A DNA stretch of 29,026 nucleotides, from the IMG/VR virus record IMGVR_UViG_2671180727_000014, positions 1 through 29,026 of that record, one strand, 5' to 3'. Under the pieces are notes generated by a model. It did not search any database, had not been told where the DNA came from, and saw only the letters and a program-made list of their open reading frames with translations. The translations under genes were made by a program, and so were the position numbers. Source of the DNA: a virus. Lineage: Duplodnaviria; Heunggongvirae; Uroviricota; Caudoviricetes. How positions within the stretch are numbered: the stretch's first letter is position 1; each line of letters starts with the position of its first letter. This document shows, piece by piece, positions 1 through 29,026 of the stretch.

Positions 1-3590
<3,590 letters not shown>

Positions 3591-3616
<26 letters not shown>

Positions 3617-3794
3617 GTGTTTTTACCTTTCTGGTTTTTTTGATTTTGTCATTGGGGAAGCCTACGAACTTCCCATGCATCGAAATCGCAACTTCTTTTG
3701 CTGATTGGTGACAATCGGGCTTGTCTGGACACACCAGACAAGCCTTACCAGTTTCAGAAGCAGCGATAAGAGAGCCGAAACATCCTTTACGCAC
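3591..3794 (-). CDS. small Cys-containing hypothetical protein (67 aa), overlaps dnaE start
   Basis: ORF fills the gap between the AAA+ gene and dnaE; contains a C-x2-C-x5-C-H cluster (GKACLVCPDKPDCH). No recognisable domain. Confidence 0.3.
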
Positions 3795-3796
3795 GA

Positions 3797-5032
3797 TTAA
3801 CCAAATATTTTTTGAACAACTTCACGAGCCGCTTGTGCAGAAGCTGAAGGGAGTTTGTTAATGAAAGAACGCTCAATACCTGTCACAAAGTCGCCTCGCA
3901 TCATTCCAATCTTGGCCGACAACAAAAGTTCACGAGGGCCAATTGGCTGACTGATAAGGTGTTCTTCGTATCCATCGCGAACGATACCGGCAAACTTAAC
4001 CATCTTTTCTGCGTATTCATCCACGATACCGGCATTTATCAACATGTTGATCTCTGCCTCTTTGCTCATGTATTTCACATTCGAAACGATGCCAAAACGT
4101 GAAAAGTTCGCGGCGTTCTGGATGTTTGTACCCTGGTACAAGCCGGTTTCATCACCAGAACCGTTTGTGTTGCCAGTGCCAATGAAAGCAAACCGTTCAT
4201 GCGGAGTAATGCGACGCCATTCTGGAGTTGCCTCTTTGATGACCAACGCCTCACCTTCCAGCACTGGCTGATACACGCCAAGAATTTGTGGAAACGCAAA
4301 GTCGTATTCATCCGCGAGGTAAACCCAGCCATGCTTCATTGCGAGCGCAAGCAAGCCAGGCTCGAAATACGTAGAGCCATCACGCGCCAGAATTTGCCCC
4401 GTAACATGTGCCTCTTCCATTGATGCTGTATGTTGGGCACGGATCAACGGACGATTGAGCAAAGCACATAGCTGTGTAGGCAATGACGATTTGCCTGTTC
4501 CTGCATGACCCCACAAATAGCCAGGTATGCCAAGTTCAAGCATCATGAAAATATCTTTGATCAGTTCGAAGTCGCCATATACGTAGCCCTTCTTCACTTC
4601 TGGAACGAACTCTGGATACGGCGTATTGACGTTGACGCTAACCATGAGCGGCGTCCCACGTTTTGTTCCGAGTTCTTCCACCGTTACGTTTAGCAGTTCG
4701 TGAGCTGCGACCAGATCTGTCTTGTACTCAACTGTGCCTGTGTAGCCTGGGCTACTGGTCAAGCCAGAAGATTTCGCCATTTCGCTTTTTTGCTCGGCAC
4801 GTTTAGCTTGAATTGCATCAAGTGCCTTTTTCGATAGCGTTGGTTCATCTGGAAACTGCGTTGTGTACATTTTCAGTACGGTGTCAGGATCGGCATCTTT
4901 TACTGACTCAGGAATGCCCTCGCAATTACCATTGGCTACATGGGACTTAAAATAGTGAAATGATTTGCCGCACCACTTGCAAACAAGGTAATCAGAAGGA
5001 TTTTTATCATTTTGCAGTGCAGTAGTAGTCAT
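3797..5032 (-). CDS. AAA+ ATPase of the MoxR/CobS-like class, 411 aa
   Basis: Walker A GHAGTGKSS and Walker B-like VYLADEYD; N-terminal Cys cluster (CKWCGKSFHYF...GNC); sits immediately downstream of a vWA protein on the same strand. Confidence 0.8.
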   Translation of the reverse strand: MTTTALQNDKNPSDYLVCKWCGKSFHYFKSHVANGNCEGIPESVKDADPDTVLKMYTTQFPDEPTLSKKALDAIQAKRAEQKSEMAKSSGLTSSPGYTGTVEYKTDLVAAHELLNVTVEELGTKRGTPLMVSVNVNTPYPEFVPEVKKGYVYGDFELIKDIFMMLELGIPGYLWGHAGTGKSSLPTQLCALLNRPLIRAQHTASMEEAHVTGQILARDGSTYFEPGLLALAMKHGWVYLADEYDFAFPQILGVYQPVLEGEALVIKEATPEWRRITPHERFAFIGTGNTNGSGDETGLYQGTNIQNAANFSRFGIVSNVKYMSKEAEINMLINAGIVDEYAEKMVKFAGIVRDGYEEHLISQPIGPRELLLSAKIGMMRGDFVTGIERSFINKLPSASAQAAREVVQKIFG

Positions 5033-5093
5033 GCGCTTTTCCTTTGTTCTCTAATGAGCGTTCAAGTTCTTATATAAATATACCATTAACTAT

Positions 5094-5111
5094 GGTAAGT
5101 AGTTACTTATC
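5094..5111. promoter_or_regulatory. palindrome-family site GGTAAGTAGTTACTTATC upstream of the AAA+ ATPase gene
   Basis: TAAGTA-GT-TACTTA inverted repeat, about 60 nt upstream of the ATG at 5032. Confidence 0.35.
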
Positions 5112-5127
5112 ATTAAGGCTGTTTTAA

Positions 5128-7236
5128 TTACTTCAAAATGATACGAGATAGTTCAGTAACTACAGATGAACCAAGACTATCAACACTAGTTACCAGGGCA
5201 TGATTTGCGTAAAATCTCTCCGGTGCATCAGTCATGATGCCAATTGCCATCAAATCAATGTCAGTCTGCGTTTCAATTTGCTTCGTAACCGAACGCAAAT
5301 GGGCGTCAAAACCTCTCCCAACAGCCCACGGCGCGCCATCGCTCAGAACAAGCATGATCTTCCTGTCCTCCAAGCGACCGGAAAATAACGATGCAAGGCT
5401 GGCTATGCTTTCACCATCCACGTTATTAAGAAGTGGGAATGTGTAGCCTACGCACCCCATACGTGAGCGAACTTCGCGAGAATTTGCTTTTTCATTCCAA
5501 TTTTTGATGATAGGTAGCATTAAAGATTCAAAGCGAGAGAACTCATATTTGATAGCCTTAAGTTCTCCTGCTGCCATATGACTGCCAAATGTAGTGAAGC
5601 CGGTGATAATGTTGGGAACATTTATTCGATCAAGTGCATCGGCGATGGTATATGCACTTGCAAGAGCTAGTTTTATCGTTTCGCCACTCATTGAACCCGA
5701 TAAATCAATCACTTGTTGAACACAGGCGTTAACGGCTTTAGATTCTTCTTTTTTACGAAACACGCGATCATCATTCATTGTTAATCTGTAGATACTTGAA
5801 CCATGAATGCGCCCCCGACGCTGGCCAGGTATAAACTGAACTCTGTTTCTGCTTGCTATTGCACGTTCCAGGTCTTTTGCCAGCGTCGACGAAACACCTG
5901 ACGAAAGGTGCTTTTCAATATATTTGTCGAAGAGTTGGTTGCCTTCAGGAACGATGCGATAACGGCTGATTGGATATCCACCTAAATCAATATCGGAGAA
6001 TGTTTTAATAAGCCGTTTGATATGGGCTTCTGCCTGATCAATCGAGCCGATGAAGTCGTATGAGCGATTGTATGGCCTGTATTCGCTTTTCGAGCTTTCT
6101 GTTAACTCGCTTTTAATCGTTTCGGATAGCGCATCTTCTGTCATGCCTCCGACTTCATCTTCCATGCTATCCAACTCCTCTAAAGCCTCTTCCAGACTCA
6201 TTTTTGACGGAGTTGGAATGTCTGAAGAGCCGTCTTCTGTCGTTTTTCTTTTTTCGTGGTCAGCGGTTAATGATTCTGACGCCGCGTTATCAGAAGCATC
6301 AGAATCTGATACCGCTTTATCATTTTCTGTATCATCGAATATTGTTTCTGATGATTCAGGATTATCTGAATCATCACTGTCGTTATTATCATGTTTGTGC
6401 TTACTATGTGACTCTGATTTAATAGATTTGTGATTATCTAACGATGAGGGTGTCTCATGATCTTCGTTGTCTTCATTGTTTTCTCCAGAGGCATCCGTCT
6501 GGTCAGCGTCTGAAGGATCGGAAGTTTTTCCCGGAGCTGACTCCTTACCTTTGCTTTCACTTTCAGTGTCTTTGAGGATCTTAGCTATGGTCGCAGCCAC
6601 CTTTACACAATCCTCGGTGCAAGACATGTTACGCACGGCCACATCGATACCATGTTCTTTTAATAATGAAATTGGTTTCTCAATGACAGGCCAATATTCA
6701 TCCATGAAATCTACGAACGGTGCTTGGCCATCCCAGGCTCTTACAACCGGACAGAGAAAGAAGTTTAGAAAAAGCGCGCGCTGATCTTTGCCACAATAAG
6801 CAATAGCCTCTGAAGCCTTTGGTTTAAAGACTTTTTCGATTATAAGGCGCTGAGTTGCCATCAGATTACGTCTTGTTCCGTTAAAGACCTGACCCATTTT
6901 TCGCTCGATGAACACGTCTTCTAAGGCATTCCATAGCGACCAGGAAGGAACGCGTCCTTTTTCTCTCATTTTGTTGGACACACGAATATCGGTAAACAAA
7001 ATGTGAGCAACCTCATGATCGAGAAATCCGCGCACAGCATTCATCAATGCCGGTGTTGCGTTATCCGGGATTGATGGGATGTTTACGAGAATTGGCTCTC
7101 CATCATCGTTATAGCGTACATAAGCGTCGTCCCCTCGTTCTGCAACAGGGATGTTTTTACCTGAAAGGAGAGCGACTACTCGTTTTACACTGTCACGGAA
7201 GTCCTGAACCTCTTTGATGGAACGTTTTTTAGACAT
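5128..7236 (-). CDS. von Willebrand factor A (vWA) domain protein, CobT-like partner of the AAA+ ATPase, 702 aa
   Basis: C-terminal vWA/MIDAS motif VIDLSGSMSG (DxSxS); central ~130 aa acidic Ser/Asp/Glu-rich low-complexity linker (DSDDSDNPESSETIFDDTEND...). Confidence 0.8.
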   Translation of the reverse strand: MSKKRSIKEVQDFRDSVKRVVALLSGKNIPVAERGDDAYVRYNDDGEPILVNIPSIPDNATPALMNAVRGFLDHEVAHILFTDIRVSNKMREKGRVPSWSLWNALEDVFIERKMGQVFNGTRRNLMATQRLIIEKVFKPKASEAIAYCGKDQRALFLNFFLCPVVRAWDGQAPFVDFMDEYWPVIEKPISLLKEHGIDVAVRNMSCTEDCVKVAATIAKILKDTESESKGKESAPGKTSDPSDADQTDASGENNEDNEDHETPSSLDNHKSIKSESHSKHKHDNNDSDDSDNPESSETIFDDTENDKAVSDSDASDNAASESLTADHEKRKTTEDGSSDIPTPSKMSLEEALEELDSMEDEVGGMTEDALSETIKSELTESSKSEYRPYNRSYDFIGSIDQAEAHIKRLIKTFSDIDLGGYPISRYRIVPEGNQLFDKYIEKHLSSGVSSTLAKDLERAIASRNRVQFIPGQRRGRIHGSSIYRLTMNDDRVFRKKEESKAVNACVQQVIDLSGSMSGETIKLALASAYTIADALDRINVPNIITGFTTFGSHMAAGELKAIKYEFSRFESLMLPIIKNWNEKANSREVRSRMGCVGYTFPLLNNVDGESIASLASLFSGRLEDRKIMLVLSDGAPWAVGRGFDAHLRSVTKQIETQTDIDLMAIGIMTDAPERFYANHALVTSVDSLGSSVVTELSRIILK

Positions 7237-7334
7237 GGCTAATCCTTTGTTATGAAAACAAATTATTTACTAGTGTGTTTAATGTAGCACTGCGCGAACA
7301 GGGAACTAAGTCATTCGCGCAGGGAGAAGAGGGG

Positions 7335-7547
7335 TTAACAGATTCTGACGGCTAAAGACCCGGAGCCGGTATTGAGAAGCGTGAAGCGTTTGTTGTTAAG
7401 TTCGAATATAAAGCCAGTTGTGTCATTCACACCAACCTGAATCTGCTCATTCGGTAGATCGGTGAGGATGTCAGCTACACACTCATCAGCTAATTTCTGT
7501 ACGTGTCCGATCTCAAGAGCGATTAGGCTGGAAATAGTGGTGTTCAT
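7335..7547 (-). CDS. hypothetical protein (70 aa)
   Basis: ORF only; position between the vWA gene and the divergent regulatory region. Confidence 0.3.
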   Translation of the reverse strand: MNTTISSLIALEIGHVQKLADECVADILTDLPNEQIQVGVNDTTGFIFELNNKRFTLLNTGSGSLAVRIC

Positions 7548-7724
7548 TCAATCAATCCATTCTAACTTATACTATGGTAAGGAATACTACTAAAATTTGT
7601 ATCAATACTGAATACATTCATATCATATGCAAGTTGATTTTCTTACCTATTTTGGGCTAATTTTTCTCCGTGCAATGGCCTTTAACCGGTCTTTTAAGTG
7701 CCTATCGAAAAAAATGATAATAGC

Positions 7725-7767
7725 TTTACAACCCTAACCTTTGATGTAATATCGGTAAGCACTTACC
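7725..7767 (+). promoter_or_regulatory. sigma70-like promoter (TTTACA-16nt-TAATAT) with a perfect palindromic operator GGTAAGCACTTACC just downstream of the -10
   Basis: TTTACA at 7725-7730, TAATAT at 7747-7752, palindrome GGTAAG-CA-CTTACC at 7754-7767, about 30 nt before the ATG of the HTH gene at 7799. Confidence 0.5.
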
Positions 7768-7798
7768 AGAGAGAATTGAACGCGCAAAGGTTGTAACC

Positions 7799-8185
7799 AT
7801 GTCTGATAACAAGATTGAATTTATAGAAAGTCGCTACGCTGCTTTTATCGCAGGGTTGATTGAATCCTCACCTATGAGTCAGGCCCAAATAGCCAGACTT
7901 ATTGGTTACAAAAATGCCAACAACCTTTCTTTAATTAAAAGTGGCAAAATTCCTTTGCCTATCGATAAGGTTCGTCCGTTGGCGCTGGCGCTGGGTATTG
8001 AGCCAAGTCGTCTTATGATGATGGTGCTGGAAGAACGCCAACCTGAACTCGCAGCATTTTTATACAAAGAAGGCACCGCTCCTCTTAACGAGGACGAAAA
8101 ACAGGTTCTTGCTGCATATAACGAGCGATTCGGTAAAGAGAAAGGCGCATCACAAAAGGTTGTTGAGGCCATAAAGTCTCTATGA
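7799..8185 (+). CDS. helix-turn-helix (XRE/Cro-CI-like) transcriptional regulator, 128 aa
   Basis: HTH-like segment SQAQIARLIGYKNANNLSLIKSGKIP; divergent from and convergent-overlapping with the recombinase gene; palindromic operator in its own promoter. Confidence 0.6.
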   Translation: MSDNKIEFIESRYAAFIAGLIESSPMSQAQIARLIGYKNANNLSLIKSGKIPLPIDKVRPLALALGIEPSRLMMMVLEERQPELAAFLYKEGTAPLNEDEKQVLAAYNERFGKEKGASQKVVEAIKSL

Positions 8186-9283
8186 AAAATTTACACGAAT
8201 AAGCTCTGTTGATAGACGATCTCCCTTAAATTTGTGGTCAATTTCGTCTAAATCCGGTTGCTCTACGATTGATGCGATGTACGTCGAGAAACTTTCTAAG
8301 GCGTCTCGCATCTCGTCCATATAATCGTGCCGGTCGTAGACCCGATCTATCCCCTCAAGACTGTGGTTCATGATTTTACGTGATACCTCCTGGCTTATGC
8401 CTAATGCTGGGAAGTAACTACGCGCAGTACGGCGCAAATCTCGGGGTGTAAATGGCTCAAGCTCCATCAGTTCTGGTCGTTCCAGAATACGACGTAATGC
8501 CTGGGCTATTGCCACTTTAGACATAGGAAGGTCTTTCCCGATTTTTTTATTCGAAGGCACGAGCCACTGGCTGTCTTTACCATATTCGAACAACTCTTCA
8601 ATACAAGTGCGCATTAATGAGCTTAAAGGCAGAGAATGCTCACGGGCAGATTTGTTCCTCTTGCCTTGATTCCAAACCCCACGCTTAAGATTGAACTCAC
8701 TTTTTTTAGCCCGCAGTACTTCGTCAGGTCGTCTTGCGGATACAAGACATAGCCTGGCCGCCCATTTTGTACCAGCACACACATTGAAGTAGTCCCATAT
8801 ATTCCAGAACACCCATACCTCTGCGTCGGTCAGCTTCCGCTCGCGAGGTGTGGGCTTTGCGCCACCGGCAACTTTGTTAAGTGACATATCGTTTAACGGT
8901 GACACGTCTATCATCCCCTGGAAGGCGCACCAGCTAAGGAACTGCTTCATCAGAGAGAAAACGCGGCGGCCCATAACAATTTTGCCATCCAGTATTAGTG
9001 GGTTGACCAGTTGGTTCACCATGAACCTATTAATGTCACTTACTTTTACATCGGCAATGTGCGGCAAAACATGTATCAAAATACAATGAACAGCGATCTC
9101 TGGCCGACGTCTGGTTATCAGCAGAGATAAGCGAGTGAATAACATGAATGCGTCCGAGAATCTCATGTCATTGCTGACCTGGGAGATCATAACGGCCTGC
9201 ATTTGAGATGCTCTTTCGAGATACTCTATCGCCTCTTTTGAGGTGTTCTCCGCAGCGCGTGCTCTGTCAAAGCTATTTTTCAT
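8180..9283 (-). CDS. tyrosine site-specific recombinase (integrase/resolvase family), 367 aa
   Basis: C-terminal catalytic-region pattern: ...ARRPDEVLRA..., FTPRDLRRTARSY (HxLRxT-like box), IMNHS, and the putative catalytic Tyr in RVYDRH. Confidence 0.75.
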   Translation of the reverse strand: MKNSFDRARAAENTSKEAIEYLERASQMQAVMISQVSNDMRFSDAFMLFTRLSLLITRRRPEIAVHCILIHVLPHIADVKVSDINRFMVNQLVNPLILDGKIVMGRRVFSLMKQFLSWCAFQGMIDVSPLNDMSLNKVAGGAKPTPRERKLTDAEVWVFWNIWDYFNVCAGTKWAARLCLVSARRPDEVLRAKKSEFNLKRGVWNQGKRNKSAREHSLPLSSLMRTCIEELFEYGKDSQWLVPSNKKIGKDLPMSKVAIAQALRRILERPELMELEPFTPRDLRRTARSYFPALGISQEVSRKIMNHSLEGIDRVYDRHDYMDEMRDALESFSTYIASIVEQPDLDEIDHKFKGDRLSTELIRVNFS

Positions 9284-9381
9284 ATGACAATCACCGAGTT
9301 ACGCCGATGCACTGTATAAGTAAACAGTATATTAGGCATAGATTCTTATAGGATCAAGAGTAAAAGTAACTCATTTTCAGC

Positions 9382-9414
9382 AATGATTCCATACATAGTA
9401 GGTATGGAATCATT
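9382..9414. repeat. lox/dif-like site: perfect 13-bp inverted repeats flanking a 7-bp asymmetric spacer (AATGATTCCATAC-ATAGTAG-GTATGGAATCATT)
   Basis: Read directly from the sequence; lies about 100 bp upstream of the tyrosine recombinase start codon (9283). Confidence 0.55.
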
Positions 9415-9493
9415 TAGACGTTGTTTTTTGAATTTTAAGGGAAACAGGAGTGAGTTTGGTGGGAATAAAAACGGCTCTTGTGAGCCGTTTAAA

Positions 9494-9739
9494 TCAGAGG
9501 GTGCTGACGTATGCAGCCAGTTCTGTGTATCCGCCAATCGGTTGGCCATTGATCAGTACCTGGGGGATAGTCTCTACCGGTTTACCAACAATTTCACTAA
9601 GTTTTTCCTTGTCGATACCGGCAGTGGTGATGTCGATGTACTCATAATCACCGTAGCCATGTCCCTTTAGTTGCTTCGCCAGCTCGACCGCACGTTTGCA
9701 GTATGAACAGTTATCTCGTCCGTAGATAACGACTTTCAT
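9494..9739 (-). CDS. glutaredoxin-like redoxin (NrdH/Grx-type), about 81 aa
   Basis: Thioredoxin-fold signature with CxxC active site: KVVIYGRDNCSYCKRAVEL. ORF track starts at a GTG at 9742; the adjacent ATG at 9739 is the likelier start. Confidence 0.85.
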   Translation of the reverse strand: MKVVIYGRDNCSYCKRAVELAKQLKGHGYGDYEYIDITTAGIDKEKLSEIVGKPVETIPQVLINGQPIGGYTELAAYVSTL

Positions 9740-9864
9740 CACTTCACCTCGTGCAACTGCTGTTCATTAACGATGATTGTGCCAATTTCGCAGTAGTGGA
9801 TACATGGTTTTGACTTCAGTGCCTGATGAGCTGCGCGACGCGCCTGTTTACGTTTGTTTCCCAT
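9739..9864 (-). CDS. small basic protein (41 aa, MGNKRKQARRAAHQALKSKPCIHYCEIGTIIVNEQQLHEVK), translationally coupled to the glutaredoxin gene
   Basis: Hand-translated from the minus strand; its TGA stop overlaps the glutaredoxin ATG (ATGA overlap); AAGGA about 8 nt upstream of its ATG. Below the ORF-track size cutoff. Confidence 0.3.
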   Translation of the reverse strand: MGNKRKQARRAAHQALKSKPCIHYCEIGTIIVNEQQLHEVK

Positions 9865-9912
9865 ATTGAGTCCTTTTAAGTGAATAATGAAAGAACTATA
9901 CCGACAAATAAT

Positions 9913-9928
9913 AGGTAAGTCATTACCT
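9913..9928. promoter_or_regulatory. palindromic site AGGTAAGT-CATTACCT upstream of the small ORF/glutaredoxin operon
   Basis: Inverted repeat AGGTAA/TTACCT; member of the dispersed GGTAAG/CTTACC palindrome family. Confidence 0.4.
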
Positions 9929-9943
9929 ATTATTTGTGCATTA

Positions 9944-9964
9944 TCCCTCTACATAGTAGAGGGA
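9944..9964. other. perfect hairpin (9-bp stem TCCCTCTAC/GTAGAGGGA, 3-nt loop) just downstream of the HNH gene stop
   Basis: Read directly; no clear U-tract on either strand, so terminator function is uncertain. Confidence 0.4.
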
Positions 9965-9976
9965 TATCGTCATGAC

Positions 9977-10789
9977 TCACGGCAGTTTTGCTCTAATTTC
10001 GAGTAATTTCTGTGCCGTTATGCTGATTTCATACGCCAGATCTTGTGTTTGGTTAATGATTCCGTAATAGCGCTCAACCTGATCAGGATAAAAACGTCTG
10101 ATATGGGGGATATCGATATAATCATAATACCCAAGCCCTCCAGCAGAATGTTCTCTGAACAGCGCCCAAAAGTTGTTCACTTTCCCGACCAACTCCATAC
10201 GGATTGTTTCTAAAACAACATCATTGAAGCTGTAAAAGGGGTTATGGGCAATATTATCAAATGCGTAGAGAGGGTCGGTAATGTCGGTGCTAACTTTTGC
10301 CCGGAACTGTTCGCTCTTCAGCATTTGGAGGTAGTTGTAATTAAAAATATCAGTAATGGCTTTTAAAACACCGACGTCTCTTTCTGAGTAATTGTTCTGA
10401 CTCACCTGGTGCGTCATCTGTAGCAGAAGAGATTGTTGAGTTTCGGCCAGCTGCTTCCAGTTTTTCAATTGCTCAACGGAATAGATAGTGTAGTCAGAGT
10501 CAATGAGTGCGCCATGTGAACGACACATCCATATACCGTTATCAATCGAGCTTCGCTGTTCTGGGGTTAAGCTAGGATCATATCTCGGTCCACCTGGCGC
10601 TGCTGCTGTAATATGTGCCGCAATACCATTATTAATCCTGCTGTTTGTATCACTGCTATCTGGACCTACAGTTGTCTGGTTGCAGCCAGGATAAGAGCAC
10701 TTCCAGCCTACGCGTTCGGCTAGTGTTCGCTTCACCGATGGGGAAAAATCATCTCTGTTACTCACATTTAACCTCGCAGTGTTAAACAA
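9977..10789 (-). CDS. HNH-nuclease-domain protein with a C-terminal domain of unknown function, 270 aa
   Basis: N-terminal HNH-like motif: GWKCSYPGCNQ ... AAHITAAAPGGPRYD ... DNGIWMCRSHGALID. The C-terminal ~170 aa has no motif I recognise. Confidence 0.65.
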   Translation of the reverse strand: MFNTARLNVSNRDDFSPSVKRTLAERVGWKCSYPGCNQTTVGPDSSDTNSRINNGIAAHITAAAPGGPRYDPSLTPEQRSSIDNGIWMCRSHGALIDSDYTIYSVEQLKNWKQLAETQQSLLLQMTHQVSQNNYSERDVGVLKAITDIFNYNYLQMLKSEQFRAKVSTDITDPLYAFDNIAHNPFYSFNDVVLETIRMELVGKVNNFWALFREHSAGGLGYYDYIDIPHIRRFYPDQVERYYGIINQTQDLAYEISITAQKLLEIRAKLP

Positions 10790-10796
10790 TCTATGG

Positions 10797-11351
10797 CTAT
10801 TTGCGTTTGTCTTCTTTCAAGCGTGAAACTTTAATCATCTTATCGGTGATAGAAAGCAATGTTACACCCTCTTTTTCGTTCACAAAGCCTGCACCGTTAA
10901 TCACCATTACTAAACGATCCTTCCCTCGATAGACTTCATAATACTTGCCTGCACCACAGGTCTTTGTCTCAATACAGTCCATACCTGAGATAGCTTCTTG
11001 GTCGAAAATTCTGTCTTTCGTTGCTACCGGTTTTCCGTACTCCCTTGTCATCATTTCACCGATCTGCATGAACGTATACTTACCGACATTTGTCGTTAAA
11101 GACGATTCAACCTTTCCATCAATGAGATTTCCATGCGTATGTGGTTCCTGTTCATTCGGTGCATTTTTATCTTGAAGAGCGAATACCTCAATACTGGGTG
11201 TTTGCTCTTGGAACTGGGCTTTATAGTTCTGTGCAAGATCGCTTTTATCTCTACCTATTAAGGTAATTTTGTCGATCTCCGATTCGTTACATCCCGTCAG
11301 AGCGAGCATGATTACCAGAGAGGCAAGAATATTGAGGTTGCGCTTATTCAT
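10797..11351 (-). CDS. lipoprotein (signal peptide with lipobox LTGC), about 184 aa
   Basis: MNKRNLNILASLVIMLALTGCNE; GGAG about 8 nt upstream of the ATG at 11351 (ORF track starts at an upstream GTG at 11378); 8-nt gap to the HNH gene on the same strand. Confidence 0.65.
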   Translation of the reverse strand: MNKRNLNILASLVIMLALTGCNESEIDKITLIGRDKSDLAQNYKAQFQEQTPSIEVFALQDKNAPNEQEPHTHGNLIDGKVESSLTTNVGKYTFMQIGEMMTREYGKPVATKDRIFDQEAISGMDCIETKTCGAGKYYEVYRGKDRLVMVINGAGFVNEKEGVTLLSITDKMIKVSRLKEDKRK

Positions 11352-11478
11352 TGGCTTATCTCCATGTTTTTCTGCCACATCCTGTCACCCACATGCAGGC
11401 AGTCTAATGCTGCCGTTGCTAAATGAAGACCCAAAAGTGGTAAAACCATACCTGGAAATATTCTGGAGTCAACCCAGT

Positions 11479-11503
11479 AAAAAAGGGGCCGAAGCCCCTT
11501 TGA
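11479..11503 (-). terminator. intrinsic terminator downstream of the tRNA cluster (minus strand)
   Basis: Minus-strand reading gives AAAGGGGC-UUCG-GCCCCUUU followed by a U-tract (plus strand: aaaaaaggggccgaagcccctttgaatttt). Confidence 0.7.
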
Positions 11504-11575
11504 ATTTTGCGCTGAAAAAAGTGTTGCTAGGATGTTAGCAAGCTATGGTTAAGAACGTCTGCCGTAATTGTCTAT

Positions 11576-11653
11576 CACAGCGTTGAGCGGTCTGGTTTAT
11601 GTTAGCGGAGTCTTAATCTGGGTGATTAAAAGGCCAAACCGCTCAACGCTGTG
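11576..11653 (-). other. 78-nt structured element: perfect 15-bp inverted repeat (CACAGCGTTGAGCGG / CCGCTCAACGCTGTG) enclosing a 48-nt loop, directly 3' of tRNA-Ser
   Basis: Read directly; no tRNA T-arm motif, so not a canonical tRNA. Confidence 0.45.
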
Positions 11654-11655
11654 TC

Positions 11656-11742
11656 TGGCGGAGAGTAATGGAATCGAACCATCATCGCTTGCGCAATGGG
11701 ACGGTTTTCAAGACCGCTTGAGCACCATGCTCCCTACTCTCC
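11656..11742 (-). tRNA. tRNA-Ser (anticodon UGA), long variable arm, CCA encoded
   Basis: Reverse complement GGAGAGT...GCGGT-CTTGAAA-ACCGT...GATGG-TTCGATT-CCATT-ACTCTCC-G-CCA: 7-bp acceptor stem, anticodon loop CU-UGA-AA, T-loop TTCGATT. The D-arm is not fully resolved by hand. Confidence 0.7.
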
Positions 11743-11966
11743 GGCCGTTGTGGTGGCCGGTACTGAATCTCCGGCATACGGTGCAGCCAATTAGGACTAC
11801 GGACGATCACCGCTCGCGAAAGGGAAGATTTGCGGCCGCATTTCCCTAACATCCAAGAAAGCTATCGCATCAGTCTGCGAATCCACCACAACGGTAAGAT
11901 CACTACCTTTCGACCAGTCATTGTGCACATGAACGACGATTAACCGTAATGATCTTATCGTTGTAT

Positions 11967-12042
11967 TGGTGCCGGTTAGCGGACTCGAACCGCTGACATC
12001 CTGCTTACAAGGCAGGCGCTCTACCAACTGAGCTAAACCGGC
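11967..12042 (-). tRNA. tRNA-Thr (anticodon UGU), CCA encoded
   Basis: Reverse complement GCCGGTTTAGCTCAGTTGGTAGAGCGCCTGCCTTGTAAGCAGGATGTCAGCGGTTCGAGTCCGCTAACCGGCACCA: perfect 7-bp acceptor stem, anticodon loop CTTGTAA, T-loop GGTTCGAGTCC. Confidence 0.85.
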
Positions 12043-12046
12043 AATT

Positions 12047-12133
12047 TGGTGGGGAGTGATGGAGTCGAACCACCCGAGTCGCAATGACAGTAGATTTACA
12101 GTCTACCCCGCTGCCCCTACGGACTAACTCCCC
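12047..12133 (-). tRNA. tRNA-Tyr (anticodon GUA), long variable arm, CCA encoded
   Basis: Reverse complement GGGGAGT...GTAGA-CTGTAAA-TCTAC...GGTGG-TTCGACT-CCATC-ACTCCCC-A-CCA. Confidence 0.8.
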
Positions 12134-12138
12134 TAAAT

Positions 12139-12213
12139 TGGCGATGGTGGGTGGATTCGAACCACCGACCAGTTGGTTAACAGCCAACTGCTCTACCGCT
12201 GAGCTACACCATC
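12139..12213 (-). tRNA. tRNA-Asn (anticodon GUU), CCA encoded
   Basis: Reverse complement GATGGTGTAGCTCAGCGGTAGAGCAGTTGGCTGTTAACCAACTGGTCGGTGGTTCGAATCCACCCACCATCGCCA: 7-bp acceptor stem, anticodon loop CTGTTAA. Confidence 0.85.
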
Positions 12214-12406
12214 AATTCAGCACTGCCAGTATTTATTACTCAACAGTGCCAATCGCGACGGTTTAGTTTCTGCCAGGAAACGCACCGCTACTTGCACTTT
12301 TCGTTAGTGCCAGACGCTTTCGACTTCGCTCAATAGTAGAAGGCAAAATCTTTAAGTAGATGATGTTTCTGAGGACAGCACCTACTTTGTAATTTATACA
12401 ATGTGA

Positions 12407-12421
12407 TGTATGGAATCATTT
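12407..12421 (+). repeat. copy of the 15-mer ATGTATGGAATCATT (half-site of the lox-like inverted repeat)
   Basis: Exact 15-mer, also present at 13418-13432 (+), at 9382-9396 (minus orientation), and with one mismatch at 9400-9414. Confidence 0.6.
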
Positions 12422-12478
12422 GTTGTGAAAACAGGCACCAATGGCAACAGTGGTTAAACCTACACAACAATCCTGTCT

Positions 12479-12602
12479 TCACAACGTTGAGGCCACTACT
12501 CCGATTGAATGTTTGCCCAACATGTTACATATCAACGCTCGCCGGTATCTCTGTGAATAGAACCTTAGAATTGATAAAAATGTAATGGCCTCAACGTTGT
12601 GT
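12479..12602. repeat. long-range inverted repeat: 16-nt arms (CACAACGTTGAGGCCA / its complement) separated by about 90 nt in a 780-bp ORF-poor region
   Basis: Read directly: ...cttcacaacgttgaggccact... at 12479-12496 and ...atggcctcaacgttgtgtg... at 12585-12602. Confidence 0.5.
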
Positions 12603-12763
12603 GCTGGCTAACCATACCAGCCGGGCTACGTCGCCGCTTTTTAACCCAGTATAAACGACATAATTGAACAAAATGACGTAACAGGATGGGCGGTCAGTGG
12701 CTAAGAATCCGGGAGTCATATGGAGTTGAAAATATACCAACCGCCCATTCTGTTACTTCATCG

Positions 12764-12787
12764 GAGGGAACATGAATGTTCCCTCCT
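12764..12787. repeat. 24-bp palindrome GGAGGGAACAT-GA-ATGTTCCCTCC
   Basis: Read directly; no flanking U-tract, so it looks more like a protein-binding site or RNA structure than a terminator. Confidence 0.5.
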
Positions 12788-12960
12788 GCGTTCTGCAATC
12801 ACACTCGCTCAGTGTGTCCCATTTCGGTAACGAGGCTGGAAACTGACCTCGCTGGTGTTTGGCTTATTAGGCTACTGCCAGATAGACTTCTTCGTTTGCA
12901 CTTGTATTTAAGTTCAAACAGTCGCGTCTCAACGAAAACAAAGTCATCTTATACATAAAA

Positions 12961-12982
12961 GATAAGTAAGTAAATACTTATC
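12961..12982. promoter_or_regulatory. palindromic site GATAAGTA-AGTAAA-TACTTATC
   Basis: 8-bp inverted repeat arms; member of the dispersed TAAGTA/TACTTA palindrome family. Confidence 0.35.
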
Positions 12983-12991
12983 ATTGTATTT

Positions 12992-13282
12992 TTATTCGGT
13001 TGTGACTTTTTTGATCAAGGCCACTCTACGACTAGGTGTTCTTGTGATGGTGGCAGTGAACCGTTTCGCTTGGATAGTAATGGTTTCGTTCTCCTTAAGT
13101 TGCCCGTAGCGAGTTTCCACCAGGGTGCCAAGACGCCACAGACCATCATCGATACGTTTATGACTAGCAAATTTTATCAGCAACAGTTTTACGACTAACT
13201 GACCTACGTAAAAGGCGAATGCGACTCCGGCCGCTAAGAAATAGGTGGCCAACCACCAGTCCCAAGAAGTTAAATTGCTCAT
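12992..13282 (-). CDS. small membrane protein (96 aa, one N-terminal transmembrane helix)
   Basis: Hydrophobic stretch WLATYFLAAGVAFAFYVGQLVVKLLLI; weak AAGG ribosome-binding site upstream. Confidence 0.45.
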   Translation of the reverse strand: MSNLTSWDWWLATYFLAAGVAFAFYVGQLVVKLLLIKFASHKRIDDGLWRLGTLVETRYGQLKENETITIQAKRFTATITRTPSRRVALIKKVTTE

Positions 13283-13427
13283 TTTCTAACCTTTGTTTCA
13301 TGAACTACCCGATACACACGCTTTCCGATGCACAGTGTTTTGGTTTTAAGTTCCTGCTTAATTAAATCACGACAGATGCCGAAGCCAATAAGGAAGCCAC
13401 CCATAAAAGCTAATGAGATGTATGGAA

Positions 13428-13643
13428 TCATTTTAACGCTCCTGATTCTACTAATTGCTGTAGCAATACTTTCCCTTTATCAGTTAACTGGTAGTTGGCC
13501 GAGCACCACGTTTCAGAAACGTTTGCAACCAACCCTAAACGCTCTAACTTAGCTCGCGTTTTAGGCTTCCAGTACTCAGGGAACTCCGGCCACTTACTGA
13601 TTTCATGAAGCGTTTCTTTCTCCCTTTTACTTAATACGATCAT
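13428..13643 (-). CDS. hypothetical protein (71 aa), translationally coupled to the ligase gene
   Basis: Start ATG overlaps the ligase stop (ATGA overlap); hydrophilic composition. Confidence 0.5.
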   Translation of the reverse strand: MIVLSKREKETLHEISKWPEFPEYWKPKTRAKLERLGLVANVSETWCSANYQLTDKGKVLLQQLVESGALK

Positions 13644-14962
13644 TCTTTATCTCCGATTCGATCTTCGGTATCGCGTAAGCAACGCGGCCATTTCAGTCGT
13701 GGGTGGCGTAAGCTGCCATCAGGTGTTTTCTCGTGACAATGAACCTCGACAATACGACCACGGTACTTCTCTTTGTTGTTCCAGATCTCGTCCAGATATT
13801 TATGCTTAATGCCACTCGCACGAACGATGACGCCGTTTTCAAGACGAATAACAATTTTTCCAAGCGTGTTGGCAAAACCAGAGTCCGGGTCGCCCGGCTC
13901 AAAATCGATAATTTCACCATCTTCTGAATCTTCGTCTTTTAACTTCCACCAGCTGCGGGTACGTTTAAACTCGTAAACAGAGTTCGGATCTTTGCCCATC
14001 TCCCCTTCTTCGTTATCGTCCAGGCGTTTCATGAAGCGTTCGATGAAGTCTTCGTGGCTATGGATGATGTAGAACGGATGTAGGTGAATGTCTTGCGCGT
14101 AGTCTTCACTGCGATCGTTTTTGAACAACGCCACGAGAATAGCCAGGCGCTCTTTCAGCTTCATACCTGTCTTTGCATACTCTTTGGATTTAGCCTGTGC
14201 CCGCCATTCCGGTAGGAAGAAGTCGAAAACATGATAAATAGCGCCAATTGCCTGCACGTTCTTTTTGCGCAATGCAGATACGGACTGGTTAAATGAACCG
14301 GCTGTTCCTTCACCATCGAAGAAGATGTGTTTGTGGCCTGAAAGTTTGCCTAATTCGAGCATGGCTGGCTTTAGGTGATCGAGAGACGTGATTGGATTAC
14401 CAGTACGAGAAAGGAAGTTCACCTCTTCCTCGTCAACAATAACCTCGCAAATTACTCGCAAACCATCGAGCTTAAGGCTGCCAATCATCGGCCATTTTGC
14501 TTTAGGATTTGGCTTGAAGGGGTATTTGTCGCCTTTTTCTTTATACGGTGACGCCAGCTGCACCTCGAATTTCGGAATGGGATTTTCAAAAACCTTGTTG
14601 CATAGGCTAATCCCAACACCCGCTTTCGGGTCTTTTAAGAGGAAACGACGGAACACGTCCTGCCCATCGGCGCACATTGACGCCACGATAGACTCAACAG
14701 CAGCTATTGCTGCGTTCCCCGTCAGCTCGCGAGAGGCCAGCTTATTCAGTACATCAATGGCTTTTTCGTCACTTGGGACGGACTCACTAAGCGGCTCTGC
14801 CACTTTGTATTTCTTTACCCCAAAACGGATGAAAGGGTTGAGCATCAATGAAACCATGCTTTGTTCAAAGTCATCCATGTTGGCCAATGCCTCTTTTTTT
14901 GCATTGGTTCCCATAGCTTTCATTTCGTCCAGCTTATGCTTAAGTGCGATCAACTTTTTCAT
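13640..14962 (-). CDS. ATP-dependent DNA ligase, 440 aa
   Basis: Adenylation motif I KxDGxR present as SLKLDGLRVICEV; size and layout consistent with phage ATP-dependent ligases. Confidence 0.75.
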   Translation of the reverse strand: MKKLIALKHKLDEMKAMGTNAKKEALANMDDFEQSMVSLMLNPFIRFGVKKYKVAEPLSESVPSDEKAIDVLNKLASRELTGNAAIAAVESIVASMCADGQDVFRRFLLKDPKAGVGISLCNKVFENPIPKFEVQLASPYKEKGDKYPFKPNPKAKWPMIGSLKLDGLRVICEVIVDEEEVNFLSRTGNPITSLDHLKPAMLELGKLSGHKHIFFDGEGTAGSFNQSVSALRKKNVQAIGAIYHVFDFFLPEWRAQAKSKEYAKTGMKLKERLAILVALFKNDRSEDYAQDIHLHPFYIIHSHEDFIERFMKRLDDNEEGEMGKDPNSVYEFKRTRSWWKLKDEDSEDGEIIDFEPGDPDSGFANTLGKIVIRLENGVIVRASGIKHKYLDEIWNNKEKYRGRIVEVHCHEKTPDGSLRHPRLKWPRCLRDTEDRIGDKE

Positions 14963-15429
14963 TGTTGTTTTGCCTCCATATGTTGATCGATTTGCTCATG
15001 TGTTTCTTTTGTTGTTTCTTCAATCAACGCCGCATACACGTCAGTGATCGCTGTTTGTGATGTGGCGCTCTTCTTAACCATGCTATTAATCGTTACACTG
15101 TCACGTTTTCGTTTTATAGTTCTGGCTTGTTTATTCCGTTCTTCAACCTCCTTAATGAGTGCGGTCATATCTTCGAAATACAGAGATTCTCCTTTACGAA
15201 TCTCTTCAACCATCATTTTTAACGCCTTGCATTTGCCTGCTTTAATAGCGGTTGCGCACGACTGGAAAGACGTTCGAGGAAGACGGTTTTCTTTGAAGGC
15301 AAGAATGGTGTGCTGGCATACGGAGTAGCTGCAATATGCCGACTCACCGTTTATCTTTACTTCCTCACAACGAAGTGAATAACCGTTATTTCCTGAAATA
15401 GAAGGGACTTTTGACAAATCAGCTTTCAC
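14959..15429 (-). CDS. hypothetical protein with N-terminal Cys cluster, 156 aa
   Basis: ORF; its stop overlaps the ligase start by 4 nt; several Cys residues in the first 70 aa. Confidence 0.5.
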   Translation of the reverse strand: MKADLSKVPSISGNNGYSLRCEEVKINGESAYCSYSVCQHTILAFKENRLPRTSFQSCATAIKAGKCKALKMMVEEIRKGESLYFEDMTALIKEVEERNKQARTIKRKRDSVTINSMVKKSATSQTAITDVYAALIEETTKETHEQIDQHMEAKQQ

Positions 15430-15496
15430 AATTACCGCCAGAAATAATCTTGTGCTTACCTATCATTATTTGCGTAAAAAACGACACACAGAGAGC

Positions 15497-16273
15497 TTAC
15501 CAACTTCCCCAGCTAATCATCTTGCGCTGATCGCTTTCTAAGCGATAGGGGGCAAGAAGCTCTGTGACATGATTGGTGGCGTATGATTTGGCCTCTTGCT
15601 CTATCATCGGTAATTCGTTAGCAATCCTGACCATCTTCCCAGCAAATTCCGCCATTACGCCATCACACGCCTTACCCGCATCAACAATGATATGCACAAG
15701 ATCCAACTGGCTTTTGCACATGTCCCAAAGAGTCGAATATTCGCTCTCCCTGATTAGGTTTACAGCATCATTAGCCCCTTTATTAATCAAAACCTCCAAC
15801 AGGTTTTTCGGGGTAACGAAATCTGCTTTCAGAGATAGTGTCTTTTCACCACTTATCGAACGCAAGTACTCTTCGTAGTTATTCTTCATCAAACCGCTGC
15901 TGCGCATTGCTAGAACTGCTTCTTGAATGGCCGCTTCAATAGTTTCGTCGTTTGAAAGACAAAAAACGGTATTTGTGTAGATCACTTTGCCATCCATCCA
16001 TGCACCAACCTGCACTTTAAGACTGAGCGGGTTTTCTTTGCTAATAAAAACAACTAATGCAGAACGCCGTGCACAAGAAGGTTCACCCCATACGTGTAAC
16101 TCAACTTTCAGATAAGGTAGCCCTGGTAGCGGGATCTCAACCAAACGAGTGGCGATATGATCCATTGCTGTTTTTACCGCTTTTTCAATGATGTCTAGTC
16201 GATTGCTCTCGCTGATTTCTAAACCAGTTTTATCAATGATGTCGCAGGCTAATTTCTGAATTTCGTCTTTCAT
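15497..16273 (-). CDS. hypothetical protein, 258 aa
   Basis: ORF with protein-like composition; palindrome ATAAGTA-ATCATC-TACTTAT upstream at 16314-16334. Confidence 0.55.
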   Translation of the reverse strand: MKDEIQKLACDIIDKTGLEISESNRLDIIEKAVKTAMDHIATRLVEIPLPGLPYLKVELHVWGEPSCARRSALVVFISKENPLSLKVQVGAWMDGKVIYTNTVFCLSNDETIEAAIQEAVLAMRSSGLMKNNYEEYLRSISGEKTLSLKADFVTPKNLLEVLINKGANDAVNLIRESEYSTLWDMCKSQLDLVHIIVDAGKACDGVMAEFAGKMVRIANELPMIEQEAKSYATNHVTELLAPYRLESDQRKMISWGSW

Positions 16274-16313
16274 ACCAACTCCTAGCTAACAGATGAAAGT
16301 ATTCTTACAGAAA

Positions 16314-16334
16314 GATAAGTAATCATCTACTTAT
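16314..16334. promoter_or_regulatory. palindromic site ATAAGTA-ATCATC-TACTTAT upstream of the 258-aa gene
   Basis: Inverted repeat read directly; same TAAGTA/TACTTA family. Confidence 0.35.
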
Positions 16335-16348
16335 TTTAGCGGCACTTG

Positions 16349-17602
16349 TTACGATAGCGCCTTAATGCCCAAAACCTTGCTTTGCAACTCCAACTGTTTG
16401 GTATACGGTTTTGCCCGATAATAGGCTTTGATAATTTGTTCTGGCGTTGCATCGCCTGGGTCGAGTCCTTCCTCGCCCAAACATGCTACTTTGACATTAA
16501 GACCAATACTGGTCAGTCGCCTGGCTGCGGCCATAGTGTTGCGTATAGCTTGCTTTTCACTATCCCACATCATGATCACATTACGTAATCCACGCGCCTT
16601 GAGCGTCAGGAACGCGCCCAACTGATCTTCTGCATCCTGAGTGGTGTTACCAGATAGATGCATCCCGAACGTTCCTATCGGTTCCACGTAATCACGTAAT
16701 GTTTCTTCATCAAAAATAGCTCGTTTAACTCCCATAACATCGAACGCCCCCTCACAGACAACTACAGTCTGTTTGCCGACCGCATTATGGCCGTTGTAGA
16801 GAAACTTACCTGAAGCTGGAAGCTGCATAGGAAAGAGGTAGCGACGTTCAGCTGTACCGGTAATGTCTCGCCCCTGAAATGTCTTCATTACCCCATCCAG
16901 ATCGTAAACCGGTATCAGTATTCGCATATCGAATATCTGTCCTTTAACCTGATCTGTATACGGATCTACATAAGCGTGCTTGCCTTCGACGCAGTATCGT
17001 AGGTCAAAATACTTTGCCATTTCAGGCGATATGTTTCGTTCAACCAGATAGTCTGGAAGACGGCCATCTATAGGAAGTTCGTAATGACGAGGGAGTGCAA
17101 GTGGTCCCTCTAACTCGACTGTGCTTGCAAGCACTATCTCTTCTTTCTTTGGTGCCCACCCCTGGGAAAGAAGGGCGTTCTGCACATATTCCTCGAACTG
17201 TCGTCGTGATTTGCCGCTGTAGTGCTTGAGGAAGACCAGCTTATTGAACTGAATCTCTTCGGGATGATCACCAGCGAAGCATTTACCGACGCCACTGGTC
17301 AGATTGAAATATACCTTCCAGTTGGAGCTGCCACATACCGGACACTCCTTGATATTCACTTCACGACCGCGAGTACTCACGCCTCCACGTCGATAAACGA
17401 TACCTTCAGTATCCAACCATTGTTCAAAATCTAATTCGGTAATTAGCTCTTTCAGCTCGCTCACGATAATTCCACTTTTAACAGGCAATATTGTGACCAA
17501 CCTAAATGTTGATATAACATAAAGGCTCATGTGTTTTTCTTTTGTGGTTTGGCAAAAGAAAAGTTGTTTCACCAATGAATCAAGCGTGGAGGTGTTCTCC
17601 AC
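16349..17602 (-). CDS. DNA primase (zinc-ribbon + TOPRIM, DnaG/T7 gp4-primase-like), 417 aa
   Basis: Zn-binding CPVCGSSNWKVYF...GKCFAGDH; TOPRIM-like VVVCEGAFDVMGV and MMWDSEKQ; directly downstream of the helicase gene. Confidence 0.7.
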   Translation of the reverse strand: MENTSTLDSLVKQLFFCQTTKEKHMSLYVISTFRLVTILPVKSGIIVSELKELITELDFEQWLDTEGIVYRRGGVSTRGREVNIKECPVCGSSNWKVYFNLTSGVGKCFAGDHPEEIQFNKLVFLKHYSGKSRRQFEEYVQNALLSQGWAPKKEEIVLASTVELEGPLALPRHYELPIDGRLPDYLVERNISPEMAKYFDLRYCVEGKHAYVDPYTDQVKGQIFDMRILIPVYDLDGVMKTFQGRDITGTAERRYLFPMQLPASGKFLYNGHNAVGKQTVVVCEGAFDVMGVKRAIFDEETLRDYVEPIGTFGMHLSGNTTQDAEDQLGAFLTLKARGLRNVIMMWDSEKQAIRNTMAAARRLTSIGLNVKVACLGEEGLDPGDATPEQIIKAYYRAKPYTKQLELQSKVLGIKALS

Positions 17603-17611
17603 GCTTATTTT

Positions 17612-18952
17612 TTAGGTAACGTCTAAGATTCGCTCAATGAAGCGCATTTGTTCGAGGTTTTGTTTAACGCGAATGCTGATCCCTCCCTGCTGGTTACGTG
17701 AACCAGCAAAGTAGAGACGAGCCTCTCCTTTCGCTTCTTCTTCTTCGGTTTTGTTGATCGTTATTACCAGGTCAGCAATACGTACTTTTTCGATGTTGTC
17801 GGCAGCGTGCATCATTGTGGCAACTTCTGACGCGCCACCTTCACGGTTTGTCTGCGATGCCGTGATACCAGCAACGTTGTGTTTGTCATAAAGAGCACGT
17901 AAGTCGGTATAGATACTACGTATGTTGGCGCGATCATCACGAAGGTCATAACTGGCACGCATCAAATCTGCATAGTCGACAACAACCATGTCAGGCACCA
18001 TGCCATTGGCTTTCATGCTGTTAAGCATACGATCCAGATCTGCCGGTGACATACTTCCTGACGGACGCTCAACAACCCACAAACTACCAATCCCCTTCGT
18101 GGCTCCCAACTCTGCCAACTTACGATGAACCTCATCGCGCCGTTCCACCAGCTTGGACATTTCTGTCTCCGACAATCTTGCATCAAAACGGTCGGATAAA
18201 ATGGTGGTGTGAACCTCCAGCGAGAGATACAGAACATTGTAGCCAGCAAGCGTTGCGTTTATGGAAAACTCACCCATTGCGGTCGATTTACCGGATTTAG
18301 CGAACCCCATGAAGAGCACCATTTCACGCTTCGCCCAGCCTTTTTGGTACAGCAACCTATCGAGCAGAGGGAGTCCAGTTGTAATGCTGTTTGGCACATA
18401 CTCCTCTGAAGCCTCATATTCACGCGCTTTCAATCGCTCACTTGCGGAGGTGTAGTAGTCATAGATTCCGGTCGCTTCGTTCGATCCAATCTGCTGAACC
18501 TTGGCCATGATTGCCATCGCCCCCTGAAAGTCGCCCTTCTCTTTCAGTTCAGCAGCCTTAATCAGAGCATCATCAAACGCTACGCTTTTTGCGAAGGTTG
18601 ATACCTGGTCAACCATGTACGAGGTATCAGACAATTTTTCTGCAAGGATGCGCTTAAACGCAGCAACAACATCGGCGAATAGTTCCTCACGGATAGTCTT
18701 ATCGCGTTTCGCACGCTTAAGCATATCCAGAACCGCAGATGAAGAGGGCGCGCTCTTGTACATACGGTAATAGCCCGAAACCATATTAACCAATATGGCA
18801 TTGGCCGCATTGGCAAATTGGCTAGGTACAACCAGATCTCCAGCACGAGTAAGAAACTCGTGATCACGACAAAAATAGGCCGTCAATCTGTTCTGAAAAT
18901 CTTCATCAAACTCTTCGGACAGCCCGCGTCCTGTATGGCAAAGTTCGGTCAT
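17612..18952 (-). CDS. DnaB-family replicative helicase, 446 aa
   Basis: C-terminal RecA-like domain with Walker A GFAKSGKST and Walker B-like region VVVDYADLM. Confidence 0.8.
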   Translation of the reverse strand: MTELCHTGRGLSEEFDEDFQNRLTAYFCRDHEFLTRAGDLVVPSQFANAANAILVNMVSGYYRMYKSAPSSSAVLDMLKRAKRDKTIREELFADVVAAFKRILAEKLSDTSYMVDQVSTFAKSVAFDDALIKAAELKEKGDFQGAMAIMAKVQQIGSNEATGIYDYYTSASERLKAREYEASEEYVPNSITTGLPLLDRLLYQKGWAKREMVLFMGFAKSGKSTAMGEFSINATLAGYNVLYLSLEVHTTILSDRFDARLSETEMSKLVERRDEVHRKLAELGATKGIGSLWVVERPSGSMSPADLDRMLNSMKANGMVPDMVVVDYADLMRASYDLRDDRANIRSIYTDLRALYDKHNVAGITASQTNREGGASEVATMMHAADNIEKVRIADLVITINKTEEEEAKGEARLYFAGSRNQQGGISIRVKQNLEQMRFIERILDVT

Positions 18953-18995
18953 GTGCTTTCCTTTGTTTTTTAAACAAATTGTTTTCTAGTATTAG

Positions 18996-19745
18996 TTAAT
19001 TAGATAGGGGATCAATAAACCGCCGTGCTTCTTCCAGTTCTTCTGGAAAGTGGGCGGAAATAAGGCGCTCTGGAACGATTTCCATTAGCCAGATAGCGGA
19101 GAAAATTGCGCGTATGCGCTTGCTGCGGGGGATGGTGCGTAAACGCTCCAGAATCCACTCAAAATAGCTTTCCTGAATCGGGTTGAACTGCATGTCTCCC
19201 ATATTCTTAAAGCTAACGAGAGAGTCATCCAGACGGGTTGTTGCGCGTCTGGCTAATTTCTCTTCGAATATCTCAATCAGCTCTGGCTGCCACAAATGCT
19301 GTGGGCGCGGCAGCTTGTCCCACAGCCGTCGTGCAGCTGCGGAAAGAACGGTGGAGATAAAGTAGTCGTATGAGCAGCAATAGCGATCCGCAAACTGGCG
19401 TGCTTTCCATAGCGACGTTTTATTGGCAGTCGACAACTCCTGATAAGGCAGGCGTTTTAACCCGGTGGTGAACGGAGCTGTTTCAAAGTGTTCGCGACCG
19501 TGCGTCAGCATGATATTTGAGTACTGACGTTTGTATGCCTCCGTAAAAAGACAGGTGGCCATGAGAGGATGCATGTCGCGGTAATCAAACCACTTCGTCT
19601 CGAAGAGTTCAGCCTCGTCTTTACAGCGCGACAAACCAATGTTTTCAGCGACCCACTTGTCCATAACAGCGGTATTCCACTCTGTCATGAAGTCGTACTG
19701 GTCGTTGTCGATGGTATCGAAAAAGATTTGGCTCATGTGGCTCAC
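18996..19745 (-). CDS. hypothetical protein, 249 aa
   Basis: ORF; no recognisable motif. My hand translation near 19680-19745 was off by one base from the ORF track, so the exact start is uncertain. Confidence 0.5.
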   Translation of the reverse strand: MSHMSQIFFDTIDNDQYDFMTEWNTAVMDKWVAENIGLSRCKDEAELFETKWFDYRDMHPLMATCLFTEAYKRQYSNIMLTHGREHFETAPFTTGLKRLPYQELSTANKTSLWKARQFADRYCCSYDYFISTVLSAAARRLWDKLPRPQHLWQPELIEIFEEKLARRATTRLDDSLVSFKNMGDMQFNPIQESYFEWILERLRTIPRSKRIRAIFSAIWLMEIVPERLISAHFPEELEEARRFIDPLSN

Positions 19746-19747
19746 CT

Positions 19748-19770
19748 GGTAGGTAGTTACTTACTTATCA
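19748..19770. promoter_or_regulatory. palindrome-family site GGTAGGTAGTTACTTACTTATCA; a second palindrome AATAAGT-T-ACTTATT lies at 19871-19887
   Basis: Read directly in the AT-rich divergent region between the 249-aa gene and the GIY-YIG gene. Confidence 0.35.
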
Positions 19771-20018
19771 CAATGAGCGGATGATAGCGACTGGTGGCAG
19801 TTTTTGGAAGTGGAAACGGAAGGGAGTTGTTCTGGTGGTGTCTTTTAAAAGACCTGCTTCCGTATATATTTAATAAGTTACTTATTATTTATATATACAG
19901 AAGCAGGCATAACTTGTCGTCTTAGACGCCCAGAAGCTCTACACTTTGAGCCTGTTAAATTGATTAAAAACTTATGTGTAAAATAGAACGCATTAGTCAG
20001 TAGCAAAGAGATGCAATA

Positions 20019-20786
20019 ATGGACGATTTATCGGTATACGCGAGATCATTGGATAAGGCTAAATACTATGTTTACTGTCTCTATGATACAGAAGACAAGA
20101 TGAAAAGACCGTTTTACATAGGAAAAGGCAAATCGACTCGTTGTCTCGATCACATCAAGTATCCCGATGACTCTCCCAAATCCATGCGGATCAAAGAACT
20201 TTTGGCTAATAAAAAATTAGGCATAGATATACTTCGTCATGGTATGGATGAAACCACAGCCAAACTTGTTGAGGCGACATGCATCGACCTTATGGGGGTC
20301 GGAGAGCTTACGAATAAGGTACGAGGAAGTGGTTCCATGATGGGCAGAATATCACTGGACGCCTACCATCACTTAGTGCTGCAAGAGGAAACTGAAATTG
20401 CTCCTGAGCACGCCGGTCTTGCCTTCCTGCTAAACAGCACCTACAAGTCAGGAATGTCCGCTCTGGCATTATATGAAGCTACGCGTGGCGTATGGGCAAA
20501 GGTTCCAAGAGACGAGAATCTCAAATATGCCTACGCTACATATGGTGGGCTGATAATGGAAGTTTATCAGATTGAATGCTGGGTCAAAGCCGGTTCTCAG
20601 CAGTACTTTACAAGGGATATAGCTCTTGGCCCCGACACAAAACGTTATGAATTTGTTGGCAGAATAGCCGATGAGCATATTAGAAAACTGTATGTAGGCA
20701 AATTAATCAAGAAGCCACCAAGCTACGGTAGCCCTTTTGTGAAGGTTGGGGTGGTTAGGACTGAACATAGTGTTAGCGCGGCATAA
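20019..20786 (+). CDS. GIY-YIG nuclease-domain protein with an uncharacterised C-terminal domain, 255 aa
   Basis: N-terminal GIY-YIG signature YYVYCLYDTEDKMKRPFYIGKGKSTRCLDH; the C-terminal ~150 aa has no motif I can name; solitary plus-strand gene with its own terminator. Confidence 0.65.
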   Translation: MDDLSVYARSLDKAKYYVYCLYDTEDKMKRPFYIGKGKSTRCLDHIKYPDDSPKSMRIKELLANKKLGIDILRHGMDETTAKLVEATCIDLMGVGELTNKVRGSGSMMGRISLDAYHHLVLQEETEIAPEHAGLAFLLNSTYKSGMSALALYEATRGVWAKVPRDENLKYAYATYGGLIMEVYQIECWVKAGSQQYFTRDIALGPDTKRYEFVGRIADEHIRKLYVGKLIKKPPSYGSPFVKVGVVRTEHSVSAA

Positions 20787-20802
20787 AGCTGACACTGTAG
20801 TT

Positions 20803-20840
20803 ATGCATTGGCGCAATGTACGCGCCAATGCATGATTTTT
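20803..20840 (+). terminator. terminator hairpin (12-bp inverted repeat ATGCATTGGCGC / GCGCCAATGCAT, 7-nt loop) followed by a T-run
   Basis: Read directly; sits between the convergent GIY-YIG gene and the ParA-partner gene. Confidence 0.6.
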
Positions 20841-21198
20841 AACCTTTCTTCATCAACTCTCGTTTGATTTCATCGGTACGCATCGTGACATCGGCAGCGG
20901 TGATCGCCTCGTTAAGTTTCACGATGTCCTCGATTTCCTGCGGTGTCTTCTCCGCAAGATGGAAAATAGCAGCACGAATCACGTCAGAACGAGTGAACTT
21001 CTCGAAGCGAGGGATGAACTTCATCATCTCCAGCAGTTCGAAGTATTCGTCCTCCAGTGACATTGTGCGGCTTTTAATTTTCTCTTTGCCACGAGTCGGG
21101 CGTCCCTGTGGTCTGACTGGTTGGCGCAAAGGAGTTGTGTTCTTAGCCGGTGCATCAGGCTCTTTGCGCTTTGCTAGGTCACCCATTTTCATGGACAT
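20839..21198 (-). CDS. small partition partner protein (ParG/ParB-like, possible ribbon-helix-helix), 119 aa
   Basis: Immediately downstream of parA and overlapping it by 1 nt; basic Pro/Arg-rich N-terminal tail followed by a compact domain (SRTMSLEDEYFELL...RSDVIRAAIFHLAE). Confidence 0.45.
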   Translation of the reverse strand: MSMKMGDLAKRKEPDAPAKNTTPLRQPVRPQGRPTRGKEKIKSRTMSLEDEYFELLEMMKFIPRFEKFTRSDVIRAAIFHLAEKTPQEIEDIVKLNEAITAADVTMRTDEIKRELMKKG

Positions 21199-21866
21199 TA
21201 TTCTTTTTCCTCCAGACTCAACAGATAATCTACAAATTCTTCAAACTCGGCTTCCGCCTTTTTGTCGCGCTCGCTACCGGTCATTTCAAAGATAGAACGA
21301 CCAGACTCTTCCGCATCATCATAGACGTTGCGGTTATATAGATTGACTGGCGCAGACTCGATGCCAAACGTCTCAACAATCTCTTTAGCCGCCAGAATGC
21401 GAGACACTTGTGATGGCAAAGCCGGACACTGGTTCATGACCGCGCGGACCTTCACTTTATCGTTTACATTACGAACATTGTCGATAATAGGATCGATATC
21501 ACGCAGAGATTTCAAATCACGACGCTTAGGACGAAGCGGGATAATGATAACGTCGGCCATCAGCATCGCTTGTCGCTGAATTTCGGAGTCGAAGCCACCA
21601 GCATCTACCACTACAAACTCAGCTCTACCCTGAAGCGATTTTAGGTGCTTAATGATGTCATCCTGAACGTATGCAAAAGGAATCAGCTCAAGGTCTTCGT
21701 TCTGTCGACGGTCTTCACACCAGCTCGTTGTCGTGCGCTGAATATCTATATCGGTAATATAAACCTTCTTCTTCTTTTTGACTTTCAGGCAAACGGCAAT
21801 TTGCTGGGCAACGGTGGATTTGCCAGGCCCGCCCTTTGTGCCGCCAACCACAAAGATCTTGGTCAT
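21198..21866 (-). CDS. parA: ParA/Soj-family partition ATPase, 222 aa
   Basis: Deviant Walker A KGGPGKST (IFVVGGTKGGPGKSTVA) and Walker B VVVDAGG. Confidence 0.85.
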   Translation of the reverse strand: MTKIFVVGGTKGGPGKSTVAQQIAVCLKVKKKKKVYITDIDIQRTTTSWCEDRRQNEDLELIPFAYVQDDIIKHLKSLQGRAEFVVVDAGGFDSEIQRQAMLMADVIIIPLRPKRRDLKSLRDIDPIIDNVRNVNDKVKVRAVMNQCPALPSQVSRILAAKEIVETFGIESAPVNLYNRNVYDDAEESGRSIFEMTGSERDKKAEAEFEEFVDYLLSLEEKE

Positions 21867-22184
21867 TGGAGAGTTCCCTTTGCGTATATAATTATCGTCT
21901 GAAACAACTTGTTTTCTTATATGTGATATAGCCTAAATGCCTACGGCTGCGGTGTAAAGGTTAAATGGTAGGTTGTGATTAACAATTGGCAATCATAGCT
22001 TGTATTTGTCTGTTGAAAAAAGTAACAATGACCTCTATATTACAAGTACGGTGATATGCCGTACACAATTTGATAATGCACACGTAATGGGCTATAGCCT
22101 TTTAAAGTAATTTTTGAGTCGAAAACTCAGTTTGAACAGAGGAGATTGATGGCCTTCCTACATCACGGCCATCAGGAGGAATAC

Positions 22185-22454
22185 ATGTCAGCACTAAAAA
22201 AGCAGCGCATCGATTTGAGATTAACCGATGACGATAAAAGCATCATCGAGGAAGCTGCCGCAATGTCTAACCAGAGCATTACTCAGTTTATGGTTAGCAG
22301 TGCATCTGAACGTGCCGTGAAAGTTATAGAGCAACACCGTAGACTAGTTCTGAATGAAGAATCCTGGAATCTGGTTATGGACGCTATAAGCAATCCTCCG
22401 GCACCGAACGACAAGCTGAAACGAGCTGCTGATCGTCTGAAAAGCATGGAGTAG
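22185..22454 (+). CDS. DUF1778-type ribbon-helix-helix antitoxin (TacA/AtaR-like), about 90 aa
   Basis: RIDLRLTDDDKSIIEEAAA...SITQFMVSSASERA and the NPPAPNDKL motif typical of antitoxins paired with GNAT toxins; AGGAGG ribosome-binding site before the ATG at 22185 (ORF track starts at 22146). Confidence 0.75.
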   Translation: MSALKKQRIDLRLTDDDKSIIEEAAAMSNQSITQFMVSSASERAVKVIEQHRRLVLNEESWNLVMDAISNPPAPNDKLKRAADRLKSME

Positions 22455-22461
22455 TTTACTC

Positions 22462-22983
22462 GTGAGCAATACAACGATAGAGATTTTCTCTGGAGAGAAA
22501 GATTATGATCTAAACGGTTTTGATTGCGGCGAAGAGTCACTAAACGCCTTTTTAGCCAACCACTTAAAAAGGCAGCATGAGGGAAAAATTCTTCGTGCTT
22601 ATGTGCTTTGCACTCAAGAAGAAAGGCCAAAAGTGTTAGGATATTACACTTTGTCAGGTAGTTGTTTTGAAAAGGAGTCCTTACCTTCAAGAAGCAAACA
22701 AAAGAAGGTTCCTTATCGGAATGTTCCAAGTGTTACTTTGGGTAGGCTGGCTTTGGACAAGTCCCTTCAAGGTCAAGGATTTGGCTCAATGCTTGTAACA
22801 CATGCAATGCGCGTTGTGTACAATGCATCTCTTGCTGTAGGCATTCATGGACTTTTCGTTGAGGCGTTAAATGACAAAGCCAAGGCGTTTTATAAAAGTT
22901 TAGGCTTTATCCAGCTGGTTGGTAACAACGAGCGTTCTTTGTTCTATCCTACAAAATCTATCGAAAAATTGTTCGAAGAATAA
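22462..22983 (+). CDS. GNAT-family acetyltransferase toxin (TacT/AtaT-like), 173 aa
   Basis: GNAT fold motifs (RLALDKSLQGQGFGSMLV...), start 8 nt after the antitoxin stop; classical antitoxin-then-toxin order. Confidence 0.75.
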   Translation: MSNTTIEIFSGEKDYDLNGFDCGEESLNAFLANHLKRQHEGKILRAYVLCTQEERPKVLGYYTLSGSCFEKESLPSRSKQKKVPYRNVPSVTLGRLALDKSLQGQGFGSMLVTHAMRVVYNASLAVGIHGLFVEALNDKAKAFYKSLGFIQLVGNNERSLFYPTKSIEKLFEE

Positions 22984-22986
22984 TGT

Positions 22987-23008
22987 GTTCCCCTCATTTG
23001 AGGGGAAC
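22987..23008. terminator. hairpin between convergent genes (10-bp stem GTTCCCCTCA / TGAGGGGAAC, 2-nt loop)
   Basis: Read directly, between the toxin stop (22983) and the o-spanin stop (23016); no strong U-tract. Confidence 0.45.
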
Positions 23009-23015
23009 TTCGACA

Positions 23016-23231
23016 TCACCAACCACAAACCCTCTCTCCCATCGTATTGTGAAAAAGGATTTGGCGTTCGGTTTCTTCAGTCATTACATCATTATTGCTG
23101 ATATAGATAGGCTCAGCCCCATCGCAGAACAACACGCTGGCTGTTTGTGGTTTAATGACGCACCCACTTATCATACAACTCACGATGAACGGCAGAAGCA
23201 TCTTTCTGACGTATTTTACTGCTCGTCTCAT
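23016..23231 (-). CDS. putative o-spanin (outer-membrane lipoprotein), overlapping the 3' end of the i-spanin gene out of frame
   Basis: Signal peptide with lipobox MLLPFIVSCMISGC; start embedded in the upstream gene as in Rz/Rz1-type overlapped spanins. Confidence 0.4.
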   Translation of the reverse strand: MRRAVKYVRKMLLPFIVSCMISGCVIKPQTASVLFCDGAEPIYISNNDVMTEETERQILFHNTMGERVCGW

Positions 23232-23403
23232 TCACCACTTTCACTGTGTTTTGAAGTCGTTTTCTGTCTTCCTGTTTTGCCTTCTCTTCCATTGCTCGTC
23301 GCGCCGCATTCCCGCCCATCGTGTAAGCGCCGACAAGAACGAAAAGAACGGCAGCCAGCGTAATCAAAGCAACTTTTAGCTTTGTCATCAGGCTGCCTAG
23401 CAT
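23152..23403 (-). CDS. putative i-spanin (N-terminal transmembrane helix, charged periplasmic region), 83 aa
   Basis: LKVALITLAAVLFVLVGAY followed by a charged helical segment (RRAMEEKAKQEDRKRLQ). Confidence 0.45.
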   Translation of the reverse strand: MLGSLMTKLKVALITLAAVLFVLVGAYTMGGNAARRAMEEKAKQEDRKRLQNTVKVVNETSSKIRQKDASAVHRELYDKWVRH

Positions 23404-23404
23404 A

Positions 23405-24124
23405 TTAGACCATCCCTTTCTGGTGTTTTCTTACCTGCGACCAGGCAATGAATCCTGCCACAACAATAGTGGCAATACCGAAGATGATGCGTACTGTATC
23501 CCCGCTAGAGATATGACCTTGTGCTTTATCCATAGCAGCGGAAACCTGCGGCATAACATCGGCCAGCTGCGCCAGACCAATACCTGCTGTAACAGTTGCG
23601 CCTGCGGTTTCTTTAGTTACAGGAACAGCCTTCACGGTTTTCACCGGCTTAACAACGCCAGCTCGACGCAGACCTTCCTCAATAACTTCTGCCGCATACC
23701 AGGTGTTCAGCGTTTTTAGCGGGCCTCGGCCATTCTCGTGGCGAATGATTGCCTCAACCAAAGGTCGAAGGATGTCGTAATCATGCAGATCGATGATCAT
23801 GTCTGCGGTTACACCAACGGCTTTAGACACCTCATTAATGTAGGCGTCAGTATTGTTTTCATTCGGCGGTGCCCAGCGTTCAATAACTTCACGAATGGTA
23901 TCGATACTTGTGCCGTCTTTTGCGCGACGTTTATCGTGGTAGGTAATTAGAGTCACCGCCAGCGCACGAATCCCCCAAACAGGGTCTTTAAACGTGCAAA
24001 AGCGCGGTTCGGCAGGGTTGTCGATTAGCCCCTGCCACGGCGAACCTTTGTCGAGGTTGCCAGGGTTGTTATTACGAATGCCTCTCGGAGTTTTCATCCT
24101 TGATCTCCTGTTATTGCAGTCCAT
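23405..24124 (-). CDS. candidate cell-wall hydrolase (endolysin-position protein) with a C-terminal transmembrane anchor, 239 aa
   Basis: Conserved-looking motifs GIRNNNPGNL...WQG and RWAPPNENNTDAYI; C-terminal hydrophobic helix IIFGIATIVVAGFIAW; located between a holin-like gene and the spanins. Enzymatic class not established. Confidence 0.4.
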   Translation of the reverse strand: MDCNNRRSRMKTPRGIRNNNPGNLDKGSPWQGLIDNPAEPRFCTFKDPVWGIRALAVTLITYHDKRRAKDGTSIDTIREVIERWAPPNENNTDAYINEVSKAVGVTADMIIDLHDYDILRPLVEAIIRHENGRGPLKTLNTWYAAEVIEEGLRRAGVVKPVKTVKAVPVTKETAGATVTAGIGLAQLADVMPQVSAAMDKAQGHISSGDTVRIIFGIATIVVAGFIAWSQVRKHQKGMV

Positions 24125-24446
24125 TCTTCACGCCATAAGCGGCCAGACCCAGCAGCAGCGCGGTAATCAGGAACGACGTTATCTTTGAGATAATGCCGCC
24201 AAAGAACCCGCTGGAGATGGCGTCTAGCCGATTAAGTAGTTTGTCCAGGTTGGAGTGCTGAATGCTGTGTTGCGAAGGCGTCATATCGCCAAAGTAGGCT
24301 TTGAGCTGGTCGTTGACCTCCTGGCCAATTTCCTCACGCAACTCCTTACCTAATTTGCCGACAACTTCACGCGCAACGATAGCGGCAATGCGCTCTACCT
24401 GCTCTGGCGTTACGCCTGCCATCTCGTTCGACATTATTTCCTCCAT
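24111..24446 (-). CDS. holin-position membrane protein (single C-terminal transmembrane helix), 111 aa
   Basis: C-terminal helix ITSFLITALLLGLAAYGV; first gene of the lysis cluster; GGAGG ribosome-binding site upstream of the ATG. Confidence 0.35.
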   Translation of the reverse strand: MEEIMSNEMAGVTPEQVERIAAIVAREVVGKLGKELREEIGQEVNDQLKAYFGDMTPSQHSIQHSNLDKLLNRLDAISSGFFGGIISKITSFLITALLLGLAAYGVKNGLQ

Positions 24447-24495
24447 GAATCGTCAAATCGGGATGGCGGTTTTATATCATAAAACGCCCACACTT

Positions 24496-24512
24496 GGTAG
24501 GTAAGTACTTAC
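24496..24512. promoter_or_regulatory. perfect 12-bp palindrome GTAAGTACTTAC (with flanking GGTAG) upstream of the lysis cluster; a candidate -10 TATGAT lies downstream on the minus strand
   Basis: Read directly, about 55 nt upstream of the holin-like ATG. Confidence 0.4.
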
Positions 24513-25348
24513 ACATGAGCGCCGTAAATTGCCCCAACTTTAGTCCAAGTTGGAGCATTACCAGTAACAGCTTTACCAGCTGCTCCGCCGTTATATTCTG
24601 TACCGTTACCTTGAGTATTACATCTTCCTCCAGCAGCACCGACATTACCACCCGAACCGCCTGTATATGCACTAAGAGACCCCTCACCAACAGATCCTTT
24701 ACCAGGAGCGGAAATAGTACCAGCAGTTGCACCGGAACTCATATGAGAGGAAGACCCACCAGCACCGAATGGGCAACCACCGCCACCACCAAATATTAGT
24801 TTACCCCTGTTACCGCCGCCACCGCCGCCACCACCTCCAGCGATTGCACCATTATTCGTAATACGCAAGCGTGTACCGATGCCATTATTAATTGCGTTAC
24901 CACCAGCAGCACCGGCAGCGTTACTACCACCATTGCCACCGCGTCCATAGACAGTCACACCTGCGTTGATTACAAGGCTGATATAAGAGTTGGTAAGTGA
25001 ACTCGGGAAATCTAAACATGGCACGCCGCTACTGGACGACACCAGATCCCCTGTAATGGTAACAACGACTGGCGTCGCCCCCTGGGATTTTAAATAGTTG
25101 ATCAGTGTGTCTTTGTTGTAGTTATGATTCGCACCGATGCTGTAATGAATTTCCTTAGAACGACCTGCTAACTGAGACATATTCCCAGCAGCAGACAATT
25201 GCACCGCCGTTCGAGCTGCACTCATCCATCTCTGGCCTGTCACACTGACAGCCGAAGACCCAATCCAACCGGGAACACCGACAATTGGCACATCTAATCT
25301 CCTTTTTGATGTGAATATCCTGAATTGGTGAGGGTGGCCCCTCACCAT
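24509..25348 (-). CDS. glycine-rich protein immediately downstream of the tail fiber gene (possible adhesin or tail fiber accessory protein), up to 279 aa
   Basis: Runs such as GRGGNGGSNAAGAAGGN and GGGGGGGGGNRGKLIFGGGGG. An alternative GTG start at about 25291 is preceded by AAGGAG; the annotated ATG at 25348 lies inside a hairpin. Confidence 0.5.
   Translation of the reverse strand: MVRGHPHQFRIFTSKRRLDVPIVGVPGWIGSSAVSVTGQRWMSAARTAVQLSAAGNMSQLAGRSKEIHYSIGANHNYNKDTLINYLKSQGATPVVVTITGDLVSSSSGVPCLDFPSSLTNSYISLVINAGVTVYGRGGNGGSNAAGAAGGNAINNGIGTRLRITNNGAIAGGGGGGGGGNRGKLIFGGGGGCPFGAGGSSSHMSSGATAGTISAPGKGSVGEGSLSAYTGGSGGNVGAAGGRCNTQGNGTEYNGGAAGKAVTGNAPTWTKVGAIYGAHV
25327..25346 (-). other. hairpin (8-bp stem GGTGAGGG / CCCTCACC, loop TGGC) between the tail fiber stop and the glycine-rich gene
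   Basis: Read directly; no U-tract, so it could be an attenuator or translational control structure. Confidence 0.4.
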
Positions 25349-25357
25349 TCACCTTGA

Positions 25358-28300
25358 TTACATTTTTGCCTTCAGTTCGCGCACTTCCTCGCGCAGCTCT
25401 TTGACAGCCTCGACCAACATGCCGATAACGCCGTTGTAGTTAAGACGCAGACGAGGCTCTCCTGACTGATCGTTATGGTCAACCGTTACCAGTTCAGGCT
25501 GAACATTCTGGACGTCCTGAGCGATGAGGCCGCCAGACTGCTCATACCGGTCACAGACCTGAATCTCGTACAGAACACCTTCGATCCGATCCAGCTTGTC
25601 GAGCGCTCGTTCAATCTTGCGAATATTGCGTTTGCTACGACGGTCAGAGCGGATATAAACGTCATTAAAGCTGCCATTACCGCCACAAACCCAAGTACCA
25701 TCATTCTGGAGGTATGCGTTCGCATCCGTGCCGTTTGCGGTACGTGAGTTGTTGATCATGTAAAAACCAAACTGACTGTTTCCCAAGCCACCCAAGAAGA
25801 ATTTGCGATCCGCGTGGTCTTGTCTCAACAACGCTTGTGCAGAGCTTGTACTTACAGCGTTCCTCCCGAAGATGACGTTCTGGTTACGCATATCTATCCA
25901 CGCGCCAGAGCCGCTGTTGATGGAAAAACGGTTGGCGTAAACCCACGCACTTGACGTGATGTCACCCGTTACACTCAACGGCTTAAGGCTTTGCAGCGTG
26001 CTATTAACGAACCTAAAAACATGGGCGCTATTGGCGTAAACATCCAGAATGCCATCTCCGTTCTGTTTAAAGCCGGTGTCATTGTCACCCAGAACAATGG
26101 AATTACCGCCAAGAGCACTGGATGTACCGATGCCCAGTGCACCATTCAATTGACCTCCAGATAATGATAACGCCCCAACATCAGCAGCAGTCGGTTTAAT
26201 GTGCGAACTGTAAATTACATATACAGTTCCATCTGTCAGGCCTGTTGGTTTATTCGCTGTATAAGTTGGTGATGTATGAATCGTTACGCTGGCGTTACTG
26301 GTATAATCCCACTGGATATTAACACCTGTGGCGTAATTACCTATTTCTACATAAATGTCATAGGTATCACCGGATGTATTCACCCATGCAAAATTAGTAA
26401 ATCCAACCGAGGTCCGTCGCCATAATGCACCAGTAATACCTTTGGGGTTCCCATTTCCTGCACGCAGAACCAGCTCAGAGATGCCTGCTTGCTGCGGGGA
26501 GCCAACGTTAAACCCTGCGCCACCAATCAGGCTTATGTAAACCACGGAACTGGCTTGTGGCATGGTTACAGTTGCCAGCTTGAACCATCCGGCACCACCA
26601 CTAAAAGACATTGTTGCTGAGTTGATCGTGCCTATAGACCTTGGAGTTAGCTCAATGTTTTTAGAACCGTCAAACGACACCCCATTTATAGTTCTAGCGG
26701 TTTGTAACTTGGTCGCTGTCGCTGCATTACCGGTTGTGTTCTGGTTACCAGCAATGTTTACACCCGGCAGGTTGATATTGGCGGAGCCATCGAATGACAC
26801 GCCGCCTATTGTGCGTGCTGTTTGCAGTTTTGTTGCAGTTGCAGCATTACCGTTCAAACTACCATTGATGCCGCCAGTAACATTGAGTCCATTACCGATC
26901 GTAACAGCACCGCTGGTATTATTAATTATAATAGGTCGCAAACCGTTCCATGAACCTAATGTGTCTCCTGATGCTGTTAGCATGAAATATGTGTTCGATC
27001 CATCATTACGGATAAAGAATCCATAGTTGCCATAGGCAATGCGCATACCATTCGCCGATTTTGAAATAATCTCGCCAGCAGCAGTTAATCCGCCAGTTAA
27101 CGCTCCTCCAGAAAGCGGTAATGCTCCTACATCAGAAGCTGTTGGTTTGTTTCTAGTGTTATAAGAACGACGCCAGCCTGGTGCATAATCACTCCCATTG
27201 TACACATAAATAAATTCCGCATTATTAACACCACCATGACCTGATGTTGTTGTCGTTGTAACACGAATAGTGTAGTGGCTTGTTGCCTTATTACTAAACA
27301 CCTCAATCACGGAACCAGATAGATCGATCCTACCGCAACCAGTGTCGTCTATATAATTATTGTTGGCGTAAGCCCATGAGCACCGTGCAATCCAATATTT
27401 GTTTGAAAATGCACCCTGATTATTTAGCCAAGTTATAAATTGAGCAGTCGTAAATGCCGTTCCGTTACCACTATTTAACCATCCATCGGCAGCGGTTGGC
27501 GCGTTTATATCAGCCGGCTGAGGCATAAATCCAGTCGTGTAAACCTGCTCCCAACCACTTTCAAAACCATAACCGTCTCTTGAGGAACGGTAGAACAGAC
27601 CACCATTTTTATAGTGAGCTTTAATTTGAAGCGTACGGCAACTACCTACACCGGTATAAAAGTTGGCAAGAATATAACTGTCGCCTGTTCTATTTACATT
27701 GTAAGCACCAGATTCAGCATTCCACGGCACGCCACCATCAGCATCCGCATATGACCCTGTTGCCCTTCTTGCGAAAGCGGCAACATGCGCAGCGGTTAAA
27801 GTGATATCAGTAGAACCATCAAATGGAACACCGGATATTTTTCTTACCGTCTGAAGTTTTGTAGCAGTTGCAGCATTACCAGTGGTGTTCTGATTACCCG
27901 TAGTGTTTACACCTGGAAGGTTAATATTTGCAGAACCGTCGAAAACAACTCCACCGATAGATCTTGCCGTCTGCAATTTCGTTGCTGTACTTGCATTACC
28001 ATTTAATGTTCCGGTGATACCACCAGTAACAGACAACGGACCTGAAACTGTTCCTCCGGTTGTTGGCAGTGCTCCAATATCTAACGGCGTCGGTTTCTGA
28101 TGTGTGCTATACATCGTATAAACAACACCATCGGTAACGCTGGAAGGCTTACTCGCTGAATATGTTGGCGATGTATAAATAGAAACTGACGCATTTGCAG
28201 TACAATCCCAATGGATATTTACACTCGTCGCATAATTGCCAATTTCAACGTAAATATCATATGTATCGCCGGATGTGTTGATCCAGGCGAAATTCGCTAA

Positions 28301-29026
28301 TCCGACAGCTGTACGCTTCCACAAAGCACCTGTAATTCCTTTGGGGTTTCCATTGCCTGCTCGTAGAACCAGTTCTGAAATGCCTGCCTGATGTGGGGAA
28401 CCGACGTTGTAACCAGCGCCACCAATCAATGCGATGTAAACGATGGAACTCGCTTGTGGCATGGTAACCGTAGCCAGTTTGAACCACCCTGCCCCGCCAG
28501 AGAAAGACATCGTTACTGAATTTAAAGTACCAATATCTTTCGGCGTTAATGTGATATCCGCAGTCAGTGCTTTTCCGTTAACTTTTCGGTTAGATGGCAC
28601 CCTGCTATTCGCATTGTCATTGGCTGCTTTAACTGCCTTCGGTGTCGCGGCAAGCGTTTCAGATGTGCTGTTGGTCGCACTGCTGAGCTGTACTATCCCC
28701 TTTTTCGTCGTACTTGCATCCTCAAGCGCCACGGCGGATGCAATATCCTCTGCCCGTTTAGCTGCTGTCTCGGCGCGCGTTGCCGCGGATTCCGCCGTAC
28801 TTTTGCTCTGAGCTGCCGCCGTCGCACTACCAGCTGCCTCTGTCGCCTTCGTGGATGCCGTCGTGGCGCTGCCTTTCGCTGCTGATGCCTGTCTGGTCGC
28901 CTCATCTTTTGAAGCAGACGCAGATGATGCCGATGACGCTGCCGAACTGGCGGACGATGCGGCTGCCGTTTTTGAGGATTCTGCACGGGTTTCCGACGCT
29001 TTCGCGTTCGTTTCGGATGTCTTCGC
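25358..29026 (-). CDS. long tail fiber protein, 5'-truncated by the window end (at least 1222 aa in window), with C-terminal intramolecular chaperone (peptidase S74-like) domain
   Basis: The frame stays open to position 29026; the ORF-track start at 28732 is an internal GTG. Ala/Ser/Thr-rich N-terminal repeats (AKTSETNAKASETRAESSKTAAAS...), then GIVQLSSATNSTSETLAATPKAVKAAND. Fiber repeats NGNAATATKLQTARTIGGVSFDGSANINLPGVN. C-terminal chaperone-like DRRSKRNIRKIERALDKLDRIEGVLYEI...LREEVRELKAKM. Confidence 0.85.
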   Translation of the reverse strand, partial: AKTSETNAKASETRAESSKTAAASSASSAASSASSASASKDEATRQASAAKGSATTASTKATEAAGSATAAAQSKSTAESAATRAETAAKRAEDIASAVALEDASTTKKGIVQLSSATNSTSETLAATPKAVKAANDNANSRVPSNRKVNGKALTADITLTPKDIGTLNSVTMSFSGGAGWFKLATVTMPQASSIVYIALIGGAGYNVGSPHQAGISELVLRAGNGNPKGITGALWKRTAVGLANFAWINTSGDTYDIYVEIGNYATSVNIHWDCTANASVSIYTSPTYSASKPSSVTDGVVYTMYSTHQKPTPLDIGALPTTGGTVSGPLSVTGGITGTLNGNASTATKLQTARSIGGVVFDGSANINLPGVNTTGNQNTTGNAATATKLQTVRKISGVPFDGSTDITLTAAHVAAFARRATGSYADADGGVPWNAESGAYNVNRTGDSYILANFYTGVGSCRTLQIKAHYKNGGLFYRSSRDGYGFESGWEQVYTTGFMPQPADINAPTAADGWLNSGNGTAFTTAQFITWLNNQGAFSNKYWIARCSWAYANNNYIDDTGCGRIDLSGSVIEVFSNKATSHYTIRVTTTTTSGHGGVNNAEFIYVYNGSDYAPGWRRSYNTRNKPTASDVGALPLSGGALTGGLTAAGEIISKSANGMRIAYGNYGFFIRNDGSNTYFMLTASGDTLGSWNGLRPIIINNTSGAVTIGNGLNVTGGINGSLNGNAATATKLQTARTIGGVSFDGSANINLPGVNIAGNQNTTGNAATATKLQTARTINGVSFDGSKNIELTPRSIGTINSATMSFSGGAGWFKLATVTMPQASSVVYISLIGGAGFNVGSPQQAGISELVLRAGNGNPKGITGALWRRTSVGFTNFAWVNTSGDTYDIYVEIGNYATGVNIQWDYTSNASVTIHTSPTYTANKPTGLTDGTVYVIYSSHIKPTAADVGALSLSGGQLNGALGIGTSSALGGNSIVLGDNDTGFKQNGDGILDVYANSAHVFRFVNSTLQSLKPLSVTGDITSSAWVYANRFSINSGSGAWIDMRNQNVIFGRNAVSTSSAQALLRQDHADRKFFLGGLGNSQFGFYMINNSRTANGTDANAYLQNDGTWVCGGNGSFNDVYIRSDRRSKRNIRKIERALDKLDRIEGVLYEIQVCDRYEQSGGLIAQDVQNVQPELVTVDHNDQSGEPRLRLNYNGVIGMLVEAVKELREEVRELKAKM
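26153..26653 (-). repeat. copy B of the duplicated tail fiber module (TPRSIGTINSATMSFSGGAGWFKLATVTMPQASS...TSPTY...ALSLSGG)
   Basis: As for copy A; each copy is adjacent to a pair of ATATKLQT fiber repeats (about 27797-28015 and 26654-26881). Confidence 0.75.
28049..28552 (-). repeat. copy A of a duplicated ~168-aa tail fiber module (TPKDIGTLNSVTMSFSGGAGWFKLATVTMPQASS...TSPTY...ALPTTGG)
   Basis: Aligned by eye to copy B with high amino-acid identity; antisense ORFs in both regions also share peptides, showing nucleotide-level similarity. Confidence 0.75.

Follow-up and report, generated by a model that had tools for sequence, protein, structure and literature searches.

A predicted lysis cassette with a C-terminally anchored Enc34/M4Lys-type endolysin in an SSU5-like phage-plasmid of Escherichia coli

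How a catalytic domain that is made in the cytoplasm and bears a C-terminal anchor alone reaches the cell wall is a question for the field of phage lysis, and it is raised here by four minus-strand genes in the window (the whole stretch of 29,026 nucleotides of viral DNA that was analysed). An earlier note, made from the letters of this DNA, had called them an atypical lysis cassette, in which two C-terminally anchored proteins of 111 and 239 aa are followed by a spanin pair. All four ORFs matched phage protein families well above chance (Table 1), and the matching genes in SSU5 and Cyrano are annotated Holin, Endolysin, Rz and Rz1, which bears out the assignment to lysis. The ORFs of 111 and 239 aa were found as described, but their likely starts give shorter proteins: Shine-Dalgarno sequences precede M5 of the first ORF (GGAGG) and M10 of the second (AGGAG), and the true starts are likely these internal ATGs. 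The resulting lengths of 107 and 230 aa are those annotated in SSU5 and Cyrano, and with these starts the two genes lie 13 nt apart without overlap. The stop codon of the endolysin gene overlaps the ATG of the i-spanin gene (TAATATG).

Table 1. Positions of the ORFs, probable genes, motifs and predicted structural features, numbered from the first letter of the window.
Feature	Position	Strand	Residues	Remarks
ORF, 111 aa	24111-24446	-		phrog_5093 match, 4e-67
107-aa lysis-cassette membrane protein (probable gene)	24111-24434	-		internal start
Conserved motif YFGDMTPSQHSIQH in 107-aa protein	24255-24296	-
Predicted single C-terminal TM helix, 107-aa protein	24132-24206		77-101	6-aa tail follows
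ORF, 239 aa	23405-24124	-		phrog_873 'endolysin' match, 2e-87
230-aa putative Enc34/M4Lys-type endolysin (probable gene)	23405-24097	-		internal start
PHA02564 catalytic domain			about 1-150	Lys-rich linker follows
RNNNPGN motif	24056-24076	-
RWAPPNENNT motif	23849-23878	-
Putative catalytic Glu121 of HENG	23735-23737	-
Weakly hydrophobic conserved helix, endolysin	23516-23608		~164-194	Gly/Ala/Thr-rich
Predicted TM helix, endolysin	23432-23497		201-222	strong; basic tail RKHQKGMV follows
i-spanin, 83 aa	23152-23403	-		phrog_1026 'Rz-like spanin' match, 7e-25
Predicted TM helix, i-spanin	23323-23379		9-27	Hessa sum -1.6
o-spanin lipoprotein, 71 aa	23016-23231	-		phrog_1275 'Rz-like spanin' match, 1e-24
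o-spanin signal peptide MRRAVKYVRKMLLPFIVSCMISG, followed by C	23160-23171 (lipobox ISGC)	-		mature protein 48 aa
Terminator-like hairpin	22987-23008	-		9-bp stem, 6 G-C pairs; consensus scan only

The cassette DNA showed 99.9% identity to E. coli plasmids, with 95% for phage Cyrano and 84% for SSU5, and the cassette was present in more than 400 plasmids of PLSDB. As judged from these matches, the four genes make up the lysis module of an SSU5-like E. coli phage-plasmid. The module lies immediately 3' of tail-fibre and adhesin genes and is best explained as the terminal part of the late operon of such an element; a sigma-70 promoter scan over positions 22800-25500 found nothing, which would fit read-through from the late operon. 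SSU5-type phage-plasmids are often found in Enterobacteriaceae of clinical and farm origin, and their lysis genes set the burst time of the host.

The earlier note had left the enzymatic class of its 239-aa protein unassigned. The two motifs to which it drew attention, RNNNPGN and RWAPPNENNT, are indeed present, and the class can be assigned from the catalytic domain, which matched PDB 7Q47 (7q47_A), the crystal structure of the PHA02564/Enc34-type domain, with E=2e-53 over residues 3-151 (phmmer). The AF2 model of the protein, in which the pLDDT of this domain was 80-96, was compared with 7Q47 by Foldseek (E=1.6e-14, TM 0.79, 57-59% identity). W75 (in RWAPP), Y86 and E121 (in HENG) were invariant in alignments of 20 and 29 sequences and are the counterparts, respectively, of Trp79, Tyr95 and Glu131 of Enc34, where Glu131 is catalytic and the other two are supporting (PMC8943055). 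Muralytic activity has been demonstrated for Enc34 (PMC8943055), and N-acetylglucosaminidase activity was determined by LC-MS for M4Lys (PMC7143992), all functional data coming from ~55% identical homologues in Chi-like phages, where the endolysin has an unrelated partner protein. From the 7Q47 match and these published relatives, neither the enzyme class nor the C-terminal anchor is new, and the 230-aa protein is, by homology, an endolysin of the Enc34/M4Lys type. The class is of applied interest because truncated Enc34/M4Lys domains kill permeabilised Gram-negative bacteria.

In many phages, the same catalytic domain also forms part of ejection, core, tape-measure and head proteins (for example, PDB 9vvp Gp29), and the NCBI family name is 'virion protein', so the 230-aa protein could be a virion-associated, wall-piercing enzyme used for infection rather than an endolysin. 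This is very improbable in view of its form and place: it stands alone, is predicted to be membrane-anchored, and lies between a holin-like gene and spanins, with its stop codon overlapping the i-spanin start, and homologues of the same architecture lyse from within (PMC7143992). A canonical holin and endolysin elsewhere in the genome, which the earlier note had named as a possible counter-finding, did not appear, the RefSeq annotation of SSU5 (1-100 kb of 103 kb) containing no second holin or endolysin.

The closest known systems are those of Enc34 (ORF39), BSPM4 (M4Lys), Chi (gp38) and Siskin, whose endolysins have the same domain order at ~55-59% identity, identical Trp/Tyr/Glu residues, and the C-terminal helix-SSG-helix module with its basic tail. 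Their genes are also placed alike, with a single-pass membrane protein encoded upstream and an overlapped pair of an 83/84-aa i-spanin and a small o-spanin downstream. Those phages are Chi-like siphoviruses of ~60 kb, whereas the host element here is a phage-plasmid of ~110 kb, and the architecture was thought to be restricted to Chivirus and close relatives (PMC8943055). A C-terminally anchored endolysin had been described in Chi-like phages between 2019 and 2022 (PMC6498227, PMC7143992, PMC8943055), and a version with a GH24 domain in phage AP1 (PMC8879335). Thus, 'atypical' is a fair word when the cassette is set against the lambda paradigm, but 'unexplained' would not be. What the earlier note observed is correct, and the system is of a kind already known. 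In AP1, the C-terminal TM segment of the endolysin LysAP is required for lysis and localisation (PMC8879335); the catalytic domain of LysAP is of the GH24 (T4-lysozyme) type and not PHA02564 (PMC8879335), and Sec involvement was reported for AP1 but not for M4Lys. The SSU5 cassette offers a natural comparison, with endolysin and o-spanin as in Chi-like phages and a non-homologous, oppositely anchored partner, in an E. coli element that is amenable to genetics.

A single C-terminal hydrophobic helix had been claimed for each of the first two proteins. This stood for the 107-aa protein (77-101) and for the endolysin at 201-222, but the endolysin has an extra, weak helix at 164-194. Its KD hydropathy peaked at 2.07 near residue 213 and was ~1.1 for helix 164-194, and crude Hessa sums were +1.2 kcal/mol for the TM helix and +7.8 kcal/mol for helix 164-194, which thus falls short of TM criteria by KD or Hessa. 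An acidic loop ending in SSGD separates the two helices, and the charges of this C-terminal module are +3 before it, -1 in the loop and +3 in the tail. AF2 modelled the region as a helix-loop-helix (helices 164-171, 175-194 and 199-226), with confidence below 50 in the weak helix. Among the 120 homologues listed, nearly every full-length protein keeps the module, PVTKET...G.G.AQ.AD..P...SSG..VRI.FG..TI...IAWSQ.(R/K)KH. Predictions for relatives class the weak helix as a second TM helix (PMC6498227, PMC8943055), and TMHMM gave two TM helices with an N-in/C-in orientation for the Siskin homologue (PMC6498227). The weak helix and the TM helix probably form a hairpin, both ends of which would lie in the cytoplasm, since both flanks are basic, the loop is acidic and only 13 loop residues would need translocation across the membrane.

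A different topology would follow if the endolysin spanned the membrane once, N-out/C-in, with its catalytic domain exported and kept inactive at the periplasmic face, as in a mirror image of a SAR endolysin, until depolarisation of the membrane by the 107-aa protein, as a pinholin, set it free or activated it. That one endolysin segment alone passes hydrophobicity thresholds agrees with this, as does the tail RKHQKGMV, which suits a cytoplasmic C-terminus; Phobius and Phyre2 gave M4Lys the opposite topology to that of the Siskin prediction, with a periplasmic N-terminus (PMC7143992), and a SAR-like model is discussed by the authors of the Enc34 and AP1 studies (PMC8943055, PMC8879335). Export is harder to account for. 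Hydropathy of both start variants revealed no N-terminal signal, SAR or Tat sequence in the endolysin, the first 30 residues containing no hydrophobic segment in either variant; a Tat-type signal, NRRSRM, in the upstream extension of the 239-aa reading was rejected, as it is not followed by a hydrophobic core and is located 5' of the probable start. By no known pathway can a C-terminal anchor export an N-terminal domain of 200 residues (PMC8943055), azide left M4Lys lysis unblocked (PMC7143992), and the region before helix 164-194 is as basic as the tail. We consider the single-span, exported endolysin unlikely.

The best explanation of the cassette, to which we give a probability of about 0.7, is a three-layer lysis module consisting of the anchored endolysin, the 107-aa protein as holin or timer, and the spanins. 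It is built on the gene identities, homologies, motifs and hydrophobic segments observed here, to which we add by inference how the proteins sit in the membrane, in what order they act and what the 107-aa protein does. In the first layer, the endolysin would act as a lysozyme-alpha-lobe-like glycosidase with the Glu of HENG, helped by the Trp of RWAPP and the Tyr of AY; the conserved C-terminal module would tether it to the inner membrane, and the catalytic domain would be held in the cytoplasm until the membrane is breached or depolarised and would then reach the wall. For its homologues, enzyme activity and TMD-dependent, holin-independent lysis are known from the work of others: the C-terminal membrane segment was required for lysis, and a holin and Sec were not (PMC7143992, PMC8943055). 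The endolysin hairpin may itself add to the breach, since lysis of E. coli by these homologues depended on the last helix and required neither a holin nor Sec. In the second layer, the 107-aa protein would be a holin, or a timer or regulator of the inner-membrane lesion.

The 107-aa protein has a charged, helical N-terminal domain of ~75 aa without a signal sequence, and its C-terminal tail (VKNGLQ) carries a charge of +1; the AF2 model made with 15 homologues was all-helical at low confidence (pLDDT 47). Most plausibly, the protein would be tail-anchored, with a cytoplasmic N-terminus. By the positive-inside rule, its lone Lys103 points, if anything, to N-out. Its counterpart in Chi-like phages (Chi gp37, Enc34 ORF38 and the Siskin 'class IV holin'; phrog_7686) is likewise a single-pass protein (~110 aa, of which ~70 form a helical soluble domain), encoded directly 5' of the anchored endolysin, and the large domain would be cytoplasmic in both if the 107-aa protein is N-in. 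However, the TM segment of the Chi gp37 type is N-terminal (N-out, C-in), whereas that of the 107-aa protein is C-terminal, and the PHROGs differ. BLASTP gave no alignment between the two at E<=100, and homology or a circular permutation was rejected.

A profile search for phrog_5093 gave 63 representatives in which G49, H56 and H60 were invariant; the family forms ~60 clusters at 50% identity, with the motif FGDMTPxQHxxQHxR(I/L)D. The gene heads the cassette in all SSU5-like records. The related loci retrieved for a narrow alignment of the family were all at least 92% identical, and a DNA pattern search gave nine loci, of which five held true phrog_5093 members (L167, L169, L171 and L175 did not). 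These distant members were confirmed with E values of 1e-9 to 1e-17 and are the first genes of cassettes with other endolysins. In L172 and L174, the member is followed by a phrog_8226 holin, a phrog_669 endolysin and spanins, and with L170 a separate holin-like gene (phrog_8226) stands beside the member in three of the five; L168 has a 77-aa hydrophobic ORF after the endolysin, and in L173 the member heads a cassette with a soluble Peptidase_M15_3 endolysin, no further membrane protein being visible within 2 kb downstream. This gene context supports the 107-aa protein as a genuine component of the lysis cassette, and the cassette here flags an unnamed family of lysis-cassette proteins.

Whether the 107-aa protein is itself the holin is doubtful. 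It is annotated 'putative holin' in SSU5 and Cyrano, while phrog_5093 is labelled 'unknown function'; size and the one TM helix agree with a holin, but the highly charged C-terminal tail is absent. The protein and 45 relatives had no Pfam or NCBIfam match and hence no holin-family match. A separate holin-like gene adjoins the member in 3/5 distant loci, and the upstream partner of the Chi type, its analogue, is non-lethal and dispensable in vitro (PMC7143992). In the literature searched, C-terminal anchoring of the first, 'holin' protein was not covered, and nothing relevant was found on a tail-anchored holin, on experiments with any phrog_5093 member, or on a holin or regulator of lysis in which the N-domain is cytoplasmic and a TM segment lies at the extreme C-terminus.

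A less likely reading is that of a cassette that has no canonical holin, in which the lesion is made by the endolysin hairpin and the 107-aa protein acts through its cytoplasmic domain as a timing regulator of antiholin or releasin kind. M4Lys lyses E. coli when expressed by itself, the isolated TMD is bacteriostatic, and lysis is slightly delayed when the upstream protein is co-expressed with M4Lys (PMC7143992); full-length Enc34 ORF39 is toxic (PMC8943055). Such a regulator would fit the missing holin-family match and charged tail of the 107-aa protein, the phrog_8226 holins beside its relatives and the hydrophobic ORF of L168, and it has a precedent in Mu, where a membrane-tethered cytoplasmic lysis regulator may take the place of a holin (PMC9239132). 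Holin-independent lysis, however, was seen only with strong overexpression, and the Enc34 authors urge caution (PMC8943055); the member in L173 precedes a soluble endolysin with no other membrane protein within that downstream distance; and in phage AP1 the single-TM partner HolAP, harmless alone, interacts with the C-terminally anchored endolysin and speeds lysis (PMC8879335). HolAP has an N-terminal TM segment and belongs to a Pfam holin family, unlike the 107-aa protein.

For phrog_5093 as a whole, we offer as a speculation, and a somewhat unlikely one, that it is a tail-anchored lysis family that times or regulates the lesion made by a separate holin or, in SSU5-like elements, by the endolysin hairpin; if true, SSU5-like phage-plasmids would count as 'holin-less', as has been proposed for Mu. 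The Mu releasin gp25 (DUF2730) and the SAR endolysin gp22 share the concept of a membrane-tethered cytoplasmic domain controlling a membrane-bound endolysin, possibly without a canonical holin (PMC9239132), and both the releasin and phrog_5093 families accompany diverse endolysin classes. They differ in that gp25 has an N-terminal TM segment (N-out, C-in) and is encoded downstream of the endolysin, and the Mu endolysin has an N-terminal anchor and uses Sec for export; the 107-aa protein had no match to PF10805 (DUF2730/releasin) at E<=1.

In the third layer of the preferred three-layer module, the i-spanin and the o-spanin (of the Chi family) would fuse the inner and outer membranes after loss of the wall. 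The i-spanin has an N-terminal TM helix followed by a helical periplasmic domain of ~55 aa and is barely similar to that of Chi-like phages (29% identity to Chi gp39, a weak match with E=0.015). The o-spanin, which has the lipobox Cys and a non-Asp residue, Val, at +2, was 51% identical to Chi gp40 (E=2e-17). Its gene, read in the +1 frame, shares 80 nt with the i-spanin gene and continues for 136 nt beyond the i-spanin stop, so the pair is a two-component spanin of overlapped architecture, as the title of the earlier note had it, and not embedded, as its text had it. In lambda (S/R/Rz/Rz1), the order of holin-like, endolysin, i-spanin and o-spanin genes is the same and the o-spanin is also in the +1 frame, but the holin has three TM helices, the endolysin is soluble and Rz1 is embedded, whereas here the holin-like protein has one TM helix, at its C-terminus, the endolysin is anchored, the o-spanin is overlapped and both spanins are very short. 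The earlier remark that a lambda-style multi-TM holin with a soluble endolysin is missing holds. The terminator-like hairpin, which begins 7 nt past the o-spanin stop and faces the convergent tacA-tacT genes, probably ends the late/lysis transcript.

The lysis cassette was resolved into four consecutive minus-strand ORFs immediately downstream of the tail-fibre and adhesin genes, and the four genes are annotated as Holin, Endolysin, Rz and Rz1 in phages Cyrano and SSU5. The first two ORFs were over-extended: ATG codons at M5 (preceded by GGAGG) and at M10 (preceded by AGGAG), both with Shine-Dalgarno-like sequences, give products of 107 and 230 aa, the lengths found in the SSU5 and Cyrano annotation and in the PHROG profile, and replace the 111 and 239 aa of the earlier note, whose lysis cluster with C-terminally anchored proteins was otherwise upheld by family matches and hydrophobic helices. 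From these starts the two genes are separated by 13 nt, the endolysin stop and i-spanin start overlap (TAATATG), and a sequence scan located a hairpin with a 9-bp stem 3′ of the o-spanin stop. It is secure that the four genes form a lysis module, in which a membrane-bound Enc34-type glycosidase is combined with a two-component spanin; public phage records already describe it as such. No alternative holin or endolysin is listed in the SSU5 RefSeq annotation (1-100 kb of 103 kb); the earlier observation was essentially right and its interpretation partly supported.

Genes of the window and of related loci (L numbers)
Feature	Coordinates	Strand	Match or remark
1124-aa tail-fibre gene	25358-28732	-	upstream of lysis genes
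T-even gp38-type receptor-recognising adhesin gene	24509-25348	-	PF05268, 7e-70; Gp38_N, 6e-15
First ORF	24111-24446	-	phrog_5093, 4e-67
Second ORF	23405-24124	-	phrog_873 'endolysin', 2e-87
Third ORF	23152-23403	-	phrog_1026 'Rz-like spanin', 7e-25
Fourth ORF	23016-23231	-	phrog_1275 'Rz-like spanin', 1e-24
TacA/TacT-type pair; ParA and RelE/ParE-like gene beyond	22146-22983 and 20839-21866	+ and -	pair converges on spanin-gene end
L173			family member, then Peptidase_M15_3 enzyme, 4e-17
L168			family member, then probable M15 enzyme, 77-aa hydrophobic ORF, embedded spanins
L172, L174			family member, then phrog_8226 holin, phrog_669 endolysin, spanins
L170			family member, then phrog_8226 holin
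L014, L016, L017, L019			Chi-type protein precedes anchored Enc34-type endolysin
L035	2123-2416		~95-aa upstream protein, C-terminal TM helix; DUF6127/phrog_10540, 4e-22
L025, L034	2146-2433, 2177-2467		~95-aa upstream proteins, C-terminal TM helix; no family match
L013 (IMG/VR, pHCM2-like, endolysin 58% identical)	1414-3583		LydA-type holin, PF16083, 1e-9, precedes endolysin
L166 (IMG/VR, ~100-kb SSU5-like contig)	6876-8293		107-aa homologue and anchored endolysin
L028, L033, L032 (Mu-like)	3922-4236, 3961-4275, 2259-2492		phrog_462 protein near anchored Enc34-type endolysin
L085 (SSU5, NC_018843.1)	86898-87596		'lysozyme inhibitor LprI family protein', distant from lysis cassette

The spanin assignment was borne out by the phrog_1026 and phrog_1275 matches, but not the embedded arrangement: the o-spanin gene starts 80 nt ahead of the i-spanin stop in the +1 frame and runs 136 nt past it, and the genes are therefore overlapped. 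In the i-spanin a strong N-terminal TM helix precedes, by hydropathy, a periplasmic part of just ~55 residues. The o-spanin carries a lipoprotein signal (basic n-region, LLPFIVSCM core, lipobox ISGC, Val at +2) and a mature part of 48 residues; its 51% identity to the Chi o-spanin agrees with a spanin census that groups SSU5 with Chi and Enc34 (PMC6139136). Downstream of the L166 endolysin a recognisable i-spanin/o-spanin pair was not found, and a 102-aa putative lipoprotein is present there instead.

The earlier note had left the enzymatic class of the second protein unassigned; a homology search with this 230-aa protein led to the phage Enc34 endolysin, residues 3-151 matching the catalytic domain (PDB 7Q47, E=2e-53). 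An AlphaFold model had pLDDT 80-96 across this domain, and its sole strong Foldseek match was the same structure (E=1.6e-14, TM 0.79). The Enc34 domain is distant kin of GH73 and GH23 enzymes, uses Glu131 as catalytic residue with Tyr95 and Trp79 supporting, and belongs to an enzyme that clears E. coli, Pseudomonas and Hafnia cells once these are permeabilised (PMC8943055). The counterparts of these residues, E121 (HENG), Y86 and W75 (RWAPP), did not vary across alignments of 20 and 29 homologues. The RNNNPGN and RWAPPxENNT motifs are therefore signatures of an active enzyme family whose structure is solved. For the relative M4Lys, LC-MS indicated N-acetylglucosaminidase activity, and the full-length protein by itself lysed E. 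coli, an effect not prevented by azide and abolished without the C-terminal hydrophobic segment (PMC7143992). Many other phages have the Enc34-type domain inside their ejection, core, tape-measure or head proteins, and it is embedded in corticovirus PM2 as well; this explains the old 'virion protein' label. Fold, activity and C-terminal anchor are already published for relatives; the extension of the anchored class to phage-plasmids is new relative to the searchable literature, the class having been thought limited to Chivirus relatives (PMC8943055). In the 289-aa endolysin variants P0001 and P0006 the protein continues beyond the stop into the adjoining gene region; both come from single metagenome contigs and probably reflect an assembly or frameshift artefact.

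Endolysin residues 201-222 are clearly hydrophobic and are followed by an RKHQKGMV tail, and residues 164-194 form a Gly/Ala/Thr-rich, weakly hydrophobic helix (KD ~1.1; crude Hessa sum +7.8, versus +1.2 for the second helix); AlphaFold gave a helix-loop-helix at low confidence. The module consensus, PVTKET...G.G.AQ.A(D/E)..P....A......SSG..VRI.FG..TI...IA(W/Y)SQ.(K/R)KH, was kept, among the 120 homologues listed, by almost every full-length protein, down to 56% identity, and the module is, as judged from sequence, more than a passive anchor. Because the last helix ends ~10 residues from the C-terminus, insertion must be post-translational. Net charge is +3 ahead of helix 1, -1 in the loop and +3 in the tail. 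Transfer of the tail across the membrane would breach the positive-inside rule, and in a hairpin the 13-residue acidic loop alone needs to cross. For signal-less transfer of a 200-residue domain no pathway is known, a point made by the Enc34 authors too (PMC8943055). On these grounds an N-in/C-in hairpin is favoured; TMHMM likewise gave N-in/C-in for the Siskin homologue (PMC6498227), and Phobius and Phyre2 gave the opposite topology for M4Lys (PMC7143992). A GH24 enzyme of phage AP1 has the same kind of anchor (PMC8879335).

The 107-aa protein had no match in Pfam or NCBIfam, and its PHROG label is 'unknown function'. It is predicted to be all-helical (H10-27, H30-48, H56-76, TM 82-103; the model is unreliable, pLDDT 47). 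Chi gp37 occupies the same cassette position in Chi-like phages but its TM helix is N-terminal and precedes a ~70-residue coiled coil, and pairwise sequence comparison found no similarity. Close relatives were limited to SSU5-like elements of Escherichia, Salmonella, Klebsiella, Cronobacter, Photorhabdus and others, and a full profile search returned 63 cluster representatives (100-140 aa) of the same layout, none with a Pfam family. Ahead of the C-terminal helix they share (Y/H)FG(D/E)M(T/S)PxxHxxQHxR(I/L)D...D..S.NF(W/F)G, with G49, H56 and H60 invariant. The first cassette gene belongs to an unnamed family with a C-terminal anchor, new relative to the searchable literature; this topology was not found described for a holin or lysis regulator in the literature searched.

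A degenerate DNA pattern of the motif retrieved five IMG/VR loci with distant members. The three members scanned all matched phrog_5093 (E 1e-9 to 1e-17); the L174 protein is the same as that of L172, and L170 was assigned by motif and layout. The family member is the first lysis-cassette gene in all five, with a different endolysin, and phrog_5093 is therefore a general lysis-cassette component, not a specific partner of anchored endolysins. Anchored Enc34-type endolysins of other lineages have various proteins ahead of them; at L025, L034 and L035 these endolysins are 37-42% identical and the upstream proteins, again with a coiled-coil N-domain and a C-terminal TM helix, are unrelated, so that this arrangement has apparently emerged on more than one occasion.

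With lower confidence, the endolysin would be a cytoplasm-facing, hairpin-tethered enzyme whose hairpin joins in the membrane breach; the 107-aa protein, tail-anchored with a cytoplasmic N-domain, would act as holin or timer of the breach, and the spanins would complete lysis. The main rival, a purely regulatory 107-aa protein in a cassette without a canonical holin, was given about one chance in three: M4Lys lyses without a holin (PMC7143992), the Chi-type analogue is harmless, and separate holin-like genes adjoin distant phrog_5093 members (three of the five loci). Mu releasin offers a conceptual precedent (PMC9239132), although the 107-aa protein has neither its defining family nor its topology. 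The phrog_462 proteins of the Mu-like loci, labelled 'lipoprotein', have an N-terminal TM helix and a coiled coil, a layout like that of Mu releasin; a PF10805 match was not found for those of L028, L033 and L032. L013 has an apparent second overlapped spanin pair (phrog_456 lipoprotein) upstream of the endolysin besides the usual 83-aa/67-aa pair downstream, hence two spanin sets in one cassette.

In nucleotide comparison the region was 99.9% identical to many 105-120 kb E. coli plasmids, 95% to Escherichia phage Cyrano and 84% to Salmonella phage SSU5, and on these identities the window is assigned to an SSU5-like phage-plasmid, with which the ParA, RelE/ParE-like and TacA/TacT genes just downstream agree. 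The TacA antitoxin and GNAT (TacT/KacT-type) toxin pair converges on the spanin-gene end, with ParA and the RelE/ParE-like gene (Cyrano annotation) just past it, so that the lysis operon abuts a plasmid-maintenance region. On the other side, a T-even gp38-type adhesin is present in a siphovirus-like phage-plasmid; the 3′ end of its gene is 90-97% identical to gp38 genes of many T4-like phages, a likeness that suggests exchange of host-range modules. SSU5 has three additional genes between adhesin and holin (Cor, a membrane protein and an outer-membrane protein) that are absent from the window. The tail-fibre gene contains a duplicated 300-nt unit (26154-26453 and 28053-28352, 69% identical, 1899 nt apart) and four copies of a 79-nt unit coding a 'NGNAATATKLQTAR..GG..FDGS' motif.

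Follow-up and report, generated by a model that had tools for sequence, protein, structure and literature searches.

A T2/S16-type gp38 gene as the probable side-tail-fibre tip adhesin of an SSU5-like phage-plasmid

What is the glycine-rich protein encoded directly downstream of a tail fibre that already carries its own chaperone? In the window, by which we mean the whole 29,026-nt stretch of DNA analysed here, the maximal open reading frame at this locus lies on the minus strand at 24509..25348 (279 codons). The initial annotation had remarked that its product recalls the gp38-type adhesins. We consider it highly probable that the gene encodes a T2/S16-type gp38 and that this protein forms the receptor-binding tip on the side tail fibre of an SSU5-like phage-plasmid, and this judgement includes the capping of the fibre and the acquisition of a receptor-binding cassette described below.

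24509..25291, minus strand: gp38-type tail-fibre adhesin gene ("receptor-recognizing protein"), 260 amino acids, GTG start, stop codon at 24509-24511

The resemblance to gp38 is one of direct, not remote, homology. A Pfam scan matched the full length of GP38 (PF05268; E=6.8e-70, 235.7 bits, profile positions 1-217 of 218) as well as Gp38_N (PF21721; E=5.9e-15, 55.4 bits), both scores lying far above the gathering cut-off of 25 bits that applies to either family. The reading frame also matched PHROG 2056, "tail fiber protein; host specificity" (E=3e-92). A comparison with gp38 adhesins had been proposed in the initial annotation, and it returned the solved gp38 of phage S16 (6F45_D, E=1.4e-46, covering residues 27-277 of the 279-residue ORF), with a gp38 fusion, 9V85_A, as a second PDB match (E=3.8e-36). 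The gp38 of Bas45 is 86% identical over 260 of 260 amino acids, without gaps.

Co-expression of gp38 with gp37 serves assembly in S16-type fibres. Several T-even records name the gene's homologue "distal long tail fiber assembly catalyst", and the protein could be read as a T4-type gp38 or a lambda Tfa-like assembly chaperone that is not part of the virion and binds no receptor. We think this very unlikely, since it is the adhesin family PF05268 and the solved S16 adhesin that the protein matches over its full length, all glycine-rich motifs included, and "assembly catalyst" is a legacy T4-based name on T2/T6-type genes (H70). At E<=0.1, Pfam returned GP38 and Gp38_N only and no Tfa-type family, which places the protein outside the T4-type gp38 and Tfa chaperones; the literature describes the T4 gp38 sequence as very different (PMC6851490). 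A T6 C-terminal amber mutant lost adsorption and kept fibre assembly (PMC3157838).

The position of the gene, directly downstream of a distal fibre that ends in an intramolecular chaperone (IMC), is that expected of the gp38 family. This part of the initial annotation is borne out by a Peptidase_S74 domain at the fibre C-terminus.

25358..29026, minus strand: side tail-fibre gene, 5'-truncated at the edge of the window (Pfam Phage_fiber_2, Gp34_trimer, gp37_C and Peptidase_S74)
25361..25648, minus strand: C-terminal intramolecular chaperone, Peptidase_S74, 96 amino acids (PF13884, E=8.6e-11, profile positions 1-58 of 58; aligned to the S16 gp37 IMC, 6F45_A)
25649..25960, minus strand: Mu gpS-like domain of about 100 amino acids, inserted ahead of the mature fibre's tip strand (match to residues 333-445 of Mu tail fibre protein S, 5YVQ_A, E=2.7e-36)
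26015..26119, minus strand: GGNSIVLGDNDTGFKQNGDGILDVYAN segment resembling gp37, with homology to the S16 and T2 distal gp37 beta-prism (6F45_A residues 21-55; Bas45 gp37 residues 1106-1193, 45% identity)

The fibre stop codon occupies 25358-25360, leaving a gap of 66 nt to the gp38 start. The fibre frame is open to base 29026, and residues 376-1394 of an Enterobacter plasmid fibre match 29026..25358 by tblastn. A GTG at 28732, chosen by the ORF finder as the fibre start, was rejected because the frame runs on past it to the edge of the window. At the start of the chaperone domain, the predicted cleavage serine is followed by a lysine five residues on (S-D-R-R-S-K, the S-x4-K spacing of the Ser/Lys dyad) and then by the predicted helical chaperone, so that autocleavage would fall between ...NDVYIR and SDRRSK. 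The window motif, NDVYIR^SDRRSK, has its published counterparts in DVYIR^SDGRLK of the fPS phages and DLNVS^SDRRIKK of S16, and it includes the known cleavage motif DVYIR^SD (PMC7917993). The S16 gp37 tip (6F45_A) aligns with the last 27 or so residues of the mature fibre and with its GDNDTG segment. Every SSU5-like fibre examined has the Mu gpS-like domain, which the gp37 of T2 and Bas45 lacks; a literature search on 5YVQ gave no usable domain-level description of Mu gpS.

The initial annotation thought a separate tip adhesin unusual beside a fibre with its own chaperone. It is not. Bas45 gp37 has Peptidase_S74 (E=2.4e-15) directly upstream of gp38, and the C-terminus of T2 gp37 is the same. 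What defines the T2/S16-type long tail fibres is this very pairing of an S74 chaperone on the fibre with a gp38 cap; S74 autocleavage of their gp37 exposes the gp38 docking site, and the combination of fibre IMC and downstream gp38 is found in the literature as well (PMC7917993, PMC3157838). The gp38 gene here is an ordinary adhesin in a textbook context, already named in databases.

The protein divides into three regions.

25157..25291, minus strand: N-terminal attachment domain, amino acids 1-45, predicted to dock to the fibre tip (Gp38_N match at amino acids 3-42; alignment to S16, T2 and Bas45)
24947..25156, minus strand: N-terminal part of the central beta-helix domain, amino acids 46-115, of the plasmid-lineage backbone (alignment to S16 gp38)
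24542..24946, minus strand: predicted polyglycine (PGII-sandwich) receptor-binding cassette, amino acids 116-250 (motif positions, the alignment pattern of GRM and HVS, and alignment to the S16 PGII domain)

Glycine makes up 23% of the protein overall and 37% of residues 116-245. The poly-Gly runs with short variable segments beside them, noticed at the outset, are there in the sequence: a run of nine (G9) at 24812-24838, a run of five at 24776-24790, and more Gly-rich motifs with non-Gly segments between them, the motifs lying at amino acids 118-131, 152-160 (G9), 168-172, 176-179, 211-222 and 235-239. Because mixed GGN codons encode the G9 run, it is not a simple DNA repeat. Across the alignment, the motifs are kept while the intervening segments differ among plasmids and T-evens, and the motifs align to the PGII helices of S16. 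This is the alternation of glycine-rich motifs and hypervariable segments typical of gp38. In the cassette, comparison with Bas45 gives dN 0.02 and dS 0.16, a dN/dS of about 0.14, and by this measure the Gly-rich region is coding and under selection. Compositional bias is the sole point in favour of a spurious ORF or a low-complexity non-coding stretch, and the chance of that is negligible given the strong full-length protein homology and purifying selection. The initial annotation had allowed that the region might be non-coding in related genomes; instead, the frame is conserved in 87 plasmids and 759 phage records. The Pfam match, the 6F45_D match and purifying selection together refute the non-coding reading.

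The attachment domain departs from S16 in one respect. In S16, gp38 plugs into gp37 through three tryptophans at its N-terminal helix apices (PMC6851490). The window protein has W9 (25265-25267) and W22 (25226-25228), and its third position is Asn37 (25181-25183), leaving incomplete a set of three that is conserved in the family without defining it. The third position is Asn or Ser in the plasmid clade of the window, Trp in T2, Bas45, S16, SSU5 and an E. asburiae plasmid, and Tyr in one T-even (L013). As Gp38_N is still matched above threshold, we treat Asn37 as a variant within the gp38 family and not as an exclusion from it. Loss of the third Trp showed no association with the type of fibre tip: the tips of SSU5 (Trp) and the window (Asn) are essentially identical.

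Loss of this Trp prong, the Mu gpS-like insertion in the fibre and the fact that some SSU5-like elements are non-inducible could together suggest a decaying remnant, an adhesin unable to dock to a foreign fibre tip. This is improbable. Dozens of plasmids from four genera carry the ORF intact, host-matched variation in it is limited to the hypervariable loops, and the cassette dN/dS is low. The same fibre tip occurs with three-Trp adhesins in SSU5, a viable isolated phage, and in the E. asburiae plasmid, and the Tyr in L013 indicates that the third position tolerates change.

The gp38 reading can be set against the named systems. The S16 gp38-gp37 tip (6F45), as far as Dunne et al. 2018 is represented in PMC6851490, has the same three domains (helical attachment, beta-helix and polyglycine-II sandwich), and the S16 gene also lies directly downstream of a fibre with a self-cleaving S74 chaperone. 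Identity to S16 gp38 is only about 45-50%, however, and the hypervariable loops differ. S16 has a third apex Trp where the window has Asn, the window fibre has the extra Mu gpS-like domain before its tip strand, and S16 comes from a virulent Straboviridae myovirus, in contrast to a temperate SSU5-like phage-plasmid. Bas45 (Escherichia phage PaulHMueller, a Tequatrovirus) is closer: its gp38 is likewise 260 amino acids long, with essentially identical receptor loops, and its upstream gp37 has the S74 IMC. Residues 1-113 are only about 65-77% identical between the two, the last 10 codons diverge again, and Bas45 has an ATG start behind a 30-nt leader whereas the window has GTG behind a 66-nt intergenic leader with a different hairpin sequence. 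In the classical T2/T6 model, proteolytic processing of gp37 precedes its capping by a gp38 of about 260 amino acids (Riede, Drexler, Henning; Trojet et al. 2011, PMC3157838), with hypervariable segments between the glycine-rich motifs setting host range and recombination taking place inside the motifs (PMC3157838). T2 and T6 share with the window the gene order fibre, adhesin, holin, although the window holin belongs to another family (111 amino acids, PHROG 5093). The T2 receptor loops differ from those of the window, and the T2 receptor is FadL. SSU5 gp22, a 178-residue "tail fiber adhesin", sits in the same place after a near-identical fibre C-terminus and matches Gp38_N (E=2.5e-20), but it is shorter, with a different C-terminal module and no GP38 polyglycine domain. 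Downstream of it lie genes for outer-membrane, membrane and Cor superinfection-exclusion proteins, none of which is in the window.

Where the cassette came from can be read from its relation to Bas45. Residues of about 115-250 are roughly 97% identical at the nucleotide level (some 13 mismatches in about 400 nt), and residues 121-260 are identical at 96.4% of amino acids and 94.5% of nucleotides. By contrast, synonymous sites in residues 1-113 are saturated relative to Bas45 (pS about 0.79 for amino acids 1-110), whereas amino acids 1-110 differ from an Enterobacter plasmid gp38 at only 3 of 330 nt. Judged by these comparisons, the gene is a mosaic of a plasmid-lineage backbone and a T-even-like cassette. 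Near-identity of the cassette beside a saturated N-terminal part argues for a fairly recent exchange between virulent T-evens and temperate phage-plasmids. The segment, amino acids of about 115-250, was most probably acquired by recombination in conserved flanks, namely glycine-rich motif 1 and the C-terminal GGAAGKAVTGNAPTW region, from a pool also used by virulent T-even phages.

The cassette also suggests a receptor. Bas45 is OmpA-dependent, with complementation (PMC8594841), and gp38 proteins whose C-terminal regions are closely related share a receptor (PMC12032242). From about 96% amino acid identity of its cassette to that of Bas45, the predicted receptor of the window gp38 is OmpA. Five residues differ from Bas45 in amino acids 121-260, R173C among them, and these could alter receptor fine specificity.

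Putting these elements together, the fibre would trimerise with the aid of its own C-terminal Peptidase_S74 chaperone, which would then excise itself between ...NDVYIR and SDRRSK. One gp38 monomer, translated from GTG 25291 behind AAGGAG, would cap the exposed tip of the virion fibre through its N-terminal helical attachment domain, in a probable ratio of three fibre chains to one adhesin. The distal polyglycine-II sandwich would present the hypervariable loops that bind an outer-membrane protein, predicted to be OmpA.

Since the Mu gpS-like domain before the tip strand is missing from T-even gp37, the docking geometry need not equal that of S16. A more elaborate model is a two-module tip, in which the Mu gpS-like domain of the fibre acts beside a gp38 cassette cap that sits on two Trp prongs and draws on a cassette pool shared with T-evens. 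We regard this as possible but rather doubtful as a whole. The cassette exchange it includes is evident from the sequence; altered docking and the use of two receptors are speculation.

The start of the gene and its leader raise a separate issue. The initial annotation saw an ambiguous start and suggested translational control.

25299..25304, minus strand: Shine-Dalgarno AAGGAG, seen in the sequence and kept in related plasmids
25323..25349, minus strand: GC-rich RNA hairpin with the upstream ATG, just past the fibre stop; core GGUGAGGG-GCCA-CCCUCACC at 25327-25346
25289..25313, minus strand: putative weak second stem CACAUC/GAUGUG, pairing the GTG start and leaving the Shine-Dalgarno in the loop (MFE and centroid structures)
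24487..24501, minus strand: weak terminator-like hairpin with T-run, 8 nt past the gp38 stop (consensus scan)

An ATG in a hairpin and a GTG behind AAGGAG are indeed both present, but the choice between them is not ambiguous: GTG is selected by homology, by the way relatives are annotated and by an indel in relatives that breaks the frame. The GTG at 25289-25291 has its Shine-Dalgarno 7 nt upstream. The homologues all begin at this residue, six plasmid ones with GTG and T2 and Bas45 with ATG, and RefSeq relatives carry a CDS of 783 nt with a GTG start. In two 98%-identical relatives (L010 and L020), a 1-nt deletion shifts the upstream ATG out of frame. On these comparisons, translation is assigned to GTG 25291 and not to ATG 25348. 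The originally reported interval of 24509-25348 contains a real ORF but is the maximal one; its first 57 nt are untranslated leader, and the gene itself is 24509..25291.

The upstream ATG is in frame in the window, inside a stable hairpin whose position is conserved, and one could imagine that it is the start, or that the hairpin switches between ATG and GTG to give two isoforms. There is very little likelihood of this. No Shine-Dalgarno precedes ATG 25348, which lies only 9 nt past the fibre stop codon, and the 19-residue extension it would add has a counterpart in no homologue. RefSeq annotates the GTG start, the ATG is out of frame in L010 and L020, and other lineages have the hairpin without an ATG. 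The ATG start was rejected on the homologue starts and the frame shift.

The leader may still have a regulatory role. The ATG (25346-25348) sits in the 5' arm of a stable hairpin, and folding of the 86-nt leader gave an MFE of -26.1 kcal/mol (z = -2.75). The hairpin recurs at the same position with at least six different stem sequences across plasmid and T-even lineages, and three of its eight consensus pairs show compensatory changes. In the second stem, an A-to-G variant (L004 and L006) retains its pair as U-G. The start codon is weak, the hairpin upstream of it is conserved, and a weak stem contains the GTG; these features are no more than suggestive of translational control. The fibre-gp38 leader had no Rfam match at gathering thresholds, where the whole window gave three tRNAs only. 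Consensus scans of 24000-25800 found no promoter-like site, and no T-run that would make the intergenic hairpin terminator-like. The scan gave two terminator-like sites against 1.5 expected from shuffles, which is not significant alone.

Comparison with sequenced plasmids identifies the window as part of an SSU5-like E. coli phage-plasmid. The window matches 670 plasmid records and shares 97.9% identity with CP053388 across 5.7 kb. PGAP names the product "receptor-recognizing protein" in 87 PLSDB plasmids, near-identical ones included; almost all of these gp38-family plasmids are about 106-146 kb and non-mobilizable, and they come from Escherichia, Enterobacter, Citrobacter, Salmonella and Shigella. 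Among 5,426 complete E. coli genomes, 27 carry the same gene, and 34 of 35 matches are plasmid-borne. An NCBIfam scan of gp38 and the fibre C-terminus gave 0 family matches, and the PGAP name does not derive from any NCBIfam model of the release scanned. Recent literature treats gp38 as a receptor-binding protein of Straboviridae (PMC12032242), and in the literature searched for gp38 in phage-plasmids or SSU5 there was no paper discussing plasmid gp38. At least one SSU5-like E. coli phage-plasmid is not inducible by mitomycin C (PMC9600943), so the activity of the element in the window is putative.

SSU5-like phage-plasmids are described as having a poorly understood host range (PMC9600943). 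Near-identity of the cassette to that of an OmpA-dependent T-even phage offers a directly testable receptor prediction for one of them, and the mosaic gene documents the flow of a receptor-binding module between virulent phages and temperate, plasmid-borne ones. If the two-module tip were true, the cassette could tell the host range of these antibiotic-resistance-carrying elements, with OmpA as the receptor here, and two receptors could be used in series, for example the LPS core by the Mu-like domain and a porin by gp38.

On sequence evidence, the glycine-rich gene that follows the side tail-fibre gene is a T2/S16-type gp38 adhesin, identified by direct homology rather than remote resemblance. 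The maximal ORF (24509..25348, minus strand, 279 codons) specifies a product with 23% glycine overall and 37% in residues 116-245. Its glycine-rich segments comprise a G9 run, a G5 run and four more motifs with non-glycine segments between them, the architecture from which the initial annotation proposed a gp38-type adhesin. That proposal is borne out. The product matches Pfam GP38 (PF05268, E=6.8e-70, profile positions 1-217 of 218), Gp38_N (PF21721, E=5.9e-15) and PHROG 2056 'tail fiber protein; host specificity' (E=3e-92). It also matches the S16 adhesin structure 6F45 chain D (E=1.4e-46, residues 27-277 of the 279-aa ORF aligned) and a GFP-gp38 fusion, 9V85 (E=3.8e-36). The remote-homology comparison with gp38 that had been envisaged returned direct homology, through the Pfam and PHROG profiles and 6F45 chain D. 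The nearest phage homologue is gp38 of the Tequatrovirus Bas45 (Escherichia phage PaulHMueller), with 223/260 residues identical and no gaps. Sequence thresholds, the layout of glycine-rich motifs and hypervariable segments, and the pairing with a Peptidase_S74 (S74) fibre all place the protein in the gp38 family; the one conserved feature it lacks is the full tryptophan triad. The gene is already annotated in near-identical records, and the record of Salmonella phage SSU5 names its own counterpart a tail fibre adhesin.

On the minus strand, the 5' to 3' sequence of the leader is TAA-TCAAGGTGA-ATG-GTGAGGGGCCACCCTCACC...AAAAAGGAGATTAGAT-GTG. The start was initially considered ambiguous, and both candidates are indeed present: the ATG at 25348 belongs to the 5' side of a GC-rich stem of 9 bp, and AAGGAG stands 7 nt before a GTG in the same frame at 25291. 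The ambiguity itself did not survive, as three independent lines select the GTG. First, the RefSeq CDS in related records is 783 nt (260 aa). Second, among ten aligned homologues, six from SSU5-like plasmids start with GTG at the identical residue (M-P-I-V-G-V-P-G-W-I-G-S-S), and T2 and Bas45 have an ATG start at the homologous residue (M-A-I-V-G-V-P-G-W). Third, two relatives with 98% identical gp38 (L010 and L020) carry a 1-nt deletion, CCCTCACC-ATTC versus CCCTCACCAATTC, that shifts the upstream ATG out of frame. The ATG start is thus ruled out and the real gene is 24509..25291, so the reported interval opens with 57 nt of untranslated leader. In other lineages a hairpin occupies the place of the upstream ATG, but no ATG is present.

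The fold of the 86-nt leader has an energy of -26.1 kcal/mol (z = -2.75). Every lineage with a gap between the two genes has a GC-rich hairpin right after the fibre stop, and the stem occurs in at least six different sequences:

Window, 25323-25349, minus strand: GGUGAGGG/CCCUCACC
Citrobacter plasmid: UUGGUGGGG/CCCCACCAA
pLAO59: GGAGAGG/CCUCUCC
Compared record L018: CAGUGAGGGG/CCCCUCACUG
T2: AGAGGGC-UUCG-GCCCUCU (UUCG tetraloop)
Compared record L024: AGGGCC-UUCG-GGCCCU

The hairpin also lies upstream of gp38 in L006, L008, L009, L018, L021, L023 and L024. Judged from these sequences, it is conserved in position, not in sequence, across phage-plasmids and T-even phages. In a consensus fold of nine plasmid-lineage leaders, a small sample with an imperfect alignment, eight pairs are kept, three with compensatory changes. 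The window hairpin has no T-run, was not flagged in a terminator scan and matched no Rfam family. The GTG start itself is paired in a weaker stem, CACAUC/GAUGUG, whose loop contains the Shine-Dalgarno sequence. It is tempting to speculate that the weak start codon and the leader structures exert translational control and keep gp38 production lower than that of the fibre protein, of which three times as much is needed.

The gene directly follows a chaperone-bearing fibre, as first described: the fibre stop is at 25358-25360, and the fibre C-terminus matches Peptidase_S74 'chaperone of endosialidase' (E=8.6e-11). This combination with a separate tip adhesin had been thought unusual. However, Bas45 gp37 has a C-terminal Peptidase_S74 domain (E=2.4e-15) with gp38 directly next to it, the T2 gp37 C-terminus is the same, and the pairing is found in the literature, so the reason for surprise fails. 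An S74-chaperone fibre with gp38 is the norm. In T2 and T6, likewise, gp37 is first processed by proteolysis and then receives its gp38 cap (Trojet et al., PMC3157838). Published cleavage sites are DLNVS^SDRRIKK in S16 and DVYIR^SDGRLK in other Tequatroviruses (PMC7917993); the window fibre reads NDVYIR^SDRRSK at the predicted site. Its GGNSIVLGDNDTGFKQNGDG segment aligns to the S16 gp37 tip (6F45 chain A residues 21-55), and the chaperone, together with the ~27 residues that end the mature fibre, aligns to chain A residues 64-191.

The S16 structure divides gp38 into three parts (PMC6851490). At the N-terminus, three helices form an attachment domain, and the tryptophans at their apices insert into pockets at the gp37 trimer base. 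A beta-helix makes up the centre. The distal part is a polyglycine-II sandwich, and receptor binding is proposed to occur at its hypervariable connecting loops. The corresponding parts of the window are:

25157-25291, minus strand: putative attachment domain (aa 1-45), by correspondence to S16 gp38
24947-25156, minus strand: putative central beta-helix (aa 46-115), by correspondence to S16 gp38
24542-24946, minus strand: putative polyglycine-II sandwich (aa 116-250), by correspondence to S16 gp38
25361-25648, minus strand: S74 chaperone (96 aa), fibre C-terminus

By analogy with the family, from which the virion location and stoichiometry of gp38, fibre cleavage and receptor binding are all taken, the fibre would trimerise on its own S74 chaperone, which would then cleave itself off. 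One gp38 would cap the newly formed tip, and its loops would bind an outer-membrane protein.

The fibre frame (25358-29026, minus strand) is open to the last window base, and the alignment with an Enterobacter plasmid fibre, from its aa 376, also extends to 29026, so the window end truncates the fibre gene. The same two observations rule out the GTG at 28732, chosen by an ORF finder, as its start. In pHXH-2 the RefSeq fibre starts at the equivalent internal position, with a small overlapping upstream ORF; this split annotation may reflect a frameshift or mis-annotation. Within the fibre, a stretch of ~250 aa is duplicated at 60% identity (27992-28741 and 26099-26842, minus strand), both copies matching one Bas45 gp37 segment (aa ~794-936), and a further ~110 aa are repeated at 66% identity.

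The window departs from the T-even prototype in several ways. Asn37 (25181-25183) replaces the third apex tryptophan. Across the plasmid clade this position is Asn or Ser; Trp is retained in T2, Bas45, S16, SSU5 and an E. asburiae plasmid, and Tyr occurs in one T-even relative. Every SSU5-like fibre examined has, just before the tip strand, a ~100-aa segment (25649-25960, minus strand) that T2 and Bas45 gp37 lack. This segment aligns with residues 333-445 of Mu tail fibre protein S (5YVQ_A, E=2.7e-36), is flanked by a T-even gp37-like stretch and by the S74 cleavage site, and may be a structural spacer or a second receptor-binding module. Tryptophan loss and the Mu S-like segment are uncorrelated, as the fibre tips of SSU5 (Trp) and the window (Asn) are near-identical; the E. 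asburiae plasmid likewise has the window's fibre tip. The SSU5 adhesin is only 178 aa with a Gp38_N domain alone, and after it come genes for an outer-membrane protein, a membrane protein and Cor superinfection exclusion, whereas the window lacks these and has a holin directly after a full gp38 (compared intervals: SSU5 4212-5899, window 24447-25291). The whole adhesin/exclusion module appears to be exchanged as one unit. The gp38 ORF is intact in dozens of plasmids with variation concentrated in the loops, and the cassette dN/dS is ~0.14. Neither Asn37, the Mu S-like segment nor the SSU5 adhesin difference counts against function.

A lysis cassette (23016-24446, minus strand) lies directly downstream of gp38; in T-even phages the unrelated holin gene t likewise directly follows gene 38. 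Its members are:

Minus strand: holin-like protein, 111 aa, PHROG 5093
Minus strand: endolysin-like protein with a C-terminal membrane segment, 239 aa, PHROG 873
23152-23403, minus strand: Rz-like ORF
23016-23231, minus strand: lipoprotein-like ORF, overlapping the Rz-like ORF

Two opposite patterns of divergence run through gp38. Against Bas45, the synonymous difference proportion is 0.80 in codons 1-45 and 0.79 in codons 46-120, which is saturation, and codons 121-260 have dS 0.16 and dN 0.02 (94.5% nt, 96.4% aa identity). Mismatches per 30-nt bin number 4-17 to codon ~113, 0-4 from ~115 to 250, and 11 in the last bin. Against Enterobacter and Citrobacter plasmid genes the pattern reverses: codons 1-110 are almost identical (3 mismatches to the Enterobacter gene) and the remainder is divergent. 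The window gp38 therefore combines a plasmid-lineage backbone with a receptor-binding cassette that it has in common with a virulent T-even. The cassette junctions, glycine-rich motif 1 and the conserved C-terminal GGAAGKAVTGNAPTW region, fit the long-standing model of recombination within conserved motifs (Trojet et al., PMC3157838). The Enterobacter plasmid cassette (L005/L006) has phage counterparts in Enterobacter CC31 and EnA02 (72-73% nt), and that of pXH988 in IME339 and many Tequatroviruses (84-87% nt). That the closest counterparts are matching-host T-evens suggests repeated exchange, not a single event. Bas45 depends on OmpA, a dependency that was complemented (PMC8594841), and closely related gp38 C-terminal regions recognize the same receptor (PMC12032242). 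The kinship of the cassettes thus makes OmpA the probable receptor of the window gp38.

The window itself is, from its matches, of SSU5-like phage-plasmid origin. The surrounding 5.7 kb shares 97.9% identity with 'Escherichia phage CMS-2020a' (CP053388, 107.6 kb) and matches 670 plasmid records, overwhelmingly non-mobilizable; those examined measure 106-126 kb and carry IncFIB or IncY replicons, and PGAP labels the gene 'receptor-recognizing protein'. SSU5 matches the region partially. Elsewhere in the window, plasmid-maintenance genes are set between phage modules: a DUF1778/GNAT-acetyltransferase pair (22146-22983, plus strand; TacA/TacT-type toxin-antitoxin by relatives' annotation) adjoins a ParA-like ATPase (21198-21866, minus strand). 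Three adjacent tRNA genes lie at 11970-12213, minus strand (Rfam RF00005: 76.5, 39.7 and 75.5 bits).

By tblastn, gp38-family genes occur in 87 PLSDB plasmids (Enterobacter 40, Escherichia 30, Citrobacter 13, Salmonella 3, Shigella 1). The gene is present at ≥95% identity in 27/5,426 complete E. coli genomes, with 34/35 matches plasmid-borne. Matches were also found in 759 phage records, nearly all among the matches listed being 160-180-kb T-even genomes. Recent papers treat gp38 as a Straboviridae protein (PMC12032242), and our literature search found no paper on gp38 in SSU5-like phage-plasmids, an absence that is not proof of novelty. It may be under-appreciated that gp38 is common in SSU5-like phage-plasmids, with a cassette pool shared with the T-even phages.

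Follow-up and report, generated by a model that had tools for sequence, protein, structure and literature searches.

A mosaic tail fiber gene carrying two diverged alleles of one shaft module in an SSU5-like Escherichia coli phage-plasmid

Introduction

Mosaic tail fiber genes are known in lambdoid phages and in the phages P2, Mu, P1 and the T-even phages (Haggard-Ljungquist 1992; Sandmeier 1992, 1994, as cited in PMC3945230), and a fiber tip composed of a gp37 chaperone and a gp38 cap is known from phages of the T2/S16 type (PDB 6f45). In this study, we analyzed a tail fiber gene at one end of a 29,026-nucleotide stretch of phage DNA (positions 1 to 29,026 of IMG/VR record IMGVR_UViG_2671180727_000014, hereafter the window). 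The gene is like the known mosaic fibers in being a patchwork shared with unrelated phages, with its junctions at short conserved motifs: its N-terminus and collar are lambdoid Stf-like and other parts match Mu gpS, S', T4 gp34 and S16 gp37. It is unlike them in having two alleles of one shaft module, which is rare among the relatives examined, and unlike the invertase-linked mosaic fibers in that no invertase or invertible segment is involved.

Results

The element that carries the fiber gene is an SSU5-like E. coli phage-plasmid. The gene is on the minus strand with its stop codon at 25358-25360, and the window cuts off its 5' end, leaving an open frame of 1,222 codons (25358..29026). Residues are numbered here from the end of the window; the near-identical full-length gene of pLR4-105k encodes 1,484 residues. 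The visible segments are, in order, an N-terminal Ala/Ser-rich rod, a collar, module copy M1, repeat pair FR1, a central region, a Gp34_trimer domain, repeat pair FR2, module copy M2, a tip and a chaperone. Most likely, the gene encodes a long tail fiber that is a ten-segment mosaic and, in kind, an ordinary mosaic fiber.

All segments are given here on the minus strand. The collar (28592..28714, aa 105-145) bears the Phage_fiber_2 motif KGIVQLSSATNSTSETLAATPKAVK (PF03406, 72.6 bits against a cutoff of 22), and this profile matches there only, with no match in the ATATKLQT repeat pairs. M1 (28049..28558, aa 157-326), delimited by self-alignment, is followed by FR1 (27797..28048, aa 327-410), a pair of 40-aa ATATKLQT-type repeats without a Pfam match. 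The central region (27224..27796, aa 411-601) comprises a gp37_C-like domain (aa 429-518) and a Mu S'-like domain; it is matched by PF12604 (28 bits against a cutoff of 22.5) and by PDB 8ju3, in which the two domains are in swapped order. The Gp34_trimer domain (26924..27223, aa 602-701; PF21446, 108 bits) also matches PDB 4uxe (T4 gp34) and 5yvq (Mu gpS), and precedes FR2, the second ATATKLQT-type repeat pair (26645..26878, aa 717-794). M2 (26150..26659, aa 790-959), likewise delimited by self-alignment, is followed by a Mu gpS-like distal tip region (25649..26149, aa 960-1126; PDB 5yvq, E = 2.5e-36). No Pfam or NCBIfam family was matched by the module or by the ATATKLQT repeats, no fiber family was matched by the repeat pairs when scanned alone at E up to 10, and searches of PDB sequences with the whole fiber gave no match over the module.

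The full architecture was found in only two of 5,426 E. coli genomes and one phage record, while some part of the fiber gene was matched in 3,870 of those genomes. In three independent records (CP053388.1 and two plasmid contigs), the architecture recurs at 97-98% identity and the reading frame is unbroken, and NZ_JCBNXV010000003.1 has 98.3% identity to the window gene over 100% of its length, with the annotation "phage tail fiber protein". As repeated fiber motifs can mislead short-read assemblers, the two-module gene might be suspected of being a chimera mis-assembled across such motifs. Against this stand the three concordant records and the fact that M1 and M2 would not collapse or mis-join, since 29% of their bases differ, and we regard the probability of such an artefact as negligible.

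An initial sequence-only reading described a ~168-aa module that is duplicated at high identity ~1.9 kb apart, each copy beside a repeat pair. The copies, their spacing and the flanking pairs are all present: M1 and M2 form an ungapped alignment, 633 aa (1,899 nt) apart, over a module length of ~165-170 aa, and the four ATKLQT motifs (aa 348, 388, 731 and 771) form two pairs of 40-aa repeats. However, the high identity holds for protein only, as M1 and M2 share 77.6% of their residues but 70.6% of their bases. Chance was ruled out as a source of the likeness by comparison of the gene with itself using blastn, in which the M1/M2 pair has E = 5e-77. Third codon positions are 42% identical, codons differ at 58% of the identical residues, dN is 0.16-0.19 and dS 1.5-2.3, and the longest in-register exact match is 14 nt. 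FR1 and FR2 are similarly diverged, with 82% protein and 69% DNA identity, a longest in-register exact run of 10 nt and a dS that is inestimable, being saturated or undefined. Comparison of the gene with itself has thus largely returned protein-level similarity with diverged DNA, a pattern named beforehand as one that would count against the initial reading. In addition, the flanking order is mirrored, M1 being followed by FR1 but FR2 by M2, so that the repeated entity is not a single unit of module plus repeats.

The relatives of each copy were determined by comparison of 91 modules, from the window and 88 related loci, of which 29 are M1-type and 62 M2-type. Median nucleotide identity within these classes is 0.96 and 0.91, respectively, and identity between them is 0.675-0.79. 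M1 is 98.6% nucleotide-identical to single-module fibers (for example those of loci L008, L073, L074 and L084) and M2 is 100% identical to the single-module fiber of L009, when L004, which has the same architecture, and the two-module L016 are set aside. M2 is also 93% identical in amino acids to the single-module fiber of Yersinia phage vB_YpM_39, whose M2 locus carries a hin invertase. The M1 class, which is found in lambdoid phi458, always follows a lambdoid N-terminus and collar, whereas M2-class modules come after collar repeats or FR and belong to phages of other types. One module only is present in 85 of the 88 related loci, and both classes occur together only in L001, L004 and L016, with IMG/VR represented by the best 80 of 374 matches.

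More widely, the module is matched by 190 cluster representatives from Escherichia, Salmonella, a Yersinia phage and Pseudomonas. The extra matching stretches that suggested many multi-copy proteins proved, upon re-scanning with the module HMM, to be nearly all a ~25-aa C-terminal junction motif. Two full modules were present in only two (P0099 and P0143) of the 24 multi-stretch matches re-scanned from the 150 best 50%-identity representatives. P0099 has a true tandem duplication of an M2-containing 317-aa unit, with 346 consecutive identical residues. A separate homology search with the module gave only protein fragments shorter than 300 aa, which were used in the structure alignment and left out of the copy counts.

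These comparisons do not support the initial proposal of an internal duplication in this gene, as each copy is nearer to fibers with a single module than to its partner and the order is mirrored. The hallmarks of a recent tandem duplication were absent: the copies are not mutual closest relatives, their dS is high and their internal order is not kept. An ancient intragenic duplication of the module, perhaps with the repeats, followed by divergence in place and later export to other phages would accommodate the presence of both copies in one gene, each beside an ATATKLQT pair, and P0099 demonstrates true tandem duplication in the same family. We nonetheless consider such a history unlikely, because the M1-FR1 and FR2-M2 orders are mirrored, the two-module architecture is rare, the two classes occupy different contexts, and FR2, M2 and the first 45 tip residues are shared as a block with other phages. 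It is instead probable that the gene arose by mosaic assembly, in which two long-diverged alleles of a conserved shaft domain were joined by module shuffling between phages. The allele classes must share an ancestor at some depth, and it may have been an intragenic duplication in an ancient fiber that first separated them.

The distribution of homology along the gene is in keeping with its mosaic nature. Of 30 distinct homology endpoints, which are not independent in phylogenetic terms, 22 lie in linkers or repeats, segments that together amount to 23% of the gene, and many are inside FR2 (gene nt 2173-2404). E. coli lambdoid side tail fibers (phi458 and chromosomal prophage Stf) have the N-terminus, collar, M1 and FR1 in common with the window gene at 92-98% protein identity, but the lambdoid side tail fibers L003 and L066-L088 differ from it in having one module each, and L003 also in being without the Tip and IMC segments. 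Intact but different shafts are present in sibling phage-plasmids that have the N-terminus in common, and in three of these the tip, chaperone and gp38 are also the same; the phage-plasmid fiber of L007 has another tip, followed by a tail fiber assembly gene.

The direct repeats had also been proposed to be a hotspot of recombination and deletion that could make fiber length phase-variable. Direct repeats of 0.5 kb and 0.23 kb are indeed present, but no exact direct repeat in the gene exceeds the 17 nt of GGTAATGCTGCAACTGC, which has one copy in FR1b (27864..27880) and one in FR2a (26835..26851), both on the minus strand, 1,029 nt apart and in frame. Its length compares with a mean of 11.5 and a maximum of 16 for the longest direct repeat in 200 codon shuffles. 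For efficient pairing, RecA needs at least 31-34 bp and Red-beta at least 23-27 bp, recombination drops ~100-fold already at 12% divergence, and recombineering works only to roughly 17% divergence (PMC3945230). The exact blocks in the gene (14, 10 and 17 nt) are below those lengths, and the divergence of the modules is 29%. Phage Rad52-like recombinases are more tolerant of divergence than RecA (PMC3945230), which is a point in favor of the modules or repeat pairs being active substrates of homologous recombination. So is the 375-nt M1-M2 spacer of L001 and L016, which is exactly what a crossover between FR1b and FR2a at the 17-nt repeat would give; however, with only ~90% identity to the window gene, neither locus is a direct derivative of it.

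No M1-to-M2 hybrid, the signature of a deletion between the modules, was present among the 91 modules as judged by 36 diagnostic residues, and all three near-identical records retain the full architecture. Small patches mixing both classes in the modules of L081 and L064, and a 113-nt exact run shared by one pair of M1-class and M2-class modules, indicate that the classes recombine occasionally somewhere. There are no inverted repeats in 24000-29026 and no invertase is annotated near the near-identical pLR4-105k gene, so the inverted crossover sites and adjacent invertase of invertible fibers of the Gin, Cin, Min or Hin type are lacking. Taken with the high dS, these results leave the hotspot and phase variation without support, and we judge it very improbable that the modules or repeats undergo frequent deletion. 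Length variants do exist, but between related elements, and they arise by exchange at linker repeats, not between the modules. Rare short-homology deletions at FR1b/FR2a may occur. As the DNA of M1 and M2 is too diverged to support efficient homologous deletion, we expect this genome to maintain the fiber stably and infer a low rate of deletion.

A monomer model, moderate in confidence, predicts that the module is an all-beta sandwich similar to a domain found in tailspike-like proteins, and in a trimeric fiber the module would plausibly form a three-lobed knob. In the model, its fold appears similar to the jelly-roll beta-sandwich of tailspike-like trimers of the WceF type, including Pantoea WceF (PDB 6tgf) and Acinetobacter phage tailspikes (PDB 6c72, 6e1r). 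Judging by the aligned length, the matched WceF domain would be the sandwich. Sequence identity in the structural alignments is 11-12%, too low to demonstrate common descent, and the positions differ in that the module is mid-shaft whereas the tailspike sandwich follows the beta-helix.

A further suggestion was that the two copies provide two receptor-interaction surfaces. Strong purifying selection acts on the module (dN/dS about 0.07-0.11), and within classes its protein identity stays at 92-96% even where the distal tips of the fibers are unrelated, a pattern that is unlike specificity determinants and argues against that suggestion. Moreover, the substitutions between M1 and M2 are not enriched in predicted loops (Fisher p = 0.31), matches to lectins and carbohydrate-binding modules are weak, and a dedicated gp38 adhesin is encoded downstream. 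It is doubtful, then, that the modules are lateral lectin-like receptor-binding knobs conferring two glycan specificities or extra avidity, and the role of the module appears to be structural rather than receptor-binding. An equally slim prospect is that the module represents an undescribed family of lectin-like knobs in enterobacterial fiber shafts, lacking a Pfam or NCBIfam model or solved structure, whose two alleles form two lateral glycan-binding sites or set shaft length relative to O-antigen or capsule thickness, independently of the gp38 tip.

The C-terminal intramolecular chaperone proposed at the outset was confirmed. The Peptidase_S74 segment (25361..25648, minus strand, aa 1127-1222) matches PF13884 over aa 1127-1181 of 1,222 (42.2 bits against a cutoff of 22), and the SDRRSK Ser/Lys motif at its start aligns in register with SDRRIK of phage S16 gp37 (PDB 6f45_A) and with SDERLK of 8jov. 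In characterized members, the conserved Ser and Lys pair at the start of the S74 domain is the cleavage site, and by analogy the window chaperone is predicted to be self-cleaving. Directly downstream is a gene for a gp38-type adhesin, a glycine-rich receptor-recognizing protein (24509..25291, minus strand; PF05268, E = 6.8e-70; PF21721; PDB 6f45_D, E = 1e-46), whose L004 homolog is named "receptor-recognizing protein" in RefSeq. The window gene thus resembles the T2/S16-type tip in its chaperone and in being followed by a gp38 homolog with glycine-rich motifs. It differs in that the host element is a temperate phage-plasmid and in that the shaft upstream of the chaperone is built of lambdoid and Mu-type modules. 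By homology, gp38 would bind the processed fiber tip and set the receptor.

Discussion

Mosaic assembly would proceed from two module alleles circulating separately in lambdoid, Mu-like and phage-plasmid fibers. Segments would be exchanged between phages at short conserved linkers (the collar, the ATATKLQT repeats and the KPTxxDVGALxxxGG junction), and such exchange most likely placed M1 and M2 in one gene. Fiber length and composition would then change only on evolutionary time scales, through exchange with other phages. We infer the direction of these historical events, which is not readable from the data themselves. The divergence between the classes predates the union of M1 and M2, since the same divergence exists between different single-module phages. 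For that reason, a selective explanation, in which synonymous divergence was favored as a guard against deletion, was found unnecessary.

The main value of these results is as a correction: repeats at the protein level in a fiber gene do not on their own imply genetic instability, as the DNA must be examined too. The gene also provides a worked example of fiber construction from interchangeable parts, with short conserved linkers as the joints, and the three linkers named above represent natural splice points useful for the engineering of chimeric fibers. The sibling phage-plasmids indicate, in addition, that different shafts are compatible with the same pair of tip and gp38. Finally, the module is widespread yet uncharacterized, and determination of its structure together with a binding test would fill a small gap in the knowledge of these fibers.

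Architecture of the fiber gene

The tail fiber gene contains two copies, M1 and M2, of a module of ~165–170 residues, each beside a pair of ATATKLQT-type repeats (FR1 and FR2), as the sequence-only reading had correctly located and described. An ungapped protein self-alignment placed the copies at an offset of 633 residues (1,899 nt), and blastn of the gene against itself recovered the pair with an E value of 5e-77, so that chance similarity of M1 and M2 was ruled out. What had been missed is that the segment order, M1-FR1 ... FR2-M2, gives mirrored halves, which are therefore not copies of one unit of module plus repeats.

The reading frame is on the minus strand with its stop at 25358–25360, and because it extends past the right end of the window, where it is open, 1,222 codons are visible and residues are numbered here from that end; the full-length gene in plasmid pLR4-105k (NZ_JCBNXV010000003.1) encodes 1,484 residues. 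Pfam and PDB sequence searches revealed a patchwork of segments. A lambdoid Stf-like rod rich in alanine and serine (residues 1–104) and a collar (105–145; Phage_fiber_2, PF03406) precede M1 (157–326; window 28049–28558, minus strand) and FR1 (327–410; 27797–28048, minus). These are followed by a central region (411–601; 27224–27796, minus), with gp37_C (PF12604) at residues 429–518 and a match to Mu S' (8ju3) across residues 417–634, and by a Gp34_trimer trimerisation domain (602–701) that is also present in Mu gpS (5yvq) and T4 gp34 (4uxe). FR2 (717–794; 26645–26878, minus) and M2 (790–959; 26150–26659, minus) lead to a Mu gpS-like tip (960–1126) and the chaperone (1127–1222). The modules and repeat pairs had no Pfam or PDB match; four ATKLQT motifs, at residues 348, 388, 731 and 771, mark the two pairs of 40-residue repeats. 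The C-terminal chaperone domain that had been proposed is borne out by a Peptidase_S74 match at the gene end, where SDRRSK aligns to SDRRIK of S16 gp37 (6f45). The serine of SDRRSK, the putative cleavage site, is visible residue 1127, equivalent to residue 1389 of the 1,484-residue protein.

In the central region, the domain order is swapped relative to the Mu S/S' chimera (8ju3), with query residues 506–634 aligned to chain residues 201–328 and query residues 417–515 to chain residues 324–422. The matched domain is near the distal end of the Mu chimera chain, whereas its counterpart in the window fiber is mid-shaft.

Gene neighborhood and host element

The next gene downstream of the fiber (24509–25291, minus) encodes a gp38-type glycine-rich adhesin (PF05268, E = 6.8e-70; 6f45 chain D, E = 1e-46); its mechanical ORF start is 25348, and the Pfam match and a RefSeq homolog point to 25291. 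The whole fiber gene is 97–98% identical to that of Escherichia phage CMS-2020a and to two ~106–110 kb E. coli plasmid contigs, and partial matches extend to hundreds of non-mobilizable plasmids of ~110 kb and to Salmonella phage SSU5. Window 98–18952 (minus) encodes DNA polymerase III alpha, AAA_5/CobS-like and CobT-like proteins, a tyrosine integrase, an ATP-dependent ligase, a primase and a DnaB-like helicase. Because these plasmid and SSU5 matches come with a replication gene set, the element fits an SSU5-like phage-plasmid. The T2/S16-type gp38 following an S74-chaperone fiber here belongs to a temperate element of that type, not to a T-even phage.

Between the gp38 gene and a toxin-antitoxin pair are three small ORFs (111, 239 and 83 residues; 23152–24446, minus), whose position suggests a lysis cassette. 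The 111- and 239-residue products had no Pfam match; the latter contains an NNPGNL motif and is hydrophobic in a C-terminal segment. The pair itself, just past these lysis-like genes, comprises a TacA-like antitoxin (22146–22454, plus) and a GNAT-family acetyltransferase toxin (22462–22983, plus), and carries the same RefSeq annotation in the near-identical plasmid pLR4-105k. In Yersinia phage vB_YpM_39, segments resembling the window's central region and Gp34_trimer domain lie on the opposite strand (5984–6850, minus) next to the gene for a hin DNA invertase and a short way downstream of a fiber gene with an M2-type module, and may constitute an invertible alternative fiber end.

Divergence of the two module copies

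The sequence-only reading had also regarded the copies as a recombination hotspot with possible phase-variable fiber length. Its own DNA-level check, when run, revealed similarity that is mainly at the protein level: M1 and M2 are 77.6% identical in protein and 70.6% in DNA, with identities of 80%, 89% and 42% at codon positions 1, 2 and 3, respectively. Codons differ for 58% of the residues identical in both copies, and dN is 0.16–0.19 with dS of 1.5–2.3. FR1 and FR2 share 82% of their residues and 69% of their nucleotides, their dS being too saturated for an estimate. In register, exact identity extends over no more than 14 nt in the modules and 10 nt in the repeat pairs. Across the whole gene, no exact direct repeat exceeds 17 nt; that of this length, GGTAATGCTGCAACTGC, is shared in frame by FR1b and FR2a (single repeats of the two pairs) 1,029 nt apart. 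In codon-shuffled genes the longest repeat averaged 11.5 nt and reached 16 nt at most.

Minimal efficient pairing is 31–34 bp for RecA and 23–27 bp for Red-beta, recombination decreases roughly 100-fold at 12% divergence, and recombineering has been cited as working up to about 17% divergence (De Paepe et al., PMC3945230). At 29% divergence, the repeats are well beyond these limits. No inverted repeats were found in the fiber gene region, and no invertase is annotated adjoining the near-identical gene in pLR4-105k. Rare short-homology deletions may occur in the fiber gene.

Origin of the two copies

The ten segments of the gene were mapped in 88 loci encoding the module, of which 8 came from GenBank/RefSeq and 80 were the best of 374 IMG/VR matches. 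The resulting 91 modules, the window's two included, split cleanly into an M1 class (n = 29) and an M2 class (n = 62), with median nucleotide identities of 0.96 and 0.91 within the respective classes and 0.675–0.79 between them. At 36 diagnostic residues nearly all modules were purely of one class, and none of the 91 was a 5'-M1/3'-M2 hybrid, the product expected from deletion between the copies; this result, together with the DNA divergence and a longest exact repeat of 17 nt, speaks against the hotspot. In the loci examined, M1-class modules are always preceded by a lambdoid N-terminus and collar, and M2-class modules by collar repeats or FR units; the latter class was seen in ~31–36 kb contigs and ~90–100 kb phage-plasmids. 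Both classes occur together in only L004 (the pLR4-105k gene, with the window's architecture), L001 and L016 (each with M1, three FR units and M2) among the 88 loci.

With L004 and L016 set aside, the window's M1 is closest to modules of single-module fibers (98.6% nucleotide identity). Its M2 is 100% identical in nucleotides to that of L009, whose fiber has one module and a different tip, and 93% identical in amino acids to the module of vB_YpM_39. These matches tell against an internal duplication within this gene; duplication and hotspot alike were contradicted by tests that the sequence-only reading had itself named. Since each copy has closer relatives elsewhere and two allele classes exist, the simplest reading is that segment exchange united two old alleles, M1 and M2, in this gene.

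Of 1.84 billion cluster representatives searched, 190 matched the module, and the 24 multi-stretch matches among the best 150 were re-scanned with the module HMM. Two full copies were present in only two of the 24: in P0143 they are 42% identical, and P0099 (791 residues) has a 317-residue tandem unit of M2, Gp34_trimer and two FRs with 346 consecutive identical residues. Such a tandem unit is the picture of a recent duplication, and P0099 is either a true one within this fiber family or a product of misassembly.

Fold and role of the module

No Pfam or NCBIfam model, nor any solved structure by sequence, matched the module. An AlphaFold2 monomer model of M2 (25-sequence alignment; pLDDT 75.5, pTM 0.72) is all-beta with about ten strands. 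In WceF, a 137-residue eight-stranded jelly-roll sandwich follows a triple beta-helix, and each chain of the trimer forms its own (PMC7949094); we infer that this sandwich is the domain matched by the module model. In a trimeric fiber the module could plausibly form a knob with three lobes. The proposal that the copies provide two receptor surfaces is unsupported, as dN/dS is low and the module is common to fibers with unrelated tips, both of which make a structural shaft element more likely than a specificity determinant. Positions at which M1 and M2 differ were not enriched in predicted loops.

Homology breakpoints and fiber length

Homology to other loci starts or stops at about gene nucleotides 315–423, 1016–1212, 1398–1490, 2173–2404, 2837–2907 and 2997–3009. 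The collar, FR1, FR2 and KPTxxDVGALxxxGG junctions, 23% of the gene, hold 22 of 30 distinct endpoints (binomial p = 6e-9, which is only indicative because the endpoints are not independent). The last ~25 module residues (Y..KPTxxDVGALxxxGG; window 26150–26224 and 28049–28123, minus; also residues 621–646) reappear where many unrelated fiber domains of distant proteins end, and look like a universal inter-domain junction and frequent homology breakpoint.

Sibling phage-plasmids keep the N-terminus, and several keep the tip, chaperone and gp38; their shafts differ and all are intact, with stop-to-stop frames of 1,371 to 1,721 codons. The pAMPD1 fiber is without M1 and that of pCPF6 without M2, in L016 other segments follow M2, and the pECOH89 and CT01 plasmid fibers have other distal ends. 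In L001 and L016, the M1-M2 spacing is exactly 375 nt, as a crossover at the 17-nt FR1b/FR2a repeat would leave; both share only about 90% identity with the window gene and are therefore its cousins, not derivatives.

Fiber length varies in this family through exchange at linkers between elements. In our judgment, the window gene is best explained, quite probably, as a mosaic fiber in which a common shaft knob happens to be represented by two alleles. Mosaic fiber genes have been on record since the early 1990s (references 71–74 of PMC3945230), and the window fiber is a rare layout within this familiar kind of gene.
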